Assembly: GCA_037439465.1 (NCBI GenBank)
Contig: JBBIVX010000014.1
Span: forward strand, 7,293-71,292
Length of the DNA stretch: 64,000 nucleotides
DNA from: Hydrogenophilales bacterium
GTDB lineage: Bacteria > Pseudomonadota > Gammaproteobacteria > Burkholderiales > Thiobacillaceae
Direction of reading: 5' to 3'
Shown: positions 1 to 64,000 of the stretch, piece after piece
How the letters are laid out: the number at the start of each line of letters is the position of its first letter
Numbering within the stretch: position 1 is the first letter of the stretch
Position numbers and translations under genes: made by a program
Notes under the pieces: model-generated
Told to the model about the DNA's origin: nothing
Database searches by the model: none
What the model saw: the letters and a program-made list of their open reading frames with translations, nothing else

Positions 1-2208
1 ACGTATGCCTTGCAGATCGAGGTGCTCGACCGCAATGGCCGGGTACTGTTGGCGCAGCCGTGGCATATGCGCACCAACCTCTCCCTGTTCAAGGACGCCC
101 AGGGCCGCGAATTTACCCCCGCCTTTTATCTCAACAACGACCGCGTCCCCTTGCTCAGCGCCATCATCCGTCTCAATTTCGCCGGCCTGCCGCCGCCCGA
201 GCGGCTGCGCCTGCGCCTGTTGCGCAAGGACGCGGACATACGCGATGTGGTGGCGCGCGTTTACCTCCCCGAAAAAATCCAGGCGCACAAGATCGGCTAT
301 CTGTGGCAGCGGCTGAGCGAGAAAACGCGGACGGCGCTGGCGGCCGGCAACGTCTATCCGAGCGAGCTGCTGACCGAGGAAGAAAAGCGCGCCCTCATGT
401 TCAACTCCTGGCAGCCCATAGGCCCCAAGGATCGTCACGGCGAGTTGCGCCGCTGGGATTACTACGTGCTGCGCGACAACGAGGGCGAAATGATCGACAG
501 CGCCATCCCCAGCGCCGGGCTGCGTTTTTCCGCCGGGCACTCGGGCATGGTGCCGCTGCCCGAGGAAGGCGGCCGCCTGCGTCTGCATTTCGAGCCCGGC
601 CTCGCCCCCGTCCAGGGCGACATCCGCCTCATGTGGTATGGCAACACGGCCTTCCAGCGCCGGCAGTTCCGGCTGCATTTCGACGGCCGCCCCCTGGACC
701 ATCGTCTCGACCTCGGCGGCGGCCTGCTGGAAATCCTCGCCGATGCCGACCTCAGCGCGCGCCTCTATCTCATCGACAACAAGGGAAAGGAGACCGAGAT
801 CACCCCGGTGCCGCAATACCTGCGCACCTACAGGACCGACCTGGCGCGCCCCATCGAGTACGGCATCCTGCACGTCGCCGCCACCCCCACGCCGATCAAG
901 GTCGATCTGCGCACCCTCACCCCGCCCGAGGACAGCTGGGCGGAGCGCTCCCCGCTACTCGACTATGCCTTGCTCGATCAGGCCGGGAAGGTGCTCAAAC
1001 AAGGCCGCATCGCCATCAGCAAAGCCGACAGCCGCTACGACAGCGTAGTCAACGACTACACCGGCGCGCGTTTGAGCGACCCCTCTACCTACTACTTCCT
1101 GCTGCCGGCCAACGTCGCCAGGCTGCGGCTCCAGGGCGCGTCGGAAGACGCGCCGGTTCTGGTCGCGGTGTCCAGCCGGCCACTCGACCTGCCGCACCGC
1201 TACCGCGCCCCCGAGGACCAGTTCGACTTCGACGCCCTGGGCAAGCGCGTCAGCGCCTGGTTCCCGCTCAAGCCGGAGAACCACGTGCAGTGGCTGGCCG
1301 ACAACGCCAGCGTGCTGCTGACGGTGCAACCGCGCCCGCCCGAGGACAGACCCGAGCTGTTGAGCGGCCGCTATGCCTGGGAGGATTTCCATCCGCTCGG
1401 CGCCTGGAAGGGCCGCCTGTTGCTCACGCCGCAGGAGCCCGGCATGCCATTTCGCAGCGAGGCGCTGCCCGCCAGCTATCAGGAGATCATCCCCAGGCGC
1501 GACACCGCCATCTCCCTGCCATCCTACGAAGGCCTGCGCAGCCTGGCGCCCCGCCTGCTATGGGTGCGGCCGCAGGAGACGCCGGCGTCATTCAGCCTGT
1601 TCGTGGACGGCCGCCCGCACCAACAGGGCCGTCTCGCCGGCCGCCATGGCGAAATACAGCTGCTGCCGCTGAGCGTCGGTCCGCACCGGCTGCGGCTGGT
1701 CAGCGAGGCGGGCGGCAAGTTCTTTCTCAACCACCTCGAACCGCGCTCGCCAGTCTATGTGCAGCGGCTCGCCAACCAACTGGAAAACGCGCTCGACTTC
1801 GTCGTCGCGCGCACCACTTCATGTGCCGAGACCCTCTCGGTGAGTCTCTTCCAGCCCAGCGAGCGGCGTGCCCGCAGCCGCCTCCGGGTCGAGGTGCGCG
1901 GCCCGGCGCCGGCCAGTCTCGCCCCCCTGCCCGCCTGGGTGTTCAGGCTCAGGGAATTCGATGTGCGTCCCGACAGCCGCGACGCCGTCACCGTATTTTC
2001 GGCGCAGGAGGCCCGCACCGATGCCGGACAATCTTTCTACCTGCCTTTCCCTGCGGGCGCGCCCAGGGGGCTGTACCGCATTACCATACGACTGCAAAGC
2101 GGGCCAGGCGGCCACGTCCTGCTGTCGCGCCTGACTCCAGGCGTCAAGCCGACAGAGCGGCTATTGCATGAAAACGATGTCGTCACTTATGAAAACGCAC
2201 AAGACTGA
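1..2208 (+). CDS. Large hypothetical protein, 5' end outside the window; first visible gene of a four-gene operon
   Basis: Frame 1 is open from nt 1 (ORF track 10..2208, 732 aa). No catalytic motif recognised. Sequence looks beta-rich. It carries a module LLPLSVGPHRLRLV that recurs in the downstream giant protein. Its 3' end overlaps the next ORF. Confidence 0.6.
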   Translation, partial: TYALQIEVLDRNGRVLLAQPWHMRTNLSLFKDAQGREFTPAFYLNNDRVPLLSAIIRLNFAGLPPPERLRLRLLRKDADIRDVVARVYLPEKIQAHKIGYLWQRLSEKTRTALAAGNVYPSELLTEEEKRALMFNSWQPIGPKDRHGELRRWDYYVLRDNEGEMIDSAIPSAGLRFSAGHSGMVPLPEEGGRLRLHFEPGLAPVQGDIRLMWYGNTAFQRRQFRLHFDGRPLDHRLDLGGGLLEILADADLSARLYLIDNKGKETEITPVPQYLRTYRTDLARPIEYGILHVAATPTPIKVDLRTLTPPEDSWAERSPLLDYALLDQAGKVLKQGRIAISKADSRYDSVVNDYTGARLSDPSTYYFLLPANVARLRLQGASEDAPVLVAVSSRPLDLPHRYRAPEDQFDFDALGKRVSAWFPLKPENHVQWLADNASVLLTVQPRPPEDRPELLSGRYAWEDFHPLGAWKGRLLLTPQEPGMPFRSEALPASYQEIIPRRDTAISLPSYEGLRSLAPRLLWVRPQETPASFSLFVDGRPHQQGRLAGRHGEIQLLPLSVGPHRLRLVSEAGGKFFLNHLEPRSPVYVQRLANQLENALDFVVARTTSCAETLSVSLFQPSERRARSRLRVEVRGPAPASLAPLPAWVFRLREFDVRPDSRDAVTVFSAQEARTDAGQSFYLPFPAGAPRGLYRITIRLQSGPGGHVLLSRLTPGVKPTERLLHENDVVTYENAQD

Positions 2209-3061
2209 ACTCATGGCGGCGCTGGTGATGGCCGCCCTGGCGCCGACGGTCCAGGCCGACTGGGTGCAGCAACTGGCGGCGGCCAGCAGCGAACGGCATT
2301 TCGTACAGCCCGCCACGGCCGACGTGAAACGGGCGCAGGCGCTCTTTCTGCGGCTCATGCAGGGCGAGCGGGGGGAGGCGCTCGCCAGGGCCTGGTCCGA
2401 ACTCGGTTTCGATCTCGGCAGCGACCCCACGGAAGGACTGACCCTGCTGCGTGAACAGCCCGGCGCACGTCGTGGCCGCGGCTTCTTCGTCTTCCGCCAG
2501 GGCTCAGCCGACGCCTTGCAGATACCGCACGCCTTCAAGGACGCCATGACCGGCCAGATTGGCGTCGCCCTCTTCCGGCAGGGCCGATTCGGCGCCGCCG
2601 CCTGGAATACGGTGCCGCGTGATTTCGTCGCGGACGGCCGGCGCGTCGATGCCGATATGGCGCATCTTGACGACAGCTACTTCACCGCCTTCGCCCGTGC
2701 CAGCGCGCAACGTCACCCGCAAGGCCGAATCTATCAGCTGCACGGGTTCGAGCAGGAAAACCGCCGCAGCGGCGCAGCCAGAAAAGCCGCCGTCATCCTC
2801 AGCGACGGCAGCCGCACGCCCGCGGCCACGCTGCGCCGGCTCGCCGACTGTATCGCCGCCGGCACACGGGCCAGCGTCCTCACCTATCCCGAGGATGTCC
2901 GGGAATTGGGGGCCACCGCCAACACAGTGGCCGCCGCGCTGCGGCGGGAGGGTTTCGCCGGCTTCGTGCACATCGAGATGAGCCGTCAGTTCCGCACCGA
3001 TCTAGCGCAAAGCCCGGCGCGGCTACGGACGCTGCTGAGCTGCCTGGAGGGCGGGGTTTGA
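2168..3061 (+). CDS. Secreted hypothetical protein; weak motif resemblance to poly-gamma-glutamate hydrolase (PghP) / N-formylglutamate amidohydrolase-fold zinc hydrolases
   Basis: 297-aa ORF. Alternative in-frame ATGs at 2177, 2189 and 2213. Signal-peptide-like MKTHKTELMAALVMAALAPTVQA. Motifs IPHAFKDAMTG, YQLHGF and FVHIEMSRQFR resemble, from memory, the PHAGGIE / FHGY / GVQLEIS motifs of PghP-type enzymes. Stop TGA 3059-3061 shares one nt with ATG 3061 of the next gene. Confidence 0.55.
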   Translation: MKTMSSLMKTHKTELMAALVMAALAPTVQADWVQQLAAASSERHFVQPATADVKRAQALFLRLMQGERGEALARAWSELGFDLGSDPTEGLTLLREQPGARRGRGFFVFRQGSADALQIPHAFKDAMTGQIGVALFRQGRFGAAAWNTVPRDFVADGRRVDADMAHLDDSYFTAFARASAQRHPQGRIYQLHGFEQENRRSGAARKAAVILSDGSRTPAATLRRLADCIAAGTRASVLTYPEDVRELGATANTVAAALRREGFAGFVHIEMSRQFRTDLAQSPARLRTLLSCLEGGV

Positions 3062-6000
3062 TGCTGTTGCGCCGGCCGCGTCTGCTCGCCCTGCTGTTGC
3101 TGGGCTGGTCCTGTCTCGCCCAGGGCGAGTTGGATGAAGTCCAGTCGCGTCTGCTGGCGCCCTACGCCCTGCCGCTGCGCTGGGACAACATCGAGGCGGC
3201 GCCGGCCTGGCTCCGTGGCATCCAGCCGGCCTACCGCAAGGACAAGGGCTACCACACCATCCGGCTGGCCGAGGGCGAGTGGACCGAGGTTCACGTCGCC
3301 GCCGGCGAGCAATTGCGCCTCACTGCCGTCGCAGGCACGCTCGCCCAGTCCGACCTGCGCCTCATGGTGGCCAATGGCAGCGGCCTCTATGTCGAGACGA
3401 GCCCGCAGCCGAGCGACGATGGCCGCCACTGGATCATCGGGGCCGGGGCCACATCCGCGTCGGTATATCGCCTGGAGCGCATCGGCCAAGGCCGTGGGCC
3501 GCTGGAAATCGCCCTGTTCGCCTCCCGGCACATCCCCTTGGGCGAGCTGGCGCCGTATCGGCGGGTGCTGCCCCTGCCCGGCCAGGCCGTCTCGCTGCGC
3601 GCTGCCACAGCCGCCGCCGCGCAAACGTATTGGCGGCTGGAAAGCGATCAGCCGGTTGCCCTCAAGGTGACCGGCCCGCGCCGCCTGGCGCTGGACAGCC
3701 GGATGCTTTATCCCGCCAGCGAAAGCGGCCTGCTGCAGTCGTGGCGGGTGCAATGCTGGCTGGACGACAGGCCGCTGCACACCGCCGAGATGGAGAGCAA
3801 CGTCGAATCCATGCAGGAGGTAGTCGTCGATCGGGCGAGCACGGTGGTCAGCCGCGCCGAGCGTTTTTATCTGGAGATACCGTCTGGCGAGCACCGCTTG
3901 CGGCTGCGCGCTTCCGCGCCCTTGCTGGCGCGGCTGCTGGCGCAGGAGTCCACCGATTATCTCTTTCCGGCACTCAACCAGCCGCGCCTCACGGCCGAGG
4001 CGGCACGCGCCGACCTCGACCCGGATGAGGCCGGCCGCAGCAGTTGGCAACGCGGCACGCGCGAGATCGAGGCGGCCGCCATGGCCACCGCCAACGTCAG
4101 CGCCGTCGAGCACGCCGCCCTGCGTCTGGCCATGGATACCCGCTGGCGCGAGGGCGGCAGCGTCGGCGCCGCGCTGTTGGCACAGGCGGCCCTGGCACGG
4201 CCGGAGGATCAGACGCTAGCGGCCCGTGCCCGCCATTTCAGCGGCGCCCATACCTTCTTCCGCGATCTGCTACCCGCGGACAAGACAGAGCCCGCCGCCA
4301 TGGCCTATCGCTGGTTCCGCCTGCCGCACCTGCTGGACCCCGGCCAGGAGGCGCCTAATCTGGTGGTGGCGGCGCAGCACCGGGAGGCGCTGCTCGACCG
4401 ACTGGGCAGCGGTTATTTCATCGCCCTGCCGCCCCGCCGTCCGGCCAGGCCAGCCGCCATCCTGCCGCCTCCAACCGCGCCCATCGCCGCCCTGGAAAGC
4501 GTGCGCGAGGTCATCCAGTTCGAGCCTTATTCCGCCCGCCTCACCCAGGCGGCGCGAGCCCGTCTGCAGGCGCTCGCCCAACGCCAGCAGCCACTGGCAG
4601 GCGGGCGGCTGGAGATTCGCGGTTACACCGCCAGCGACAAGGTCTCGGCCTACAACCAACGGCTTTCGCAACGGCGCGCCACGGTTGTCGCCGAGGCGCT
4701 CGCCGCATTCGGTCTCAAGGCCACGGTGGTCAAGGCGGCGGGACGCGGCAACGCCGACCCGGTGGCCGACAATGCCAGCCGCAGCGGCCGGCAGCAAAAC
4801 CGGCGCGTCGAGCTTACCTGGCAGCCGCCCGCGGTCAGCCCGCCGCCGCCTGTCACGGCTCCGGCGCCACGAGCCGACAGCGCCCGCTACCTGCTACCGC
4901 CGGCCTATGCCCCACGCACACTGCGCCTGCTTGCCTACGGCGCGGACGAGGCCGAATTCTTGCTGCAAGTCGATCAGCAAGCGCCCCGCCGCTTGCGTTT
5001 CGCGCCGCGCGACCGGCTGCCGGATGTGGCCTTCGCCCCCACCCCCGGCGAGGGCGGCCTGCTCTTGCAACGGCTCGGCGGTGATGGGCATGGCGATGGC
5101 AGCCTGAGTCCCGTTTTTGGCCGCCACCGGGTGGCGGCGGCCATGGTCGCCGCCGCCAGCGTCGAGCTGATCTTGCCCGCCGCCAGCCACGAGATTCGCC
5201 TGTGGCGGGCCGCTGCCTCGGCTGGCGGAGTGCGCGTGGCCGTGCAATATCAGGCCGCCGCCGCCTTCCAATTGAGCGAGCGCGAGTTTCTCAGCCTCTT
5301 CGATCTCGACCAGGATAGCGGTCTGCCGCTGCGGCTGGCGCTGCGCGCCGGCTGGCAGGAGACGGACGGCGCCGGCCCGGAACGGCTCGCCAGCCAGTGG
5401 CGGCCGCTGGCGCGGTGGCTGCTGGCGGAATTGCGTCAGGCGGCTGGCGGTGTGCGCGCGCCGACCGCCGCCGAGCGCACATCGCCGGCGGCCGGCGACG
5501 CCGCGCAGCGGGCGCGCGCGGCAGCGGCGCAGGGTCAGTGGCTGCTGGCGCTGGAAGAGTGGGGCCGCGTCTGGTTCGCGCGCAGTCGCCAAGCCGAGCG
5601 CGACGCGGCCGAGTGGGGGCGTATCGACGCCCTCGGCCAGTTGGGCGAGGACTTCATGTATGAACAACTGCTCAAACAGATACTGCTGTTCGACCCTGAC
5701 CCGGAGAAGCGCGGCCACGCCCTCGACAGGCTGGAAAAACACTTTGCCCAGGCCAGCGACGAGGAGGCGCGGCTGCGTCTCTATGCCATTGCCGTGCAGC
5801 GGCAGCCGGACGCCCTGGTCTACTGGCGCAAGCTCACGCAGGCGCTGCTGCAGCAAGGCGAATTCCGTCTCGCCCTGCTGGCCGGCCTGGCCCTGCCGCC
5901 GCGGCAGCGCCCCATCGAGGCGCTGCTCGAAGCGAGCTGGCGCCTACGCTGGTGGCAGACCTTCGACCGCCTGCGTGTCGATCTCGAAGACGCCGAACGC

Positions 6001-8754
6001 CGCGCCTTCTGGCAAGGGATGCGGGCCATCGCCGCCGATGAGTTCGAGACGGCGCGGCGGCATTGGCGTGCCGCCGGCAACGATGGACGCGTCTACGCCG
6101 ATCATCTCGCCCGCGCACTGGCCTTGCGCCAGGCGATGGAACGCGCCCCCCGCCTCGGCGCCGAAACCCGCGAACGCTGGGCCGAATGGCAAAGTCAAGC
6201 GCCCGGCCCGCACCGCTGGCGTGACGCGCCCGAATACGTCAGCGATTTCGCCGGCGCCCTGTCCGGTTACGCCATCGACCGCGACCTGCATTTCTCTCTC
6301 TACAAGGCCAGCGCGGAACGGCCGCTGCGCCTGACCGTGACCGGCCCCGCCCGGCTGCGCCTGGAGGCGCGGCCCATACACGCCTCGGCCACTGGCGGGA
6401 ACCTGGAGGGCTGGCTCACGGCCCGGTCGGCGCAGGGGCTATGGGTGGCCCCCATCATCGCCAACCAGGCCAACACCGCACTGCAACTGGCCGACGGCAC
6501 CTGGGTCGGGCGCAAGGTCGCGCTGGATATCCCGGTGGCGGCCGGCCGGCAGTCCATCGAGGTTGCCGCCGGCGCGCTGGCGATCGCCGTGCGCGTCTAT
6601 GTCGAGCAGCCGGCCCTGCCCCTGGGCGCGCTGCCAGCGCCGCCCTGGCTGGAAGCCGACGATCGCCAGGCCGAACGGCTGAGCTTCGAACCCGTCGAGT
6701 CGACCTGGCTGCGCCCTTGCGAAGGCTGCCTGATCGTCCCGGACGGCGATCCGCAGCAACCCTCGCGGCGATACCGCCGGGTGATTTCGCCATCGCCGCC
6801 GCCGGCGCCTCTAGCCGAGGCCCCGGTCGCCGAGCATGAGGCCCGGCTGCTGGCGGAGGGCGATTTCGACCGGCTGCTCGCCGGGCTGCCGCTGACCCCA
6901 GCCCCGCCCGGCGAGGTGCTCAAACGCCTGATCTGGCTGCTGTGGATCGCCGAGACCTCGCCGCCTCATGGCGAGCGGGCACTCGCCGCCGGTCAGGCCC
7001 TGGCCGCCGCCAACCCCGGCGTTGCCGGCCTGGCGCGCCTAAACGATCGGCTGACGCGCAACAGCGGCTGGAGCGCCCAGGAGATCGCGCAGGAAAGCGC
7101 CGGCACGCGCCTGCTGCCGGTCGCCGGCTGGCAGCCGGAAAGCCCGTCTGCGCGCCTGCAGAAGGCGCTGTTGCCGCCGCTGGCGGACGACGAACAGGTC
7201 ATCGGCGGTCATACCCGCCTGCTGCTTTCACTGCGCCACGGCAAAAAGGGCTGGATCGATTTCGCGCTGAGGCCGGAGGATCTCGGCGGTCTGCCGCCGC
7301 AAGCCATGCAGGTCGCCGTGCAGCGTGACGGTGAGGCGCCGCGCTTCATCACCCTGGCGCCTGATGATGACTGGCAGACGCATCGCCTGGACATGCCGGC
7401 AGGTCATCATGCCTTGCGTTTCTGGCTGCCGAGCCCGGTGGCCAACCAGCTGCTGCGCCTGCGGCTGCGTGAGCGCCGCGGCCAGGCCATCGTCCAACAA
7501 TTCGAGCGGCCGTACCAGATCGCCACCGCCGCACAGCCGCTGCGCGCCCTGCTGCCGGGGCCGGCCTGGCTGCGCGTGGACGAGTGGCGCGCCGGCCAGA
7601 CACACAGCCGCTACCAGCTTTTGTCCGGGCCCTGGCAGACCGTCACCTTGATGCCCGCCGCCGGTCAGCGCGAAGCGCTGTTCCGCCTGCACCTGCGTAG
7701 CACGGCGCCAGCCCGGCCGGTGGTGCCGCCGCGTCCCCTCGTCAGCGCAACGCTGGCCGTGCCGCCCCCACCGCTCCGTCTCGACGCCCAGGTCGTGCCC
7801 GCCAGCATGCATCTGGCCGATGCCTTTGCCTTGGGCGGCCAGGAAGACGGCACCTGGACGGTGGCGGCCGGCGCGCATTCCCGCTATGACGCCGACAGCG
7901 ATGCCGCGGAAAAATACATCGAGGGCACGCTCACACATCGCTACTACGACCCGGCACGGCGGACCTATTTCACCACGCAGGGCCTGCTGCGCCTGCGTGC
8001 GGCCGGCGACCCGACACTGGGACTGACGGTGCGCGCCGACCGGCACCTCGCCCACTGGCCGCTCGACGCCTTCGCCGAGGGCAGCGTCCATGCCCAGACC
8101 CTGCCCTTCGTCGGCAACGACTGGTCCGCCCATCTCAAGGCCGGCCTCAGCCAGCACCGCGACATCGACCCCATGACCTGGCATACGCCCTGGCTGACGG
8201 CCTATGCGCGCCAAACGGGGGCCGGCGACGCGCTCAGCCCCGAAAGGGTGGACCAGGACATCCACACCCGCTACCAGGCGCAGCACCGCTTCGGTTACGA
8301 GATCGGTGACCGCCTGAGCTACCGCCCGTGGCTGGACAGCCTGTTGCAGACCGGCCTCGGTGTCACCAGCAACCAGAATCTGGTGACGCCCGACAAGGCG
8401 CGCCTGACGGTGCGGTGGCAACAGTTGCTGGGCCGCTGGCAGGCCGATGCGCACGCCGCCTGGACACATTATTTCGACGATGCCGACCGCGTCAGCGCCC
8501 TCGACCGGCGCGAGCTCGGCCTGCGCCTCGCCTGGGAAGGCTGGCGGCCCAACCAGGATCGCCTGGAGCTTCTCTTCGATCTCACCCATCACTTCGACGC
8601 CGGCTTCACCTCGGGCTGGCTCGGCCTGAGCTGGCATCTGGAACACGGCCGCGGCTACCGCGACTGGCCACCCGGCACGGTCGATTTCCGCGATCTCAGA
8701 CAACGCAATCTGCCCGATCGCCCCAACAACCGCATCGAGGCCGGCGAGCCATGA
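3058..8754 (+). CDS. Giant secreted envelope protein (about 1898 aa): beta-sandwich-like modules, internal OmpA-like peptidoglycan-binding domain, helical repeat region, C-terminal putative outer-membrane beta-barrel
   Basis: One uninterrupted ORF; TTG at 3058 or ATG at 3061. Signal peptide MLLRRPRLLALLLLGWSCLAQGE. OmpA_C-like block LEIRGYTASDKVSAYNQRLSQRRATVVAEAL...NRRVELTW. Helical Ala/Leu/Arg/Trp-rich block of roughly aa 820-1060. The last roughly 330 aa are rich in alternating aromatic/polar beta-strand patterns (GLRLAWEGW, LELLFDLTHHF, GWLGLSWHLEHG). Confidence 0.75.
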   Translation: MMLLRRPRLLALLLLGWSCLAQGELDEVQSRLLAPYALPLRWDNIEAAPAWLRGIQPAYRKDKGYHTIRLAEGEWTEVHVAAGEQLRLTAVAGTLAQSDLRLMVANGSGLYVETSPQPSDDGRHWIIGAGATSASVYRLERIGQGRGPLEIALFASRHIPLGELAPYRRVLPLPGQAVSLRAATAAAAQTYWRLESDQPVALKVTGPRRLALDSRMLYPASESGLLQSWRVQCWLDDRPLHTAEMESNVESMQEVVVDRASTVVSRAERFYLEIPSGEHRLRLRASAPLLARLLAQESTDYLFPALNQPRLTAEAARADLDPDEAGRSSWQRGTREIEAAAMATANVSAVEHAALRLAMDTRWREGGSVGAALLAQAALARPEDQTLAARARHFSGAHTFFRDLLPADKTEPAAMAYRWFRLPHLLDPGQEAPNLVVAAQHREALLDRLGSGYFIALPPRRPARPAAILPPPTAPIAALESVREVIQFEPYSARLTQAARARLQALAQRQQPLAGGRLEIRGYTASDKVSAYNQRLSQRRATVVAEALAAFGLKATVVKAAGRGNADPVADNASRSGRQQNRRVELTWQPPAVSPPPPVTAPAPRADSARYLLPPAYAPRTLRLLAYGADEAEFLLQVDQQAPRRLRFAPRDRLPDVAFAPTPGEGGLLLQRLGGDGHGDGSLSPVFGRHRVAAAMVAAASVELILPAASHEIRLWRAAASAGGVRVAVQYQAAAAFQLSEREFLSLFDLDQDSGLPLRLALRAGWQETDGAGPERLASQWRPLARWLLAELRQAAGGVRAPTAAERTSPAAGDAAQRARAAAAQGQWLLALEEWGRVWFARSRQAERDAAEWGRIDALGQLGEDFMYEQLLKQILLFDPDPEKRGHALDRLEKHFAQASDEEARLRLYAIAVQRQPDALVYWRKLTQALLQQGEFRLALLAGLALPPRQRPIEALLEASWRLRWWQTFDRLRVDLEDAERRAFWQGMRAIAADEFETARRHWRAAGNDGRVYADHLARALALRQAMERAPRLGAETRERWAEWQSQAPGPHRWRDAPEYVSDFAGALSGYAIDRDLHFSLYKASAERPLRLTVTGPARLRLEARPIHASATGGNLEGWLTARSAQGLWVAPIIANQANTALQLADGTWVGRKVALDIPVAAGRQSIEVAAGALAIAVRVYVEQPALPLGALPAPPWLEADDRQAERLSFEPVESTWLRPCEGCLIVPDGDPQQPSRRYRRVISPSPPPAPLAEAPVAEHEARLLAEGDFDRLLAGLPLTPAPPGEVLKRLIWLLWIAETSPPHGERALAAGQALAAANPGVAGLARLNDRLTRNSGWSAQEIAQESAGTRLLPVAGWQPESPSARLQKALLPPLADDEQVIGGHTRLLLSLRHGKKGWIDFALRPEDLGGLPPQAMQVAVQRDGEAPRFITLAPDDDWQTHRLDMPAGHHALRFWLPSPVANQLLRLRLRERRGQAIVQQFERPYQIATAAQPLRALLPGPAWLRVDEWRAGQTHSRYQLLSGPWQTVTLMPAAGQREALFRLHLRSTAPARPVVPPRPLVSATLAVPPPPLRLDAQVVPASMHLADAFALGGQEDGTWTVAAGAHSRYDADSDAAEKYIEGTLTHRYYDPARRTYFTTQGLLRLRAAGDPTLGLTVRADRHLAHWPLDAFAEGSVHAQTLPFVGNDWSAHLKAGLSQHRDIDPMTWHTPWLTAYARQTGAGDALSPERVDQDIHTRYQAQHRFGYEIGDRLSYRPWLDSLLQTGLGVTSNQNLVTPDKARLTVRWQQLLGRWQADAHAAWTHYFDDADRVSALDRRELGLRLAWEGWRPNQDRLELLFDLTHHFDAGFTSGWLGLSWHLEHGRGYRDWPPGTVDFRDLRQRNLPDRPNNRIEAGEP
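4501..4821 (+). other. OmpA-like (OmpA_C / MotB-type) peptidoglycan-binding domain embedded in the giant protein
   Basis: VREVIQFEPYSARLTQAARARLQALA...LEIRGYTASDKVSAYNQRLSQRRATVVAEALAAFGL...GRGNADPVADNASRSGRQQNRRVELTW. This matches the classic N-x2-L-S-x2-RA and NRRVE signatures. Confidence 0.75.
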
Positions 8755-16800: not shown

Positions 16801-17452
16801 GGACGTGTCCCTGCGTGGGCTGGGCCGGCGCCGAGCGCGGCCGCCGTGTCTTCAGCCAGTTGAAAAGCAGCAGCCAGGCCGCCAGCACGAAAAAACCACC
16901 GGGCGGCAGCACCATCACCACCCAGGGCTGGAAGTCCGGACCGAACAAGGGAAAACCGAACAGCTTGCCGGCGCCGAAGATCTCGCGCACCGCGCCCAGG
17001 GCGAAGAGGCCGATGCTGAAGCCGAGGCCCATGCCGGCGGCGTTGAGGGTGGCGCGCAGGGGCGGATTCTTGGCGGCGTGGGCCTCGGCCCGGCCGAGGA
17101 TGATGCAGTTGACGACGATGAGCTGGATGAAGGCGCCGAGGGCCTCGTACACCGCCAGGCTGACGGCCTGGATGAGGTAATCCACCACCGTGACGAAGGT
17201 GGCGATGATGAGGATATAGGTGGCGATACGCACTTCGGTGGGCACGAGGCGGCGGATCGATGAAATCAGCAGGCTGGAGCCGACCAGCACGAAGGTGGTG
17301 GCAAGCCCCATGGAGAGCGCGTTCACCGCCGACACGGTTACCGCCAGGGTCGGGCACATGCCCAGCACCATGACGAAGACCGGGTTCTGCTTCCAGACGC
17401 CTTCGAGAAATTCCTCCAGGTGACTCGGTGGCGCTTGTCCGGGCAGGGCCAT
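16790..17452 (-). CDS. rnfE: Rnf electron transport complex subunit E
   Basis: 220 aa. WKQNPVFVMVLGMCPTLAVT and QLIVVNCIILGRAEA are the RnfE/RsxE pattern. It overlaps rnfA by 11 nt. Confidence 0.9.
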   Translation of the reverse strand: MALPGQAPPSHLEEFLEGVWKQNPVFVMVLGMCPTLAVTVSAVNALSMGLATTFVLVGSSLLISSIRRLVPTEVRIATYILIIATFVTVVDYLIQAVSLAVYEALGAFIQLIVVNCIILGRAEAHAAKNPPLRATLNAAGMGLGFSIGLFALGAVREIFGAGKLFGFPLFGPDFQPWVVMVLPPGGFFVLAAWLLLFNWLKTRRPRSAPAQPTQGHVHGA

Positions 17453-18141
17453 TATCTCTTCTCCAGTTTATCCAGATGGGGCAGCAGGCGCGGCAGCAAC
17501 CTGCCGGCGCTGTCGTTGATGCCTTTGCCGACCGCCTTGGAAGTGATGGTGGCGCCGGAGATGGCGTCGATCTCCCAGGGGTTTTGCTTGCTGCCGTGTT
17601 TGACCGTCTTCACCGGGTGGGCCAGGGTCGACCGGTCGGGGGCGAGACGCACGTCGAGGGCCTCAAAGTTTTTCAGGAAAGCGCGATCGGTGTTGATCTT
17701 GTCGCCGATGCCGGGTGTCTCGCGCATGGCGATGACGCCGATGCCGGCGATCGCCTCGCGGGCCGGGTCATACGCGTAGAGGATGCGCACGACGTCGGCA
17801 TAGCCCTTGCCGGCGCCCTCGGCGGCGATACCCTTGATATGGCCGGCGGCATCGTAGGCGACATGGAACTTGATGCCGTCCACCGGCGCCGCTCCGCCGG
17901 CGGGCACCACGCCGCCGGGGCCGGCCCAGAATTCATTGACACTGACGGCGCCGGGAATCACCTTGAACACCGCCCGCTCCAGGGCGATCTTTTTGTTGGC
18001 GGTGACCGCATCCAGCGTTCCCTGGTAGGCGGACACGATGAGCACGCCGCATACCGTGGCGACCGCGCCGAGGGTGCGCACCATGGAGGCGCCGGAGGTG
18101 ACTGGCGTGGCAGAAGCGGGGGACGGTGTCGACGCATTCAT
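17452..18141 (-). CDS. rnfG: Rnf electron transport complex subunit G (FMN-binding)
   Basis: 229 aa. N-terminal anchor. The motif ISGATITSKAV is the covalent FMN attachment type (SGAT). Position between rnfD and rnfE. Confidence 0.88.
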   Translation of the reverse strand: MNASTPSPASATPVTSGASMVRTLGAVATVCGVLIVSAYQGTLDAVTANKKIALERAVFKVIPGAVSVNEFWAGPGGVVPAGGAAPVDGIKFHVAYDAAGHIKGIAAEGAGKGYADVVRILYAYDPAREAIAGIGVIAMRETPGIGDKINTDRAFLKNFEALDVRLAPDRSTLAHPVKTVKHGSKQNPWEIDAISGATITSKAVGKGINDSAGRLLPRLLPHLDKLEKR

Positions 18142-19190
18142 GGCCGCACCTTGCCGCGCGGCGCGCCGAATACCCTGGGCTGGGTGTACTGGTCGATCAG
18201 CGGCGCCAGGGCATTGCCCAGCAGAATGGCGTACATCACCCCCTCGGTGAGCCCGCCGAAGTAGCGGATCATCACCGTCACCACGCCGATGACGGCGCCA
18301 TAGAGCCAGACACCTTTCGGCGTGACTGGCGAGGTCGCCATGTCGGTGGCCATGAACACCGCGCCCAGCATGAGGCCGCCGGAGAGCAGGACGAACAGCG
18401 GGCCGGGATAGCGCGCCGGATCATAGAGTTGAAAGGCCCAGGCGGTGAGCGCCGCGGCGCCGAGTACGGCCAGTGGGATGCGCCAGTCGAGAAAGCGGCG
18501 CGCGGCCAGGTAGCCGCCGCAGAGCAGTATCAGGATGGCGGAGGTCTCGCCGGCGCTGGCGCTGGCGGCTCCGGTAAGAAAGTCCTGGGCCGGCGTGAAA
18601 TAGGTCTCGAACTTCCAGCGCGCCAGCGGCGTCGCCCCGGTGAAGCCATCGAGCGCATGTCTGGCCCAGGGACCGATGTCGGGCGGCGTCATCAGCGGCA
18701 GCGTGAAGGTGCTAGGGATGAATTCGCTGAAGCGCTGGCCGGCATAGGCCGGCGCCCAGGTGGAGATGGATACCGGGAAGGCGGCCTGAACGAAGGCGCG
18801 GCCGACCAGGGCGGGATTGAGAACGTTGCCGCCGAGGCCGCCGAATAGGGCCTTGCCCAGGCCGATGGCGACGAAGCCGGCGACCGCCCCCATCCACAGC
18901 GGAAACGCGGGTGGCAGGGTGAGCGCCAGCAACAGGCCGGTGATGGTGGCGCTCCAGTCGGCGAGAGTGCTGGCCTGGCCGCCGAGACGATTGAACAGCC
19001 GTTCGGTGACGAGACAGCTCAGCGTCACCGTGGCGAGCAGCGCCAGGGCGGAGAGCCCATACTGCCAGATCGAAAACAGCGCGATGGGCAACAGCGCCAG
19101 CACCACGTTGAACATGATGCGCTCGACGCCAATGCCGCGCTTGACATGAGGCGAGGCGCGCAGCTCGATGCGGACGGCGCCGTGTTTCAT
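18138..19190 (-). CDS. rnfD: Rnf electron transport complex subunit D
   Basis: 350 aa from ATG 19190, which overlaps the rnfC stop (ATGA). Polytopic. SPHVKRG near the N-terminus and FMATDMATSPVT (FMN site) are typical of RnfD/NqrB. Confidence 0.9.
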   Translation of the reverse strand: MKHGAVRIELRASPHVKRGIGVERIMFNVVLALLPIALFSIWQYGLSALALLATVTLSCLVTERLFNRLGGQASTLADWSATITGLLLALTLPPAFPLWMGAVAGFVAIGLGKALFGGLGGNVLNPALVGRAFVQAAFPVSISTWAPAYAGQRFSEFIPSTFTLPLMTPPDIGPWARHALDGFTGATPLARWKFETYFTPAQDFLTGAASASAGETSAILILLCGGYLAARRFLDWRIPLAVLGAAALTAWAFQLYDPARYPGPLFVLLSGGLMLGAVFMATDMATSPVTPKGVWLYGAVIGVVTVMIRYFGGLTEGVMYAILLGNALAPLIDQYTQPRVFGAPRGKVRP

Positions 19191-20533
19191 GCCGCCGCCT
19201 GCTCGCGCAACAGTCCCTTGGCCACCCGGAACTGCTGCACCAGGGGGATGTTGGACGGACAGACATACGTGCAGCAGCCGCATTCGAAGCAGTCACCGAG
19301 GTGGTAATGAGCGCCCATCGCCTCATACTCGCGCGCGCCGGCCAGCATGCCCAGCATCGAGGGGTTCAGGCCCATCGGGCAGACGTTGACGCATTCGCCG
19401 CATTTGATGCACGGATAGATCTTGCGCCGGCTCTCCGCCTCGATGTCATTGCGGTCGAACACCAGTATGCCCGACACCCCCTTGGTGACGGGGACGTCCA
19501 GGGAGGCGACGGCCTGCCCCATCATGGGGCCGCCCAGTATGATCTCGCGTTCGCTCACATCGCCGGCGCCGGCCCAGTCGAGCACATGGCGCATGGGGGT
19601 GCCGAGCGGCACCCAGTAATCGCCGGGCCGGGCGACGCCGGGGCCGGTGACGGTAACCACCCGTTCGATCAGCCCGTGGCCGCCCGGCAACAGGCGGCCC
19701 AGCATGGCCAGTGTACCGACGTTGTTGACCACCACACCCACTTGCGCGGGCAGCCCGCCGGCCGGCACGTCAAGATCGAGCAGCGATTTGATCAACATTT
19801 TCTCGGCGCCCTGCGGATATTTGGTCTCGACTGCCGCAACGCTGATCGCGCCGTCGGCCGGCAATCTGGCCTGGATGGCGGCGATGGCGTCCGGCTTGTT
19901 GTCCTCGACGCCGATGACGGCCCGCCCCACCCTCGTTGCCCGCATGGCGTAACGGGTGCCGGCGATGAGGTCATCGGTCAGCTCCAGCATCATGCGATGG
20001 TCGCAGGTAAGGAAGGGCTCGCATTCGCAGCCGTTTACCACCAGTGTGCCAATGTTGCGGTCCTTGGGCACGGTGAGTTTGACATGACTGGGGAAGGCGG
20101 CGCCGCCCAGGCCCACCATGCCGGTGTCCTGGATGGCCTGGAGGGTTTGCTCGGGCGAGAGCCTCTCCATGTCTCTCGCCGCGCCCACCCGCAAAGCCTG
20201 GGTCGAGGCTTCATAGGCGCGGATGACGATGCACTCCGTCCATGGCCCGCGCGCCGAAGGGCGCAACTCCATGGCTTCAACCACCCCGTCCGCCGGGGCA
20301 TGCAGCGGCACGGACATGAAGCCGTCCGCACGTGCGATCAATTGTCCGCGTACCACCTCCTGGCCCACCGAGACGGTGGGCACTGCCGGCTTGCCGATGT
20401 GCTGCGCGAGGGGGAGGATCATGCGCGGCGCAAACGGCATCCGACGAATCGGCATGCCGGCAGTGCTCTTGTGGCTCGCCGGGTGAACCCCGCGGGCAAA
20501 CGTCTTGCGCGCAAATAATGAAAAAAGATTCAT
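19187..20533 (-). CDS. rnfC: Rnf electron transport complex subunit C
   Basis: 448 aa. GVHPASHK near the N-terminus, GLGGAAFPSHVK, and two 4Fe-4S motifs CIKCGECVNVCP and CFECGCCTYVCP. Confidence 0.92.
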   Translation of the reverse strand: MNLFSLFARKTFARGVHPASHKSTAGMPIRRMPFAPRMILPLAQHIGKPAVPTVSVGQEVVRGQLIARADGFMSVPLHAPADGVVEAMELRPSARGPWTECIVIRAYEASTQALRVGAARDMERLSPEQTLQAIQDTGMVGLGGAAFPSHVKLTVPKDRNIGTLVVNGCECEPFLTCDHRMMLELTDDLIAGTRYAMRATRVGRAVIGVEDNKPDAIAAIQARLPADGAISVAAVETKYPQGAEKMLIKSLLDLDVPAGGLPAQVGVVVNNVGTLAMLGRLLPGGHGLIERVVTVTGPGVARPGDYWVPLGTPMRHVLDWAGAGDVSEREIILGGPMMGQAVASLDVPVTKGVSGILVFDRNDIEAESRRKIYPCIKCGECVNVCPMGLNPSMLGMLAGAREYEAMGAHYHLGDCFECGCCTYVCPSNIPLVQQFRVAKGLLREQAAA

Positions 20534-20583
20534 CTCTTTTCTTGGCGACGAGTCACCGCGTGAGAAGTGACGCGCCGCACCGT

Positions 20584-20628
20584 GCGCGCACCCTGCGCGC
20601 TGGTCATTGTCACTTTGTCACCTGTCAC
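20584..20628 (-). promoter_or_regulatory. Intercistronic element between PFOR and rnfC: 7-bp GC hairpin plus four tandem (G/T)GTCA(C/T) hexamers
   Basis: GCGCGCA-CCC-TGCGCGC at 20584-20600. Then ggtcat, tgtcac, tgtcac, tgtcac at 20602, 20608, 20616 and 20623 (6-8 nt spacing). All lie in the 111-nt gap between the PFOR stop and the rnfC start. Confidence 0.4.
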
Positions 20629-20644
20629 TTGGTCTCGGCCTTTA

Positions 20645-25591
<4,947 letters not shown>

Positions 25592-25649
25592 TTCCCATCC
25601 TTTTTGATAAGCACCAGATTCTGCAAATCCTGTCGCCGCGTCCAGTGTT

Positions 25650-26531
25650 TCAGCCTTCACTCAGCAGCGGCAGCGGCGTAATACGTATGATCTTCTTGGC
25701 GGCCCTGCCCCTGGCGGCCTGGTCACCCTCCAGCCAAACGATGGCTCCGGTCGGACAGCGTTCGATGGACCTGGCGGTGGCCAGCGCATTGCGGCCATAG
25801 TCGATGGTCGCCAGTTCGTTCTCGACCTTGATCAAACCCGGCGCCGAATCGACCGCGCACTTGCCGCAGGCGGTACAGGCGACTTCGCACAGCCGCTCGG
25901 CGGTATCGCCGTCGGCGTGGTTCTTACAGGCAACCCACAGCTTGTGGGAGAGGGGGTGCAGGGAAAACAGGCCCTTCGGGCAGACCACGACGCAATCGCC
26001 GCAGGCCGTGCACTTGTCCGTGTCCACCTCCGGCAGACCGTACTGGTTCATGCGAATAGCGTCGAAATCGCAGACCGCCTCACAATCACCCAGACCCAGG
26101 CAGCCCCACACGCAGGCCTTGCCGCCGCCGCCAACGGTGGCGGCGGCGCGACAGGTTGCCAGGCCGTCGTAATGGGCACGCAGGCGTGCCACGTGCTTGC
26201 CGCCGGCGCAGGCGAGACGTGCCACCCGCTTTTCCACATCGCCGGCCGCGACGCCCAGGAAGTCGGCGATATACCCCGTCATTTGCGGTGGGCTGACGGT
26301 GCACTTGGCCGGCATGATCTTGCCTGCCACCAGTTCCTCGGCAAAATTGCGGCAGCCTGCGGTGCCGCAGGCGCCGCAATTGGACTTGGGCAGCAACTCT
26401 TCGACCTGGGCAATGCGCGGATCCTCGTAAACATAGAGCCGCCTGTTGGCCACCGCCAACAGCCAAGCCAGCAGCCCCCCCAGGGTCGCCATGAAAAGGC
26501 CCGCCAACGTCACGCCAACTATCGTATCCAT
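25650..26531 (-). CDS. rnfB: Rnf electron transport complex subunit B (polyferredoxin)
   Basis: 293 aa. N-terminal helix. CGACGTAGCRNFAE. Additional clusters CTACGDCVVVCP and CTACGKCAV. Confidence 0.88.
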   Translation of the reverse strand: MDTIVGVTLAGLFMATLGGLLAWLLAVANRRLYVYEDPRIAQVEELLPKSNCGACGTAGCRNFAEELVAGKIMPAKCTVSPPQMTGYIADFLGVAAGDVEKRVARLACAGGKHVARLRAHYDGLATCRAAATVGGGGKACVWGCLGLGDCEAVCDFDAIRMNQYGLPEVDTDKCTACGDCVVVCPKGLFSLHPLSHKLWVACKNHADGDTAERLCEVACTACGKCAVDSAPGLIKVENELATIDYGRNALATARSIERCPTGAIVWLEGDQAARGRAAKKIIRITPLPLLSEG

Positions 26532-26691
26532 GTCGCTCCAATCACGACCGTTGCGGCCGAATCCGGCTCACGCAAAGTTAAATGATCACGATATGGAGTC
26601 TATAAATATATTAATAATTTGACGCTCAGGTTATTTCAATCTTTAATATTGTTTGTTTTAATGCGGTGCAACATATCTTTGGAGTGGTCTC
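26532..26691. promoter_or_regulatory. AT-rich divergent control region between rnfB and the LysR-type regulator
   Basis: 160-nt gap that is markedly AT-rich in a GC-rich genome. Near-palindrome TATAAATATATTAATA. Candidate plus-strand promoter TTGACG (26619) -17- TTTAAT. Several TTGxxx-17-TATTAA combinations on the minus strand. Confidence 0.4.
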
Positions 26692-27711
26692 ATGAGCAGC
26701 GAGTCTCCGCTTTACTACAAGAACAACCGGCTCAAGCAACTGCGAGCCTTCCACCAGGTGGTGCGTTGCGGCGGCATTTCCCGGGCGGCGGAAAAACTCT
26801 ACCTGTCGCAACCCTCGGTCTCGTTGCAAATTCAGGCGCTGGAGCGCGAACTCGGGGTCGTCCTGTTCGAACGCCGCGGCCCTCACCTCAAGCTCACGCC
26901 GGAAGGCGACGTCCTGTACCACCTGGCGGAGCCGCTGGTGGACGGCATCGACAAACTGCAGGAGAACTTCACCGCCCACTTCGGCAAGCTGGAGTCGGGC
27001 GAACTGAATATTGGCGCGGGCGAATCCACCATCCTTTACATACTTCCCGAGCCTGTGCGCCGTTTCGTCGCCGCTTATCCCAAGGTGCAACTGAAGATGC
27101 ACAACGTCACCGGTCGCGACGGTCTCAAAATGCTCAAGGCCGACGAGATCGATTTTGCCGTGGGCTCCATGCTGGACGTGCCGGAAGACATCGAATACCG
27201 CCCGGTGGTCACCTTCGATCCCATGCTCATCACCCCTCTTGACCATCCTCTCGCAGAAAAGGCGCTGCGCGGTGAAGAGGTCACGCTGGAAGACGTCAGC
27301 CATTACGGCCTGATCCTGCCACCCAGCCACCTGTCGACCTGGCGCATCGTCAAATACGTCTTTCAGCAGCACAACCTGACCTTCACCGTGACCCTGGAGG
27401 CCGGCGGCTGGGAGGTCATCAAGAAATATGTGGAGCTGGGCCTGGGCGTGTCCATCGTCACCGACATCTGCCTGACCGGCGACGAGAAGCTGATGCGCAT
27501 CCCGCTCACCAAATATTTCCCGCAGCGCGGCTATGGGCTGGTGCTCAGGAAAGGCCGCTTCTTGTCGCCCCAGGCGCGGCGCTTCATCGAGATCATGGAA
27601 GAAGTCTATGCCAACGGCGCGGAGGTCGCCCTCCCCGCCAACACCCGACCGGCGGTGAACAACGTGGCAAGCGCCCGGCCAGCGCGCAAGACCAGGCGCA
27701 AAAGCGCATAG
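26692..27711 (+). CDS. LysR-family transcriptional regulator (CysB-like subfamily architecture)
   Basis: 339 aa. Winged helix-turn-helix LKQLRAFHQVVRCGGISRAAEKLYLSQPSVSLQIQALERELG. C-terminal substrate-binding fold. Confidence 0.88.
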   Translation: MSSESPLYYKNNRLKQLRAFHQVVRCGGISRAAEKLYLSQPSVSLQIQALERELGVVLFERRGPHLKLTPEGDVLYHLAEPLVDGIDKLQENFTAHFGKLESGELNIGAGESTILYILPEPVRRFVAAYPKVQLKMHNVTGRDGLKMLKADEIDFAVGSMLDVPEDIEYRPVVTFDPMLITPLDHPLAEKALRGEEVTLEDVSHYGLILPPSHLSTWRIVKYVFQQHNLTFTVTLEAGGWEVIKKYVELGLGVSIVTDICLTGDEKLMRIPLTKYFPQRGYGLVLRKGRFLSPQARRFIEIMEEVYANGAEVALPANTRPAVNNVASARPARKTRRKSA

Positions 27712-27732
27712 GCTCAAAGGCCAGCCGGCGAC

Positions 27733-28389
27733 CTACTCACTTTCGTAGAAAATATCGGCACGACGATTCTCCGCCCAGGAGGCTTCATCATGTCCCTTCA
27801 ACCTGGGCTTGAGTTCGCCCCGGCTCTTTACCAGCACCTGCCTTCCCGGAGCGCCGCGCTCGACCAGGCCGGCACGCACGCTCTGTGCCCGCTTGAGGCC
27901 GAGGCGCCGGTTGTGTTCACGACTGCCGCGCTCGTCGGCATGACCCTCGATGCGCACACGCGCGGCGGGGTGTTCGCGCAGATAGCTGGCATGCGCCTCG
28001 ATGACCGGGTCATAGTCGCGCCGGAGCGCAAACTGATCGAGTGCGAAATAGAAGCTGCGCTCCGAACGCAAATGCGCCGCGAGATCCTTGGAAGCCTGCA
28101 GAGTGGCGGTGTCCGCCTCGGCGGCAGCGGAGTCAGCCGGAGCGGGCCGCGCAACGACGGACGGAGAAACAGTTACGGCGGCCGGAGCAGGCAGCGCCTG
28201 GGCGGCCGGGGCAGGACTCAATGGTGCCGCCGCGGCCGTCTTGGGCGCGCGCCCGTAGTAAAGATCGCGATGGACCTTCAGCGGCCCATGGGCGCCGGCC
28301 GCCTCTTTGCCGACGCCCACTGGCATGGCGCAGGCGGCAAGCAATAGCGGCGGCGTGAGCAGAACGGCAACGAACACACCGAAGCGCAA
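27733..28389 (-). CDS. OmpA-family lipoprotein, Pal-like peptidoglycan-associated protein
   Basis: 218 aa. Lipobox LLLAAC. Ala/Pro-rich linker. OmpA_C domain FALDQFALRRDY...RIEGHADERGSREHNRRLGLKRAQSV...NRRADI. Confidence 0.85.
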   Translation of the reverse strand: MRFGVFVAVLLTPPLLLAACAMPVGVGKEAAGAHGPLKVHRDLYYGRAPKTAAAAPLSPAPAAQALPAPAAVTVSPSVVARPAPADSAAAEADTATLQASKDLAAHLRSERSFYFALDQFALRRDYDPVIEAHASYLREHPAARVRIEGHADERGSREHNRRLGLKRAQSVRAGLVERGAPGRQVLVKSRGELKPRLKGHDEASWAENRRADIFYESE

Positions 28390-28402
28390 GGCGGCGCCCC
28401 GG

Positions 28403-29845
28403 TCAGCGTAACGACACTTGCACCGAATAGGCGCAGAGCGTCATCAGCGGTTGCGGCAGAATGCCAAGCAGAAGCACGGCAAGGCCGTTGGCGGAAAGCA
28501 GCAGACCGGCATCGGCCACGCCCACCGGACGTTCGCTGACGGCGGGCGTGTCGAAGTACATCAGTTTGACGATACGCAGATAAAAGAAGGCGCCGATCAG
28601 GGAGAACATCACCGCCACGACCGCCAGCCAAAGCCAGCCGGCACCTATCAGGGCCTGCAACACGGTCAGTTTGGCGACGAAGCCGATGAATGGCGGCAAG
28701 CCGGCCATCGACAGCATCAGCATGGCCATCACCGCGGCGAGCCAGGGGTGCCTGGCATTGAGACCCTTGTAGTCTTCCAAATTATCGGCCTCGAAGCCGA
28801 CCCGCGACAGGTAGATCACCATGCCGAACCCCCCCAGGCTCATCAGCACATAGCTGACGGCATAGAACATGGCGGCGGAATAACCCGCCAGGCTGCCGCT
28901 CATCAGCCCGAGTAGCAAGAAGCCCATGTGCGAGATGGTCGAATAGGCCAACATGCGCTTGATATTGGTCTGCATGATGGCGGCCAGATTGCCTATGGCC
29001 AGCGAGGCCACCGCCATCACCGCCAGCATTTGTTGCCAGTCGCCGTAGGCCGGCTGCAATCCGTCCACCAAGAGGCGCATGGCAAAGGCAAAGGCAGCCA
29101 GCTTGGGGGCCGAGCCGACGAACAGGGTCACCGCCGTGGGGGCGCCGTGGTAGATGTCCGGCACCCACATATGGAATGGCGCGGCGCCCAGCTTGAAACC
29201 AAGCCCGGCGACGATGAAGACGATGCCGAACACCAGCACCATCTCGCTCCTGACACCGCCATGCACCATCTCGGCCACCTTGGCCAATTCGAGCGAGCCG
29301 GCCAGGCCATAGAGCAGCGACATGCCATAAAGCAGCAGACCGGAGGCCAGTGCGCCGAGCACGAAGTACTTCATGGCCGCCTCGGAAGCCTGCATCGAAT
29401 CGCGCTCCATGGCGACCATGGCATAAAGAGCGAGCGAGAGCAGTTCCAGACCCAGGTAGAGGGTGAGGAAGTGGCTGGCGGAAATCATCACCAGCATGCC
29501 GAGCACGGCGAACAGCAGCAGAGAAAAATAATCGCCGCCCAACATGCCGCGGTCGGTCAGGTACTGACGCGAATAGATCACCGCGACGATGGCGGCCAGA
29601 CAGGTGAGCAGCTTCAGCACGATGCCCATCGGATCGCTGATGTAAAGGCCGTTGAAGGCCAGGGTCGGGGCCGCCGGGCCGGTGGCGACGATCAATGCGG
29701 CGGTGCAGACGAGGCCGAGCAAGGTCAGCGCATAAGATGCCGTTTTCGATTGGCTATAGGCCTCCACCAGCAATACCAGAGAGGCGAAGGCGAGTAGGCC
29801 GATTTCCGGCAGGGCGATGAAGAAATCGATGGCGGCAGGGGTCAT
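28403..29845 (-). CDS. nuoN: NADH-quinone oxidoreductase subunit N
   Basis: 480 aa polytopic antiporter-like subunit. Last gene of the nuo series. Confidence 0.92.
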
Positions 29846-29854
29846 GGCCGAGGC

Positions 29855-31348
29855 TCAGTACACGAGTTTGCTGTGAGCGACATGCCCCAGCAGGTTGTTG
29901 ACGGAGGCGTGCATCACGTCAGTGACGGGCAGGGGGTAGAGGCCCATCGCCAGAACGCAGACGGCCAGCAGCAGCAGCACCACGAATTCACGGCTGTCGA
30001 TGTCCTTAAGCGCGGCCACCTTCTCGTTGGCCACCTTGCCGAAGATCACCCGCTTGTACATCCACAGGGTATAAGCAGCGCCGAAGATCAAGGTAAGACC
30101 AGCGGCGAAGGCCCACCAGAAATTCACCTGGATCGCCCCCAGTATCACCATGAATTCGCCAACGAAACCGGAAGTCCCCGGCAGACCCGAGTTGGCCATC
30201 GCGAACAGCATGAAGAGCGCGGCGAACCTGGGCATGGTATTGGCCACGCCGCCATAATCGGCGATCTGGCGGGAGTGGATACGGTCATACATGACGCCTA
30301 TGCAAAGGAACAAGGCGGCCGAGACGAAGCCGTGCGAGATCATCTGCACCAGGCCACCCTCGATGCCCAGCGGGTTGAACAGGAAGAAGCCGAGGGTAAT
30401 GAAACCCATGTGGGCGATCGACGAATAGGCGATGAGTTTCTTCATGTCCGCCTGCACCAGCGCCACCAGGCCGATATAGACGATGGCGATGAGGGACAGC
30501 GCCACAATCAGCCAGGTCAACTCGTGCGAGGCATCCGGCACGATGGGCAGGGTGAAGCGCAGGAAACCGTAGGCGCCCACCTTCAGCGTGATCGCCGCCA
30601 GCACCACCGAACCGCCGGTAGGGGCCTCGACGTGGGCATCCGGCAGCCAGGTATGCACCGGCCACATCGGCACCTTGACCGCGAAGGCGAAGAAGAAGGC
30701 CACGAACAGCAGCACTTGCGCCATCATGGTGAGACCGACCTTGTGCCACGCGAGTATTTCGAAACTGCCACCGCTGACGAAGAACAGGTAGATCATCGCC
30801 ACCAACATGAGCAGCGAGCCAAGCAGCGTGTACAGGAAGAACTTCATGGCCGCATAGACCCGGTTTGGGCCGCCCCACATGCCGATGATCAGATAGAGGG
30901 GAATCAGCATGGCCTCGAAGAAGACATAAAACAGCACGCCGTCGAGGGCGACGAAGACGCCATTGATCAGTCCCGACTGAATGAGGAAGGCCGCCATGTA
31001 CTGTCCGACCTTAATCTTGATCACCCGCCAGCCTGCCAGTATCACCAGCACGGTGGTAAAACTGTTGAGCAGGACGAAGGGCATGGCGATGCCGTCGACG
31101 CCCAGGTGATACCAGATGTTGAAGGCAGGGACCCAAGCCGCCGTTTCCTCGAACTGCATGGCGGCACTGCTGGCGTCGAAACCGGTCCACAATGGCACCG
31201 ACACGCCGAAGCCGAGCACCGCGCCGATGAGTGCCAGGGTGCGCTGACCATCGGCGTTGCGATCGTCGCTGCCGGTGGCGAGTATCAGCAGCCCGGCCAC
31301 GATGGGCACCCAGACGGTCAGGCTTAAGATTCCGATTCCTTCAAGCAT
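29855..31348 (-). CDS. nuoM: NADH-quinone oxidoreductase subunit M
   Basis: 497 aa antiporter-like subunit. VPMWPVHTWLPDAHVEAPT motif. Confidence 0.93.
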   Translation of the reverse strand: MLEGIGILSLTVWVPIVAGLLILATGSDDRNADGQRTLALIGAVLGFGVSVPLWTGFDASSAAMQFEETAAWVPAFNIWYHLGVDGIAMPFVLLNSFTTVLVILAGWRVIKIKVGQYMAAFLIQSGLINGVFVALDGVLFYVFFEAMLIPLYLIIGMWGGPNRVYAAMKFFLYTLLGSLLMLVAMIYLFFVSGGSFEILAWHKVGLTMMAQVLLFVAFFFAFAVKVPMWPVHTWLPDAHVEAPTGGSVVLAAITLKVGAYGFLRFTLPIVPDASHELTWLIVALSLIAIVYIGLVALVQADMKKLIAYSSIAHMGFITLGFFLFNPLGIEGGLVQMISHGFVSAALFLCIGVMYDRIHSRQIADYGGVANTMPRFAALFMLFAMANSGLPGTSGFVGEFMVILGAIQVNFWWAFAAGLTLIFGAAYTLWMYKRVIFGKVANEKVAALKDIDSREFVVLLLLAVCVLAMGLYPLPVTDVMHASVNNLLGHVAHSKLVY

Positions 31349-31378
31349 CGCGTATTCCCGAGCGTTTCATTCTTGAGG

Positions 31379-33382
31379 CTAGACGAACCAGGTCGCCAGC
31401 AGGGCCACGCCGATGATCATGGCGAAGGCGTAGTGATAGATGTAGCCCGATTGCAGGTGACGCACCATGCCGGCCACCTGCGCCACCACACGCACGGAGC
31501 CGTTCACCAGCAGGCCGTCGATGGCGGTGACGTCACCCCAGCGCCACAGCCGGCCACCCAGCAGACGGGCGCCGCCGGCGAAGAACCAATCGTTGAAATC
31601 GTCGAAGCCGTACTTGCGCTCCAGGATGGTGTAGACGAGGCCTGCCTTGCGGCGCAGCTTTTCCGGCAGGTCCTTGCGCACCAGATAGAGGAACCAGGCG
31701 CTGACGACGCCTGCCAGCGCCAACCAGAAAACCGGGGTCGCGAAGGCGTGCAGGACCATGGCGCCGGCACCGTGAAACTCGGCCTTCAGCTCTCCCATGG
31801 CTGGATGGACGGTATGGTTGACGGTGATCGCCGAGCCGAAGAAATCACCATACAGCATGGGCTCGATGTAGGCCCAGCCGGCATAGACCGAGGGTATGGC
31901 AAGCAGCACCAGGGGCAGCCACACCACCCACGGCGACTCGTGCGGGGCGCTGTGGCCGCCGCGATGGTGGCCATGGCTGTCGTCGTCCTTGCCGCCCTCC
32001 TGATCCTGGCCGGCATGGGCCTGGTGGAACCGCTCCTTGCCATGGAATACCAGGAAATACAGGCGGAAGGAGTAGAAGGCGGTAACGAACACGCCGGCGG
32101 TCACGGCGAAATCGGCGAAGCCCGCACCCCACAGAGGCGAGGCATGCACCGCCTCGATGATCGAATCCTTGGAGAAGAAACCGGAAAACCCCGGGGTGCC
32201 GATCAGGGCCAGGGAACCGATCAACATGGTGATCCAGGTGATCGGCATGTATTTTCTTAGCCCGCCCATGTTGCGGATATCCTGGTCGTGGTGCATGCCG
32301 ATGATGACCGAGCCGGCGGCCAGGAACAACAGCGCCTTGAAGAAGGCGTGCGTCATGAGGTGAAAGATCGCCGCCGAATAGGCCGAGGCCCCCAGAGCCA
32401 CGGTCATGTAGCCGAGCTGGGACAGGGTCGAGTAAGCGATCACCCGCTTGATGTCGTTCTGGATCATGCCCAAAAAGCCCATGAACAAGGCGGTGATGGC
32501 GCCGATGATCAGGACGAAGGAGAGCGCCGTATCGGATAGTTCGAACAGCGGCGACATGCGCGCCACCATGAAGATACCGGCCGTCACCATGGTGGCGGCA
32601 TGGATCAGGGCGGAGATGGGGGTCGGGCCTTCCATCGAATCGGGCAGCCAGACATGCAATGGGAACTGGGCCGACTTGCCCATGGCGCCGATGAACAGCA
32701 GGATGCAGATCACCGTCATGAGCGACCAGCTATGGCCCTCGATCAGGGTGATGCTATGGCTGGCGAGTTGCGGTGCGGTCTGGAACACCTGGGCATAGTC
32801 GAGGCTACCGAACCAGGCCAGCACCAGGCCGATACCGAGCAGAAAACCAAAGTCGCCCACGCGGTTGACCAGGAAGGCCTTGAGGTTGGCATAGATGGCC
32901 GACTCGCGGGCGAACCAGAAACCGATCAACAGATAGGACACCAGGCCGACCGCCTCCCAGCCGAAGAACAACTGCAGGAAGTTGTTGCTCATCACCAGCA
33001 TCAGCATGGAGAAGGTGAACAGCGCGATATAACTGAAGAAGCGCTGGTAACCTGGGTCGTCGGCCATATAGCCGATGGTGTAGACATGCACACACAGCGA
33101 CACGAAAGTCACCACCAACATCATCACGGCGGAGAGACGGTCGATGAGGAAACCCACCTCAAGGCGCAGGTCACCGGCCATCAGCCAGGTGTAGACCGAA
33201 CCGTTATAGGTATTGCCGGCGAGCACATCCTGGAAGATGCTGAGCGAGGCCAGGAAGGCCACCAGCACACCAAGGATGGCCATGGTGTGTGCGCCGGCGC
33301 GGCCGATCTGCTTGCCGAACAGGCCGGCGACGATAGCGCCGGCCAGGGGAGCCAGGGGGACGATGAGATAGAGGGTTTTCAT
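31379..33382 (-). CDS. nuoL: NADH-quinone oxidoreductase subunit L
   Basis: 667 aa. GKSAQFPLHVWLPDSMEGPTPISALIHAATMVTAG. Long C-terminal amphipathic arm. Confidence 0.93.
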   Translation of the reverse strand: MKTLYLIVPLAPLAGAIVAGLFGKQIGRAGAHTMAILGVLVAFLASLSIFQDVLAGNTYNGSVYTWLMAGDLRLEVGFLIDRLSAVMMLVVTFVSLCVHVYTIGYMADDPGYQRFFSYIALFTFSMLMLVMSNNFLQLFFGWEAVGLVSYLLIGFWFARESAIYANLKAFLVNRVGDFGFLLGIGLVLAWFGSLDYAQVFQTAPQLASHSITLIEGHSWSLMTVICILLFIGAMGKSAQFPLHVWLPDSMEGPTPISALIHAATMVTAGIFMVARMSPLFELSDTALSFVLIIGAITALFMGFLGMIQNDIKRVIAYSTLSQLGYMTVALGASAYSAAIFHLMTHAFFKALLFLAAGSVIIGMHHDQDIRNMGGLRKYMPITWITMLIGSLALIGTPGFSGFFSKDSIIEAVHASPLWGAGFADFAVTAGVFVTAFYSFRLYFLVFHGKERFHQAHAGQDQEGGKDDDSHGHHRGGHSAPHESPWVVWLPLVLLAIPSVYAGWAYIEPMLYGDFFGSAITVNHTVHPAMGELKAEFHGAGAMVLHAFATPVFWLALAGVVSAWFLYLVRKDLPEKLRRKAGLVYTILERKYGFDDFNDWFFAGGARLLGGRLWRWGDVTAIDGLLVNGSVRVVAQVAGMVRHLQSGYIYHYAFAMIIGVALLATWFV

Positions 33383-33383
33383 G

Positions 33384-33689
33384 TCAGCCCTTCAATCGGT
33401 CGAGATCATCGACATTGATGCTCTTCAGGTTGCGGAACAGCACCACCAGTATGGCCAGGCCGATGGCCGACTCGGCCGCCGCCACGGTGAGGATGAAGAA
33501 GACGAAAACCTGCCCCGCGGTATCGTTGAGGAAATGCGAGAAGGCGATGAAGTTGAGGTTCACCGCCAGCAGCATGAGTTCGATGGCCATCAGCAGCACG
33601 ATGAGATTTTTGCGGTTGAGAAACACCCCCAGCACACCGATGGCGAACAAGATGGAACCGAGGATCAGATAGTGGTCGAGGCCGATCAT
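33384..33689 (-). CDS. nuoK: NADH-quinone oxidoreductase subunit K
   Basis: 101 aa with three TM helices. [14 protein letters not shown] and [13 protein letters not shown]. Confidence 0.92.
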
Positions 33690-34303
33690 TCGTCCTCCTC
33701 CTCTTTGTATTCGGGCTTCTGGGGCTTCAGGTTGACGAGGCGGATGTGGCCGGCGGCACTCTGCCGCACCTGCCAGGCGACATCCACGACCTTGCGGTTG
33801 GCCCGCCGGCGCAGGGTCAGAGCGATGGCGGCGACGATGGCCACCAGCAGGATCACAGCCGCCAGCTCGAAGGCATAGACATAATCTGTGTAAAGCAGCA
33901 GGCCCAATTGTCTGGTATTGCTAAAACCGGCTGGCGTCGGCGCCGGCGCTGTCAGGCCGAAGCGGTCGCCACCCAGCACCATGACCATCTCCACAGCCAT
34001 CAGGCCGGCGACCAGTGCGGCCAGCGGCAGATAGTCCCAGAAGCCCTGGCGCAACTCTTCGACATTGATGTCGAGCATCATCACGACGAATATAAACAGC
34101 ACCATCACGGCCCCGACGTAGACCAGCACCAGGGTGATGGCGAGAAACTCTGCCTGCAGCAGTATCCAGATGCCGGCGGCCGTGAAGAAGGCCAGCACCA
34201 GCGCCAGGGCGGCATGCACCGGGTTCTTGGCAGTAACGACGCGCAACCCCGCGAGCAGCAGGATGGCGGCGAAGAAGTAGAAAACGAAACTGGCGAAATC
34301 CAT
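33686..34303 (-). CDS. nuoJ: NADH-quinone oxidoreductase subunit J
   Basis: 205 aa. [23 protein letters not shown] and [16 protein letters not shown]. Confidence 0.9.
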
Positions 34304-34313
34304 GTGTCGTCCG

Positions 34314-34805
34314 TTAACGGTATTTGGCGTCGGCGGCCTTGTCCTCGGCGATCTGGGCCTCGTACTTGTCGCCTACCGCGAGGAGCATCTCCTTGGTGTA
34401 ATAGAGGTCGCCCCGTTTCTCGCCGTGATACTCGAAGATGCGGGTTTCGACGATGGCATCGACCGGGCAGGCCTCTTCACAAAAACCGCAGAAAATGCAC
34501 TTGGTCAGATCGATGTCGTAGCGGGTGGTGCGGCGGGTGCCATCCTCGCGCTGGGCCGACTCGATGGTGATCGCCATGGCCGGACAGACGGCCTCGCACA
34601 GCTTGCAGGCGATGCAGCGCTCCTCACCGTTGGGGTAGCGACGCTGCGCATGGAGGCCACGGAAGCGCGGACTTTGCGGCGTGCGCTCATCGGGATACTG
34701 GATGGTGATCTTGCGTGCGAACAGGTGCCGGCCGGTAACCGCCAGGCCCTTGAGCAGCTCGATCAGCAGGAAGGTATTGAAGAAGCGTTTGATAGCGGAA
34801 ATCAT
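34314..34805 (-). CDS. nuoI: NADH-quinone oxidoreductase subunit I
   Basis: 163 aa. Two 4Fe-4S motifs, [12 protein letters not shown] and [12 protein letters not shown]. Confidence 0.94.
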
Positions 34806-34815
34806 CCTCGCCTCC

Positions 34816-35853
34816 TCAATGGAACAGATAACCCAGCGGGGTCTGCATGAACGCGCCCACCACCAGTATCCAGATCAGGGTGACCGGGATGAACACCTTC
34901 CAGCCCAGGCGCATGATCTGGTCGTAGCGATAACGCGGGAAGGTGGCGCGGAACCAGAGGAACAGGAACAGCACGAAGCTCATCTTGGCCGCGATCCAGA
35001 AGAAACCGTCGGGCAGGAAGGGAAACGGTGACAACCAGCCGCCCAGGAACATGATCGAGGTCAGCGCCGAAACCAGGATCATGTTGGCGTATTCGGCCAG
35101 GAAGAACACCGCGAAGGCCATGCCGGAATAATCGAGGTGGAAGCCGGCGACGATCTCCGACTCGCCCTCGGCGACGTCGAAGGGCGAGCGGTTGGTCTCG
35201 GCCACGCCGGCGATCAGGTAGACAAGGAAGAGCGGAAACAGCGGCAGCCAATACCATTGCCAGAAACCGCCGGCCTGATGCTGGACGATCTCGACCAGGT
35301 TCAAGCTCTGCGCCGACATCAGCACCCCGACCAGGGCGAAGCCCATGGCGATCTCATAGGACACGATCTGCGCCGCCGAGCGCATCGCGCCGAGCAAGGC
35401 ATACTTGGAGTTCGAGGCCCAGCCGGCCACCACGATACCGTATACCCCCATCGAAGTGATGGCCATGATGTAAAGCAGGCTGGCATCGACATTGGCCAGC
35501 ACCCACTGGTCGGTGAACGGCACCACTGCCCAGGCCGCCATGGCCGGGCCGATGGAGAGCACCGGTGCGGTCAGGAACAGTGCCCTGTTGGCGCCAGTGG
35601 GCAGCATGATCTCCTTGGTCATCAGCTTGACCGCATCGGCGATGGGCTGGCCCAGACCAACCAGACGGTAGCCGAAGAAACCGACCCGGTTGGGCCCGAT
35701 ACGGACCTGCATGTAGCCGATGATCTTGCGCTCGGCGTAGGTCAGGTAAGCCACCGCGATCAACAGCGGCAACACGATGACAACGATCTTGACCAGGGTC
35801 CAGACCGGCACCCAGGCCACGCCGAGTAGTTCCTGGAACCATTCCATCATCAC
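34816..35853 (-). CDS. nuoH: NADH-quinone oxidoreductase subunit H
   Basis: 345 aa. [19 protein letters not shown] and [15 protein letters not shown]. Confidence 0.94.
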
Positions 35854-38186
35854 ATCTTCTCCAGGCCGATATCACCGTAGCGCGGGCCGAGCGGACTGGC
35901 GGCGGCGAGATTGCCGGGCACGCGCACCACGTTGTCAGGCAGGCGATCATCGCGCGTGAGCCGCATCACCGTCTCGCCCCCGCCCTGTTTGATCTTGACC
36001 GGCTTGTCGACGACGAGGCCGAGGCGGGCGATGAGGTCGCCATGGGCGGCAGCGGTCTGACCGCCCAGGCCGTCGGCAGTGGCCAGAAGCGCCGGGGCGC
36101 GGCGCGTGTAGGCATCCAGCTGGTAGATAGGCGTCTCGCCCAGCCGCTCGATGCCCGAGAGCGCCGTGAGATGAGACACCGTCACGCCGGTGATGCCATT
36201 GTTCAGTTTGGCGCGCACCCCCGCTTCGCCCTCGGGCAAGGCCTCGGCCAGCACCTGGCCGACATCGTCTTGCGCGAAGCCGGCCAACCCCAGCTGATTG
36301 GCCAACACCCGCAGCACCTTCCAGGCCGGACGTGCCTCGCCCTGCGGCGGGACAACGGCGCGGAAGGATTGCAGCCGGCCTTCCATACTGACGAAACTGC
36401 CCGCGGTCTCGGCAAAGGCGGCGACGGGCAGCATGACCTGAGCGTAGTTGGTGGCCGCGGTCTTGAATGCCGACAGCACGATCACCAATTCGGCGCTGGC
36501 CAGGGCCTGGCGCGCGGCGGCGGTATCTGCCGCCTCCAGTTCCGGCTCGGCGCCGAGGATGACATAGGCCTTTTTCGGCGCGGCAAACAACGCCGCGGCA
36601 TTCAGCCCGCCTTGGTGCGGCCGGCAGCCGACGACACCCGCCCCCACCGCATTGGCCGAGTCGATCAGGAAACCGAGGGTCGCCCCGCTCGCCTGGGCGA
36701 TGGCCTGAGCCAGGGCATGCAGCTCGCTCGCGGCCGGGTGCTGCTGCGCCAGCGCCCCCAGCAGGACGGCCTTTTTATCGCCCGACAGCAGGCTGGCAGC
36801 CATATTGCGGGCCGCATCGGAAACGCCGACATCGGCAATCGCGGCCGCGACCGCGCCCACGTCACGGCCGGCCTCGGCGATGGCCTTGGCCACCTGGGCC
36901 AGGGCGTTCACCAGCGCGGACGGTCTGACGATGAGTTTGTTGGCGACACGGCCAAGCAGGTCGGCGTCGGCGCCATGCACCAGATTGAGTTGCCCGCCAC
37001 GTTTGACCGCCTGGCGCAGACGCTGAGCGATCAGCGGCTGTTCCTGACGCACCGACGCACCCACCAGCAGGACGCGGTCGAGTGTGCTCAGCTCGGCGAC
37101 CGGCATGCCCAGCCATTCGATGCCGCTTTGTTGACCGCCGAAATCGGCGCGGCTCAAGCGCGTGTCGACAGACTCGCTGCCGAGCGCACGGGCCAGCTTC
37201 TGGAATAGATAAAGCTCCTCGACGGTCTGATGCGGCGAGGCGATGAAGCCGATGGCGTCGCCACCGTGGGCGGCGAGGATCACCTTGAGGGCGCCCGCCG
37301 CCTGCGCCATGGCCTTTTGCCAGTCCACCTCCAGCCAGCGGCCGCCGTCCTTGACACTGGGCTGGGTCAGGCGGTCGGCGCCATTGAGGGCCTGATAACT
37401 AAAGCGGTCGCGGTCGGCCAGCCAGCATTCGTTGACGGCCTCGTTCTCCACCACGGTGGCGCGTAGTACCCGTTTGTCCTTGACATGCAGGGCCAGGTTG
37501 CTGCCCAGACCATCGTGCGGACTGACGCTTTGGCGCCGCGACAGCTCCCAGGCGCGGGCGCCGAAACGGAACGGCTTGGAGGTGAGCGCCCCCACCGGGC
37601 ACAGTTCGATGACGTTGCCCGACAACTCCGACGCAACATGATTTTCGAGGAAAGGCATCACCTCCGTGTGCTCGCCACGACCGGGCATACCCAATTCCAT
37701 GATGCCGGCGATCTCCTGGCCGAAACGGACGCAGCGGCTGCAATGGATGCAGCGGGTCATGTCGGTGGCGATCAGCGGGCCGAGGTCCTTTTCCTTGACC
37801 ACGCGCTTGGGCTCGGCATAGCGCGAGACGACACCGCCGTAGCCGACAGCGATGTCCTGCAATTGACACTCTCCGCCCTGGTCGCAGATCGGGCAGTCGA
37901 GCGGGTGGTTGATGAGCAGAAACTCCATCACGCCCTTCTGGGCCTGCACCGCCTTCTCGCTGTGGGTGCGCACCACCATGCCATCGGTCACCGGCGTGGC
38001 GCAGGCGGGCAACGGCTTGGGCGCCTTTTCCACCTCGACGAGACACATCCGGCAACTGGCGGCGATGCTGAGTTTCTTGTGGTAGCAGAAGTGCGGAATG
38101 TAGATGCCGGCGGCGTGCGCCGCCTCCATCACCATACTGCCGGCAGCAACTTCGATCTGTTGGTCGTCGATGGTAATCCGGGGCAT
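35850..38186 (-). CDS. nuoG: NADH-quinone oxidoreductase subunit G
   Basis: 778 aa. 2Fe-2S/4Fe-4S N-terminus: [49 protein letters not shown]. Confidence 0.94.
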
Positions 38187-38187
38187 A

Positions 38188-39474
38188 TCAGGCTCCCACC
38201 ATGCAACGTTTGTGTTCGATGTGGTACTCGAATTCCTGGCGGAAGTGCTTGATGAAACTCTGCACCGGGCCCACGGCGGCCTCGCCCAGGGCGCAGATGG
38301 TGCGGCCGGCGATGTTGTTGCCGACGCTCATCAACAGGTCGAGGTCTTCCGGCCGGCCTTCGCCGCGCTCGATACGGTGCACCACGCGGTACATCCAGCC
38401 GGTGCCCTCGCGGCAGGGCGTGCACTGGCCGCAGGATTCTTCGTAATAGAAATAGGAGAGACGCTCCAGCGCCTTGACCATGCACACCGTCTCGTCCATG
38501 ACGATGACCGCGCCCGAGCCGAGCATGGAACCGGCCTTGGCAACCGAGTCAAAATCCAGGGTGCAGCCCAGCATGATGTCGGCCGGCAGCACCGGAGCGG
38601 AGGAACCCCCAGGGATGACCGCCTTCAAGGTGTGCCCGTCGCGCACCCCGCCGGCCATGGCCAAGAGGTCGGCGAACGGTGTGCCGAGCGGAATCTCAAA
38701 ATTGCCCGGCCGGTTGACGTGACCGGAGACAGAGAAGATCTTGGTGCCACCATTGTTGGGCTTGCCCAGATCAAGAAAGGCCTGGCCGCCGTGACGCATG
38801 ATCCAGGGGATCGAGGCCAGGGTCTCGGTGTTGTTGATGGTGGTCGGCTTGCCGAAGAGACCGAAGCTGGCCGGGAACGGTGGCTTGAAGCGTGGCTGCC
38901 CCTTCTTGCCCTCGATCGATTCCAGCAGCGCGGTCTCCTCGCCACAGATATAGGCGCCGTAACCATGATGCGCATGCAGGTCGAAATCCCAGCCGGAACC
39001 GCAGATATTTTTGCCCAGGTAGCCGGCGGCGCGCGCTTCGTCCAGCGCCTTCTCCCAGGATTCGTAGAGTGCGAAGATCTCGCCGTGGATGTAGTTGTAA
39101 CCGGCCTTGGCCCCCAGGGTGTAGCCGGCAATGGCCATGCCTTCGATGAGCTGGTGGGGGTTGAACTCGATGATGTCGCGGTCCTTGAAGGTGCCCGGCT
39201 CGCCCTCGTCGCTGTTGCAGACGATGTACTTGTCGCCTTCGTAGTTGCGCGGCATGAACGACCATTTGAGCCCGGTCGGGAAACCGGCGCCGCCGCGGCC
39301 GCGCAAGGCGGAAAGCTTGACCTGCTCGATGATCTCGGCCGCCGGTGTCTTCTCGGCCAATATCTTTCTCAGCGCCGAGTAGCCGCCGTTGGCGATATAC
39401 GTGTCCAGGCTGGCCGGATTGGGATGGTCGAGGGTCCAGAGACAGACCTTGGGGCCGGTATAAGGGACGCTCAT
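38188..39474 (-). CDS. nuoF: NADH-quinone oxidoreductase subunit F
   Basis: 428 aa. [42 protein letters not shown]. Confidence 0.95.
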
Positions 39475-39947
39475 TTCAACTCATCCAGCAGCTTGTCCAC
39501 CGTTTCAGGAGACAGGTGGGTATGCATCGTGTGATTGTTGTGCAGACACAGCGGCCCGGCGCCGCAGCTACCCATGCACTCGCCCTCCTTGAGGGTGAAG
39601 CGGCCGTCGGCCGTGGTCTCGCCGAAACCGATGCCGAGCTTCTGCTTGAGGTAATCGGCCACCGTGCCGGCGCCCTGCAACTGGCAAGGCAGGTTGGTGC
39701 AGACGGTGATCTTGTGGCGGCCGGTGGGTTCCAGCTCGTACATGTTGTAGAAGGTGGCGATCTCGTAGGCGGCGATGGCCGGCATGCCGAGGTAGCGGGC
39801 GACGAATTCGACGGTCTCGGGCGAGAGCCAGCCCTTCTCCACCTGGGCGATGCGCAGCGCGGCCATCACCGCCGATTGCTTCTGGTCGGCCGGATACTTG
39901 GCGACTTCCTTGTCGATCTGGGCGAGGGATTGAGCGGATAGCGTCAT
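39471..39947 (-). CDS. nuoE: NADH-quinone oxidoreductase subunit E
   Basis: 158 aa from ATG 39947, which overlaps the nuoD stop (ATGA). [12 protein letters not shown] and [10 protein letters not shown]. The longer ORF-track entry runs into nuoD. Confidence 0.92.
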
Positions 39948-41197
39948 CGATCGATGTCCCCGAAAACGATGTCCATGGTGCCGATGATGGCAACCACGTC
40001 GGCGATCATGAGGCCGCGCGCCATCTCGTCCATGGCGGAGAGGTGGACGAAGCCGGGCGCCCGCAGCTTCATCCGGTAGGGCTTGTTGGCGCCGTCCGAG
40101 ACCAGATAGACGCCGAACTCGCCCTTCGAGTGCTCGATGGCGGCATAGGCCTCGCCGGCCGGCACGTGCATGCCCTCGGTAAACAGTTTGAAGTGATGGA
40201 TGAGACCTTCCATGTCGCCTTTCATCACCGCACGCGCCGGCGGCGCCACCTTGAGGTCGTCGGTGATGACCGGGCCGGGGTTGGCCTTCAGCCAGTCCAC
40301 GCACTGCCGGATGATGCGGTTGCTCTGGCGGAATTCCTCCACACGCACCAAATAACGGTCATAGCAATCACCGTTCTTGCCGACTGGAATCTCAAAATCG
40401 AGGCGGTCATAAATCTCGTAGGGCTGCATCTTGCGCAAGTCCCAGGCGACACCGGAACCGCGCAGCATGGGCCCGGTGAAGCCCAATGCCTTGGCCCGGT
40501 CGGCATCGACCACGCCGATGCCGACGGTACGCTGCTTCCAGATGCGGTTGTCGGTCAGCAAAGTCTCGTAGTCGTCTACGTACTTGGGGAAGCGATTGGT
40601 GAAGTCCTCGATAAAGTCGAGCACCGTGCCCTCGCGGTTGGCGTTGAGCCGTTCAACCTCGGCGGCGGTCTTGTACTTGTTGACCTGGTACTTGGGCATG
40701 CTGTCGGGCAGATCGCGGTAAACGCCGCCCGGCCGGTAATAGGCGGCATGGACCCGGGCGCCGGTCACCGCCTCATAGATGTCCATCAGGTCTTCCCGCT
40801 CGCGGAAGGTGTAGAGAAACATGGTCATGGCGCCGATGTCGAGGCCATGGGTGCCTAGCCAGAGCAGGTGATTCAGGATGCGGGTAATCTCGTCGAACAT
40901 CACCCGGATGTACTGGGCGCGCACCGGCACCTCACAGCCCAGGAGCTTCTCGACGGCCAGCACATAAGCGTGCTCGTTCTGCATCATGGACATGTAGTCC
41001 AGGCGGTCCATGTAGGGCACGGTCTGCAGGAAGGTGCGGTTCTCGGCCAGCTTCTCGGTGGCGCGGTGCAAAAGGCCGATGTGCGGATCGGCGCGCTCGA
41101 CCACCTCACCATCCAGCTCCAGCACCAGACGCAACACACCGTGTGTCGCCGGATGCTGCGGACCAAAATTCAACGTGTAATTTTTGATCTCAGCCAT
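39944..41197 (-). CDS. nuoD: NADH-quinone oxidoreductase subunit D
   Basis: 417 aa from [31 protein letters not shown]. Ends in DIVFGDIDR. Confidence 0.95.
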
Positions 41198-41267
41198 GCC
41201 GATGACCCATGCAATCGGTAGCCAGGACCTGGCCCGGCCACTGGCACGTTGAATTCCGGCGCAGGCC

Positions 41268-41286
41268 AACTTGCCGCAGGCAAGTT
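41268..41286 (-). other. Perfect 8-bp/3-nt-loop hairpin in the unusually long nuoC-nuoD spacer
   Basis: AACTTGCC-GCA-GGCAAGTT, read directly. It lies in a 134-nt non-coding gap inside an otherwise tightly packed operon. Confidence 0.6.
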
Positions 41287-41331
41287 AAGCGCGCAGCGCG
41301 GCCGAAGCCAAAATTCATATCAAACCTGGTC

Positions 41332-41937
41332 TCAGCCATGACCGACGTCGCCGAAGTTTTCTTCGCGCACGATATGCGGCGTCACCACGCGCAGGTCGAT
41401 ACTGACCGGCTGGTAGATCACCCGTTTCTGCTCCGGGTCGTAGCGCATCTCGACCTGGCCGTGAACCGGGAAATCCTTGCGGAACGGATGGCCGATAAAG
41501 CCGTAGTCGGTAAGGATGCGGCGCAGGTCGGGGTGGCCGTCGAAGACAATGCCGACCAGGTCGAAGGCCTCGCGCTCGAACCAGTTGGCCACCGGCCAGA
41601 TATCCACCACCGAGGCGATCACCGGCAGGTCATCATCGGGGCAGAAAGCGCGCACCCGGAGGCGATGATTGCGCGCCACCGACAACAGATGCATGACAGC
41701 CGCGTATCGCCCTTCTTCACGGCCGACCCCGGCGTAGGTGGAGTAATCCACGCCGCACAGGTCGATCATCTCGTCGAAACGCAGACCGGGCGTATCGCGC
41801 AACTGGACGGCGACATCGTGCCAGTCCGCGGCGCGCACCTCGATGGTGGCCTCGCCCAGAGCCACTTTGCCACTGACCAATTTGTCACCCAGGGCATCTT
41901 GCAAACGCGAGAGCAGCACTTCGGGGGTTATGGGCAT
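41332..41937 (-). CDS. nuoC: NADH-quinone oxidoreductase subunit C
   Basis: 201 aa. [29 protein letters not shown]. Confidence 0.94.
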
Positions 41938-41952
41938 CTTTTGCTTCAGTCC

Positions 41953-42432
41953 TTAGCGGGCGATGGTGTTGGTGCGCCTGATCTTGTTCATCAACTGGCC
42001 CAGCCCGAACAGCAGCGCCTCGGCCGTGGGCGGGCAGCCCGGCACATAGATGTCAACCGGGACGATGCGGTCGCAACCGCGCACCACGGCGTAAGAATAG
42101 TGATAATAGCCGCCGCCATTGGCGCAGGAGCCCATGGACAGCACCCAGCGCGGTTCGGACATCTGGTCGTAGACCCGACGCAGGGCCGGGGCCATCTTGT
42201 TGGTGAGGGTGCCAGCAACGATCATCAAGTCACTTTGCCGCGGACTGGGCCGGAACACGATGCCGAAACGGTCGAGGTCATAGCGCGAGGCGCCAGCCTG
42301 CATCATCTCGATGGCGCAGCAGGCGAGACCGAAGGTCATCGGCCAGAGCGAGCCGGTTTTCGCCCAATTGATGACCGAATCGACACTGGTGGTGACGAAG
42401 CCCTTGTCGTTCAGGCCGCCCTGTATTTCCAT
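41953..42432 (-). CDS. nuoB: NADH-quinone oxidoreductase subunit B
   Basis: [17 protein letters not shown] and GCPPTAEAL. Start taken at [15 protein letters not shown] (ATG 42432, one-nt overlap with the nuoA stop). Alternatives at 42441 and 42462. Confidence 0.9.
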
Positions 42433-42800
42433 CACTCCCATTCCAGCGCCCCCTTCATCCACTCATAGGCGAAACCCACCACCAGGATGCCGAGGAACAC
42501 CACCATGGCCCAGAAGCCAAACGCACCGATCTGATCGAGAACGATGGCCCAGGGGAAAAGGAAGGCGATTTCCAGATCGAACAGGATGAACAGGATAGCC
42601 ACCAGGTAGTAGCGCACGTCGAACTTCATGCGCGCATCCTCGAAGGCCTCGAAACCGCATTCGTAAGGGGCGTTCTTTTCCGCATTGGGCTTGAGCAAGC
42701 CCAAGGACCAGCCTATGCCGGCGCCTATCAGCATGGGACCGACGCCGACGGCGAGACCAACCAGGATGAAAAGCAAGATGGCGAAATAGTTATCGAGCAT
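42432..42800 (-). CDS. nuoA: NADH-quinone oxidoreductase subunit A
   Basis: 122 aa from [24 protein letters not shown] and [12 protein letters not shown]. The ORF-track N-terminal extension to 42872 is judged non-coding. Confidence 0.92.
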
Positions 42801-42842
42801 GCCGTTCCTTGGGGCCGCACTCAAGCGCGACGAAGTGGGTGA

Positions 42843-42872
42843 AGTGTACGTGTAACAAGGCTTTGCGGTCAA
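42843..42872 (-). promoter_or_regulatory. Candidate nuo operon promoter
   Basis: Minus strand TTGACC -18- TACACT, about 40 nt upstream of the nuoA ATG. An AT-rich tract lies further upstream (42880-42959). Confidence 0.3.
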
Positions 42873-42959
42873 GCGAGAGGGTCGAGGAAAACCATTGATT
42901 GAATTGGCTATTAGGCAATTCTTTTGCGGATAAATATATTTGATGATTCCAATGTCTTC

Positions 42960-43981
<1,022 letters not shown>

Positions 43982-43982
<1 letters not shown>

Positions 43983-45283
43983 CACAGCCGCCAGAGGCGA
44001 TAGCCGGCGGCACGGATGGCCGCTGGATCGTAGACCGACTTGACGTCGCTGAAGACACCGCCCGGCTTCAGCTTGCCAAACATATCGGCCAGCGGCATGG
44101 CGAGATAGGCCTTGTGCGACACCGCCGCGACCAGGGCGTCGGCCTGCGGCAGTTGTTCCCAGGGCACGAGGCGGATGCCATATTCATGCACCGCCTCGGC
44201 CGGTTCCGCGATGGGGTCGTGCACGCTCACCTCGCAGCCGAAGTCTTGCAGTTCGCGCACGACATCCGCCACCTTGGAGTTGCGCAGGTCGGGGCAGTTT
44301 TCCTTGAAGGTGAGACCAAGAACGGTGACCCTGGCGCCTTTGACATTGCCGCCATTCTTGATCATCTGCTTCACCGTCTGCTGCGCCACATAGGCTGCCA
44401 TGCCATCATTGATGCGGCGGCCGGCGAGTATGACGTCGGGGTGGTAGCCCAGCATTTCGGCCTTGTGCGTGAGGTAGTAGGGGTCCACGCCGATGCAGTG
44501 GCCGCCGACCAGGCCTGGCCGGAAGGGCAGAAAATTCCACTTGGTGCCGGCCGCCTCCAGCACCTCCAGGGTATCGATGCCCAGCCGCTCGAAGATGATG
44601 GCCAGTTCGTTCATCAAAGCGATATTGAGGTCACGCTGGGTGTTCTCGATCACCTTTGCCGCCTCCGCCACCTTGATGGAACTGGCGCGATGCACGCCAG
44701 CGGTGATCACCGAGGCATAGAGGCCGGCGATCGTCTCCCTGGTGGCCGCGTCATCGCCGGAAACCACCTTGACGATCCTGGTGATGGTGCGCTCCTTGTC
44801 GCCGGGGTTGACCCGTTCCGGCGAATAGCCCACATGGAAGTCCTGCCGCCACTTCATACCGGAGTGTTGTTCCAGGAGCGGGATGCAGACCTCCTCGGTG
44901 GCGCCGGGATAGACCGTGGACTCATAGACCACGATAGCCCCTTTTTTCATGTGCCGGCCGACCGTCGTCGAGGAACCCACCAGAGGAGAAAAGTCAGGGA
45001 TGTGGGCCACGTCCACCGGCGTCGGCACGGCCACGATGATGATGTCCGCCTTGCCCAGACTGGTGGGATCGGTGGAGACGGTAAGGCGGGTCGCCGCCTT
45101 CAAATCCTCGGTCGAGACCTCGCCGGTGGGGTCGCAATAATTGCGGTAGTTGGCCACCTTGGTCTCGGAAAAGTCGTAACCGATGGTTTCGTACTTCCTG
45201 CCGAATTGGGTCGCCAGGGGCAGGCCAACATAGCCGAGACCCACCACCGCCACCACGAGTGGCTTGCTGTTTGAGACGTTCAT
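43982..45283 (-). CDS. Nucleotide-sugar 6-dehydrogenase, TviB/WbpO-like (UDP-N-acetyl-D-glucosamine/galactosamine dehydrogenase)
   Basis: 433 aa. [76 protein letters not shown]. Colinear with remembered Salmonella TviB. Confidence 0.9.
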
Positions 45284-45347
45284 TGTCTATCACTCCCAAA
45301 TTTCGGGCACGCGGCCCGGACCATGATTCTTGCTCGCGTTACACCCC

Positions 45348-46106
45348 CTAATCGCCGAACCGATGTCGCCACCGATACCACACCACACCCAGCCATTCAT
45401 GGCAGGCGAAATAGCTATCCTGTAGTCCGGAAGCGCTCGGCACAAAGCTGAAAGGGTCAATCCCGCCTTGATGATAGCCGGTTCCAGCGGGTACAACCAC
45501 CATGCCGAGGCGTTCGAATTCGGGCACAGACCTGGCCAAATGCCAGGCATGGGTCACCAGGTAGATACGCCGGATCCCGGACGCGCGCAGCATGGCTACC
45601 GAATTGCGGGCATTCTCCAGAGTCGTCGTCGAGGTCTCTTCCAGCCACGCCGCAGTCAATCCATATTCCTGCTGCAAGGCCGCCTGCATGAGCCGCGCCT
45701 CCGATCCACCGCGGCCTTCCGGATCGCCCCCCGCAAGCAGGATGGGCTTGTGCAGCCTGCGCGCCAGCCACGCGCCATAACGCAGCCTCTCCAGGGTGAT
45801 CGCTTTCAGGGTATCGCCGCCATACTCCGGCGCGGCAAAGACGCGCCCGCCGGCCAGTATGACGACCGCCTCGGCCTCGCTCCCGTGCAGCACCGGCGGC
45901 AGCGGCATCAGTGTCCTGAGCAGGAAACCGCTGACGACGGGAGTGGCCAGCAGCATCAACCCGGCCAGCGCCACCCCCACCAAGGCACGCCCCAACCGCC
46001 CGCGACGACGCGCCAGCCACAAACCGAAAAGGCCCAACAACAAGAGGCTGAACGGCGGCAACAGGAGTGCGGCAAGGAGATTACTCGACAGATAGATCAG
46101 AGACAT
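45348..46106 (-). CDS. YdcF/DUF218 family (ElyC/SanA-like) membrane-anchored protein
   Basis: 252 aa. N-terminal TM helices, then AVVILAGG...RLRYGAWLARR...ILLAGG...TTTLENA...LVTHAWHLARS. Confidence 0.75.
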   Translation of the reverse strand: MSLIYLSSNLLAALLLPPFSLLLLGLFGLWLARRRGRLGRALVGVALAGLMLLATPVVSGFLLRTLMPLPPVLHGSEAEAVVILAGGRVFAAPEYGGDTLKAITLERLRYGAWLARRLHKPILLAGGDPEGRGGSEARLMQAALQQEYGLTAAWLEETSTTTLENARNSVAMLRASGIRRIYLVTHAWHLARSVPEFERLGMVVVPAGTGYHQGGIDPFSFVPSASGLQDSYFACHEWLGVVWYRWRHRFGD

Positions 46107-46241
46107 GCCCGTTCACTCGCCCTATTAAAGAACGCCGCGCCGCGGCCAAATCCCGCGCGCTGACGGATGGGTTTGCACGCACCGCTTCGGCAAAAATGCC
46201 GCACACGATAACTCACTCGTGGCGCGAGGAAGGTTAGGAAG

Positions 46242-47951
46242 ATGACATCCAGGCGGTGGCCGCTATACTCCCTGGCCATGACCATTACCGACCAGCTCAG
46301 TCTTGGCCAGCCTCGCTTCAATGACGAGGCCATGGTCGCACTCGCCGCCAGGGAAGGAAACTATGCCGCCTGGCAGCAGGCCTTCGCCCAGTTGGGAGCG
46401 CAAGCCCCCGCCACCGTGTCCGGCGACTTCGCCATCGCCCTGCACACGCCGGATGGCCGCACCTTTCTCGCCGTCGATCGCTTCGCCATTCAGACCTTGT
46501 GTTATCGCCGCATCGGCGACGGCCTGTATTTCGCCCCGCGCGCCGATGCCCTGGCGGATACCGTTCCGGTCCTCGATGCGCAGGCTATATTCGACTACCT
46601 CTATTTCCACGTCATCCCTTCCCCGCGTACCATTTACAAGGACGTGTACCGGGTACCGCCCGGCCATTATGTGCTGTTCGAGAATGGCGCGCTCACCGTC
46701 GCCCCCTACTGGCAGCCGACCTTCGAGGAACCCCGGCGGGTCTCCTTTGCCGATCTCCGCGTTGAATTCCTGCGTACTCTGCGCGACGCCATCGCCAGCC
46801 AGATCGACCGTAACGCCATCGGCTGCTACCTCAGCGGCGGCACCGACAGTTCCACCGTCGCCGGCATCGTCACCGCCATGCTGGGCCGCCCCGCCGATAC
46901 CTACTCCATCGGCTTCGATGCCAAAGGCTATGATGAAATGGAGTACGCCCGCATCGCCGCCAAGCACTTCAAGACGCAGCATCACGAGTACTACGTCACC
47001 CCGGACGACCTCGTCAAAAGCCTGCCCGCGGTGGCGGCCCACTATGACCAGCCCTTCGGCAACTCCTCCGCCGTGCCGGCCTACCATTGCGCCCGCATGG
47101 CGAAGGAAAGCGGCATACACAAAATGTTGGCCGGCGACGGCGGCGACGAACTCTTCGGCGGCAATAGCCGCTATGCCACACAGCGCGTGTTCGGCGCCTA
47201 CCAGGCCCTGCCTGGCTTCGTGCGCAAGGGCCTGGCCGAACCCCTGACCGACAGCGGCCTGTTCAACCACTTACCGCTGCTGAAGAAGGGCGCCAGTTAC
47301 GTTCGCCAGGCGCGCATACCCATGCCCGAGCGCATGCAGAGCTATAACCTGCTCATGCACCTGGGCCTGAACGACGTGCTGACCGCCGACTTCCTCGCCC
47401 AGGTCGACCCTTCGGACCCGATCAACCAACAGCGTGAAGTCTATGACGCCTGCACCTCACCGTCGCTGGTCAACCGCATGCTCGCCTATGACTGGCGCTA
47501 TACCCTGGCCGAAAACGACCTGCCCAAGGTGATCGGCTCAGCGCAGCTGGCCGGCGTCAGCGTCGGCTTCCCCCTGCTGGATGACCGTCTGCTGGAATTC
47601 TCCCTCACCCTGCCCGCCTCCTATAAGGTCAAGGGTCTGAAGCTGCGCTGGTTCTTCAAGGAGTCACTGCACGGCTTCCTGCCCGACGCCATCCTCAAGA
47701 AGAAGAAGCATGGCTTCGGCTTGCCCTTCGGGGTCTGGGCCAACAGCCACGCCCCCCTCAACGCGCTGGCGACGGAAACCCTGCACAGCCTTGCCGGGCG
47801 CGGCATCGTGCGAGAGGCATTCATCGACACCCTGCTAACCAGGCAGCTACCCGCCCACCCAGGCTTCTACGGCGAGATGGTGTGGGTGCTGACCATACTG
47901 GAACTCTGGCTGCGGGCGCACGCCCCGGAATATCACTGCGCCAGCGCCTGA
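46242..47951 (+). CDS. Asparagine synthetase B-family amidoligase lacking the N-terminal catalytic Cys
   Basis: 569 aa. PP-loop CYLSGGTDSSTV. AsnB-like C-terminal domain (LAGDGGDELFGG, KHGFGLP). The N-terminus MTSRRW.../MTITDQ has no Cys2 nucleophile. Confidence 0.85.
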   Translation: MTSRRWPLYSLAMTITDQLSLGQPRFNDEAMVALAAREGNYAAWQQAFAQLGAQAPATVSGDFAIALHTPDGRTFLAVDRFAIQTLCYRRIGDGLYFAPRADALADTVPVLDAQAIFDYLYFHVIPSPRTIYKDVYRVPPGHYVLFENGALTVAPYWQPTFEEPRRVSFADLRVEFLRTLRDAIASQIDRNAIGCYLSGGTDSSTVAGIVTAMLGRPADTYSIGFDAKGYDEMEYARIAAKHFKTQHHEYYVTPDDLVKSLPAVAAHYDQPFGNSSAVPAYHCARMAKESGIHKMLAGDGGDELFGGNSRYATQRVFGAYQALPGFVRKGLAEPLTDSGLFNHLPLLKKGASYVRQARIPMPERMQSYNLLMHLGLNDVLTADFLAQVDPSDPINQQREVYDACTSPSLVNRMLAYDWRYTLAENDLPKVIGSAQLAGVSVGFPLLDDRLLEFSLTLPASYKVKGLKLRWFFKESLHGFLPDAILKKKKHGFGLPFGVWANSHAPLNALATETLHSLAGRGIVREAFIDTLLTRQLPAHPGFYGEMVWVLTILELWLRAHAPEYHCASA

Positions 47952-47972
47952 GTCGCCCCTTTTGCACTCAAT

Positions 47973-48002
47973 TTTCCGGCGGCTGGAGAGGCCGTCCGGA
48001 AA
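47973..48002. terminator. Hairpin between convergent genes (possible bidirectional terminator)
   Basis: TTTCCGGCGGC-TGGAGAG-GCCG(T)CCGGAAA with one bulged T. Flanked by A/T on both sides. Confidence 0.45.
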
Positions 48003-48027
48003 GGCAGCGCGGAGGCCACGGTCCGGC

Positions 48028-49332
48028 TTATGGCAGCCTCGACAAACCCAAAAGCCAGGCAGCCGGCTGTCCTGGAGCGATGGCGCCGGCGCTGGGGGCG
48101 TGGCGCGCGTGGCCGTAAAAATCCTGCCGATCGATAGCCGGCACCTCCCTCGCGGCGGGTAAATCGAGCGCGCGCCCACGCGGCGAGAAATCGAGTGCGC
48201 CCAGCGACGCGAAGGGGGCAACGAGCCATTCTGCCGCCGCCGCATAAGTACCCGTGACGTTCCAGTGCTGTTCTCCCCCCTGCAGCGCTGCCCCGGCGAA
48301 CACCGCATTTGCCGCCACGACCTGGCGGAAGCGCTCATCGCCTCCGATGACGCGGATGCCGGTGGCGCTCGCCACCACCGTGTTATGACGGATCGAGACC
48401 TGCCGCGGCCGCGCATGATGCGGCTGGAGGCGCAGTGCATCGCCATGGGGATTAAAAAAGATATTGTCATGTATCGAGACATTCCCTTCCGCCTGCAAAA
48501 GTGATTCATGCGGGTTGTCGTGGAAGAAATTACCGTAGACGCGATACTGGTCATCCACGCCGGCGCCATCGAGGGGAAAATGTCCGAGCAGCACGTTGGG
48601 CCGCGCCATGTCGCCTTGCGAGCCGCCATTGGCCTTGCTGAAGACATTGCGGCGGATGTGGGTCTCACTGACCGCGGTCGGCATACCCGCCACTTGCGGA
48701 CGCGGCGCCTGGTGCTTGATCTGCAGGTCGTAGCCTAGGCTGTCGACGATCATGTTGCCTTCGATCAGACCAGCCACGAACGGGTCGCTGCCATCCGAAT
48801 TGCCCAGATAGATGCCGGTGCCGGCGCCTTCGATCACGTTGTCGCGGATCACCCAGTTCCAGGCCGGACACTTGCTGGAAAGGCCGACGGTCTGCTGGTC
48901 GTGGCCGTGGCCGCGGATGGTCAGACCCTCCAGGGTGATGTGGTGGGCGAACCTGGCGTGGCCCTCGCACTTCACCCCGTCCACCGGCAGACCGCGCCCA
49001 TCAAGGACCAGGTTGCGCACCACGACATGGGCCGAATCGAGCAGACTGACGGTATTGCGTCCAGGCGCGGCGATGAATACGGCCGGCTCGCCCGCCGCCG
49101 GCCCCTCGATGACGATGGGCGCTCCGGGGCTGCCCATCAGACCATGCAGCCGCAGACCGCGGCTATAGAGGCCAGGGGCCAGCCGCACCGTATCGCCGGG
49201 TCCGGCGCTACCGACGACCGCAACGTAATCCCTGGGCGTGGCCGCATGAATCACCGCCCCGGCCAGCGGCGGCCAGACCAGCGCAGCGATCGTCCATAAG
49301 GCCAGTGGCAAGAGAGGGGGGGGTGTTGTCAT
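48028..49332 (-). CDS. Exported right-handed parallel beta-helix repeat protein (polysaccharide lyase / polymer-level C5-epimerase-like fold)
   Basis: 434 aa from ATG 49332, just after the upstream stop. Hydrophobic leader MTTPPPLLPLALWTIAALVWPPLAGAVIHA. Repeated xNxxIxG turns (VVRNLVLDG, VIRDNVIEGAGTGIYLGNSDG, IEGNMIVDS, IHDNIFFN, IRHNTVVAS). Confidence 0.7.
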   Translation of the reverse strand: MTTPPPLLPLALWTIAALVWPPLAGAVIHAATPRDYVAVVGSAGPGDTVRLAPGLYSRGLRLHGLMGSPGAPIVIEGPAAGEPAVFIAAPGRNTVSLLDSAHVVVRNLVLDGRGLPVDGVKCEGHARFAHHITLEGLTIRGHGHDQQTVGLSSKCPAWNWVIRDNVIEGAGTGIYLGNSDGSDPFVAGLIEGNMIVDSLGYDLQIKHQAPRPQVAGMPTAVSETHIRRNVFSKANGGSQGDMARPNVLLGHFPLDGAGVDDQYRVYGNFFHDNPHESLLQAEGNVSIHDNIFFNPHGDALRLQPHHARPRQVSIRHNTVVASATGIRVIGGDERFRQVVAANAVFAGAALQGGEQHWNVTGTYAAAAEWLVAPFASLGALDFSPRGRALDLPAAREVPAIDRQDFYGHARHAPSAGAIAPGQPAAWLLGLSRLP

Positions 49333-49334
49333 GG

Positions 49335-50645
49335 TCACGGATACTGCCTGATCCGCTCGCGCAGGCGAACGCCCGCGGGTCGCATCGATGCGGTGAGGCG
49401 TTCCAGCTCCATCACCTCCTGGGCGTGGTCTTGGCGATACCTCGCTTCCTGCGCGCGCCCGGCAGCGATCTGCGCCTCGATGTTGTCGGGGCCGAGTGGC
49501 ACGCCGAAGCCGGCCGGAGCTTCGGGCCGGGCAAAGACCCGCGCCAGCACCCGGCCACCCAGCTCGCCCTTGAAATGCCCCGCCTCCCAGTACCCATGCA
49601 TGCGCGTCCGGCGGTCGCCTCTGGCCGGTACGGTCTCGGTGGTCAAGGCGTCGAAGCCACTGAAGTCCCACAGCGCAAAGGCCGGACCGCCGGCGGCGCG
49701 GGTCTCCTCGGCGACATGCTGCACGACCGCCCGCTTCCACACCTCGAAGGCCGGCCAATGGCCGGTGAGGCGGATGATCTCCAGCAAGTGGGCGTGATAG
49801 GGGTAGATGACCAGATGGAGCGCGATGCCGTGCCGGCGGCACAGACGCAGCACCTGGTCAAGGTCATCCAGTGCCGGCGAGGTACCTCCCGCCGTGTCGA
49901 AGATGTCCCGCGGCCGCCGCAGATAGGCCTTGATGTTTTCCAGGTCCCGCTGCCGGAATACTGCCCAGTAGCCCTCGTCCGCGGTGATTTTCAGATAATC
50001 GCGCATCGGGTTGAAGCCCAGCGGGGTCAGATCGGCGGCATAGGGATTACCCTGGTTGACCAGGGTGCCCAGCGAATCCATGAAGGCCCCCAAAGTCAGG
50101 GTGGCCTCGGCATAGTCGCGCACCTGTCGCAGCACCCGCCTGGGGTTGCGCTCACCATCGGCATTGACGAGCAGGCGCTCGCCCTCGGGCCCGGACGAGC
50201 CGGCGCGGCGTGGCGCCCCCGCGTCCACCAGAAAATCCATGAAGTCGATGCCCCACACGGCCACGACCGGCTTGCGCGCGCCCGCGCCCGCACCGTTTGC
50301 CAGGACATGCCGGAGATAGCGCAGCGTGGTCGCCGGGCCGGTTCCCGGCAGGGCCAGGTTGAACACCGGCCGCACCTCGGCCGGCCAGGCCGGGTGTTCG
50401 GGATCGAAGCCGACCTCGGCGCGCGAATTGCCCAGGATCAGGGCGCGCGGGTTCACCCGCAGCACCTGATAGGCCTTCACTGTCGCCCCATGCGCCCCAG
50501 CCGCAGGCTTGACGGCGTTGAAGCCCGGCGCCTCCACCCGCCGCACCAGGCCATAGGGGTCGACGACCAGGTTGAAGCCCGCCACCGCCAACGCCAGGCC
50601 GGCGGTCAACGTCAACCAGAGGGCGAGATAGGAGCGCATGGGCAT
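49335..50645 (-). CDS. Membrane-anchored hypothetical protein immediately downstream of the MBOAT gene (possible acyl-transfer partner)
   Basis: About 436 aa from MPMRSYLALWLTLTAGLALAVAGFNLVVDPYG. The earlier ORF-track start overlaps the MBOAT gene. No motif recognised with confidence. The role is inferred from position only. Confidence 0.5.
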   Translation of the reverse strand: MPMRSYLALWLTLTAGLALAVAGFNLVVDPYGLVRRVEAPGFNAVKPAAGAHGATVKAYQVLRVNPRALILGNSRAEVGFDPEHPAWPAEVRPVFNLALPGTGPATTLRYLRHVLANGAGAGARKPVVAVWGIDFMDFLVDAGAPRRAGSSGPEGERLLVNADGERNPRRVLRQVRDYAEATLTLGAFMDSLGTLVNQGNPYAADLTPLGFNPMRDYLKITADEGYWAVFRQRDLENIKAYLRRPRDIFDTAGGTSPALDDLDQVLRLCRRHGIALHLVIYPYHAHLLEIIRLTGHWPAFEVWKRAVVQHVAEETRAAGGPAFALWDFSGFDALTTETVPARGDRRTRMHGYWEAGHFKGELGGRVLARVFARPEAPAGFGVPLGPDNIEAQIAAGRAQEARYRQDHAQEVMELERLTASMRPAGVRLRERIRQYP

Positions 50646-50671
50646 CAGGTAATGGTCAATCACCCCATCCC

Positions 50672-52225
50672 CTAAAACTGGAAATACAGGAATTCGCTCG
50701 GCCGGCTCAGCGACAGCAGGCCGCAGGCGAGGACCACCGCCATCGCCACCGCCCACCCCCGGCCGGCCGACCAGGCGAGGCGCGTGCCGGTGGATTCGTC
50801 ACAACCACCGAGCGCCGGTTTGAAACGCCCCATGATCTGCTGGCTGTTAGGCGCCAGAAACACTACCGGCAAGAGCGCCAGCACCCAGACGTAAGTCATC
50901 ATGAAATTCTGGCCGCCGCCGGGCGTGAAGGCCACGCCCATGCCGCCCAGCCACCCGCCGACCGGGCCCAAGCGCAGGGCGATGGCCTCCGGCAGGGCAA
51001 TGCCGTTCCTGCCGAGCATGCTGCCCAGGATGGCCAGCGCCGCGTCCAGACTGGTTGCCCGGAAGAACACCCAGCCCACCACCACCGCCAGAAAGGTCAG
51101 TGCCGCCCCCAGCAGCCGTCCGCCCGGCGACGAGCTGGCCAGATCGTGTCCCAGCCTTTTGCGTACTCCCTGCCAGGCGTGGTGGATCACCAGATACAGC
51201 CCATGCAGCCCGCCCCAGATGACGAAGGTCCAGCCCGCGCCGTGCCACAAGCCACCCAGCAGCATGGTTGCCATCAGGTTCAGATAGCGGCGGGCGGGGC
51301 CCTTGCGGTTGCCGCCCAGGGGGATGTAGAGATAATCGCGCAGGAAACGGGACAGGGTCATGTGCCAGCGACGCCAGAAATCGGTGATGCTGACCGCCTT
51401 GTAGGGAGAATTGAAATTGAGCGGCAGGCGCACGCCGATCATGCAGGACAGGCCGATGGCCATGTCAGAGTAGCCGGAGAAATCGAAATACAGTTGCAAG
51501 GTATAGGCCAGCACCCCGCCCCAGGCCTGAAAAAACGTCAGCGCCTCGCCCGCTCCCGCGGCCGCGAATACCGGTGCCGCATAAGGCGCCACACCGTCCG
51601 CCAGCACCACTTTCTTGAACAACCCGATGGCAAAGATCGTCAGGCCGACGGTGAAGAATTCAGGGCTGAAGCGATAGGTCGCGGCCTGGCCGAACTGAGG
51701 CATCATCTCCTTGTGATGCAGCACCGGTCCGGCGATCAGGTGCGGGAAATAGGTGACGAACAAACCATAGTGGATGAAGTCGAATTCCTTCGCCTCGCCG
51801 CGCGCCGCGTCCACCAGAAAGGCGATCTGGGTGAAGGTAAAGAAGGAGATGCCCAGCGGCAGGATGATCGTCGCCAAGTCCAAACTGGCGCCCAGCGCAA
51901 TATTGAGGCTACCGATGAAAAAGTTGGCATACTTGTAATAGCCCAGCAGAGCCAGGTCAGCGGTCACCCCCAAGGCCAGCAACCGCCGCCGCCGGGGCGA
52001 GCCGATGTCATGGCCACGCGCCAGGCCATAGCCGACCAGATAGTTGAAGACGACGGAAGCGAGCAGCAGGCCCACATAGGCCGGGTTCCACCAGCCATAG
52101 AAAAACAGCGAGCCGGCGGTCAGCCAGGTCGCGGCCAGACGATGACTGTAGTGCCCAAGACGAAAAAAAACGAACAGCAGAACCGGCATGAAAAGGAATA
52201 AAAACTCGACCGAATTAAACAGCAT
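50672..52225 (-). CDS. MBOAT-family membrane O-acyltransferase (AlgI/DltB-like)
   Basis: 517 aa. MLFNSVEFLFLFMPV, FYGWWNP, SITDFWRRWHMTLSRFLRDYLYIPLGGNR, GGLWHGAGWTF. Confidence 0.9.
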   Translation of the reverse strand: MLFNSVEFLFLFMPVLLFVFFRLGHYSHRLAATWLTAGSLFFYGWWNPAYVGLLLASVVFNYLVGYGLARGHDIGSPRRRRLLALGVTADLALLGYYKYANFFIGSLNIALGASLDLATIILPLGISFFTFTQIAFLVDAARGEAKEFDFIHYGLFVTYFPHLIAGPVLHHKEMMPQFGQAATYRFSPEFFTVGLTIFAIGLFKKVVLADGVAPYAAPVFAAAGAGEALTFFQAWGGVLAYTLQLYFDFSGYSDMAIGLSCMIGVRLPLNFNSPYKAVSITDFWRRWHMTLSRFLRDYLYIPLGGNRKGPARRYLNLMATMLLGGLWHGAGWTFVIWGGLHGLYLVIHHAWQGVRKRLGHDLASSSPGGRLLGAALTFLAVVVGWVFFRATSLDAALAILGSMLGRNGIALPEAIALRLGPVGGWLGGMGVAFTPGGGQNFMMTYVWVLALLPVVFLAPNSQQIMGRFKPALGGCDESTGTRLAWSAGRGWAVAMAVVLACGLLSLSRPSEFLYFQF

Positions 52226-52500
52226 GTCCCCTGGCCCTCAAATACTCTCCGCCCGGCAATGGCCGCCCGTACCAAGGTGGCGAATCACCGCTCCGGCCGT
52301 CTCCCGGATACATGGTCTGCGACCCCCTTTTTCGAGTTTTCGGAAATTGTCGCCGTATTGCCAACGAGTTTCCGCAAGAAGCGAACACAATTTGTCTCGC
52401 CGTAAAATAACCATGAATCCGTTCCATAATGCGGCCGCTACAACATCTCACTCTGGCATTGCGGCGCATGGTCACAATGCAGAACGCTTATAAGGCAAGC

Positions 52501-53991
52501 ATGAGTCTCGGTCAAAGCATACGCAGCGGCGCAAAATGGCTTGCCTTCGGCAAGATCGGCAACCGCTTCATGGAGTTCGCTTTCGGTGTGGTCCTGGCCC
52601 GGCTGTTGGTCCCCGCGGACTTCGGCATGATCGCCACCATCAGCGTCTTTACCGGCTTTGTCGGCATGTTCACTGCTGGCGGCATGGGGCAGTCGCTGAT
52701 CCGCGCCAAACAAGCCGACGAGGACGATTTCACCGCCGTGTTCACCCTGCAACTGGCCATGGGCGCCGTGGTTTATATCGGTTTCTACCTGGCCGGCCCA
52801 TGGATTGCCCGGCTATTCGATGACCCCCTCTATTCCGACCTCATCCGCGTCTCGGCACTGAGTTTTCTGCTGCGCCCTTTCCTGGTAATGCGCACGGCCT
52901 GGCTGAACCGGGAGATGAACTTCAAGAGCCGCACCCTGGTGGAGGTCGTAAACGGGCTGTTCACCGGCGTAGCCTCCGCCATCATGGCCTTTGCCGGTCT
53001 GGGGGTGTGGAGCCTTACGCTCTCCGGGCTGCTGGGCAGCCTCTTGCAAAATCTCTGGCTGGCCCGGCTGACTCCCTTGCGGCTACGCCTCAACCCCAAC
53101 TGGGCCGTCATGCGCCGCCATACCGCCTACGGCGCCAAGATCGTGGCCAACGATTTCGTGAACTACCTCGGCAAGGAAGGCAAAAGTCTGGTCATCAGCA
53201 AGCTGGCCGGGCCGGCCCTGCTCGGGCTGTTCAACAAGGCGGAGAGCCTCGCCCGGCTGCCCAACCAGTTATTGATGTCGCCCACCATGGAGCCCCTGTT
53301 CCGGGCCATGGGCAAAACCCAGGAGGACCTGGACCAGACCAAGTACCTCTTCTACCGGGCCATTGCCCTGCTGATGGTGTACACCACACCGCTCTATGTG
53401 ATCCTCTGGTGGAGCGCGGAACCCTTCATCGGCGTGGTCTATGGCGAGAAGTGGATCGCCGCCGCCGCGCCCATGCGCATCCTCGTCTTGATGGGGGTCT
53501 TTCTCAACGTGATGCTGCCAAGCTCCGTAGTGTTGGCGGCGCAGAACCGCCTGGGCCGGGAAATGTTGGCCCAGTCCATCAATCTGCCCATTGTCCTCGC
53601 CGCCTGCGTGCTGGGTTTGCAGGGCTGGGGATTGCCGGGGGCGGCCTGGGGCCTGCTCGCGAGCCAAGTGCTGCTCACCGCCCATTTCTATTGGTTCGTG
53701 CGCCACACCCTGCCCACCCGCGCCAGCGACCTCGTGCGCGCCGCCGCGCCGGGACTCACCCTCAGCGCCCTATTGGGCCTGTTTCTTTTTCTGCTGGATT
53801 GGAAAATCGGCGACTGGCGCCAGACCATGCCGGCCCTGTATCTCATCGCCATGGGGCTGTCGGGCGGAGCGCTCTATGCGGCGCTGTTCCTGTTCCTGCC
53901 CATCAAGTCCCTGGAAGCGGAAGCCGGCCGCTGGCGCCGACAACTCGGCAACGGCTGGTCCGCCCTGCGCAAGGTCCTGAGGCAGACATGA
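52501..53991 (+). CDS. Polysaccharide/oligosaccharide flippase, Wzx-like (MOP/PST family)
   Basis: About 496 aa and polytopic. SIRSGAKWLAFGKIGNRFMEFAFGVVLARLL. Start chosen for an AAGG Shine-Dalgarno candidate 7 nt upstream. Alternatives at 52477 and 52429. Confidence 0.8.
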   Translation: MSLGQSIRSGAKWLAFGKIGNRFMEFAFGVVLARLLVPADFGMIATISVFTGFVGMFTAGGMGQSLIRAKQADEDDFTAVFTLQLAMGAVVYIGFYLAGPWIARLFDDPLYSDLIRVSALSFLLRPFLVMRTAWLNREMNFKSRTLVEVVNGLFTGVASAIMAFAGLGVWSLTLSGLLGSLLQNLWLARLTPLRLRLNPNWAVMRRHTAYGAKIVANDFVNYLGKEGKSLVISKLAGPALLGLFNKAESLARLPNQLLMSPTMEPLFRAMGKTQEDLDQTKYLFYRAIALLMVYTTPLYVILWWSAEPFIGVVYGEKWIAAAAPMRILVLMGVFLNVMLPSSVVLAAQNRLGREMLAQSINLPIVLAACVLGLQGWGLPGAAWGLLASQVLLTAHFYWFVRHTLPTRASDLVRAAAPGLTLSALLGLFLFLLDWKIGDWRQTMPALYLIAMGLSGGALYAALFLFLPIKSLEAEAGRWRRQLGNGWSALRKVLRQT

Positions 53992-54043
53992 TCCTTACCT
54001 CCTGCTCGCAACGTTCCGGCCAACACAGAAAGGACAGCCCATC

Positions 54044-56062
54044 GTGAAACCGACCCCCGCCAGAATCCTCATTTTCGCTCTGCTGACTGTGACGGCGCTG
54101 TTCGCCTACTCGTTACGCGGCGACCTCTCCGCCCTTTCCCAGCGCCTGCTATCCCAGGAGCGCAGCAAGTTCGAGGCTGCCCCCTTTCCCTACCGGAAGC
54201 TGACCTATCTCTATGACATGGGGGTGGTGGATGCCAACGGTGACGGACAGCTCGACCTGTACACCGCCAATCACAACTACCGCCAGGTACTGCTGTTGGC
54301 CGATGGGCGAGGCGGCTTCCATGATGTGCTGAGCGCGTGGGGACTGGACCAAAGCCGTGCGCTACCAGGTTCGGAACAGGCGCGCGAGGCGCCACAACTG
54401 GACCGCCCAGGGTTGTATATCTACTGGCAGGGCGATGTCCTCCACCTGGTGGCGCACCGCACCGAAGGGTTGGCGCCGATACAAGGCGCCATCCGGCTGT
54501 ACAATACGGTGGAAATCGTTGGCAGGGAAGGATTCGATGCCGACGTCAGCACCACACCCTCATCAACGCCGGGCGGCATCGCCGAGACCCTGCTGTCATT
54601 CAAGAGCGCCTCGCCCGGCCATTTGCGGCTCTATCTCTCCACCCGCGGCGCGCCGGTGCACTTCGATATCGATGCGCCTTGGGCGGCCGACCATGTCTAC
54701 GTAGGCGCCCAGCGCGTTACCCCGGCGGCACCGCAGCATTTCGAGCTGGCCCTGCTGGATCGGCACGCCCTCACCTGGGCCGATTACAACGACGACGGAC
54801 AACTGGATGTCTTCATCAACCGGGGCGCCCTGGGCGGCACCCTGCGGCGTTTTCCCGCACAGGTGCGACAAGGCGTCGGCGACGAGCTGCTGCTCAGCGA
54901 AGGCCCCGGCCGCTTTGCCGATCAGGCGCGCGCACTGGGCATCGAGAAGAAAGACTGCTCCGGGCGTCACGCCAGATGGGTGGACTTCGACCGCGACGGC
55001 CGCCTCGATCTGTACATCAATTGCCAAGACCGCGGCAAGGTGGCGGGAAGTTATTCCAAACAGTTCTACCGGCAGGAGCCGGATCACCGGCTGAGCGATA
55101 TCGCCGCGGCGGTCGGACTGGCCTTGCCGGAGCATCAGATCGTAGACCTGGTCTGGTTCGACGTGGATGGCGATGGCTGGGTGGACCTCTTTACGCATGA
55201 GGACACCGGCTATTACGTCTACAGAAATCGTCAGGGCCGTTTCGAGCGCAGTTTCGTCGCCCGAGGCCCGTTTCACCGCGCAGACGTAGTGGGGCTCACC
55301 GGCGAGACCACCGATTATTGGCAATTCGACGGCAAGCTGAGCGTGGCCGACTTCGATGCGGATGGCGACCTGGACGTCTTCATGGCCTCCAAAAAGGGCA
55401 ATGGTCTTTTGATCAACGACGGTGGCCGGTTCAAGTACGTGCCACCCGCCACCCTGGGCCTGCCGCGCGAGTCGGTGGCCGCCCAATGGGTGGATTACGA
55501 CAACGACGGCCGCATGGACCTACACACCGTGCCCCAGGGTCTGTACCGGCAGGGCGACAAATCGCATTTCGTGGCGACAGGCATGTTCCGCCTGCTGGAC
55601 AACAAGTACCAGGCGGCCATCATCAACTGGTTCGACCGCGACAACGACGGCCGGCTCGATCTCGTCATGGCCCTGCAAGACAACGCCACCCTGTGGCGCT
55701 GGTGGGAAAAACCGTTCAAGCACAATGACGTGAAGGGCGAGGATGACCGCTTTGACTGGGCCATCCAGAGTTACCGCAACATCGGCCCCGGCGGCCACTG
55801 GCTGCAAGTCGCGCTGCAGGGCCAGCCAGGCAACCGTCAGGCCATCGGTGCGCAGGTTACGGTCACCACCCAGGCTGGCCGCCAGACCGCCCAGGTCGGC
55901 GCTCACGACGGGGCCTACTCCTCCCAGGGGCACTACCGTTTGTATTTTGGTCTGGGTCCGGCCACGCACGCCAGACTGCAAATCCAATGGCCCGACGGCA
56001 AGATTCAAGAGATCGGCGACGTCGCCGCCGACCGGCTGTTGCCCATTGCCTACCCGAAATGA
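54044..56062 (+). CDS. FG-GAP/VCBS-repeat protein with C-terminal ASPIC/UnbV domain (CRTAC1 family)
   Basis: 672 aa with a GTG start and an AAAGGA Shine-Dalgarno candidate. N-terminal anchor. At least seven D-x-D/N-x-D-G-x-x-D repeats (DANGDGQLDLY, DYNDDGQLDVF, DFDRDGRLDLY, DVDGDGWVDLF, DFDADGDLDVF, DYDNDGRMDLH, DRDNDGRLDLV). Tail AIGAQVTV...YSSQGHYRLYFGLG. Confidence 0.85.
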   Translation: MKPTPARILIFALLTVTALFAYSLRGDLSALSQRLLSQERSKFEAAPFPYRKLTYLYDMGVVDANGDGQLDLYTANHNYRQVLLLADGRGGFHDVLSAWGLDQSRALPGSEQAREAPQLDRPGLYIYWQGDVLHLVAHRTEGLAPIQGAIRLYNTVEIVGREGFDADVSTTPSSTPGGIAETLLSFKSASPGHLRLYLSTRGAPVHFDIDAPWAADHVYVGAQRVTPAAPQHFELALLDRHALTWADYNDDGQLDVFINRGALGGTLRRFPAQVRQGVGDELLLSEGPGRFADQARALGIEKKDCSGRHARWVDFDRDGRLDLYINCQDRGKVAGSYSKQFYRQEPDHRLSDIAAAVGLALPEHQIVDLVWFDVDGDGWVDLFTHEDTGYYVYRNRQGRFERSFVARGPFHRADVVGLTGETTDYWQFDGKLSVADFDADGDLDVFMASKKGNGLLINDGGRFKYVPPATLGLPRESVAAQWVDYDNDGRMDLHTVPQGLYRQGDKSHFVATGMFRLLDNKYQAAIINWFDRDNDGRLDLVMALQDNATLWRWWEKPFKHNDVKGEDDRFDWAIQSYRNIGPGGHWLQVALQGQPGNRQAIGAQVTVTTQAGRQTAQVGAHDGAYSSQGHYRLYFGLGPATHARLQIQWPDGKIQEIGDVAADRLLPIAYPK

Positions 56063-58074
56063 ACACCCAGCCGCTCATGGACACGCTGCATCTCACCCTG
56101 GATGAATTGTTCTCGACCTCCGCTGCCCTGCCCGCCGCACAGGATCGCCAAGTTTGGGGAATGCGGCGCCACACCGCTTCACCGGCCACGGGGGTCAGCG
56201 TGCTCATCGATCGTTTCGCCGACCGTCCCGATGCCCAGTGCATCTTTCTGCGTACCGATGCGACGGCCGCCAAGGTCCTCCGTCTCGGCGTGCAGGGGGG
56301 CCATAAAGTGGAAGCCGCCGCCGGGAGCGGCTGGCGGCTGAGTCCCAGCGGCCAAGAAGGACCCTCCTATTGGCTGCCGCAACCGCCCATATTGCGTACC
56401 CAGGACAAGCAAGGCCATATCCTCAACGAGCGCGCGGCCGCGCTCACCCATCTGGATGTCTCCGCCGATGGATTGGCAGTAAACCTCGATCTACCCGCCG
56501 ACGGCAGTCTTGACTGGATCATCTGGCGGTTCGGACCGGGGCAGGGTGACTTGTCCACAGGACTGGAATCGTCCCTGGCACTGGAGCGCCAGAGTTATTT
56601 TCTGTGGGGATCCAAAGTCAACGTGCGCCTGCCCGCCGGCCTTTATCATTTCCTGATCCATGGTCGTATCTATACCGACGATTTCGTCTGGCCGCGAAAC
56701 TGGAAATTCCTCTCTGAACTTGACGCTTACGGCCTGTTCAAAGCCCTCACCGGCCTCGAAGTCGCCACTGGCAAGGCGCTCTATGGCCTGCTCCGGCGGC
56801 AGGTGCTCTATTCCGTTCTCGACGCCCAGGCCGAGGATGGCGGCTGGCGGCACGGTGAATGGACGGACCTCATGGAGACGCACCTGCGCTTGCACAACGC
56901 CGCCATGCTGTTGCTGGAGGCGGGCCTGGAGGAATCGGGCGACGTTACAATCCGGACCTCTCTGGAGCGGGCGGCGGCCTTTCTCGCCAAACACACCGAC
57001 CGCACGGACCTGGGCGCCTGGTTCCTGCATGACTCCCTGGAGACAAGCGCCGAAAACATGGAGATCATGCGGAAGCAGACCAGGACACCCTGGATACCCA
57101 GCCGCACCTTGGGCAAGTCCCCCTGCACCAAGCTGATTCTGAACACGCACCTGGACGCCATCGTCACCATGGACCGTTATCGCGCGCTCACCGATGACCG
57201 CCAATATGACGCCTTGTTAGACTCGGCCCGTGCCGCCGCCAGCAAGATTCTGGCGCTCAGGCCGGCCGAGCCCCTCTATCGCTTCCTCTACAAATTGATC
57301 GCGCTCACCCTGCTGCCCAGAGCGCGGGGCATCGCCCTGCCCTGGCCACTGCGCGCCCTCAAGCGCCTGACATGGATGTACCTGTGGCCCAACATGCATC
57401 GGGTCAAGCGCCTCTGGCCGCGTCTGGTCATGCCCTGTGGGCTTATCGAGCGGCACATCGCCCCCCTGCACTTCGACCTCAATTACCACCCGGTCAACGT
57501 GATGGATGTCGTCCGTTACTGGCGCCGTTTCCCAGGGGAAAATCTTTCGCGCCTGATCGACAACGCACTGCGGCCGGTGCAAACCCTGGATCTGCTGCAA
57601 TACTGGACCGAGGCCACGAACCGACAGTTCGCCATCGTCGTGTGGGCCGAGGCCCTGTACCATTTGTGCCTGTTGAAAACCGACGGCGACCTGCGCAGGC
57701 AACTCGCACAATCCATGCTGTGTGCGGCACACAACGAATTGGGCCTGCCTGCCGCGCTGCTGGGCGCCGATGCCGAATCGGCACCTCTGCAAGACCGCCA
57801 TCCCTGCCCGTCGCCCACCGATCCCCGCCTGCGGGTGGCCAACCTGTCGCACGGCACATGGCGGGAAATTCTGGTAGTCAACCCTGGCGATGTTAAGATC
57901 GAACTCGCCTGGGAGGCCAACCACCCAGGCGAGGGAGTCATATGGTTCGACGAGACGGGCCAGCGTTTGAGTGACGATGGCCTGGCGCGCGGCATCACCG
58001 CCGGGGGCTGGGTGCTGGGCAGGGCAGGGCGGTTCGGACCGACAATAATGGAAAACATGGAGATACACGCATGA
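56059..58074 (+). CDS. Hypothetical protein with possible alpha/alpha-toroid fold; weak resemblance to the D-glucuronyl C5-epimerase C-terminal domain
   Basis: 671 aa. ATGA overlap with the upstream gene. Blocks GGWRHGEWTDLMETHLRLHNAAMLLLEAG, AWFLHDSLE, KLILNTHLDAIVTMDRY and LNYHPVNVMDVV line up loosely with remembered GLCE blocks (GWYSAMAQGQAIS; WYEEY; VLNGFMYSLIGLYD; WDYHTTHINQL). Confidence 0.5.
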   Translation: MNTQPLMDTLHLTLDELFSTSAALPAAQDRQVWGMRRHTASPATGVSVLIDRFADRPDAQCIFLRTDATAAKVLRLGVQGGHKVEAAAGSGWRLSPSGQEGPSYWLPQPPILRTQDKQGHILNERAAALTHLDVSADGLAVNLDLPADGSLDWIIWRFGPGQGDLSTGLESSLALERQSYFLWGSKVNVRLPAGLYHFLIHGRIYTDDFVWPRNWKFLSELDAYGLFKALTGLEVATGKALYGLLRRQVLYSVLDAQAEDGGWRHGEWTDLMETHLRLHNAAMLLLEAGLEESGDVTIRTSLERAAAFLAKHTDRTDLGAWFLHDSLETSAENMEIMRKQTRTPWIPSRTLGKSPCTKLILNTHLDAIVTMDRYRALTDDRQYDALLDSARAAASKILALRPAEPLYRFLYKLIALTLLPRARGIALPWPLRALKRLTWMYLWPNMHRVKRLWPRLVMPCGLIERHIAPLHFDLNYHPVNVMDVVRYWRRFPGENLSRLIDNALRPVQTLDLLQYWTEATNRQFAIVVWAEALYHLCLLKTDGDLRRQLAQSMLCAAHNELGLPAALLGADAESAPLQDRHPCPSPTDPRLRVANLSHGTWREILVVNPGDVKIELAWEANHPGEGVIWFDETGQRLSDDGLARGITAGGWVLGRAGRFGPTIMENMEIHA

Positions 58075-58841
58075 TCATTTCCCATTCCAGGAAATTCATC
58101 TTCGTCAAATCGCTGAAGACGGCAGGCACCAGCATCGAGGCGGCCCTATCCAACTATTGCAGCGGTAACGACGTAGTCGTGCCGATCGGCGATTTCGGCC
58201 ACAACCGCGATGCGAAGGGCGGGATCGTGCATCGCGGCATGAACGCCGACGAGGTCTACCGCATGATCGGCCAGCATGTTGATGCCCCCACGATCAGGGA
58301 CCGGGAGCCGGCGGAGGTGTGGAACGGCTACTTCAAGTTCAGCATCACCCGCAATCCCTGGGACCGTGCCCTGTCCTATTTTTTCTGGGACCGGCGCAAG
58401 GATCCGGCCATGAAGCCGCGCAAGCGCTTCTACCATTATCTGGGCGTACCCCTGGATGAGTTTGGCGCGGTGAAAGGCCTTTTCACCGATTTCATCCGGA
58501 ACAAGACCCTCACAGGCGACGACCGCTTCTACGTCAACGACGGCGAGAAACGCTACCGCGTCCCGGCCGAGGGCTTCCTGGAAAACAACGACCGCTTTTA
58601 TGTCGAGGACGGCCGCTTATGCGTCGATTTCGTCATCCGCTATGAACGCCTGCAGGAGGATTTCCATACCGTGTGCGAGCGGGTGGGCATACATCCGACC
58701 CCTCAACTTCCGCAGTTGAAAACCGGCATTCGTATGGGGGGACATCATTACACCGAATATTACGACGACCGCGCCCGTGACATCGTTGGCGAGCTGCACG
58801 AGAACGACATCCGCCTGCTCGGCTATCAATTCGGCCGCTGA
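58071..58841 (+). CDS. Sulfotransferase family 2-like protein
   Basis: 256 aa. PAPS 5'-phosphosulfate loop FVKSLKTAGTSIE. 3'-phosphate motif TRNPWDRALSYFFW. C-terminal YERLQEDF...YYDD pattern typical of bacterial carbohydrate sulfotransferases. Confidence 0.8.
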   Translation: MIISHSRKFIFVKSLKTAGTSIEAALSNYCSGNDVVVPIGDFGHNRDAKGGIVHRGMNADEVYRMIGQHVDAPTIRDREPAEVWNGYFKFSITRNPWDRALSYFFWDRRKDPAMKPRKRFYHYLGVPLDEFGAVKGLFTDFIRNKTLTGDDRFYVNDGEKRYRVPAEGFLENNDRFYVEDGRLCVDFVIRYERLQEDFHTVCERVGIHPTPQLPQLKTGIRMGGHHYTEYYDDRARDIVGELHENDIRLLGYQFGR

Positions 58842-58871
58842 CCTCACCCGCCAACTCTCCTGGACAACGAC

Positions 58872-59747
58872 ATGACCCAACTACTCCGCTCGGCAGTCAT
58901 CGGTCTGGCGGGCGGCCTGCTTCTGGCCCTGCCCGCCGCAGCCCTGGCCCTGGCGTCGGACACCTCCCTGGCCACGGCGATCTCCCTGGCGCTGGCCTTC
59001 GCCGGCGGTATTACGCTTTTACACTATTGGAAAACCCTACAAGCGCAGATGCACTACCAGGGGCTTGCACAACTTCACCATCGGCTCGACCGCATCGCCG
59101 AGCAGATCGCAGAAACCCAGGGTCTGGTGCAGCTCACCCCCTACGAGCATCCCTATCCCATGCCCTTCGGCGGTGGCTGGGCGCTCACCGCCGATGCTGC
59201 CGCGCTGCTTGCGCGCGAGGTCGCGCTGAACCGGCCGCACATCATCGTCGAGCTGGGTTCGGGCGTGTCCTCCGTGCTCCTCGGCCGCCTGCTCAAGGAA
59301 ATGGGCGAGGGCAAGGTCTACTCCCTGGATCACGACGCCAACTGGGCAGAACAGACCCGCCGGCATGTGCGCGCCAGTGGCATTGCAGAATACGTCGAAG
59401 TCCTGGATGCCCCCCTGTCCAGGCAGCGCTTCGCCGACCACGAGTATGACTGGTACACCGTACCCGAAGCGGTGCGTCGTCTGCCTGCCATCGATCTGCT
59501 CATCGTCGATGGTCCACCCGCGGCCCTCGAACCCGAGGGCACGCCGCGCTACCCAGCCCTGCCGGCCTTTCTCGCCCAGCTCTCGCCACAGGCGGTCATC
59601 TACGTGGACGACGCCAAACGTCCGCAGGAACAGGCCATGCTCGCACGCTGGCTGCAAGAAAATCCCGCCTTCGAACAGCGTATGCACGACACCGTGCCGG
59701 GCACCTGTCTGCTCCGACGGGACATCTACCGCGCGAACCAACCATGA
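58872..59747 (+). CDS. Membrane-anchored class I SAM-dependent methyltransferase-like protein
   Basis: 291 aa. Two N-terminal TM helices. Motif I IVELGSGVSSVLLG. LLIVDGP plus YVDDA, as in Methyltransf_24-type O-methyltransferases. Confidence 0.6.
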   Translation: MTQLLRSAVIGLAGGLLLALPAAALALASDTSLATAISLALAFAGGITLLHYWKTLQAQMHYQGLAQLHHRLDRIAEQIAETQGLVQLTPYEHPYPMPFGGGWALTADAAALLAREVALNRPHIIVELGSGVSSVLLGRLLKEMGEGKVYSLDHDANWAEQTRRHVRASGIAEYVEVLDAPLSRQRFADHEYDWYTVPEAVRRLPAIDLLIVDGPPAALEPEGTPRYPALPAFLAQLSPQAVIYVDDAKRPQEQAMLARWLQENPAFEQRMHDTVPGTCLLRRDIYRANQP

Positions 59748-61048
59748 AGATATTCGGTATCGGCCTCTCCAAGACCGGCACCAGCAGCCTGGCCCACGCC
59801 CTGGAGATATTGGGCTACAAGACGCGGGACTATCCGGGCATCGAACGCTATGCGCCCGGCGACATCACCTGCGTCGACCCGGCCCTGTTGCGGGACAACG
59901 ACGCCCTCACCGATACGCCCATCCCCAGCTACTATCGAGAGCTCGACCGGGCCTATCCGGGGTCGAAGTTCATCCTCACTGTGCGGGCGCGGGAGGGGTG
60001 GCTCAAGTCCTGCCAAAAGCAGTTCACCGAGAAACTCGCCGCGAAGCAGAACGAGGCCCACAACCGTCTGTTCATGGACCTCTACGGCACCACGGTATTC
60101 GATACGGTGAAGTTCGGCACCGGCTATGAGCGCTTTGTCGCAAGGGTGTTGGAGTATTTCAAGGACCGCCCCGATGACCTGCTGATCCTCGACGTCACCG
60201 GCGGCGAGGGCTGGGAAAAACTCTGTCCCTTCCTCGGCAAGCCAATCCCCGATCTACCTTTCCCCAAGGCCAACGTAACGCGCATCCGTTGGATGGACAT
60301 CAACGCCTTGGTCCGCCTGGCCAAAGAAGCCGGCGCGGTGCTCCTGCGAGCACATGTCGCTCTGCAACCGGATGCCCGACGCCTCGCCTGGCACGAACGT
60401 ATTGCCACGCTACCGCGCCGGGTCATCTACAGGCTCAAAGGCGGTCGGCCCCATGTCCTGCGGGCTGCCACCGAAACCGCCCACGGCCTGCTGGCGCAGG
60501 GTCTGACTCGCCTCAACCCGGACATTCCTGTCATTACCAGCCGCCACCATGACGTGCCCTATGCGGAGCGATGCAAGTGGAACCACTTCTGGCTGGTGGA
60601 CGCCTTGGATGGGGAGGCGGGATTTGCCGCCGATGCGGGGGAATACACCATAGACATCGCCCTGATCGAGGATGGGCAGCCCATCGCCGGCGTGGTCTAC
60701 GCGCCTCTGTCCGGCACCGCCTACTACGCCATGGTGGGCAAGGGCGTCTACAGATCTGTGGGGGAAGGTCCGCCAATGCGACTGGGTCAGGCCGCCGCCC
60801 TGCCGACGACCACAGCCACGCCGGCCGCCGCGTCCGCCAGCAAGGCGCTGGCCCTGTGCCGGCGGCTGGAGCCGGGCATGGCCCCGGCCCCCGATCTGTC
60901 CGGCAGCATGGAATGGCACAGCGCCGCCGCCCAGGCCGTGGCCCGTCTGGCCGGACGCCGTATCGTCGTCGGCCAGGACGGTCAGGAACTCGGGTACAAC
61001 AAGGTCGACTGGGCCAACCCTGGCATTCGGGTCGCAGAGTCGCCATGA
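59744..61048 (+). CDS. Fusion protein: N-terminal sulfotransferase domain plus C-terminal CysQ/inositol-monophosphatase-like (PAP phosphatase-like) domain with altered metal-binding residues
   Basis: 434 aa. N-terminal KIFGIGLSKTGTSSLAHAL P-loop (Sulfotransfer_4 type). The C-terminal LNPDIPVITSRHHD...WLVDALDGEAGF...YTIDIALIEDGQPIAGVVYAP...MEWHSAAAQAV is colinear with E. coli CysQ LTPDVPVLSEED...WLVDPLDGTKEF...FTVNIALIDHGKPILGVVYAP...IWDTAAGHAV. Confidence 0.75.
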   Translation: MKIFGIGLSKTGTSSLAHALEILGYKTRDYPGIERYAPGDITCVDPALLRDNDALTDTPIPSYYRELDRAYPGSKFILTVRAREGWLKSCQKQFTEKLAAKQNEAHNRLFMDLYGTTVFDTVKFGTGYERFVARVLEYFKDRPDDLLILDVTGGEGWEKLCPFLGKPIPDLPFPKANVTRIRWMDINALVRLAKEAGAVLLRAHVALQPDARRLAWHERIATLPRRVIYRLKGGRPHVLRAATETAHGLLAQGLTRLNPDIPVITSRHHDVPYAERCKWNHFWLVDALDGEAGFAADAGEYTIDIALIEDGQPIAGVVYAPLSGTAYYAMVGKGVYRSVGEGPPMRLGQAAALPTTTATPAAASASKALALCRRLEPGMAPAPDLSGSMEWHSAAAQAVARLAGRRIVVGQDGQELGYNKVDWANPGIRVAESP

Positions 61049-62151
61049 ACCCCGATAAAAGTATTTACGCCCGTTTCACCGGCCCGGAGATATTTCTGGA
61101 ACAGGGGCGGCTGCTCTTCTCTCTGTTGCATGTCTTCGCCAATTCTGGATACCGGATCAGCCTGTTCAATTACCTGGGCGACAAGCCGCTGGAAAAATAC
61201 GGGCAGATGTTCCACACCCTTGCTGGCCTGACATTGACCGACAGCCCGCCCGCGGCCACTGCGGACAGCTACTACCTCTACGACCAAGCCGACAGCGCCC
61301 TGGCCAAACTCCCCTGGCGGAAGCAGATCCAAGTCCGCTTCGATTTGTTCTCCCCATTCTGGTTTTCCAACCCCATCATCATGCCGTTTCCCATGCACCC
61401 CATGCAGTCTGGCGTCACGCATGACGACCTGGAGGCGCTCCGGACCAGCGAACGCAGGGTCAAGGTCTTCTTTTCCGGCGACACCGAGCACTATCGGCGC
61501 GTCTGGATCCGCTATCCCAAGCCCAAGCTGCCGCGGGAGGCGATAATCCGCGCCGTCATGGAGCGCCTCGCCGACGACCTCATCCTGCTCGACGATGCCC
61601 TTGATCTGGCCAGGCTATACCGTGCCGGGTACACCAACAAATGTGCCTTCACCGCTTCGAGCGCCGTGCGTATCGAGTTTGCCGACTGGCTACCCACCCT
61701 GGCGCGGGCGGATTTTTTCCTCAGCCCGCCGGGTATCGTCATGCCTATGTGCCACAACATCACCGAGGCCATGGCGGTGGGCACCATCCCCATCACCAAC
61801 TACCCTGAGTGGCTCGATCCGCCCCTGCGGCCTGGGCACGATTGCCTGGTCTTCGACGATGAGGACGACCTTATCGCCACGCTCAAAACGGCCTTGGCGA
61901 TGGAAACCGGGCAGATCGCGACGATGCGGGCCCATGTGCTGGATTACTACGAAACCCATCTCAGACCCGAAGGCTTCGTCGGCCGCATCGAATCCAGTCC
62001 GGACAGGAATCTGCCCATCCTGATGTACACGGAGCGCAACGTGGCAAAACACGCGGCCAGACTCAACCGCCACGCCATCCTCATGCAGGGCACCACCCGT
62101 CCGCGGGCGGGTGGCGGCTTCAAGCGGATGCTGGCCGCTTACCTGGGATGA
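61045..62151 (+). CDS. Exostosin-like (GT47-type) or related GT-B glycosyltransferase
   Basis: 368 aa from an ATG that overlaps the upstream stop (ATGA). VFFSGD...ADFFLSPPGIVMPMCHNITEAMAVGTIPI...CLVFDDEDDL resembles the exostosin signature FCL-P-G...R..EA...GCIPV. Confidence 0.5.
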   Translation: MNPDKSIYARFTGPEIFLEQGRLLFSLLHVFANSGYRISLFNYLGDKPLEKYGQMFHTLAGLTLTDSPPAATADSYYLYDQADSALAKLPWRKQIQVRFDLFSPFWFSNPIIMPFPMHPMQSGVTHDDLEALRTSERRVKVFFSGDTEHYRRVWIRYPKPKLPREAIIRAVMERLADDLILLDDALDLARLYRAGYTNKCAFTASSAVRIEFADWLPTLARADFFLSPPGIVMPMCHNITEAMAVGTIPITNYPEWLDPPLRPGHDCLVFDDEDDLIATLKTALAMETGQIATMRAHVLDYYETHLRPEGFVGRIESSPDRNLPILMYTERNVAKHAARLNRHAILMQGTTRPRAGGGFKRMLAAYLG

Positions 62152-62259
62152 CGGCCATGCACGCGGCCAGTCGAATCACCAGTGCGCCGGCGGCGTTATT
62201 GGATAAGTCGGGAAAAGGCGCATTACTTAAATGTAAATGCTCGCGAGGGATCGTCGTCC

Positions 62260-63231
62260 ATGAATGAGACAACCCCGGTCTCCGCTTCGACGGAGCGCCC
62301 CCTCATCTCGGTGGTCATGCCGTGCTACAACGCCGCACCCTATGTGGCGGAAGCGGTGGAGTCCGCGCTTGGCCAAAGTCATGGCAACGTCGAACTCTTC
62401 GTGGTGGACGACGGTTCCACCGATGACTCGGACGCGATCCTCGCCCGGCTGGCCGAAGCCCACCCCGGTCGTCTGCATTTACTCTACACGGCCCACCTCG
62501 GGCCTTACCCTGCCCGCAACGAAGCCCTCAGGAAGGTGCGCGGCGAATTCATCGCCTTCCTGGATGCCGACGACTGGTGGCTGCCCGACGCTCTGGAGAA
62601 GCTCTATGCGGCCCTCGACCAGCATGGCGCTGACATCGCCTATTGCGGCTGGCAGAACGTCGGCGAGGGCATCCACTCTGCGCCCCATGTGCCGCCGGCC
62701 TACGAGGAGGAAGACGTCGTCGCCCATTTCGTCCGCACCTGCCCCTGGCCCATACATGCCGCACTCATCCGGCGCACCATCGTGGAACGCGTGGGTGGCT
62801 TCTCCGAGCGGTGCTACGCCTCCATGGATTATGACTTCTGGCTGCGCGCCCTGGCCCTCACCCGGCGCATCAAGCGGGTCCCCGAAGTCCTCGCCTTCTA
62901 TCGCTGGCACAACCAGGGGCAGATCTCCGCGGTGAAATGGCGCCAGGTGCTCGATGCCCTCGATGCCCAGCAGGCCTTCATCCGCCAGAACCCGCAACTG
63001 GTTGCGCATCTATCGGAGGCGCGCCTGGGCGAGCTCACCGAAGGTCAGGTCTTGCAGCAGGCCTACCGCGCCTTCTGGAAGCGCGATCTCGTCTCCGCTC
63101 AGAAGCTGTTTCGCCATGCGGCCAGGAATGGCGCCTATCACCTGCAGGACCTCTTCCATATACTGGCCGCGCTACTCCCCATGCCACTGTTCCAGGGCCT
63201 GGTCATGATCGCCGACTGGAAAAAACTCTGA
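62260..63231 (+). CDS. Family 2 glycosyltransferase
   Basis: 323 aa from MNETTPV. ISVVMPCYNAAPYV, VVDDGSTD, FLDADDWW (DxD). Confidence 0.88.
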   Translation: MNETTPVSASTERPLISVVMPCYNAAPYVAEAVESALGQSHGNVELFVVDDGSTDDSDAILARLAEAHPGRLHLLYTAHLGPYPARNEALRKVRGEFIAFLDADDWWLPDALEKLYAALDQHGADIAYCGWQNVGEGIHSAPHVPPAYEEEDVVAHFVRTCPWPIHAALIRRTIVERVGGFSERCYASMDYDFWLRALALTRRIKRVPEVLAFYRWHNQGQISAVKWRQVLDALDAQQAFIRQNPQLVAHLSEARLGELTEGQVLQQAYRAFWKRDLVSAQKLFRHAARNGAYHLQDLFHILAALLPMPLFQGLVMIADWKKL

Positions 63232-64000
63232 TGGCGGCAACCCGCGTCCCCGTCCTCATGTACCACCGGGTGGGCGCGGCCCACAACGCCTGGGAGGCGC
63301 GCTATGCCATCAGCCCCGCCAACTTTGCCGCCCACATGCAGACCCTGGCGCGCCAGGGCTACCGGGCGGTGCAGATCGACGCGCTGATCGACTGGCTGGA
63401 AGGCGGCCCGTCCCTGCCGGAAGGGGCGATCCTGGTCACCTTCGACGACGGCTTTCGCGGCGTGCGCGAACATGCGCTTCCGGTTTTGGAGCGCATGGGC
63501 TGGCCGTTCACCGTTTTTCTTGTGAGCGATCTGATCGGCGGCGAGGACGTCTGGACCCGCGCCTCGAATCCCGCTGGCGTGACCTATCCCCTGCTCGCTA
63601 TGGACGATATCCGCGACATGCAGCGGCGCGGCGTCAGCTTCCACTCCCACACCCGCAGCCACCCCAGTCTACCCAGCCTGGATGACGCTCAACTGAGGGA
63701 ACAACTGGCCGGCTCGCGCCAGCGGCTGACCGAGCGGCTGGGCGCGGAAGTGCGCTATCTCGCCTACCCCTTTGGCCATGCCGACGAGCGCGTGGCAGCG
63801 GCCACCCAGGCCGCCGGCTATCGCGCGGCCTTCTCCACCCGCTCCGGGTTCAACCGCCGCGATGTCGACAGATTTCAGATCAGGCGCATCGACGTCTTCG
63901 GCACGGACACGCCAGCCATGTTGCTGCGCAAGGTCAGGCTGGGTAGCAACGATGGCCGCCTCATGTACGCCGCGCGTTACTACCTCGGCCGGCTCAAAAG
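63231..64000 (+). CDS. Polysaccharide deacetylase (NodB homology domain), 3' end outside the window
   Basis: Not in the ORF track because no stop is reached. Read by hand: MAATRVPVLMYHRV...ILVTFDDGFRG...FHSHTRSHP...LAYPFG. ATG 63231 shares one nt with the upstream TGA. Confidence 0.85.
   Translation, partial: MAATRVPVLMYHRVGAAHNAWEARYAISPANFAAHMQTLARQGYRAVQIDALIDWLEGGPSLPEGAILVTFDDGFRGVREHALPVLERMGWPFTVFLVSDLIGGEDVWTRASNPAGVTYPLLAMDDIRDMQRRGVSFHSHTRSHPSLPSLDDAQLREQLAGSRQRLTERLGAEVRYLAYPFGHADERVAAATQAAGYRAAFSTRSGFNRRDVDRFQIRRIDVFGTDTPAMLLRKVRLGSNDGRLMYAARYYLGRLK

Follow-up and report, generated by a model that had tools for sequence, protein, structure and literature searches.

Poly-γ-glutamate is found as a capsule, as a biofilm component and as an industrial polymer, and genes for its synthesis are present in many Gram-negative phyla. 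Polyglutamate systems are by consensus defined by CapB together with CapC, and the known ones come without an outer-membrane part (PMC5542703); CapA/E join the pair in some cases. Synthase-dependent exopolysaccharide secretion uses BcsC, PgaA and PelB, porins that join α/α-repeats to a β-barrel, and AlgK/AlgE is the split version of this design (PMC9384988). The family of very large proteins considered here is a concrete candidate for the missing polyglutamate step over the periplasm and the outer membrane; a literature search found no description of this family, of its operon, or of any outer-membrane polyglutamate exporter.

The family member studied, referred to here as the giant, is encoded in a 64,000-nucleotide stretch of a Hydrogenophilales genome, which as a whole is called the window. 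A sequence-only reading of the window had placed a signal peptide, a barrel and an internal OmpA-like domain in one polypeptide whose gene is coupled to that of a ligase, and this is borne out by Pfam, AF2, Foldseek and an ATGA overlap. As listed, the open reading frame occupies 3058–8754 on the forward strand and opens at TTG 3058, but ATG 3061 is the likelier start. It is preceded at a distance of 10 nt by GGAGG, and it shares letters with the TGA that ends the gene before it. At the other end, the stop codon of the giant and the ATG of the ligase share the letters ATGA, and the giant gene is translationally coupled to the downstream gene for a 1383-aa PgsB-like ligase. Such overlaps of start and stop codons on both flanks of the giant recur in distant loci. 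The features of the region are as follows.

1–2208, forward strand: 3′ part of the upstream gene, which begins before the window; β-sandwich modules apparently related to module A
2168–3061, forward strand: small secreted protein, at most 297 aa; start somewhere in 2168–2213, stop overlapping the start of the giant
3061–8754, forward strand: giant gene, 1897 aa plus stop
3061–3126, forward strand: putative signal peptide, about aa 1–22, of the Sec/SPase I type and without a lipobox; helix modelled at aa 8–19
3175–3531, forward strand: N-terminal β-sandwich, aa 39–157 (AF2, pLDDT 84–93)
3559–3945, forward strand: β-sandwich module A, aa 167–295, with VTGPRRLALDSR and LEIPSGEHRLRL (AF2, profile-profile comparison, motif scan)
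3994–4425, forward strand: mainly helical domain, aa 312–455 (AF2, lower confidence)
4504–4824, forward strand: OmpA-like α/β domain, aa 482–588, an accessory insert (Pfam, AF2)
4882–5253, forward strand: β-sandwich module C with inserted helices, aa 608–731, with LILPAASHEIRL (AF2, motif scan)
5401–6195, forward strand: α/α-repeat (TPR-like) solenoid of about 14 helices, aa 781–1045 (AF2, pLDDT 82–93)
6211–6612, forward strand: β-sandwich module B, aa 1051–1184, with VTGPARLRLEAR and ALDIPVAAGRQSIEV (AF2, profile-profile comparison, motif scan)
6826–7056, forward strand: short helical domain, aa 1256–1332 (AF2)
7063–7473, forward strand: β-sandwich module D, aa 1335–1471, with LDMPAGHHALRF (AF2, profile-profile comparison, motif scan)
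7498–7704, forward strand: small β-sandwich, aa 1480–1548, with a conserved GPAWLRVDEW motif (AF2, alignment)
7852–8640, forward strand: predicted 14-stranded outer-membrane β-barrel, aa 1598–1860 (AF2, Foldseek, strand periodicity)
8641–8751, forward strand: conserved 37-aa C-terminal tail, GRGYRDW..DFRDLRQR..NNR (alignment, AF2)
8751–12902, forward strand: ligase, 1383 aa; ATG overlapping the stop of the giant

The giant belongs to a large family of about 1000 clusters at 50% identity, spread over many diderm phyla that include Proteobacteria, Nitrospirota, Desulfobacterota, Planctomycetota and Verrucomicrobiota; cultured carriers are Aromatoleum evansii KB740, Desulfocicer vacuolatum DSM 3385 and Desulfobacter latus AcRS2. 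Searches of Pfam and NCBIfam with the giant gave no match other than OmpA, and a family profile found nothing among PDB sequences. Twenty-two homologs of 1689–1943 aa align with the giant from end to end. Its N terminus, MLLRRPRLLALLLLGWSCLAQG/ELDEV, looks like a signal peptide by inspection, as the sequence-only reading had held, and by the same means a comparable N-terminal signal was seen in all proteins examined, i.e. the window protein and these 22 homologs. A lipoprotein signal was considered and rejected, as GWSC is not a lipobox and its Cys is not conserved.

Computation also reveals a conserved operon around the giant gene, in the order sensor kinase, PgsC/CapC fusion, periplasmic β-sandwich protein, small periplasmic protein, giant and ligase. 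All related loci that have sufficient flanking DNA, from many phyla and including those of a search with 10 closer sequences, show the same order. The ligase consists of HEAT repeats, one hydrophobic helix, a PgsB-like domain of the Mur ligase family (aa 702–1038) and a C-terminal extension. Its match to the PgsB model TIGR04012 spans profile positions 3–325 of 380 and, at 200.6 bits, comes in just under the cut-off of 222.7; since it falls under this curated cut-off, the polymer need not be poly-γ-glutamate. A search of PDB sequences with the ligase domain found nothing. The PgsC/CapC fusion is seen in the loci of relatives and would be expected upstream of the first base of the window: the 1082-aa protein of a 79%-identical locus (L001) matches Pfam CapC with 149.5 bits (cut-off 27), and 126.8 bits are reached in a further locus (L002), while the PgsC match of relatives in NCBIfam, at 62.6, lies below the cut-off of 96.45. 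A CapA/PgsA domain was not detected in the closest complete operon, and a PGA_cap (CapA) protein adjoins one distant operon; neither CapD nor CapE was seen in the related loci, and their operons contain no glycosyltransferase. As for the remaining partners, the upstream protein is about 835 aa long in relatives, with a signal or anchor at its N terminus. The small secreted protein, in which His, Asp and Glu residues are invariant, may be a periplasmic enzyme and matched no known family. That it is a PghP-like polyglutamate hydrolase is no more than a tentative idea (Pfam in 1 of 16 members, E 0.18; no PDB or phage match).

Barrel-like strand periodicity had been noticed in the last ~330 aa of the giant, with barrel prediction and AlphaFold modelling suggested as checks, and AF2 indeed predicts a 14-stranded barrel of long strands within aa 1598–1860, a block with pLDDT mostly 80–96. 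Its best PDB match in Foldseek is OmpG (E 7.6e-8, TM 0.70 over ~270 columns, 12% identity), followed by further porins and translocators, among which PelBC stands at rank 48 with TM 0.39. Along the strands, hydrophobic positions take turns with polar ones throughout the family. The lipid faces are rich in aromatic residues; the turns on the periplasmic side are short (4, 4, 1–2, 2, 2 and 5 aa) and the outer loops measure 6, 5, 7, 24, 8, 9 and 4 aa. The polar face carries 15–24 Lys/Arg against 7–15 Asp/Glu; the net charge averages +4.2 and thus suits an anionic polymer, although so modest a positive excess in the lumen counts against an export role. The last strand ends in G-L-S-W-H-L (W-H-F in the family consensus), but the 37 conserved residues of the tail come after it where a C-terminal β-signal would close on an aromatic residue; this tail, which could plug the pore, is a point against the export model. 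A proline-rich linker lies ahead of the barrel. We infer that the giant resides in the outer membrane, that its N-terminal part is periplasmic and that it acts as a pore, and likewise the chemical nature of the polymer.

Between the signal peptide and the barrel, the models contain a series of β-sandwiches, opened by an N-terminal one that starts with LPLRWDN, the best-conserved motif of the family, whose alignment columns are invariant. Two recurring motifs had been reported in the sequence-only reading. The first recurs as claimed, with strict copies at aa 271, 703 and 1443, but the literal expression given for it contains a superfluous ‘x’. The sequence is matched by [LI]x[LIM]Px[GAS]xHx[LI]R[LF], which never occurred in 20,000 shuffles, with the limit that this pattern was written post hoc. 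The second, VTGPxRLxL[DE]xR, was found twice as described, at aa 203 and 1093, and was likewise absent from 20,000 shuffles. In the AF2 models, the quoted motifs mark β-sandwich modules, and Foldseek likens the β-sandwiches of the giant to CBM or Ig folds. BLASTP of the giant against itself and against the upstream protein gave no significant off-diagonal match, thus the repeats are visible at the profile level only. In profile-profile comparisons on the 23-sequence family alignment, module A (aa 190–295) matches module B (aa 1080–1170) with a probability of 97% (E 6.5e-11) and module D (aa 1381–1460) with 86% (E 5e-6), whereas module C (aa 600–720) matches D with only 17%. Module A also matches aa 274–385 of the upstream protein (89%, E 2e-6) and, at 63%, the stretch of that protein with LLPLSVGPHRLRLV. 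The claim of duplicated modules in common with the upstream gene therefore holds in part: at this level homology among A, B and D is solid, that of A to the upstream protein moderate, and that of C to the other modules weak.

This region also has helical parts. The 265-aa solenoid has weak Foldseek matches to the TPR domain of AspH, and Pfam TPR gave no match in the giant. All AF2 models were built on shallow alignments of 14–19 sequences and reach a pTM of only 0.43–0.45, so they do not fix the mutual arrangement of the domains. Top Foldseek matches to Cry and Tc toxins for the N-terminal model (TM ~0.1) and matches to the FimD usher for the C-terminal model (TM 0.17) were dismissed as multi-domain noise.

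The OmpA-like domain indeed sits in the middle of the protein at aa 482–588, where the sequence-only reading had put it, and it passes the family HMM (PF00691) with 57.7 bits against a cut-off of 27.2, over aa 488–582 and profile positions 2–98 of 98. Its modelled fold superposes on OprF-C, YfiB, Pal and AbOmpA with TM 0.76–0.82 and an rmsd of 2–3 Å, its best PDB sequence matches are YiaD (1.6e-13) and OprF (4.3e-13), and its identity to solved domains is 30–34%. However, only 22 of 143 full-length family members carry the domain, all at one fixed site, and it is absent in 85%; judged by the alignment, it is an accessory insert that does not define the family. Most copies retain the canonical GHTD...LSxRRA, with HTD kept in 14 other OmpA-bearing members, and this, together with the fixed insertion site, argues that this part of the giant is periplasmic. 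In the window protein and its nearest relatives the Asp of GHTD is replaced by Ala (GYTASD) and the Arg of LSxRRA is kept, hence the conserved Asp and Arg pair with which OmpA-like domains contact the peptidoglycan stem peptide is incomplete in the giant. In A. baumannii OmpA this Asp contacts diaminopimelate (Asp271/Arg286; PDB 3TD5), and its replacement makes peptidoglycan binding by the giant uncertain. Thus, of the proposed span from barrel to peptidoglycan, the presence of both domains in one polypeptide stands, whereas the peptidoglycan end is made uncertain by the Asp-to-Ala change.

We lean, with slightly better than even confidence, towards the giant being the outer-membrane and periplasmic part of a trans-envelope machine with which diderms make a poly-γ-glutamate-like polyamide and export it. 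In such a machine, the inner-membrane synthase, composed of the PgsB-like ligase and the PgsC/CapC fusion, would polymerize the product. The giant would itself be exported by Sec, and its C-terminal barrel would insert in the outer membrane and form the exit pore. The remaining ~1580 aa would hang into the periplasm and take up the nascent chain, serving it as scaffold or guide. This periplasmic part is predicted to comprise six β-sandwich modules, helical regions and the α/α-repeat solenoid, and the OmpA-like insert, which this lineage and a minority of others have, may tie the scaffold to peptidoglycan. The earlier suggestion of a conduit for the product of the coupled ligase fits the PgsB-like ligase, the PgsC/CapC fusion and the α/α-repeat domain; the export step itself is inferred.

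The same features can be read otherwise. The giant may be a periplasmic scaffold or regulator whose barrel merely anchors it in the outer membrane, as in OmpA, and whose modules organize, measure or attach the polymer, e.g. to peptidoglycan, while the polymer stays in the periplasm or exits elsewhere. The OmpA-like insert of this giant would agree with such a role, the conserved tail could occlude the barrel, and the many CBM-/Ig-like β-sandwiches suggest binding over transport; moreover, exopolysaccharide porins have 16–18 strands, and a barrel of 14 is smaller than these known polymer porins, which counts against the export model. Yet an OmpG-like barrel of 14 strands with ~30 charged residues on its inner face exceeds the needs of an anchor, the conserved operon encodes no other candidate outer-membrane protein, and 85% of the family lack the insert, so that we regard this reading as unlikely. 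Highly unlikely, in our view, is an autotransporter-like (type V) protein whose barrel moves the N-terminal 1580 aa to the surface, where the modules would act as an adhesin or bind the polymer as matrix. Foldseek does match the barrel to the translocator domains of EspP and NalP and to FapF and CdiB, a linker rich in proline precedes it, and repeated Ig-/CBM-like modules resemble adhesin passengers. Against this, OmpG with its 14 strands is the best match and autotransporter barrels match more weakly (TM 0.36–0.41), no helix running into the pore is predicted in the AF2 C-terminal model, and the α/α solenoid and, in 22 members, an OmpA domain of the peptidoglycan-binding type with a canonical motif are periplasmic features; the giant thus departs from classical type Va proteins, which have 12 strands, a helical linker in the pore and a β-helical passenger.

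A further reading concerns the operon rather than the barrel. The Mur-ligase-family enzyme may act on a different part of the envelope, building or modifying e.g. a peptide linked to peptidoglycan or some other polymer with amide bonds, with the giant as its envelope-spanning structural protein and no relation to secreted polyglutamate. The score of the ligase under the PgsB equivalog cut-off and its large extra domains (HEAT repeats, C-terminal extension) point this way, as do the PgsC match of relatives under the NCBIfam cut-off, the lack of a CapA domain in the nearest operon and a small secreted protein that fits no known family. We nonetheless hold it to be quite unlikely: the Pfam CapC score is far above its cut-off, the PgsB match spans 323 of 380 profile positions, CapB paired with CapC is the accepted polyglutamate signature (PMC5542703), and a CapA protein adjoins one distant operon.

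Returning to the export reading, a broader claim, to which we give a little short of an even chance, is that the six-gene operon is an unrecognized trans-envelope secretion system of diderms for poly-γ-glutamate-like polyamides. The giant family would then be a new class of outer-membrane polymer translocon that evolved independently of BcsC, PgaA, PelB and AlgE, and no other exporter in the outer membrane would be known to carry a non-ribosomal polyamide. If true, the design of an α/α-repeat scaffold with a β-barrel porin arose independently for a polyamide cargo, and roughly a thousand large hypothetical proteins would gain an annotation, as would the five partners in their operons.

OmpG, the 14-stranded monomeric porin of E. 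coli, has the same strand number as the C-terminal domain of the giant and is its best structural match, but OmpG stands alone as a sugar porin, whereas the barrel here is the last 15% of 1897 aa and is followed by a conserved tail. With the OmpA-like domains of OprF (C-terminal domain), YiaD, YfiB, Pal and MotB, the giant has in common the Pfam match, the fold and the Arg of LSxRRA, and it differs in the insertion of the domain mid-protein and in the Ala at the GHTD Asp in its lineage. The CapBCA(DE)/PgsBCA(E) systems of Bacillus and others likewise encode a PgsB-like ligase together with a PgsC/CapC-like membrane protein; in the operon of the giant, by contrast, very large additional domains extend both enzymes (to 1383 aa and ~1080 aa), three secreted proteins including the giant are added, CapD and CapE are missing from the loci seen, and CapA occurs only at one distant locus. 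Searches of Pfam, NCBIfam and PDB sequences detected no sequence homology of the giant to BcsC, PgaA, PelB or AlgE. The best reading is that it is analogous, not homologous, to BcsC, PgaA and PelB. As in these porins, a signal peptide, a periplasmic α/α-repeat scaffold and a C-terminal barrel, all predicted in the giant, lie in one polypeptide, and the operon also encodes a polymer synthase of the inner membrane along with accessory proteins of the periplasm. In contrast to them, the scaffold of the giant consists mostly of six β-sandwich modules, with one solenoid of ~265 aa and an optional OmpA insert. Moreover, their synthase is a glycosyltransferase and the partner of the giant is an ATP-dependent amide ligase of the PgsB/PgsC type, hence its cargo is predicted to be a polyamide.

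The open reading frame at 3058..8754 of the forward strand, listed from a TTG codon, is upheld by a sequence check, and ATG 3061 is the more likely start, because GGAGG lies 10 nt upstream, the codon overlaps the preceding TGA (GTTTGATG) and the public gene call gives 1897 aa. At the other end, the stop codon of this giant (8752-8754) overlaps the ATG (8751) of the PgsB-like ligase gene as ATGA. The giant is thus translationally coupled on both sides, and distant relatives show identical overlaps; the loci nearest to the window in public data are 78-92% identical to it. Three relatives, at 79% to 27% identity, share one operon order:

Gene 1, sensor histidine kinase, sometimes with a response regulator
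Gene 2, ~1070-aa protein with a PgsC/CapC N-terminus (Pfam, 149.5 and 126.8 bits)
Gene 3, ~800-aa protein, the upstream protein of the window (1..2208, plus strand, its gene extending beyond the window start)
Gene 4, ~280-aa secreted protein
Gene 5, the giant
Gene 6, the ligase (8751..12902, plus strand)

In a wider set of 28 loci, taken from GTDB species representatives, the giant has both upstream genes on one side and the ligase on the other wherever the contig extends far enough. The last base of the operon is 12902; the next gene, nadA, is encoded on the opposite strand. Simple hydropathy predicts an inner-membrane location for the PgsC fusion and the ligase, and finds signal or anchor sequences on both upstream proteins and the giant. 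The signal peptide claimed for the giant holds by inspection (MLLRRPRLLALLLLGWSCLAQG/ELDEV), and a comparable N-terminus occurs in all 23 of the homologues found first. A lipoprotein was ruled out, as the Cys is not conserved among these 23.

The architecture combines two structure models, whose pTM of 0.43-0.45 gives domain order only and not the mutual placement of domains:

aa 1-22, signal peptide
aa 39-157, beta-sandwich (predicted structure)
aa 167-295, beta-sandwich module A (predicted structure)
aa 312-455, mainly helical domain (predicted structure)
aa 482-588, OmpA-like domain
aa 608-731, beta-sandwich module C (predicted structure)
aa 781-1045, alpha/alpha-repeat solenoid of ~14 helices (pLDDT 82-93)
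aa 1051-1184, beta-sandwich module B (predicted structure)
linker to the next domain (low-confidence model)
aa 1256-1332, short helical domain (predicted structure)
aa 1335-1471, beta-sandwich module D (predicted structure)
aa 1480-1548, small beta-sandwich (predicted structure)
proline-rich linker
aa 1598-1860, barrel (predicted structure)
conserved tail of 37 aa

The best-conserved motif of the family, Y.LPLRWDN.E (aa 35-45; window 3163..3195, plus strand), adjoins the signal peptide at the end most distant from the barrel, and is a candidate contact with inner-membrane partners.

The sequence-only reading had proposed duplicated modules on the basis of two recurring motifs. All quoted strings are present, and the first pattern as written carries one surplus spacer; in corrected form, [LI]x[LIM]Px[GAS]xHx[LI]R[LF], it occurs at aa 271, 703 and 1443, and VTGPxRLxL[DE]xR at aa 203 and 1093. 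Neither matched in 20,000 shuffles of the giant, the patterns having been defined post hoc. BLASTP of the giant against itself detected no internal repeat. An hhalign comparison of slices from the 23-sequence family alignment with the whole alignment gave:

Module A (aa 190-295) and B (aa 1080-1170), hhalign probability 97%, E 6.5e-11
Module A and D (aa 1381-1460), hhalign probability 86%, E 5e-6
Module C (aa 600-720) and D, hhalign probability 17%, not significant
Module A and upstream protein aa 274-385, probability 89%, E 2e-6
Module A and the upstream-protein stretch with LLPLSVGPHRLRLV, probability 63%

The A-B and A-D profile matches therefore support internal duplication, and the further claim that modules are common to the giant and the upstream gene finds moderate support. 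The upstream protein (835 aa in the related locus L001, 5917..8424) starts with a signal or anchor sequence and contains one or more beta-sandwich modules homologous to module A; its sole Pfam match is a sub-threshold BiPBP_C at the LLPLSVGPHRLRLV motif.

The supposed OmpA domain passes the Pfam OmpA HMM with 57.7 bits (cut-off 27.2) over the full profile. Many NCBIfam OmpA-type models match the same block, and a superposition of its predicted fold with those of OprF-C, YfiB, Pal and AbOmpA gives TM 0.76-0.82. The block is accessory to the family: 10 of 23 aligned proteins have it as an insert of 133-155 aa, the remaining 13 have a linker of 5-12 aa at that place, and it is carried by 22 of 143 full-length members gathered, at an identical site every time. 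Most of these 22 retain the canonical GHTD...LSxRRA; in the window's giant and its nearest relatives the Asp is Ala (GYTASD or GHTASD). In an A. baumannii OmpA-peptide structure, the equivalent Asp, together with Arg, reportedly holds the diaminopimelate of the stem peptide, so peptidoglycan binding by this giant is uncertain. The OmpA-family domain of the giant is genuine, but its binding motif departs from the canonical one. That other members have a canonical peptidoglycan-binding-type domain at the same position is an argument for a periplasmic location of the N-terminal 1580 aa.

The suspected C-terminal barrel was borne out by an AlphaFold2 model of aa 1180-1897 (19-sequence alignment, mean pLDDT 79), in which aa 1598-1860 form 14 long strands with block pLDDT mostly 80-96. 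Its top Foldseek match in the PDB is the 14-stranded porin OmpG (E 7.6e-8, target-normalised TM 0.70), followed by Occ porins, FapF, autotransporter barrels, CdiB and PelBC. Family-averaged hydropathy alternates in nearly every strand, connections are 2-5-aa turns on one side and 4-24-aa loops on the other, and aromatic and aliphatic residues abound on one face, where charges are few, while the other bears ~30 charged residues of small, positive net charge. Obtained outside the structure comparison, these three features are consistent with an outer-membrane barrel that has a periplasmic N-terminus. The 37-aa tail (window 8641..8751, plus strand; family GRGYRDFRPGxxDFRDLRxR..NNR) follows the last strand, and the giant therefore lacks the usual terminal aromatic residue; modelled with low confidence, the tail could be a plug or docking peptide.

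A word-indexed search returned only 23 proteins, which bear the names 'OmpA family protein' or 'hypothetical'. When the C-terminal 718 aa were used as a profile in an exhaustive search, 1030 representatives at 50% identity were returned (E <= 1e-3), 636 of them with E <= 1e-30; full-length matches are nearly all 1600-2080 aa, with the matched part C-terminal. Carriers include Hydrogenophilales, Sulfuricellaceae, Nitrosomonas, Accumulibacter, Aromatoleum evansii KB740, Chromatiaceae, Zetaproteobacteria, Nitrospirota, Desulfobacter latus, Desulfocicer vacuolatum DSM 3385, Pirellulaceae and Verrucomicrobiales.

The ligase (1383 aa) combines HEAT repeats and a single hydrophobic helix with a PgsB-like domain (TIGR04012, 200.6 bits against a cut-off of 222.7, profile positions 3-325 of 380). 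At 40-55% identity it is much better conserved than the giant, at 25-38%. The helix lies ~15 aa before the Mur-ligase P-loop and follows a HEAT-repeat region of ~690 aa. A PgsB-like topology would place that region in the periplasm, a location difficult to square with its lack of a signal peptide. The small secreted protein (2168..3061, plus strand), conserved directly before the giant in all related loci, has invariant H121, D125, T128, R151, D163, Q190, H192, G193, R199, N252, H268, E270 and R276, which look like a putative metal or active site. It matched nothing in Pfam, PDB sequences or phages, apart from a faint hit of one member out of 16 to the poly-gamma-glutamate hydrolase family (E 0.18).

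Elsewhere, the window holds several further features:

14149..15153, minus strand, 334-aa protein ending in an IPTL-CTERM sorting motif (Pfam PF18203, 47 bits), which implies a dedicated exosortase-type sorting system
20645..25660, minus strand, 1671-aa single-polypeptide 2-oxoacid:ferredoxin oxidoreductase (POR_N, PFOR_II, POR, TPP_enzyme_C and ferredoxin domains); the long ORF 20567..23776 opposite is probably spurious
28000..38200, strong positive AT skew (0.18-0.28) that coincides with a minus-strand nuo (NADH:quinone oxidoreductase) operon (NuoG, NuoL and NuoM/N-type matches), probably because T-rich membrane-protein coding sequence lies on the other strand
46242..58074, gene cluster that may be another envelope or exopolymer locus: asparagine-synthase-like gene (46242..47951), beta-helix protein (48028..49842, minus strand), FG-GAP/ASPIC protein (54044..56062) and, after it, a 695-aa ORF without family (55987..58074)

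The operon layout resembles that of synthase-dependent exopolysaccharide systems, and the accepted polyglutamate system consists of CapB and CapC, with CapA/E optional and no outer-membrane part (PMC5542703). On these grounds we propose, with somewhat better than even confidence, that the PgsB/PgsC-like synthase would make a polyglutamate-like polyamide for which the giant would be porin and periplasmic scaffold; the computations show its architecture, repeats, synteny and coupling, whereas its localisation, orientation, pore function and cargo are what we infer here. It is rather unlikely that the giant is instead an outer-membrane-anchored scaffold without pore function, and more doubtful that the operon serves a different, non-polyglutamate pathway. 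Autotransporter-like surface display is improbable: the strand number disfavours it, the model has no pore helix, and the would-be passenger holds periplasmic-type domains. In the literature outside subscription journals, neither the operon nor any outer-membrane polyglutamate exporter was found described.

A porin with a periplasmic scaffold would liken the giant to BcsC, PgaA and PelB, in which an alpha/alpha-repeat domain is fused to a porin (PMC9384988). The likeness would be one of working mode, outside those families: neither family HMMs nor the family profile against PDB sequences gave sequence homology to them. The giant's predicted barrel has 14 strands against about 16 in BcsC, PgaA and PelB, and, unlike theirs, its scaffold is rich in beta-sandwiches and its partner is an amide-ligase synthase.

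What the first reader, a model, noticed from the sequence alone, without database searches (positions are those of the whole stretch)
8751..12902. Unusual architecture and topology puzzle of the HEAT-PgsB fusion
**Seen:** the protein has four parts.
- About 690 aa of helical, HEAT-like repeat sequence with no signal peptide.
- A single hydrophobic helix, LPELILFTLAALMAFLIRHLYL.
- The PgsB-like core, which carries an insertion of about 150 aa between the LIGSNLHG and GIQNIKGTG blocks.
- A tail of about 160 aa that looks like a coiled coil.

In Bacillus PgsB the equivalent helix is the N-terminal membrane anchor.

**Inference:** a bona fide transmembrane pass here would put either the large HEAT domain or the ATP-dependent ligase in the periplasm. 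The helix is therefore probably monotopic or re-entrant, or the protein works as a scaffolded cytoplasmic-face complex. I do not recall a HEAT-repeat scaffold fused to a polymer ligase being described.
Basis: partly seen in the sequence, partly recalled or inferred. Interest (0 to 1): 0.8.

Follow-up and report, generated by a model that had tools for sequence, protein, structure and literature searches.

The report
HEAT-domain PgsB ligase, diderm polyglutamate-like operon
The gene is real and widely conserved: a polyglutamate-synthase-like ligase fused to a large cytoplasmic helical-repeat module, and it is the last gene of an undescribed six-gene operon that probably makes and exports a polyglutamate-like polymer across the two membranes of Gram-negative bacteria.

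Summary
The 1383-aa ORF (8751-12902, +) exists as described and is not an artefact. There are 64 full-length homologues, and 111 of the top 150 cluster representatives are fused.

The anatomy needs one correction. Only about aa 1-448 is helical/HEAT. Residues 453-663 form a separate, strongly conserved alpha/beta domain with no Pfam, PDB or fold match.

After that come a low-confidence linker, a helix homologous to the CapB anchor, a Mur-ligase/PgsB-like core, a helical insertion about 125 aa longer than in CapB, and a conserved helical tail.

In about 15% of representatives the N-part is a separate protein without a signal peptide. It ends just after an RFF motif, and the ligase gene starts next to it. 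AlphaFold2 models residues 184-1383 as one body (pTM 0.82). Both large parts are therefore almost certainly cytoplasmic. The exact membrane disposition of the helix stays open.

The gene closes a conserved operon:
- sensor kinase
- tandem-PgsC protein
- anchored periplasmic protein
- secreted hydrolase-like protein
- about 1900-aa TPR/OmpA envelope protein
- this ligase

The operon has no CapA, CapD or CapE. I found no literature on it. It is a new variant of the PgsBC synthase.

The parts
1..2208 (+). g2 (3' 735 codons; the gene runs off the left edge of the window). About 815-aa protein with one N-terminal membrane anchor in full-length relatives. No known domain.
   Evidence: Frame-1 translation aligns with the 813-aa gene of L001 and L002. 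It is conserved between g1 and g3 in the loci. The anchor helix was seen in L012. No Pfam or NCBIfam hit.
2168..3061 (+). g3: 297-aa secreted protein with a hydrophobic N-terminus. H121, D125 and H192 are invariant. It belongs to an uncharacterised family and may be a metal hydrolase.
   Evidence: Alignment A5 of 32 members. 2 of 32 members weakly hit PF05908 Gamma_PGA_hydro (E 0.018). It is homologous to two tandem domains in the C-terminal half of g1 (hhalign 98.6% and 98.2%). All 72 database relatives are unnamed.
3058..8754 (+). g4: 1898-aa envelope protein with a signal peptide, an OmpA-type peptidoglycan-binding domain (aa 488-582), a TPR-like middle and a beta-rich C-terminal part of about 500 aa (possibly an outer-membrane barrel).
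   Evidence: OmpA E 1.5e-15. Among 20 orthologues, 3 carry OmpA, 3 carry SPOR, and several have TPR hits. Beta-type periodicity dominates residues 1401-1887. The C-terminal alignment shows alternating-strand patterns. No PDB sequence match.
8751..10094 (+). g5 aa 1-448: helical region with HEAT repeats and no signal peptide.
   Evidence: PF13646 at aa 268-337. HEAT_2 in 23 of 23 N-parts. PDB profile hits to alphaRep, AP-2 beta and YibA at aa 255-410. AlphaFold2 gives all-helical repeats for aa 184-448. Residues 1-183 were not modelled.
10107..10739 (+). g5 aa 453-663: orphan alpha/beta domain, the best conserved part of the N half. Invariant residues: R472, W506, R507, E511, K519, R520, H525, R529, E544, P551, G552, E553, P568.
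   Evidence: Invariant columns. AlphaFold2 pLDDT 88, pTM 0.86. Foldseek against PDB: best E 2.2, TM at most 0.24. Foldseek against BFVD: best E 3e-3, TM at most 0.39. No Pfam or PDB sequence hit.
10740..10829 (+). g5 aa 664-693: linker made of the RFF(P) motif, a variable stretch of 13-45 aa, and the invariant Y-F-x-S-x-Y-x-N-S/T motif. Natural gene fission occurs here in relatives.
   Evidence: Residues 667-693 are the only segment with pLDDT below 50. Alignment of 65 homologues. Split loci L035, L059, L060, L062 and L064.
10830..10922 (+). g5 aa 694-724: one long helix. It has a 14-residue uncharged core (L697-I710), a conserved face (L697, F700, A704, F708) and a basic juxtamembrane half. 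It is the homologue of the CapB/PgsB N-terminal anchor.
   Evidence: AlphaFold2 helix. Kyte-Doolittle 19-residue window of 2.04 here and 1.1-2.3 across the family. Charge bias. Conservation and low hydrophobic moment. Alignment to CapB.
10932..11849 (+). g5 aa 728-1033: Mur-ligase/PgsB-like ATP-dependent amide ligase core, with the P-loop GGWGTRGKSG (aa 731-740) and the PDHED motif.
   Evidence: TIGR04012 E 3e-59, 200.6 bits (cut-off 222.7). Foldseek top hits are FPGS, MurC/E, cyanophycin synthetase and MurT. 29% identity to CapB by tblastn. Invariant columns.
11853..12275 (+). g5 aa 1035-1175: helical insertion inside the C-terminal ligase domain. It is variable in sequence.
   Evidence: About 160 aa between LIGSNLHG and NRIQGIQNIKGTG, against 34 aa in CapB. 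Helical in the AlphaFold2 model.
12279..12392 (+). g5 aa 1177-1214: strands that close the C-terminal ligase domain (GIQNIKGTG block).
   Evidence: AlphaFold2 strands. Equivalent to NRIVYGVGNIHG of CapB.
12393..12902 (+). g5 aa 1215-1383 plus stop: helical tail domain with the conserved motif EAFLDAGDAxxRRK...RISxxRAxLELQxLNKRQKGGW.
   Evidence: AlphaFold2 gives helices of at most 33 residues, pLDDT mostly 80-90. E1322, D1326, R1333, R1334, A1354 and G1368 are invariant. The tail has no counterpart in CapB.

Best explanation
g5 is the catalytic, ATP-dependent amide-ligase subunit of a PgsB/PgsC-type polymer synthase that has been adapted to a two-membrane cell envelope.

**Layout of the protein**
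- The ligase half and the N-terminal half (HEAT repeats plus an orphan alpha/beta domain) both sit in the cytoplasm and are docked to each other.
- The conserved hydrophobic helix between them is the homologue of the CapB anchor. Its conserved L-F-A-F face ties the enzyme to the membrane-embedded tandem-PgsC protein g1.
- The N-part lies upstream of the helix and is cytoplasmic, so in the fused form the helix cannot be a conventional N-out single-pass anchor. Most likely the helix, together with the aromatic YFFSVYxNS segment and the linker, forms a re-entrant or hairpin-like membrane insertion.

**Role of the N-part**
- It acts as an accessory (scaffolding, regulatory or chain-handling) subunit.
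- It can equally well be encoded as a separate protein.

**The operon**
- g0, a sensor kinase, regulates the system.
- g1 plus g5 polymerise, probably gamma-linked glutamate.
- g2, g3 and g4 handle and export the polymer through the periplasm and outer membrane.

**Shown**
- The domain anatomy.
- The homology to CapB and CapC.
- Conservation of the fusion and of the operon.
- Natural split forms.
- Absence of CapA, CapD and CapE.

**Inferred**
- The compartment of each part.
- The helix topology.
- The nature of the polymer.
- The export roles.
For: **The fusion is real and conserved**
- 64 full-length homologues of 1329-1458 aa at 38-90% identity.
- 111 of the top 150 representatives are fused.

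**Core identity**
- TIGR04012 E 3e-59.
- Mur-ligase fold.
- CapB tblastn E 8e-37.
- The helix aligns with the CapB anchor with the same F-8-F spacing.

**Cytoplasmic N-part**
- No signal peptide.
- 20-21 stand-alone N-parts end 1-25 aa after RFF.
- Adjacent ligase genes with their own start codons are verified in L035, L059, L060, L062 and L064.
- Split forms fall in about 13 clades of a neighbour-joining tree.
- AlphaFold2 pTM 0.82 and pLDDT 85 over 1200 residues. My estimate for two unplaced halves is about 0.6.
- Flank charges are 0.54 K+R on the N side and 4.22 on the C side.

**Operon**
- The order g0-g1-g2-g3-g4-g5 holds in most of the 54 genome loci, from Beta-, Gamma-, Alpha- and Zetaproteobacteria, Desulfobulbaceae, Campylobacterota, Planctomycetota and Myxococcota.
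- g1 carries two CapC domains (PF14102 E 1e-42, two stretches).
- g4 has OmpA or SPOR plus TPR.
- CapB and CapC together are the known synthase (PMC10090944).
Against: - The score is below the TIGR04012 trusted cut-off (200.6 against 222.7), so it is not an equivalog. The substrate is unproven.
- No tool here predicts membrane topology, and model coordinates and PAE were not available. The docking of the halves is inferred from pTM alone.
- The hydrophobic run is short (14 aa), and in about a quarter of homologues the 19-residue hydropathy stays below 1.6. True membrane insertion is not certain.
- In split forms the ligase has only 7-22 residues before the YFFSVY motif. That would also suit an ordinary N-out anchor, so the family may not share one topology.
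- The link of g3 to gamma-PGA hydrolases rests on 2 of 32 weak hits and has no PHROGs support.
- The g4 barrel is inferred from periodicity only.
- g1 is not inside this window. Its presence is inferred from L004, the closest relative (82-92% identity).
Confidence: 0.62

Rival explanations
1. The helix is a genuine single-pass transmembrane segment. The HEAT and alpha/beta N-part lies in the periplasm, where it would scaffold g2, g3 and g4, and the ligase stays in the cytoplasm.
For: The positive-inside rule alone predicts N-out and C-in. The other operon proteins are periplasmic or envelope proteins that could need a scaffold.
Against: - No signal peptide in fused or stand-alone N-parts. Translocating a 690-aa N-terminal domain without one is not known.
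- AlphaFold2 places the N half and the ligase half in one body (pTM 0.82).
- Stand-alone N-parts have neither a signal peptide nor a transmembrane segment.
Confidence: 0.05
2. The hydrophobic helix is not inserted in lipid at all. It is a buried protein-protein contact element, or an in-plane peripheral helix, and the enzyme is a peripheral cytoplasmic complex bound to g1.
For: The uncharged run is only 14 residues. Hydropathy is below the usual transmembrane threshold in about 17 of 65 homologues. One helix face is strongly conserved, as expected for a protein interface.
Against: Low hydrophobic moment (0.15) with fairly high mean hydrophobicity is more like a transmembrane helix than an amphipathic surface helix. 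It is homologous to the much more hydrophobic CapB anchor. The flanks show a typical aromatic belt and a basic cluster.
Confidence: 0.15
3. The ligase does not make free poly-gamma-glutamate. It builds or decorates another product, for example a different polyamide, a peptide-modified glycan or an envelope-anchored chain. The large insertion, the tail and the N-part would provide a new acceptor site.
For: - The score is below the PgsB equivalog cut-off.
- About 125 extra residues sit in the C-terminal (substrate) domain, with a conserved tail that CapB lacks.
- CapA, CapD and CapE are absent.
- The orphan domain has an invariant basic cluster.
- Mur-ligase relatives use very different acceptors.
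Against: Strict co-occurrence with CapC/PgsC domains, which are known only from gamma-PGA synthases. The best family match by far is PgsB. There is a weak gamma-PGA-hydrolase hint for g3.
Confidence: 0.25
4. The fusion in this window is an assembly or frameshift artefact that joins two genes.
For: The two halves are separate genes in some relatives.
Against: - The reading frame is uninterrupted.
- All eight closest homologues, from independent samples, are 1379-1404 aa and colinear.
- 111 of 150 representatives are fused.
- The linker carries conserved motifs on both sides.
Confidence: 0.01

Closest known systems
PgsB/CapB of the Bacillus PgsBCA(E)/CapBCADE poly-gamma-glutamate synthase (TIGR04012; Mur-ligase superfamily)
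   Same: - A hydrophobic helix lies directly before the P-loop, with the same F-8-F face.
- The GxxGKS P-loop and the DHxD motif are present.
- Identity is 27-29% over about 340 aa.
- It is encoded together with CapC/PgsC domains.
   Different: - 690 extra N-terminal residues (HEAT plus orphan domain).
- About 125 aa more in the C-domain and a conserved tail of about 160 aa.
- The score is below the equivalog cut-off.
- PgsC is duplicated in tandem and fused to two g3-like domains.
- There is no PgsA/CapA, CapD or CapE. Instead there are g0, g2, g3 and g4.
- The hosts are diderm bacteria.
Synthase-dependent exopolysaccharide secretion systems of Gram-negative bacteria (cellulose BcsABC, PNAG PgaABCD, alginate Alg8/44/K/E, Pel). 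This comparison is from my own knowledge of these systems.
   Same: The operon logic is the same:
- an inner-membrane synthase
- a periplasmic, membrane-anchored partner
- a secreted hydrolase-like protein
- a very large TPR-containing envelope protein with a beta-rich C-terminus
- an extra cytoplasmic accessory or regulatory module on the synthase
   Different: The polymerase is an ATP-dependent amide ligase, not a glycosyltransferase. No sequence homology to any Bcs, Pga, Alg or Pel component was found, and no PilZ or GGDEF-type receptor was detected. The resemblance is in architecture only and is partly inferred.
Other Mur-ligase superfamily enzymes (FPGS/FolC, MurC-F, cyanophycin synthetase CphA1, MurT)
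   Same: These are the best structural matches of the ligase half (Foldseek E 4e-7 to 1e-4). FPGS and CphA1 also add amino acids repeatedly through ATP-dependent acyl-phosphate chemistry (my own knowledge).
   Different: Identity is only 11-16%. None has a membrane helix, a HEAT module, the orphan alpha/beta domain, or a PgsC partner.

Membership tests
PgsB/CapB poly-gamma-glutamate synthase (TIGR04012 equivalog) | Whole-protein score above the curated NCBIfam cut-off | tested here: not met
   200.6 bits against a cut-off of 222.7. The match covers profile positions 3-325 of 380.
PgsB/CapB poly-gamma-glutamate synthase (TIGR04012 equivalog) | Mur-ligase fold with the P-loop GxxGKS/T and the DHxD metal/ATP motif | tested here: met
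   GGWGTRGKSG and PDHED are invariant in 65 sequences. Foldseek matches FPGS, MurC/E and CphA1.
PgsB/CapB poly-gamma-glutamate synthase (TIGR04012 equivalog) | Hydrophobic anchor helix immediately upstream of the P-loop | tested here: met
   Residues 694-724 align with the CapB helix. The conserved face and the F-8-F spacing are shared. Here the helix is internal, not N-terminal.
PgsB/CapB poly-gamma-glutamate synthase (TIGR04012 equivalog) | PgsC/CapC partner encoded in the same operon | tested here: met
   g1 carries two CapC domains in L004 (closest relative), L012 and 29 other loci. In this window the gene lies beyond the left edge.
PgsB/CapB poly-gamma-glutamate synthase (TIGR04012 equivalog) | PgsA/CapA (and CapD, CapE) partners in the locus | tested here: not met
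   tblastn with pXO2 CapA, CapD and CapE found no operon member. There were only two incidental CapA-like hits.
PgsB/CapB poly-gamma-glutamate synthase (TIGR04012 equivalog) | Product is gamma-linked polyglutamate | not testable with these tools
   This needs biochemistry.
HEAT-repeat proteins (PF13646/PF02985) | Significant repeat matches and an all-helical solenoid | tested here: met
   PF13646 at 32-35 bits, above its cut-off of 27.7. 23 of 23 N-parts match. PDB alphaRep and AP-2 beta hits. The AlphaFold2 helical repeats cover aa 184-448 only.
Synthase-dependent trans-envelope polymer secretion systems (Bcs/Pga/Alg/Pel type) | Outer-membrane beta-barrel porin joined to periplasmic TPR repeats | tested here: inconclusive
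   TPR hits in several g4 orthologues. One weak NfrA_C hit (E 0.075). Beta periodicity in the last 500 aa. No PDB sequence match. No structure model was made.
Synthase-dependent trans-envelope polymer secretion systems (Bcs/Pga/Alg/Pel type) | Periplasmic polymer-modifying hydrolase or lyase | tested here: inconclusive
   g3 is secreted and has invariant His/Asp/His. Only 2 of 32 members weakly hit PF05908. There are no PHROGs or PDB hits.
Synthase-dependent trans-envelope polymer secretion systems (Bcs/Pga/Alg/Pel type) | Glycosyltransferase synthase and a c-di-GMP receptor | tested here: not met
   No such Pfam or NCBIfam domains in g0-g5. The synthase is an amide ligase.

The most novel reading that the evidence does not exclude
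The window carries part of a previously undescribed, phylogenetically widespread six-gene trans-envelope machine. In diderm bacteria it would synthesise a poly-gamma-glutamate-like polyamide at the inner membrane and export it through a dedicated periplasmic and outer-membrane pathway. Its ligase would be controlled or assisted by a cytoplasmic HEAT plus new-fold domain subunit that is interchangeably fused or free. This would be a polyamide counterpart of the synthase-dependent exopolysaccharide systems.
Probability: 0.5. Interest if true: 0.85.

Novelty: new variant of a known kind. Interest (0 to 1): 0.7.

Why it matters
- Poly-gamma-glutamate synthesis is understood almost only from Bacillus PgsBCA. 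No structure of PgsB is in the PDB copy searched. How such a polymer would cross a Gram-negative envelope is unknown.
- This family offers a natural dissection of the synthase: fused and split forms, a tandem PgsC, and a domain with no fold match carrying an invariant basic cluster.
- It also offers a candidate complete export route.
- The operon occurs in cultured strains (Belnapia moabensis DSM 16746, Legionella impletisoli, Nannocystis spp.) and in environmentally important groups (Competibacter, Nitrosomonas, Thiodiazotropha symbionts, Zetaproteobacteria). The idea can therefore be tested directly. It could bear on biofilm and EPS chemistry in wastewater and in symbiosis, and on polyglutamate production in Gram-negative hosts.

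Tried and rejected
I modelled residues 184-1383 and 446-668 instead. Residues 1-183 remain unmodelled.
- The word-indexed homologue search with the N-part alone gave only 4 partial hits. The exhaustive representative search was needed.
- For the orphan domain, Foldseek against PDB and BFVD, Pfam and a PDB profile gave nothing convincing.
- For g3, the PDB profile and PHROGs gave nothing. PF05908 matched only 2 of 32 members. All database relatives are unnamed. I do not call it a PGA hydrolase.
- The g4 C-terminus has no PDB sequence hit.
- The topology of g1 from averaged hydropathy was too ambiguous to place its C-terminal domains.
- Splits rejected as evidence: L042 looks like a frameshift, because the alignments overlap inside the alpha/beta domain. 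P0075 is cut by a contig end.
- The assembly-artefact reading was rejected.
- Five literature searches found no description.

Full report
**1. The observation**

The ORF 8751-12902 (+) encodes 1383 aa. Its ATG overlaps the TGA of the upstream 1898-aa gene (ATGA), with GAGG 11-14 nt upstream, which is typical translational coupling. The longer GTG-initiated ORF from 8328 overlaps the upstream gene, and homologues do not support it. They start at the same MT(G/D/E)xD/E...ALAPHW sequence.

- Pfam finds HEAT_2 and HEAT at aa 268-337.
- NCBIfam finds PgsB (TIGR04012) at aa 702-1038, E 3e-59. The score of 200.6 bits is below the 222.7 cut-off, and the match covers only profile positions 3-325 of 380.
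- Real CapB from B. anthracis pXO2 was fetched as L058 and aligned. Its anchor helix aligns with ELILFTLAALMAFLIRHLYL.
- The stretch between LIGSNLHG and NRIQGIQNIKGTG is about 160 aa, against 34 aa in CapB.
- About 163 aa follow the last shared block, against about 21 in CapB.

The four-part description is therefore essentially right.

**2. Corrections from structure prediction**

AlphaFold2 on residues 184-1383 with 65 homologues gave mean pLDDT 85.3 and pTM 0.82.

| Residues | Predicted feature |
|---|---|
| 184-448 | Helical repeats |
| 453-663 | Mixed alpha/beta domain |
| 667-693 | The only segment with pLDDT below 50 |
| 694-724 | One long helix |
| 728-1033 | Ligase core |
| 1035-1175 | Helical insertion |
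| 1177-1209 | Strands closing the C-domain |
| 1215-1382 | Helical tail, longest helices 26 and 33 residues |

- Foldseek of this model against the PDB returns only Mur-ligase superfamily enzymes at the top: FPGS 1o5z (E 4e-7), MurC/E, cyanophycin synthetase and MurT.
- No PgsB structure exists in the PDB copies searched.
- The alpha/beta domain is the most conserved part of the N half. R472, W506, R507, E511, K519, R520, H525, R529, E544, P551, G552, E553 and P568 are invariant.
- Modelled alone, this domain is confident (pLDDT 88, pTM 0.86). It has no meaningful neighbour in the PDB (best E 2.2, TM at most 0.24) or in BFVD (best E 3e-3, TM at most 0.39, rmsd above 10 A).
- It has no Pfam or PDB sequence match either.

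The "690 aa of HEAT" is therefore HEAT plus a domain with no match in the structure libraries searched. The tail is a conserved helical domain, not a demonstrated coiled coil.

**3. Is the fusion real?**

Yes.

- 64 full-length homologues (1329-1458 aa, 38-90% identity) exist in independent metagenomes and MAGs. Sources name them only "HEAT repeat domain-containing protein" or "PgsB/CapB".
- An exhaustive HMMER search with the N-part (aa 1-668) against 1.84 billion cluster representatives found 563 proteins at E 1e-3 or better, and 332 at E 1e-30 or better.
- Of the best 150, 111 contain the ligase P-loop.

**4. Natural split forms**

Twenty to twenty-one of those 150 representatives are proteins of 645-723 aa that end 1-25 residues after the conserved D-P-x-V-x-R-F-F motif. 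Random truncation cannot produce this clustering.

I checked the DNA for the following loci:

| Locus | What the DNA shows |
|---|---|
| L035 (Sphingomonadaceae) | The N-part stop overlaps the ATG of the ligase gene (ATGA) |
| L059 | A 22-nt spacer precedes MNPFATQGMALIDGRLWERLQDYFVSVYENSLPELILF... |
| L060 | The two genes overlap by 14 nt |
| L062 | The ligase gene starts beside the N-part gene |
| L064/L065 | The ligase gene starts beside the N-part gene |

- One apparent split (P0075) is a contig-end truncation. L042 looks like a frameshift.
- In L048 and L066 the N-part gene is not followed by the ligase gene. In L066 a response-regulator gene follows it.
- On a neighbour-joining tree of N-parts, the split state needs at least 13 changes. 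This is a rough tree with a midpoint root.
- The junction is therefore evolutionarily labile, and it lies exactly in the low-confidence linker.

**5. Topology**

- The stand-alone N-parts have no signal peptide and no hydrophobic segment, so they are cytoplasmic proteins.
- A pTM of 0.82 over 1200 residues cannot be reached if a 480-residue half and a 690-residue half were placed independently. With d0 of about 11 A, my estimate for that case is about 0.6. The model therefore docks the N half onto the ligase half. This is an inference, because PAE was not available.
- The ligase needs ATP, and its side of the helix is strongly basic (4.22 K+R in 15 residues, against 0.54 on the N side).
- The linker has no second canonical transmembrane segment. 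It can be as short as 13 variable residues plus the invariant Y685-F-x-S-x-Y-x-N692 motif.
- The uncharged core of the helix is only 14 residues. Its hydrophobic moment is low (0.15). L697, F700, A704 and F708 form one conserved face, with the same Phe-8-Phe spacing as CapB.

My reading is that both large parts are cytoplasmic (about 0.9). The helix is the CapB-type element that packs against PgsC. In the fused protein it must be re-entrant or hairpin-like, or the linker must thread back along the PgsC subunit. Which of these holds is not resolved. A periplasmic HEAT domain is very unlikely.

**6. Context**

The gene is the last of a conserved operon.

| Gene | Size | Features |
|---|---|---|
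| g0 | about 890 aa | Membrane sensor histidine kinase |
| g1 | about 1080 aa | Two tandem CapC/PgsC domains (PF14102 E 1e-42, TIGR04011), then two domains homologous to g3 (hhalign 98-99.7%) |
| g2 | about 815 aa | One N-terminal anchor |
| g3 | about 300 aa | Secreted; invariant His/Asp/His; unnamed family; weak PF05908 hint in 2 of 32 members |
| g4 | 1700-1950 aa | Signal peptide; OmpA or SPOR; TPR; beta-rich C-terminus |
| g5 | 1383 aa here | This gene |

- The window starts inside g2, so g0 and g1 are off its left edge.
- The closest genome locus, a Hydrogenophilales MAG (L004, 82-92% identity), has g0 and g1 in place.
- CapA, CapD and CapE have no counterpart in the operon.
- The operon occurs in Beta-, Gamma-, Alpha- and Zetaproteobacteria, Desulfobulbaceae, Campylobacterota, Planctomycetota, Myxococcota, Acidobacteriota and Rickettsiales MAGs.
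- Cultured hosts include Belnapia moabensis, Legionella impletisoli, Acanthopleuribacter pedis and Nannocystis spp..
- Downstream of g5 lies an unrelated, convergent nadA gene.

**7. Mechanism proposed**

- CapB and CapC are the known synthase pair (PMC10090944). Here g5 and the tandem-PgsC protein g1 would form the inner-membrane polymerase.
- The cytoplasmic N-part would act as an accessory subunit. Its invariant basic cluster could hold the anionic chain or a regulatory ligand. This is speculation.
- g2, g3 and g4 would provide a periplasmic and outer-membrane route. This resembles synthase-dependent exopolysaccharide systems by analogy only. g0 would regulate.
- The polymer is most likely gamma-polyglutamate-like, but this is unproven. 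The sub-threshold PgsB score, the enlarged C-domain and the missing CapA leave room for a different product.

**8. Novelty**

Five literature searches found no description of a HEAT-PgsB protein or of this operon. The core chemistry belongs to a known family, so I rate this a new variant of a known kind. It has an undescribed accessory module and system architecture.

Noticed in passing
L004:2920-6168, L012:4158-7418 (g1; off the left edge of the window): The PgsC partner is a protein of about 1080 aa. It has two tandem CapC domains, followed by two tandem domains homologous to the small secreted protein g3. The invariant His/Asp/His of g3 is replaced in these copies (for example VEVPAPLEE and LQVRAY), so they look like pseudo-enzyme copies.
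   Followed up: partly
L004:195-2876, L012:1435-4116 and at least 20 other loci: A membrane histidine kinase of about 890 aa (one transmembrane segment, a periplasmic part of about 230 aa, 3-4 transmembrane segments, HisKA/HATPase) is conserved directly upstream of g1. No response regulator lies in the core operon, but L066:10074-10547 has a Response_reg gene right after the stand-alone N-part gene.
   Followed up: partly
window 3058-8754 (g4) and orthologues in alignment A8: The peptidoglycan-binding module of g4 is interchangeable. It is OmpA-type in 3 of 20 orthologues (including the window copy, aa 488-582), SPOR in 3 of 20, and undetected in the rest.
   Followed up: partly
L043, L047, L053, L056 (Rickettsiales MAGs); L045-L052 (Nannocystis): In distant lineages g3 is fused to the C-terminus of g2-like or other proteins (ORFs of 700-1230 aa). 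g5 also carries further N-terminal extensions there (up to about 2200 aa stop-to-stop). In Campylobacterota (L040) g5 precedes g4.
   Followed up: no
L005, L010, L011, L013: Some loci have g2-g3-g4 without an adjacent g5 or g1. In Candidatus Thiomargarita nelsonii (L011) a g5 N-part fragment lies on the opposite strand at the start of the locus. The system may be dispersed or rearranged in these genomes.
   Followed up: no
window 14149-15153 (-): This 334-aa secreted protein ends in an IPTL-CTERM sorting signal (TIGR04174, E 1.5e-7, above its cut-off). It also weakly matches 'midcut-by-XrtH'. That implies an exosortase-type sorting system in this organism.
   Followed up: partly
window 16001-20000, 28001-36000, 50001-52000: These are stretches with unusually strong AT skew (+0.12 to +0.28) compared with the rest of the window. 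The cause was not examined.
   Followed up: no
window 20645-25660 (-) and 20567-23776 (+): Very long overlapping ORFs on opposite strands (1671 aa and 1069 aa) appear in this high-GC window. Which one is the real gene was not examined.
   Followed up: no

Follow-up and report, generated by a model that had tools for sequence, protein, structure and literature searches.

Gene content of the locus

At the 3′ end of the window (the whole stretch of 64,000 nucleotides analysed here), eight genes are encoded in succession on the plus strand between positions 54044 and 64000, and they follow a Wzx flippase gene, which is the first of the operon (Table 1). A preliminary description of this DNA had reported such a string of mostly overlapping genes, and gene calling together with Pfam searches recovered all eight in place. 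Five of the seven junctions overlap (four ATGA and one TGATG), and GC3 ranges from 0.73 to 0.83 across all called frames of the operon. The same coordinates came from a separate gene call on a 10.3-kb Logan contig (L001) of identical sequence. Furthermore, the gene order is kept in independent genomes at protein identities of 55-87%. The operon is real and widely conserved in bacteria.

Table 1. Genes of the operon and of the adjoining upstream region
Feature	Coordinates	Strand	Evidence
TviC-like UDP-GlcNAcA C4-epimerase	42960-43985	-	Epimerase 201 bits; start approximate, open frame reaches 44183
TviB-like UDP-GlcNAc C6-dehydrogenase	43982-45283	-	Three UDPG_MGDP_dh domains
DUF218/ElyC-like envelope protein	45348-46106	-	DUF218 91.8 bits; ElyC match weak
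Asparagine-synthase-like amidotransferase	46242-47951	+	Asn_synthase 248.8 bits
Right-handed beta-helix protein, start approximate	48028-49329	-	Beta_helix 34 bits; weak Pect-lyase_RHGA_epim
Protein of no matched family, downstream of MBOAT gene	49335-50675	-	GC3 0.8-0.9 in frame
MBOAT membrane O-acyltransferase (AlgI/DltB-like)	50672-52225	-	MBOAT 127.9 bits
Wzx/MOP-family flippase	52429-53991	+	Polysacc_synt_3 226.9 bits; MOP flippase model 176.9 bits
FG-GAP/ASPIC beta-propeller protein	54044-56062	+	FG-GAP_3 111.8 bits; UnbV_ASPIC 67.7 bits
671-aa protein	56059-58074	+	No Pfam/NCBIfam match
Sulfotransfer_2-type PAPS sulfotransferase, soluble	58071-58841	+	PF03567 34.9 bits (cutoff 22)
Class I SAM methyltransferase, membrane-anchored	58872-59747	+	Methyltransf_24 48.5 bits
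Sulfotransfer_4/CysQ-like fusion	59744-61048	+	PF17784 121.7 bits; PF00459 (Inositol_P) 57.6 bits
368-aa GT-B fold glycosyltransferase	61045-62151	+	Weak Glyco_trans_1_2 and RXYLT1_C matches only
GT2 glycosyltransferase	62260-63231	+	Glycos_transf_2 129.2 bits; also called in L001
CE4 (NodB/PgaB-type) polysaccharide deacetylase, 3′ part beyond window	63231->64000	+	Polysacc_deac_1 90.5 bits

The family models agreed with the preliminary description for the FG-GAP/ASPIC protein, the family-2-type sulfotransferase, the methyltransferase, the second sulfotransferase with its fused CysQ-like domain, the GT2 enzyme and the NodB-type deacetylase. Residues 3-26 of the FG-GAP/ASPIC protein are hydrophobic and form a membrane anchor or signal at its N-terminus, and the protein is predicted to be exported; its gene is found together with the Sulfotransfer_2 gene in related loci. 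Two hydrophobic segments are present at the N-terminus of the Methyltransf_24 enzyme and one at the C-terminus of the GT2 enzyme. A transmembrane scan detected no hydrophobic N-terminus in the 671-aa protein, both sulfotransferases, the GT-B enzyme or the CE4 enzyme.

Wzx and the genes for a UDP-HexNAc-uronic acid had been placed just upstream. Both are present, but the TviB/TviC-like genes lie 7-9 kb from the operon on the minus strand. TviC is the best NCBIfam match of the C4-epimerase (503.8 bits, under the equivalog cutoff of 760), while the dehydrogenase scored 486 bits with TviB (cutoff 592) and 376 bits with the NDP-sugar dehydrogenase model (cutoff 190). The two enzymes can supply the precursor UDP-GalNAcA. 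The DUF218/ElyC-like protein has two N-terminal hydrophobic segments in the transmembrane scan. The model nearest to the asparagine-synthase-like protein in NCBIfam is the XrtA/PEP-CTERM amidotransferase (232.8 bits, under the cutoff of 816.9); its orthologues adjoin Wzx in related clusters, with 59-70% identity in L015, L018, L036 and L039, and it may amidate a uronic acid. A frame-specific switch of GC3 occurs at about 49300, near the start of the beta-helix gene, the product of which is possibly a polysaccharide lyase or epimerase. The MBOAT protein reached 173.7 bits with the DltB model, under its cutoff, and has seven hydrophobic segments. The protein encoded downstream of it matched nothing in Pfam or NCBIfam, contains one hydrophobic segment and may be the acyltransferase partner of MBOAT. 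Neither a Wzy, a chain-length regulator or exporter, nor a priming transferase was found within the 64-kb window.

Sulfotransferases, glycosyltransferase, deacetylase and the 671-aa protein

Family models and PAPS-binding residues had been proposed as a check on the two sulfotransferases. Both enzymes pass their own family models with intact 5′-PSB and 3′-PB (PAPS-binding) loops; in the Sulfotransfer_2 enzyme, KTAGTS (5′-PSB) and RNPWDRxxS (3′-PB) are invariant across 11 homologues. In the fusion protein, Sulfotransfer_4 covers residues 1-179 and the CysQ-like domain residues 235-434 approximately, and both domains are present in all 120 best-scoring homologues among the matches listed. The CysQ-like domain scored 117 bits with the CysQ model TIGR01331 (cutoff 228.8). 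The domain was aligned to the CysQ structure 3b8b. Most catalytic residues are gone in 41 of the 41 homologues examined: none retains the WD-motif catalytic Asp, and substitutions occur at the EE and Thr positions as well. The active site is degenerate, and instead of a working PAP phosphatase the domain is most likely a non-catalytic PAP/PAPS nucleotide-binding or structural module. Genes for PAPS synthesis were not found within the 64-kb window, and they lie near the cassette in only one of about 87 related loci (L018), where cysD and cysN/cysC (cysD-cysNC) stand directly upstream of Wzx.

The 368-aa protein, previously labelled exostosin-like, was not confirmed as such by the family models. 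Its predicted structure is a GT-B fold (AF2 pLDDT 90.7), with the GT4 enzymes HepE, PglA, PimA and WaaG as top Foldseek matches. Its family shows weak Pfam similarity to RXYLT1_C (30/30 members), Glyco_trans_1_2 (27/30) and Exostosin_GT47 (21/30, best E = 9e-8). The exostosin assignment is not supported, and the protein is a generic GT-B enzyme with weak, family-level GT47/RXYLT1 similarity. The CE4 deacetylase contains the motifs TFDDG and HSHTRSH in its translation, reaches 95 bits with the PgaB N-terminal model, under the cutoff, and has no signal peptide. Since its homologues are 265 aa long, the window edge truncates it by about 9 codons.

The 671-aa protein had been described as loosely similar to the D-glucuronyl C5-epimerase C-terminal domain. 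It gave no sequence match in Pfam, NCBIfam or the PDB, and none of its homologues (at least 575) carries a name. No C5-epim_C match was obtained for the window protein or for the 34 close homologues searched, but a distant homologue (L072; BLASTP E = 1e-35) gave one with 26.4 bits against a cutoff of 23.3. Judged by sequence, the protein is a remote relative of the epimerase family, linked to it through distant homologues only. The AF2 model (pLDDT 89.8, pTM 0.92) consists of an N-terminal beta-sandwich, an (alpha/alpha)6 toroid and a small C-terminal beta domain. Foldseek returned generic (alpha/alpha)6 matches, among them Glce at E ~8e-4, which many (alpha/alpha)6 enzymes equalled or surpassed. 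The protein is cytoplasmic, with no hydrophobic segment.

It is unlikely that this protein, instead of epimerising the glycan, trims or recycles it as a glycoside hydrolase, phosphorylase or lyase. The top Foldseek matches (GH94 and GH65 phosphorylases, GH52 and GH78 hydrolases and a polysaccharide lyase) do share its beta-sandwich and (alpha/alpha)6 architecture, and the family has many invariant Asp, Glu and His residues. However, no match stands out because all TM-scores are low (0.2-0.3), a signal peptide is absent, and C5-epim_C is the sole family link at the sequence level. A precedent for an epimerase also exists in Halobacterium, in which the gene of an (alpha/alpha)6 uronyl C5-epimerase lies beside genes for sulfating enzymes (PMC12624080).

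Organisation of related loci

Numerous Beta- and Gammaproteobacteria have the cassette, among them cultured Thauera, Aromatoleum and methanotrophs; Thauera mechernichensis TL1, Aromatoleum toluolicum T and Methylomicrobium sp. wino1 are candidate carriers. Linkage was counted in 47 adequately flanked loci: at least one sulfotransferase lies within 10 kb of the gene of the 671-aa family in 36, GT2 is linked in 44 and CE4 in 41. The core module is composed of Wzx, the 671-aa protein, a glycosyltransferase, GT2, CE4, more GT2s and a Sulfotransfer_3 gene. In most related loci, the Sulfotransfer_3 orthologue lies on the same strand 5.5-9 kb (about 8 kb) downstream, so that its counterpart here would fall beyond base 64000. 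In the closest relative found (L083), the deacetylase is followed by GT2, methyltransferase, GT2, Sulfotransfer_3 and GT2. The window has two add-on modules, FG-GAP with Sulfotransfer_2 and Methyltransf_24, and Sulfotransfer_4/CysQ-like with GT-B. The related loci hold four to six glycosyltransferases, a Wzx or ABC-transporter route, and methyl- and pyruvyl-transferases; a bifunctional GlcA/GlcNAc polymerase is absent from them. In Methylomicrobium sp. wino1, the same module stands beside Wzm/Wzt and three sulfotransferases.

Nature of the predicted polysaccharide

The region probably represents the first half of a locus that directs the Wzx-dependent synthesis of an acidic, decorated heteropolysaccharide of the cell surface. 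This product is predicted to be EPS, capsule or O-antigen and is most likely sulfated, methylated and partly de-acetylated. The GT-B enzyme, GT2 and the GT2s expected beyond base 64000 would assemble the lipid-linked repeat unit on the cytoplasmic side of the membrane. As a candidate reaction, the CE4 enzyme would N-deacetylate it in the cytoplasm, where the Sulfotransfer_2 enzyme and the Sulfotransfer_4 fusion would sulfate it; methylation would be carried out by the membrane-anchored Methyltransf_24 enzyme. The 671-aa (alpha/alpha)6 protein might act on a sugar, with epimerisation of a uronic acid as the most plausible reaction. Tailoring is placed in the cytoplasm because signal peptides are lacking and PAPS is cytoplasmic. 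Wzx would then flip the finished unit, and the MBOAT system, the FG-GAP/ASPIC protein and the beta-helix protein would act outside the cytoplasm. In this scheme the acceptor sugars, the positions that carry sulfate and the function of the 671-aa protein are all inferred.

The preliminary description had compared the operon with heparan-sulfate biosynthesis. Its polysaccharide-sulfation part is supported by the two model-passing sulfotransferases, the CE4 motifs, the precursor genes for UDP-GalNAcA, Sulfotransfer_3 in relatives and cysD-cysNC in L018; the direct C5-epimerase match, the exostosin and the GAG-type polymer did not hold. A true bacterial counterpart, with a HexA/HexNAc GAG-like backbone that is N-deacetylated/N-sulfated, C5-epimerised and O-sulfated, is thus improbable, even though the CE4 deacetylase is found alongside two or more sulfotransferases and a remote relative of the Glce family, sulfotransferases so often accompany the 671-aa family, and a HexNAc-uronic acid is supplied by the TviB/TviC-like genes. 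Furthermore, one of the sulfotransferases belongs to Sulfotransfer_2, a Pfam family that includes HS2ST and HS6ST. Against this stand the missing direct C5-epim_C match and the non-specific fold match of the 671-aa protein, the lack of an exostosin or of a bifunctional polymerase of the KfiA/C or PmHS type, and assembly through Wzx or an ABC transporter without a processive synthase. Sulfotransferase add-on modules also occur without the 671-aa protein (L086). Since the related loci have four to six glycosyltransferases with methyl- and pyruvyl-transferases, the repeat unit should be complex; together with the export route and the absent bifunctional polymerase, this argues for a decorated heteropolysaccharide and not for a GAG-type disaccharide polymer. 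A GAG-like backbone is not supported, and the operon is not demonstrably a copy of the animal pathway. In favour of the heparan-sulfate reading, the sulfate in polymers of sludge (PMC10483923) and Pontiella (PMC7356697) has been reported to be predominantly N-linked. For the sludge material described as "sulfated GAG-like", the operon offers candidate genes that can be tested.

A sulfated LPS O-antigen or capsule as the destination, in place of matrix EPS, is compatible with the decorated heteropolysaccharide and appears possible but doubtful. It is suggested by Methylomicrobium and Methylotuvimicrobium, in which the module is accompanied by Wzm/Wzt, including the C-terminal domain of Wzt, and by a Wzy_C/O-antigen-ligase-like gene, by the Wzy_C gene upstream of Wzx in L086, and by pfam06662 proteins in O-antigen clusters such as that of E. 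coli O112ab, whose O-antigen contains IdoA (PMC3068255); the 671-aa protein is linked to these proteins transitively by sequence, not by a direct family match. In Thauera, however, the core cluster lies among exosortase-type EPS genes (AMP-ligase, PLP decarboxylase, Asn-synthase-like gene), and no WaaL, Wzz or Wzm/Wzt genes were found within the window. It is very improbable that the sulfotransferases act on a lipid, small molecule or protein and are mere neighbours of the polysaccharide genes. The solved structures closest to the Sulfotransfer_4 domain, SgdX2 and the Schistosoma oxamniquine sulfotransferase, are indeed small-molecule enzymes, but the sulfotransferase genes share translational overlaps (ATGA) with the glycosyltransferase genes next to them, the Sulfotransfer_4 gene adjoins the GT-B gene in every locus having both, and no other biosynthetic genes lie nearby.

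Several known systems resemble the operon in part, and two of them, synechan (PMC8205485) and the capsule of Cobetia marina (PMC11766843), are precedents for gene clusters that make sulfated polysaccharides in bacteria. Animal NDST, GLCE and HS2ST likewise combine a deacetylase, sulfotransferases and a uronyl epimerase, which is a possible function here; the operon differs by having no EXT-type polymerase, a deacetylase separate from the sulfotransferase, and Wzx-dependent assembly on a lipid carrier. The EPS of Pontiella sulfatireligans F21 reacts as sulfated GAG-like material, and the cluster proposed computationally for it shares GT2/GT4 enzymes, a TuaB/Wzx-type flippase, a methyltransferase and a sulfotransferase (PF13469); it belongs to another phylum, with a single sulfotransferase and no Glce-like, CE4 or CysQ-like parts reported (PMC7356697). 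The sulfated capsule (CPS) cluster of Cobetia marina KMM 1449 contains cysNC, cysD, cysQ and a sulfotransferase, and thus resembles L018 in joining sulfotransferase genes to cysN/C and cysD in a polysaccharide locus. It is, however, an ABC-transporter group III capsule, and its CysQ is separate and presumably active, whereas the CysQ-like domain of the window is sulfotransferase-fused and has lost most catalytic residues (PMC11766843).

In Halobacterium salinarum, the N-glycan tailoring genes agl30, agl31 and agl32 are adjacent and encode an (alpha/alpha)6 GlcA C5-epimerase together with a membrane-bound and a cytosolic sulfating enzyme, all acting on one oligosaccharide (PMC11980604, PMC12624080). 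Sulfation needs the epimerase there, and we propose that the same working logic may apply to the window operon. This system differs in being archaeal protein N-glycosylation, and Agl30 and Agl31 have the sulfatase/alkaline-phosphatase fold instead of the PAPS-sulfotransferase fold; Agl32 (372 aa, AglQ family) is likened to the 671-aa protein by fold and gene context. The Wzx/Wzy-type cluster (xss) of the sulfated exopolysaccharide synechan, from Synechocystis PCC 6803, is of another phylum, and no Glce-like (alpha/alpha)6 protein, CE4, CysQ-like fusion or FG-GAP protein is indicated for it in the literature consulted; by gene content, it has in common with the window operon flippase-type assembly, several glycosyltransferases and more than one sulfotransferase (PMC8205485).

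Gene string and its surroundings

From the listed ORFs and a gene call based on GC3, a single plus-strand string of genes was delineated, running from position 52429 to the end of the window. Independent gene calls on L001, an identical 10.3-kb Logan contig of a public assembly, gave the same starts; this contig, the only one recovered with the exact sequences of four window proteins, ends within the window. The eight-gene operon of the preliminary description was thus recovered on the plus strand where it had been placed, and stops and starts overlap at five of its seven gene junctions. Six of the eight gene labels were upheld by Pfam, whereas the two proteins called C5-epimerase-like and exostosin-like did not match the models of those families. 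The translation of the deacetylase (CE4 family) contains TFDDG and HSHTRSH, the Asp-Asp and His-His metal/catalytic motifs.

A Wzx flippase and nucleotide sugar precursor genes had also been announced upstream, and both were found, the latter as TviB-like and TviC-like genes on the opposite strand. Between them lies a divergent unit with an MBOAT gene; its beta-helix protein matched Pect-lyase_RHGA_epim weakly and its 446-aa protein had no family match. This unit may serve O-acylation and supply a lyase or an epimerase. The overlapping 604-aa beta-helix ORF and 487-aa ORF were also considered as one frameshifted gene; frame-specific GC3 ruled this out, so that they are read as two consecutive genes. 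Genes for an Asn-synthase-like amidotransferase and a DUF218 protein are found farther upstream, and the nuo operon sets the boundary of the locus at 42462. Neither a Wzy polymerase, nor a priming phosphoglycosyl transferase, nor PCP/OPX export proteins were found within the 64-kb window; the polymerase, priming and export genes may lie beyond base 64000.

Features of the window and the evidence for their assignment
Feature	Position	Strand	Evidence or remark
rnf-type cluster	16213-26567	-	RnfB-, C-, D-, G-, E- and A-like genes
TviB-like and TviC-like genes	42960-45283	-	
MBOAT, unknown-protein and beta-helix unit	48028-52225	-	divergent from Wzx
Wzx flippase	52429-53991	+	Polysacc_synt_3, 226.9 bits; MOP/Wzx
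FG-GAP/ASPIC protein	54044-56062	+	FG-GAP_3 and UnbV_ASPIC (Pfam)
671-aa protein	56059-58074	+	
Sulfotransferase	58071-58841	+	Sulfotransfer_2 (PF03567), 34.9 bits, cutoff 22 (Pfam)
Methyltransferase	58872-59747	+	Methyltransf_24 (Pfam)
Sulfotransferase fusion	59744-61048	+	Sulfotransfer_4 (PF17784), 121.7 bits, cutoff 22.8; Inositol_P, 57.6 bits (Pfam)
368-aa GT-B protein	61045-62151	+	
GT2	62260-63231	+	Glycos_transf_2 (Pfam)
CE4 deacetylase	63231 to beyond 64000	+	Polysacc_deac_1, 90.5 bits, cutoff 23.1 (Pfam)

Sulfotransferases, toroid protein and GT-B glycosyltransferase

The match of the first sulfotransferase covers the full length of the Sulfotransfer_2 profile (positions 4-252 of 252). 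Its sequences KTAGTS (residues 16-21) and RNPWDRxxS (94-102) are unchanged across 11 homologues; they correspond to the 5'-PSB loop and the 3'-PB motif of sulfotransferases, respectively. The Sulfotransfer_4 domain of the fusion protein conserves GLSKTGT(S/T)S and a downstream Arg/Trp/Ser motif (TxR...W..S), and aligns from end to end with the solved sulfotransferases 9kf1 and 8y9p. Since both proteins pass their family thresholds with intact PAPS loops, neither a failure of the family models nor a loss of the PAPS-binding residues was found. The N-terminus of each is devoid of a hydrophobic segment, and the tailoring enzymes are predicted to be cytoplasmic. The Sulfotransfer_2 protein also carries, at residues about 150-175, an insertion of approximately 25 residues, DDRFYVNDGEKRYRVPAEGFLE, which resembles an internal duplication of the segment that follows, NNDRFYVEDGRLCVD. 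This insertion is shared by the close relatives L003 and L004 and missing from eight other homologues.

The CysQ-like part of the fusion protein (residues about 235-434) scored 117.1 bits against the CysQ equivalog model TIGR01331, below its cutoff of 228.8, and the Inositol_P match spans only profile positions 40-141 of 271. Its residues were read from the alignment to CysQ 3b8b and across 41 fusion homologues. All of these retain DPLDG, with D286 and D289 invariant. The catalytic Thr of DPxDGT is replaced by Glu or Ala in 34 of the 41, the WD motif has lost its Asp throughout (Gln in 24, His in 12, Glu in 5), and the EE motif mostly reads R-x, its first Glu being Arg in 30. From these residues, the domain looks like a degenerate, conserved pseudo-phosphatase with a putative non-catalytic role, either in PAP/PAPS binding or structural, and it is unlikely to be a working PAP phosphatase. 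The fusion is common, as both domains are present in all of the best 120 homologues listed; no description of a sulfotransferase-CysQ fusion was found in the literature searched.

The 671-aa protein, for which a loose similarity to the C5-epimerase C-terminal domain had been proposed, gave no sequence match in Pfam, NCBIfam or the PDB, and the same holds for 34 homologues and their profile. The protein and 34 homologues had no C5-epim_C (PF06662) match at E ≤ 0.1, and a phmmer search with the protein and two profile searches of the PDB sequences returned no entry for Glce, the D-glucuronyl C5-epimerase. It belongs to an unnamed family, with at least 575 members, in which numerous His, Asp, Glu, Arg, Lys and Tyr residues are invariant. 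Its AlphaFold model (pLDDT 89.8) combines a beta-sandwich at the N-terminus with an (alpha/alpha)6 toroid and ends in a small beta domain. Foldseek searches with the whole model retrieved generic toroid enzymes only (TM 0.2-0.3); the Glce entries 4pw2, 6hzz and 4pxq (TM 0.22-0.28) were placed at ranks 39-47, along with numerous other toroid enzymes, and since all TM-scores are low, this search does not separate an epimerase from a hydrolase, a phosphorylase or a lyase.

A link to the epimerases was provided by more distant homologues. The homologue in locus L072 (BLASTP E = 1e-35, 32% identity over 287 aa) shares the motifs WRHGxWTDLMETH, WFLHDSLET and LNTH with the 671-aa protein and scores 26.4 bits against C5-epim_C, above the cutoff of 23.3. 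Weaker scores were obtained for the homologues in L075 (18.1 bits) and L073 (13.7 bits), and hhalign of A1 against L075 gave a probability of 99.8%. Because distant homologues match C5-epim_C, the proposed similarity is defensible as a putative remote homology to the C5-epimerase family, although the window protein and its 34 homologues do not match the domain.

The 368-aa protein adopts a GT-B glycosyltransferase fold in its predicted model (pLDDT 90.7), and GT4 enzymes lead its best 50 Foldseek matches, which contain no exostosin structure. It had no match to Exostosin_GT47 (PF03016), and its only matches were below cutoff (Glyco_trans_1_2, 20 bits; RXYLT1_C, 15.5 bits). Weak matches recur among 30 members of its family, to RXYLT1_C in all 30, to Glyco_trans_1_2 in 27 and to PF03016 in 21, the strongest of the last with E = 9.3e-8. 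The exostosin label is reduced to a faint resemblance, at the level of the family and not of the window protein, whose nearest solved structures are GT4 enzymes.

Related loci and supply of PAPS

When species-representative genomes were searched with the 671-aa family, 80 loci were obtained, in Burkholderiales, Rhodocyclaceae, Thiobacillaceae and Methylococcales. Cultured genera among them include Thauera, Aromatoleum, Methylomonas, Methylomicrobium and Methylotuvimicrobium. Of the cultured strains with the cassette, Thauera mechernichensis TL1 and Aromatoleum toluolicum T have the core of 671-aa, GT2 and CE4 genes with Sulfotransfer_3, and Methylomicrobium sp. wino1 and Methylotuvimicrobium sp. 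KM1 have the Sulfotransfer_4/CysQ-like and GT-B genes with Sulfotransfer_1/3; Methylomonas lenta is a further carrier. Among the 47 loci of at least 15 kb and at least 33% identity, the GT2 orthologue lies just downstream of the 671-aa gene in 44 and the CE4 orthologue in 41. One or more sulfotransferases occur in 36 of these loci, a count that includes the Sulfotransfer_1/3 queries; the usual one is a Sulfotransfer_3 orthologue on the same strand, 5.5-9 kb downstream.

The additional genes of the window form two modules, FG-GAP with Sulfotransfer_2 (and Methyltransf_24), and the Sulfotransfer_4/CysQ-like fusion with the GT-B gene, which are adjacent in every case. In L083, the closest relative found (GT-B protein 87% identical), the operon continues 3' of the deacetylase with GT2, methyltransferase, GT2, Sulfotransfer_3 and GT2 genes. 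From this order, a third sulfotransferase is predicted about 4-5 kb past base 64000. In other relatives, the locus is extended by a pyruvyl transferase, a sulfatase-family membrane protein, Wzy_C or a Wzm/Wzt transporter; a Wzy_C gene stands beside Wzx in L086 and in L012. In the latter locus, that of strain wino1, the 671-aa, Methyltransf_24, WbsX, Sulfotransfer_4/CysQ-like, GT-B, GT2 and CE4 genes are embedded in a Wzm/Wzt ABC-transporter locus, which also contains a C-terminal domain of Wzt, a Wzy_C/DUF5935 gene and a further two or three Sulfotransfer_1/3 genes. Orthologues of this module and of the Sulfotransfer_1/3 genes have the same arrangement in strain KM1 (L019). The position of the module in a Wzm/Wzt locus indicates that the cassette is not tied to a single export route.

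Neither cysD, cysN nor cysC was found within the 64-kb window. In the related cluster L018 (3635-6492), Wzx and the 671-aa homologue are directly preceded, within the cluster, by cysD (473 bits to 1zun_A) and by a fusion of cysN and cysC, which scores 498 bits to 1zun_B and has an APS-kinase domain in addition. L018 was the only one of about 87 loci with PAPS genes nearby when these were examined by tblastn (CysD/CysNC) and for the APS-kinase signature.

Two relatives carry further enzymes. In L087 (15595-17673), a 692-aa protein of the sulfatase/alkaline-phosphatase family lies directly 3' of Sulfotransfer_3 and GT2 genes and recalls Agl30 and Agl31, the Halobacterium sulfotransferases with a sulfatase fold. 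In Thauera terpenica 58Eu (L043, 137-6899), genes for an AMP-ligase and a PLP-dependent decarboxylase precede the core cluster, as does the gene for a 1197-aa protein that joins VanZ to a heparinase II/III-like part (DUF4962, Hepar_II_III_C), a second polysaccharide enzyme of the toroid type in that locus.

Proposed pathway and other features of the window

The locus combines enzyme families with intact motifs and a conserved linkage of the genes, and it probably encodes a PAPS-dependent pathway for a sulfated glycan. UDP-GalNAcA and other sugars would be assembled on a lipid carrier and decorated in the cytoplasm by the CE4 enzyme, two or three sulfotransferases and the methyltransferase. The toroid protein would modify a sugar, possibly by C5-epimerisation of a uronate. 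Wzx would then flip the decorated unit, on which the MBOAT system and the FG-GAP/ASPIC and beta-helix proteins could act outside the cytoplasm.

The sulfated, heparan-type pathway of the preliminary description is retained as probable in its sulfated part. That the operon encodes a heparan-like pathway proper is unlikely: no polymerase of the EXT, KfiA/C or PmHS type, which would build an alternating GlcA-GlcNAc backbone, was recognised, and the glycosyltransferases of the window consist of one ordinary GT2 and one GT4-like GT-B enzyme. The many glycosyltransferases and the extra decorations argue for a complex heteropolysaccharide and not for a GAG-type disaccharide polymer. A broader reading, which we consider unlikely, is that of a glycan-modification system, widespread in bacteria, that is related by descent to the tailoring of heparan sulfate or has converged on it. 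Its substrates would be lipid-linked repeat units, and its enzymes a CE4 N-deacetylase, a divergent uronyl epimerase of the Glce superfamily (a new family of 660 aa) and sulfotransferases of up to three families, one of them with a pseudo-CysQ nucleotide-binding domain. If this were true, the 'sulfated GAG-like' and N-sulfated signal measured in the biofilm matrices of granular sludge, anammox and methanotroph communities would originate genetically from this system.

Sulfated, GAG-like polymers have repeatedly been reported by chemical assay in wastewater granules, the authors stating that the pathways and relevant sulfotransferases were unknown (PMC10483923; PMC7356697). Bacterial sulfated polysaccharide clusters are known for synechan (PMC8205485), Cobetia (PMC11766843) and Vibrio, and a putative one has been described in Pontiella (PMC7356697). 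In prokaryotes, pfam06662 proteins are encoded in O-antigen clusters of serotypes that contain IdoA (PMC3068255). For the pairing of an (alpha/alpha)6 uronyl epimerase gene with neighbouring genes for two sulfating enzymes, the best functional analogue is Agl30-32 of Halobacterium (PMC11980604, PMC12624080); the fold of these sulfating enzymes differs from that of the operon's sulfotransferases. Our literature search found no description of the cassette, nor of sulfotransferases in Thauera or methanotroph glycans. As a candidate for the sludge GAG-like polymers, the cassette is a concrete, conserved gene set in the relevant lineages (Burkholderiales, Rhodocyclaceae and Thiobacillaceae MAGs, Thauera, Aromatoleum), and its presence in cultured strains makes genetics and polymer chemistry feasible. 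The interest of the system lies in its breadth, its culturable carriers and the two uncharacterised families defined here, the 660-aa (alpha/alpha)6 protein with its remote link to uronyl C5-epimerases and the fusion of a sulfotransferase with a degenerate CysQ domain.

Several other features of the window were recorded. The rnf-type cluster includes a 1671-aa fusion protein resembling pyruvate:ferredoxin oxidoreductase (20645-25660). The region 1-12902 is very GC-rich (up to 72%) and carries on the plus strand two giant ORFs, one of 2027 aa, in which residues 617-711 form an OmpA domain, and one of 1530 aa with HEAT repeats, as well as two further ORFs devoid of a family match; gene boundaries in this region are uncertain because frames overlap by about 440 nt. 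Finally, the minus-strand gene at 14149-15216 encodes a protein with a terminal IPTL-CTERM sorting motif (47 bits).

Follow-up and report, generated by a model that had tools for sequence, protein, structure and literature searches.

A putative glycan sulfotransferase fused to a CysQ-like domain predicted to lack phosphatase activity

The closest described relatives of the sulfotransferase considered here are Cpz8 of Streptomyces (structures 9kf1/9kf2), SgdX2 (8y9p) and the Schistosoma oxamniquine sulfotransferase (4mua), which have fold, P-loop and Arg...Ser motif in common with its N-terminal domain and are all single-domain proteins with small-molecule substrates. On the phosphatase side, the IMPase / Li+-sensitive Mg2+-dependent phosphomonoesterase superfamily has the pattern D...EE...DPxDxT...D, which corresponds to D54, E79, E80, D153, D156, T158 and D317 of INPP1, and the roles given to these residues below are from the same source (PMC7948987). 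Dead domains attached to enzymes of sulfate activation have precedents. In fungal ATP sulfurylase (Penicillium chrysogenum, yeast) a dead APSK-like domain at the C-terminus persists in a regulatory or structural role, the P. chrysogenum one binding PAPS as an allosteric inhibitor (PMC3779200). APS kinases of Entamoeba and Thiobacillus have likewise kept a dead ATP-sulfurylase-like domain, a copy of a neighbouring enzyme, as such a module (bioRxiv 10.64898/2026.04.02.716029).

In the 64,000-nucleotide stretch of a Hydrogenophilales bacterium analysed here (contig JBBIVX010000014.1; hereafter the window), an N-terminal sulfotransferase domain and a C-terminal CysQ-like domain were found in a single ORF (Table 1), occupying exactly the interval in which an earlier note on this DNA had proposed one fused protein. 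Compared with Cpz8, SgdX2 and 4mua, the fusion adds a 250-residue pseudo-CysQ domain, and its genes occur in polysaccharide clusters, accompanied by a dedicated GT-B partner. Like the APSK-like and ATP-sulfurylase-like cases it joins an enzyme of the sulfation pathway to a predicted dead copy of a neighbouring enzyme of that pathway, although folds and partners differ, and whereas the P. chrysogenum domain binds PAPS, the domain described here lacks, on sequence comparison, several presumed nucleotide-contact motifs. The AF2 model of the whole protein had a mean pLDDT of 88.5 (89-97 in the cleft loops) and a pTM of 0.69, with a weakly predicted hinge (pLDDT below 50 at residues 177-179); the hinge residue W183, for which CysQ has no equivalent, is invariant in every fusion.

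Table 1. Positions of the fusion gene, its parts and neighbouring genes in the window.
Feature	Coordinates	Strand	Evidence
Whole gene, sulfotransferase / pseudo-CysQ fusion, 434 aa	59744..61048	+	ORF, two Pfam domains, AF2 model, at least 118 full-length homologues
N-terminal Sulfotransfer_4 domain, residues 1-180, predicted PAPS-dependent sulfotransferase	59744..60283	+	PF17784, Cpz8/SgdX2 matches, conservation
P-loop GLSKTGTSS, residues 7-15, 5'-phosphosulfate-binding	59762..59788	+	read from sequence
Putative 3'-phosphate-binding motif R81...S89 (RAREGWLKS)	59984..60010	+	R81 and S89 invariant in 118/118
Inter-domain hinge, residues 177-185, NVTRIRWMD	60272..60298	+	low pLDDT at 177-179; invariant W183
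C-terminal CysQ-derived IMPase-fold domain, residues 186-434, predicted catalytically inactive	60299..61045	+	PF00459, TIGR01331 (below cut-off), 3b8b, Foldseek, E. coli CysQ
Former di-Glu metal-ligand loop, TSRHHD, residues 265-270	60536..60553	+	SEE in CysQ representatives, absent in fusions
Relic DPxDGT, DALDGE, residues 286-291, two Asp retained, catalytic Thr replaced	60599..60616	+	counts over 118 fusions
Low-complexity Ala/Thr/Pro linker, residues ~345-365, in place of the CysQ SRSH strand-helix unit	60776..60838	+	alignment gaps, low pLDDT
Relic WD motif, EWHSAAA, residues 390-396, metal-site-1 Asp replaced by His	60911..60931	+	D in 85/85 canonical CysQ
Second sulfotransferase of the cluster, Sulfotransfer_2	58071..58841	+	Pfam E 2.4e-8; syntenic in L001, L082, L083, L084
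Upstream Methyltransf_24 gene	58872..59747	+	Pfam E 1.8e-12; syntenic in L001, L082, L083
Partner gene, 368-aa GT-B fold glycosyltransferase, co-inherited	61045..62151	+	sequence, AF2, Foldseek, synteny

The fusion is present as a single ORF in at least 118 protein clusters and 38 genome loci of Beta- and Gammaproteobacteria and Desulfobacterota, including three isolates (Methylomicrobium sp. wino1, Methylotuvimicrobium sp. KM1 and Desulfacinum infernum DSM 9756), and it is one ORF in the complete isolate genomes CP024202.1 and NZ_CP173170.1. All 120 listed matches carried both Pfam domains, with identities of 52-71% (one fragment at 80%), and in the genome loci the CysQ-like domain followed in frame after every sulfotransferase domain of at least 56% identity that was not truncated. 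Homologues consisting of the sulfotransferase only (42-51% identical) were found in Chloroflexota, Planctomycetota and Cyanobacteria. The earlier note had considered that the halves might prove to be separate ORFs in relatives, but the relatives carry both in one. The possibility that faulty assembly or gene calling had merged two neighbouring genes, for which no supporting point was found and whose probability we regard as negligible, was ruled out by the one ORF seen in the window, in the isolates' genomes and in over 100 assemblies independent of one another. These data support the fusion being a genuine, conserved architecture. Two apparently stand-alone degenerate CysQ-like proteins (P0130, P0135) turned out to be N-terminally truncated fusions, and one locus (L037) first taken for a natural variant without the CysQ-like domain held a truncated, pseudogene-like sulfotransferase remnant that lacks the invariant C-terminal sulfotransferase motif.

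The search for this architecture in databases that the earlier note had suggested found it present and machine-annotated as 'PAPS 3'-phosphatase'. Hundreds of entries bearing this name, 'CysQ' or 'inositol monophosphatase family protein' would, to judge by their residues, be sulfotransferases with a dead phosphatase half, and metabolic reconstructions in which the fusions are credited with clearing PAP are probably in error. Of the 150 best representatives, none had this sulfotransferase fused to a CysQ with canonical motifs, the only partners of canonical-motif CysQ there being APS kinase (P0163), NUDIX (P0186) and RmlD (P0152). In these two-domain proteins, too, the CysQ-type domain occupies the C-terminal half; they keep SEE, DPLDGT and WDT and match PF00459 at E 1e-50 to 1e-57, whereas the sulfotransferase fusions do not.

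The N-terminal half matched Sulfotransfer_4 (PF17784) over residues 2-179 with an E-value of 5.1e-35 (121.7 bits against a cut-off of 22.8), covering model positions 1-212 of 215 and so matching the whole model above its gathering score. Sequence search and Foldseek both returned Cpz8 and SgdX2, the fold being that of Cpz8-PAP and SgdX2 and the identity of these two to the domain 29% in structural alignment. The P-loop that the earlier note had read in this half was recovered within the PF17784 match and aligns with those of Cpz8 and SgdX2, the GxxK/RTGT P-loop and the Arg...Ser motif both being kept; residues G7-T13 are invariant in alignment A1. Neither K10, D57, R81 nor S89 is substituted in any of the 118 fusions, and R81...S89 is taken to be the 3'-PB motif by analogy with sulfotransferases in general. 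The N-terminal domain retains all the hallmarks of donor binding and is under strong constraint: over the 118 fusions its mean pairwise identity was 73%, and conservation reached 95% or more in 80 of 180 columns, against a mean identity of 44% and 21 conserved columns of 249 in the C-terminal domain.

The C-terminal half has the fold of CysQ. Inositol_P (PF00459) was matched at residues 237-337 with an E-value of 1.8e-15 (57.6 bits against a cut-off of 27), and Foldseek matched CysQ, IMPase, SuhB and HisN structures at E-values of 3e-14 to 1e-8, which places the domain in the phosphomonoesterase superfamily at the level of fold. The best structural match was B. thetaiotaomicron CysQ (3b8b; Foldseek E 3e-14, TM 0.70), which was also found by sequence (E 2.8e-22). 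E. coli CysQ (b4214) is 32% identical and colinear with the domain in the MAFFT alignment (BLASTP E 3e-23, 43% over 103 residues), and together with 3b8b and M. tuberculosis CysQ (5djf-5djk) has the same fold and is colinear over the whole domain. The colinearity claimed by the earlier note was confirmed; its domain start at about residue 200 was moved to about 186, since the helix at 186-207 aligns with the CysQ N-terminus. The residues R276, W279, W283 and C372 and the motifs EW and YNK..NP are CysQ-specific and common to both. Unlike CysQ, the fusion domain has an insertion of 16-25 residues between helices 1 and 2 and an attached sulfotransferase, and it reaches half of the curated cut-off score: the NCBIfam CysQ model TIGR01331 gave an E-value of 9e-34, yet only 117.1 bits against 228.8, and NF008182 gave 91.8 bits against 379, so that by neither model is it a CysQ equivalog.

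The superfamily pattern maps to T243, S266, R267, D286, D289, E291 and H392 of the window protein, so that two of the seven residues are kept and at enzyme level the domain falls outside the superfamily. All three substitutions proposed in the earlier note were reproduced by HMMER against 3b8b, by MAFFT against E. coli CysQ and by BLASTP: SEE(D) corresponds to T265-S266-R267-H268-H269-D270, DPLDGT to D286-A-L-D289-G-E291 and (E)WDTAAG to E390-W-H392-S-A-A-A. The conserved metal ligands that a careful alignment might have brought to light were not there, and an ordinary CysQ masked by misalignment was ruled out, four independent alignments concurring and the 118 fusion members having no di-Glu in any loop register. 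SEE was present in 85 of 85 canonical CysQ representatives and EE in none of the 118 fusions, where the position of the first Glu is Arg (84), Ser (11) or Ala (10) and positions 268 and 269 vary (S/A/D and H/P/A). D286 is kept in 117 and D289 in all 118; position 291 is Glu in 70, Ala in 25, Asp in 5, and Val, Thr or Ser in 4 each, and the Asp of the WD motif is replaced by Gln (61), His (47), Glu (9) or Lys (1). The Pro to Ala change in DALDGE is specific to the window protein, Pro being kept in 115 of 118 relatives. To the losses named in the earlier note can be added the Asp in VTxAD that serves metal site 3 (now T243), the SRSH strand, and altered GSSLK and ADxYPR motifs. In distant subfamilies and in the isolates' copies DPxDG is lost, and the subfamilies form a mosaic, P0140 keeping the Glu and the WD Asp and losing DPxDG, P0191 keeping the WD Asp only.

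With the residues of metal sites 2 and 3, the water-activating residues and one of the three site-1 ligands gone, the domain is predicted to be a pseudo-phosphatase, and the variable replacements, with the decay of DPxDG in distant subfamilies, suggest that catalysis was lost, not redesigned. It combines homology to a pathway enzyme with lost catalytic residues and conservation as a domain, as pseudoenzyme domains do. Our literature search found no publication on a sulfotransferase/CysQ-like architecture or on IMPase-family pseudoenzymes, and the earlier note had likewise been unaware of any characterised example; as far as this search goes, the domain would be the first described IMPase/CysQ-fold pseudoenzyme domain, and another case in which the sulfation pathway has put dead copies of its enzymes to use as accessory domains.

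Motifs were called CysQ-specific when at least 80% conserved (80-100%) in the 85 canonical representatives. Four of them (KxDxSPxTxAD, SRSH, GSSLK and ADxYPR) have been substituted or deleted throughout the 118 fusions, and YNK..NP and EW are retained. We take SRSH, GSSLK, ADxYPR and K-x-D-x-SPxT to hold the 5'-phosphate and base, partly on the model of the Hal2p, BPNT1 and Mtb CysQ structures. About 18 alignment columns of the SRSH region are filled only in canonical CysQ and gapped in 118/118 fusions, the linker standing in their place having a pLDDT of 48 at residues 351-360. By contrast, R276, W279, H281, W283, C372, E390, W391, Y418, N419 and K420 are invariant or almost so, with two single substitutions in one subfamily, in all fusion subfamilies, even in those 35-46% identical to the query domain, and family-specific conserved residues have been gained (H281, 99%; K333, 94%; G233/G234; S366). 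Position 367, adjoining the lost GSSLK lysine, is basic (Lys in 47 and Arg in 38 of 118). Residue conservation and the model together indicate an ordered, intact domain, kept across three bacterial classes, that probably still functions in some way.

Around the fusion gene are genes for Wzx, GT2, Sulfotransfer_2 and _3, a deacetylase and a methyltransferase, and it lies in a polysaccharide cluster. Its ATG overlaps the TGA of the Methyltransf_24 gene upstream and its TGA the ATG of the GT-B gene downstream (ATGA in both cases), and it is by these overlaps translationally coupled to the methyltransferase and to the glycosyltransferase. The GT-B partner (AF2 pLDDT 90, pTM 0.89; Foldseek matches to WaaG, PglA, PimA and EXTL3 at about 1e-6) adjoined the fusion at 31 of the 38 loci that have it, in varying orientation, against 0 of 43 sulfotransferase-only loci; seven fusion loci had no such partner nearby.

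Several functions can be weighed for the C-terminal domain. The earlier note had offered an active PAP phosphatase with altered metal chemistry, for example with His or Glu ligands for Mn, Zn or Co, and coupling the removal of inhibitory PAP to sulfotransfer is sound logic, canonical CysQ being fused to PAPS-pathway enzymes such as APS kinase. D286, D289 and E390 remain, and a transition metal might in principle be coordinated by H392 and E291 of the window protein, but these putative new ligands are not conserved (E/A/D/V/T/S at 291, Q/H/E at 392, and 268/269 variable), both site-3 ligands, the site-2 Glu and the water-activating Thr are gone, Arg occupies the Glu position in most fusions, the isolates' orthologues lack DPxDG, and the domain evolves much faster than the sulfotransferase. 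With so few pattern residues left and such varied replacements this reading fared badly, and we hold it to be very improbable. D286, D289 and E390 are nevertheless near-invariant in the close family, so that a single residual metal site or unorthodox chemistry is conceivable. A domain that is a functionless relic of an ancestral bifunctional enzyme, or an appendage for folding or solubility, would fit the relaxed constraint, the mosaic decay of catalytic residues in P0140 and P0191, and the sulfotransferase-only homologues that do without it. Against this, the domain is full-length and free of frameshifts in at least 118 clusters and three classes, its fold is confidently predicted, some ten positions stay invariant or nearly so in all subfamilies beside newly conserved family-specific ones, and the sole domain-less copy found is the pseudogene-like L037; we consider a relic improbable.

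The second option of the earlier note was a dead module that binds PAP or PAPS, and of this the 'dead' part stood, given two pattern residues in seven and their variable replacements. Unhydrolysed binding as a sensor, allosteric regulator or donor-feeding module would be in keeping with known cases in which a sulfate-activating enzyme is regulated by a dead domain derived from a neighbour in the pathway (PMC3779200; bioRxiv 10.64898/2026.04.02.716029), with the persistence of R276, W279, C372, E390-W391 and Y418-N419-K420 even where DPxDG has decayed, and with the basic residue at 367. Deletion of the SRSH strand in every fusion argues against it, as does replacement of the GSSLK Ser and Lys, of ADxYPR and of the K-x-D-x-SPxT loop; the retained residues, three Trp among them, may be mere fold core, and stoichiometric PAP binding has no obvious kinetic benefit. 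We think this rather unlikely, though with a better claim than a relic. The Y-N-K and E-W residues with R276/W279 could form a nucleotide pocket, which would favour PAP/PAPS binding over binding of a glycan or partner.

The reading we favour, and think probably correct, is a glycan sulfotransferase whose dead CysQ-derived domain serves as a non-catalytic module, likeliest positioning the sulfotransferase on the acceptor glycan or the partner glycosyltransferase. The PAPS-dependent sulfotransferase would decorate a cell-surface polysaccharide, a glycan acceptor being suggested by the gene context, and the domain would be a binding or scaffold module. Its cleft may have been remodelled, with Arg235, Arg266/267, His281 and Lys333 beside the relic Asp286, Asp289 and Glu390, a basic cluster placed at the old cleft by alignment to CysQ. 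Holding PAP or PAPS without hydrolysis would be its less likely task, and PAP made by the fusion enzyme would be cleared by a separate canonical CysQ; the ORFs scanned, covering part of the window, included no canonical cysQ. The poorly predicted hinge gives no fixed arrangement of the two domains in support of a docking model. More tentatively, and with distinctly less confidence, the domain might be a novel IMPase-fold pseudoenzyme 'reader' in which arginines replace the cleft metals and which binds an anionic ligand, either PAP/PAPS or a sulfated or phosphorylated sugar of the growing glycan, without hydrolysing it, coupling the GT-B step to ordered or gated sulfation of a bacterial polysaccharide.

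The fusion and its GT-B partner make up a compact, widespread two-gene module, shared by sulfur oxidisers of the Thiobacillus type, by methanotrophs and by sulfate reducers. It might be used as a marker for little-studied sulfated polysaccharides and as a point of departure for sulfating glycans enzymatically.

The proposal of the earlier note that a sulfotransferase is here fused to a CysQ-like domain was borne out, with the open reading frame lying exactly where that note had placed it and having a local GC (0.63) comparable to the remainder of the window. The C-terminal half gave CysQ TIGR01331 as its top NCBIfam match (E 9e-34, in two stretches; at 117 bits, below the curated cut-off of 228.8) and B. 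thetaiotaomicron CysQ 3b8b as closest solved structure by sequence (E 2.6e-21), and the N-terminal half matched the bacterial sulfotransferases Cpz8 and SgdX2. Residues 186-434 were colinear with residues 1-246 of E. coli CysQ (reference taken from the authentic cysQ gene), with 32% identity overall and 43% over a 103-residue core.

The fusion is genuine, and a whole family of proteins shares it. Searching 5.8 billion proteins with it returned 718 matches, and both Pfam domains were present in all 120 matches listed, nearly all of 420-460 aa and 52-71% identical to the query (except one 298-aa fragment at 80%). By scanning one genome per species, we found it as a single ORF at 38 distinct loci, in Betaproteobacteria (Hydrogenophilales, Thiobacillus, Burkholderiales), Gammaproteobacteria (Methylomonas, Methylomicrobium, Methylotuvimicrobium, Chromatiaceae, Ectothiorhodospiraceae) and Desulfobacterota (Desulfacinum, Desulfobulbaceae, Desulfobacula). 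Among them are two complete genomes, from Methylomicrobium sp. wino1 and Methylotuvimicrobium sp. KM1, and one type strain, Desulfacinum infernum DSM 9756; the ORFs of wino1 and D. infernum were read directly. Sulfotransferase-only homologues were 42-51% identical and came from phyla that include Chloroflexota, Planctomycetota and Cyanobacteria; in the same genome scan, none of them had an in-frame C-domain.

The Li+-sensitive/Mg2+-dependent phosphatases share the pattern D54...E79E80...D153-P-I-D156-x-T158...D317 (INPP1 numbering), in which D153, D156 and D317 bind metal site 1, E79, D153 and one backbone carbonyl bind site 2, D54 and E80 bind site 3, and T158 activates the nucleophilic water (PMC7948987). 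When 118 fusion C-domains were aligned with 85 canonical CysQ representatives (L-INS-i), only 2/7 of the pattern residues were found to be kept; both site 3 ligands, the site 2 Glu, one of three site 1 ligands and the water activator were gone, and no di-Glu was present in the 11-residue loop of any of the 118 fusions, in whatever alignment register. Alignment with E. coli CysQ confirmed that SEE(D), DPLDGT and (E)WDTAAG are altered, as the earlier note had read them, to T265-S-R-H-H-D270, D286-A-L-D-G-E291 and E390-W-H392-S-A-A-A. The representative protein P0140 has kept its Glu and WD Asp but reads AANDGR, and retained relics differ between subfamilies, which argues for mosaic decay as a consequence of lost catalysis, not for a redesigned active site. 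As judged from these residues, the CysQ-derived domain cannot be a conventional phosphatase, and this suggests that database names for the family such as 'PAPS 3'-phosphatase' are wrong.

Metal-binding and catalytic positions in canonical CysQ and the fusions
Position	Canonical CysQ	Fusions	Window protein
Asp of VTxAD	D 85/85	T42/A25/S19 of 118	T243
First Glu of SEE	E 85/85	R84/S11/A10 of 118, never E	S266
Second Glu of SEE	E 85/85	L/T/Q and others	R267
Two Asp of DPxDG	D 85/85 each	117/118 and 118/118	D286, D289
Thr of DPxDGT	T 85/85	E70/A25/D5/V4/T4/S4 of 118	E291
Asp of WD	D 85/85	Q61/H47/E9 of 118	H392

CysQ-specific motifs were lost as well: in the fusions the K-x-D-x-S-P-x-T loop was replaced by (L/R)-G-G-R, GSSLK by S-(K/R)-A-L-x, ADxYPR was degenerate, and the 'SRSH' strand (about 18 alignment columns) was deleted in 118/118, an Ala/Thr/Pro-rich linker of pLDDT 48 standing in its place in the window protein. 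A search of 1.84 billion proteins gave, among its 150 best representatives, no CysQ domain with intact motifs that was fused to this sulfotransferase; such domains stood alone or were fused to APS kinase (P0163), NUDIX (P0186) or RmlD (P0152). These three multi-domain proteins have catalytically intact CysQ-type domains, as does P0121 (552 aa), which has two tandem Inositol_P domains.

The fold and its conserved residues indicate that the CysQ-derived domain has been retained long-term. An AlphaFold2 model from the family alignment had a mean pLDDT of 88.5 (89-97 in the former cleft loops, <50 at hinge residues 177-179) and a pTM of 0.69, and Foldseek matched its C-half to CysQ 3b8b (E 3e-14, TM 0.70) and M. 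tuberculosis CysQ and its N-half to SgdX2 and Cpz8-PAP. R276, W279, H281, W283, C372, E390, W391, Y418, N419 and K420 were invariant or nearly so, even where DPxDG was lost, the exceptions being two single substitutions in one subfamily. Most of this core is common to canonical CysQ; H281 is fusion-specific (99%), as are the further conserved residues W183, G233-G234, R235 (73%), K333 (94%) and S366. The commonest combination in the old cleft (R235, S-R266, D286/D289/E291 and Q/H392) is roughly charge-neutral without any metal, from which we infer, on the basis of the alignment, that arginines may fill the former cation sites. Across the 118 full-length fusions, mean pairwise identity was 73% for the sulfotransferase domain versus 44% for the CysQ-like domain, with 80/180 versus 21/249 columns at least 95% conserved, and the two halves thus evolve very differently. 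The P-loop Lys10, Asp57, Arg81 and Ser89 were invariant in the N-terminal half, which looks like an intact PAPS sulfotransferase.

The fusion lies within a polysaccharide cluster (about 42.9-64 kb), and the gene order around it is found again in a Hydrogenophilales MAG and on other contigs, where a deacetylase, further GT2s and Sulfotransfer_3 come next; a Wzm/Wzt ABC-transporter version also exists. ATGA overlaps join the methyltransferase stop to the fusion start and the fusion stop to the start of the GT-B partner gene. The partner protein of the window had no Pfam match above cut-off, and some family members matched Exostosin, Glyco_trans_1_2 or RXYLT1_C weakly. On the strength of its AF2 model (pLDDT 90, pTM 0.89) and Foldseek matches to WaaG, PglA, PimA and EXTL3 (about 1e-6), we confidently predict a GT-B glycosyltransferase fold; its invariant motif is FFLxPPGIxMPMCHNxxEAMAVGxxPxTNYPEW. 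At 31/38 fusion loci the gene lay no more than about 1.5 kb away (downstream, upstream or convergent), as against 0/43 sulfotransferase-only loci. Its homologues share contigs with fusions, and the pair is co-inherited across three bacterial classes; the fusion clade is thus marked jointly by the pseudo-domain and the GT-B partner. Gene content points firmly to glycan biosynthesis with a dedicated GT-B partner as the setting.

Features of the fusion, its cluster and WbsX-like genes at related loci
Feature	Position	Strand	Remarks
Fusion ORF	59744-61048	+	434 aa
Sulfotransfer_4 PF17784	fusion residues 2-179		Pfam E 5.1e-35
Inositol_P PF00459	fusion residues 237-337		Pfam E 1.8e-15
NAD-dependent epimerase/dehydratase family			in cluster
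UDP-glucose/GDP-mannose dehydrogenase family			in cluster
Asparagine-synthase homologue			in cluster
MBOAT			in cluster
Wzx flippase	52429-53991		in cluster
FG-GAP/ASPIC protein			in cluster, after Wzx
695-aa protein	55987-58074	+	in cluster
Sulfotransfer_2	58071-58841		in cluster
Methyltransf_24	58872-59747		in cluster, then fusion
GT-B partner	61045-62151	+	368 aa, predicted GT-B glycosyltransferase
GT2			in cluster, after GT-B partner
WbsX-like gene	L028 11499-12572		
WbsX-like gene	L029 8716-9888		
WbsX-like gene	L037 3517-4653		
WbsX-like gene	L083 10686-11765		

The 695-aa protein, which had no Pfam or NCBIfam match, is syntenic in related clusters (662 aa in L001, 682 aa in L082) between the FG-GAP/ASPIC and Sulfotransfer_2 genes, its gene overlapping the start of the latter by 4 nt. 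Another gene often found near the fusion/GT-B pair is WbsX-like (assigned by PF14307 in L083, and by eye from a shared conserved N-terminal sequence in L028, L029 and L037); none was seen in the cluster portion inside the window. In the Gammaproteobacteria MAG Dive96_bin4.167, a 172-aa truncated sulfotransferase copy (L037 1900-2418) without the invariant C-terminal sulfotransferase motif or the entire CysQ-like domain directly abuts the GT-B partner gene, and is probably a pseudogene remnant because the same MAG also carries an intact fusion (L025).

The dead CysQ-derived domain may act as a non-catalytic binding or scaffold module, and we favour a role in which it would position the sulfotransferase on its acceptor or partner, because it has lost the motifs presumed to contact nucleotide and because it and the GT-B partner co-vary. 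A serious rival, since the CysQ-specific Y-N-K, E-W and R276/W279 persist, is that the domain keeps its nucleotide pocket and senses PAP or PAPS, although it is the loss of those presumed contact motifs that speaks against it. Of the two options in the earlier note, a catalytically dead module (though not its PAP/PAPS binding) gained support from the few pattern residues kept, whereas PAP removal with altered metal chemistry gained little; an active phosphatase with new chemistry appears unlikely because the candidate replacement ligands vary between relatives. That the domain is a pure relic is likewise unlikely, given the breadth of its retention and its newly fixed residues.

Mechanistically, the nearest parallels are sulfate-activation enzymes that carry a dead domain related to a neighbouring enzyme of the pathway. 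In P. chrysogenum ATP sulfurylase, an APS-kinase-like domain binds PAPS and is allosteric, and the corresponding yeast domain is without defined function (PMC3779200); in E. histolytica, the ATP-sulfurylase-like domain of APS kinase has lost substrate binding and still modulates the kinase (bioRxiv 10.64898/2026.04.02.716029). Our literature search turned up no publication dealing with a sulfotransferase-CysQ architecture or an IMPase-family pseudoenzyme, in agreement with the earlier note, which was aware of no characterisation of this architecture.

Elsewhere in the window, a 1671-aa single polypeptide (20645-25660, -) with POR_N, PFOR_II, POR, TPP_enzyme_C and ferredoxin domains is a fused pyruvate/2-oxoacid:ferredoxin oxidoreductase, flanked by Rnf-type genes (RnfD 18138-19283, RnfC-like 19187-20533, RnfB-like 25650-26531). 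The highest-GC part (3058-12902, +; 0.69-0.72) holds two very large ORFs of 1898 aa (one OmpA domain) and 1524 aa (HEAT repeats), otherwise without recognisable domains. A 334-aa protein (14149-15153, -) with an IPTL-CTERM sorting motif at its end (PF18203, E 1.9e-12) is encoded next to nadA (12916-14025). NADH:quinone oxidoreductase genes (35850-41269, -) include NuoG-, NuoF-, NuoE- and NuoD-like products by Pfam; the membrane subunits may lie at 28-35 kb, where the AT skew is strong, and the nuo operon appears to end directly upstream of the polysaccharide cluster.
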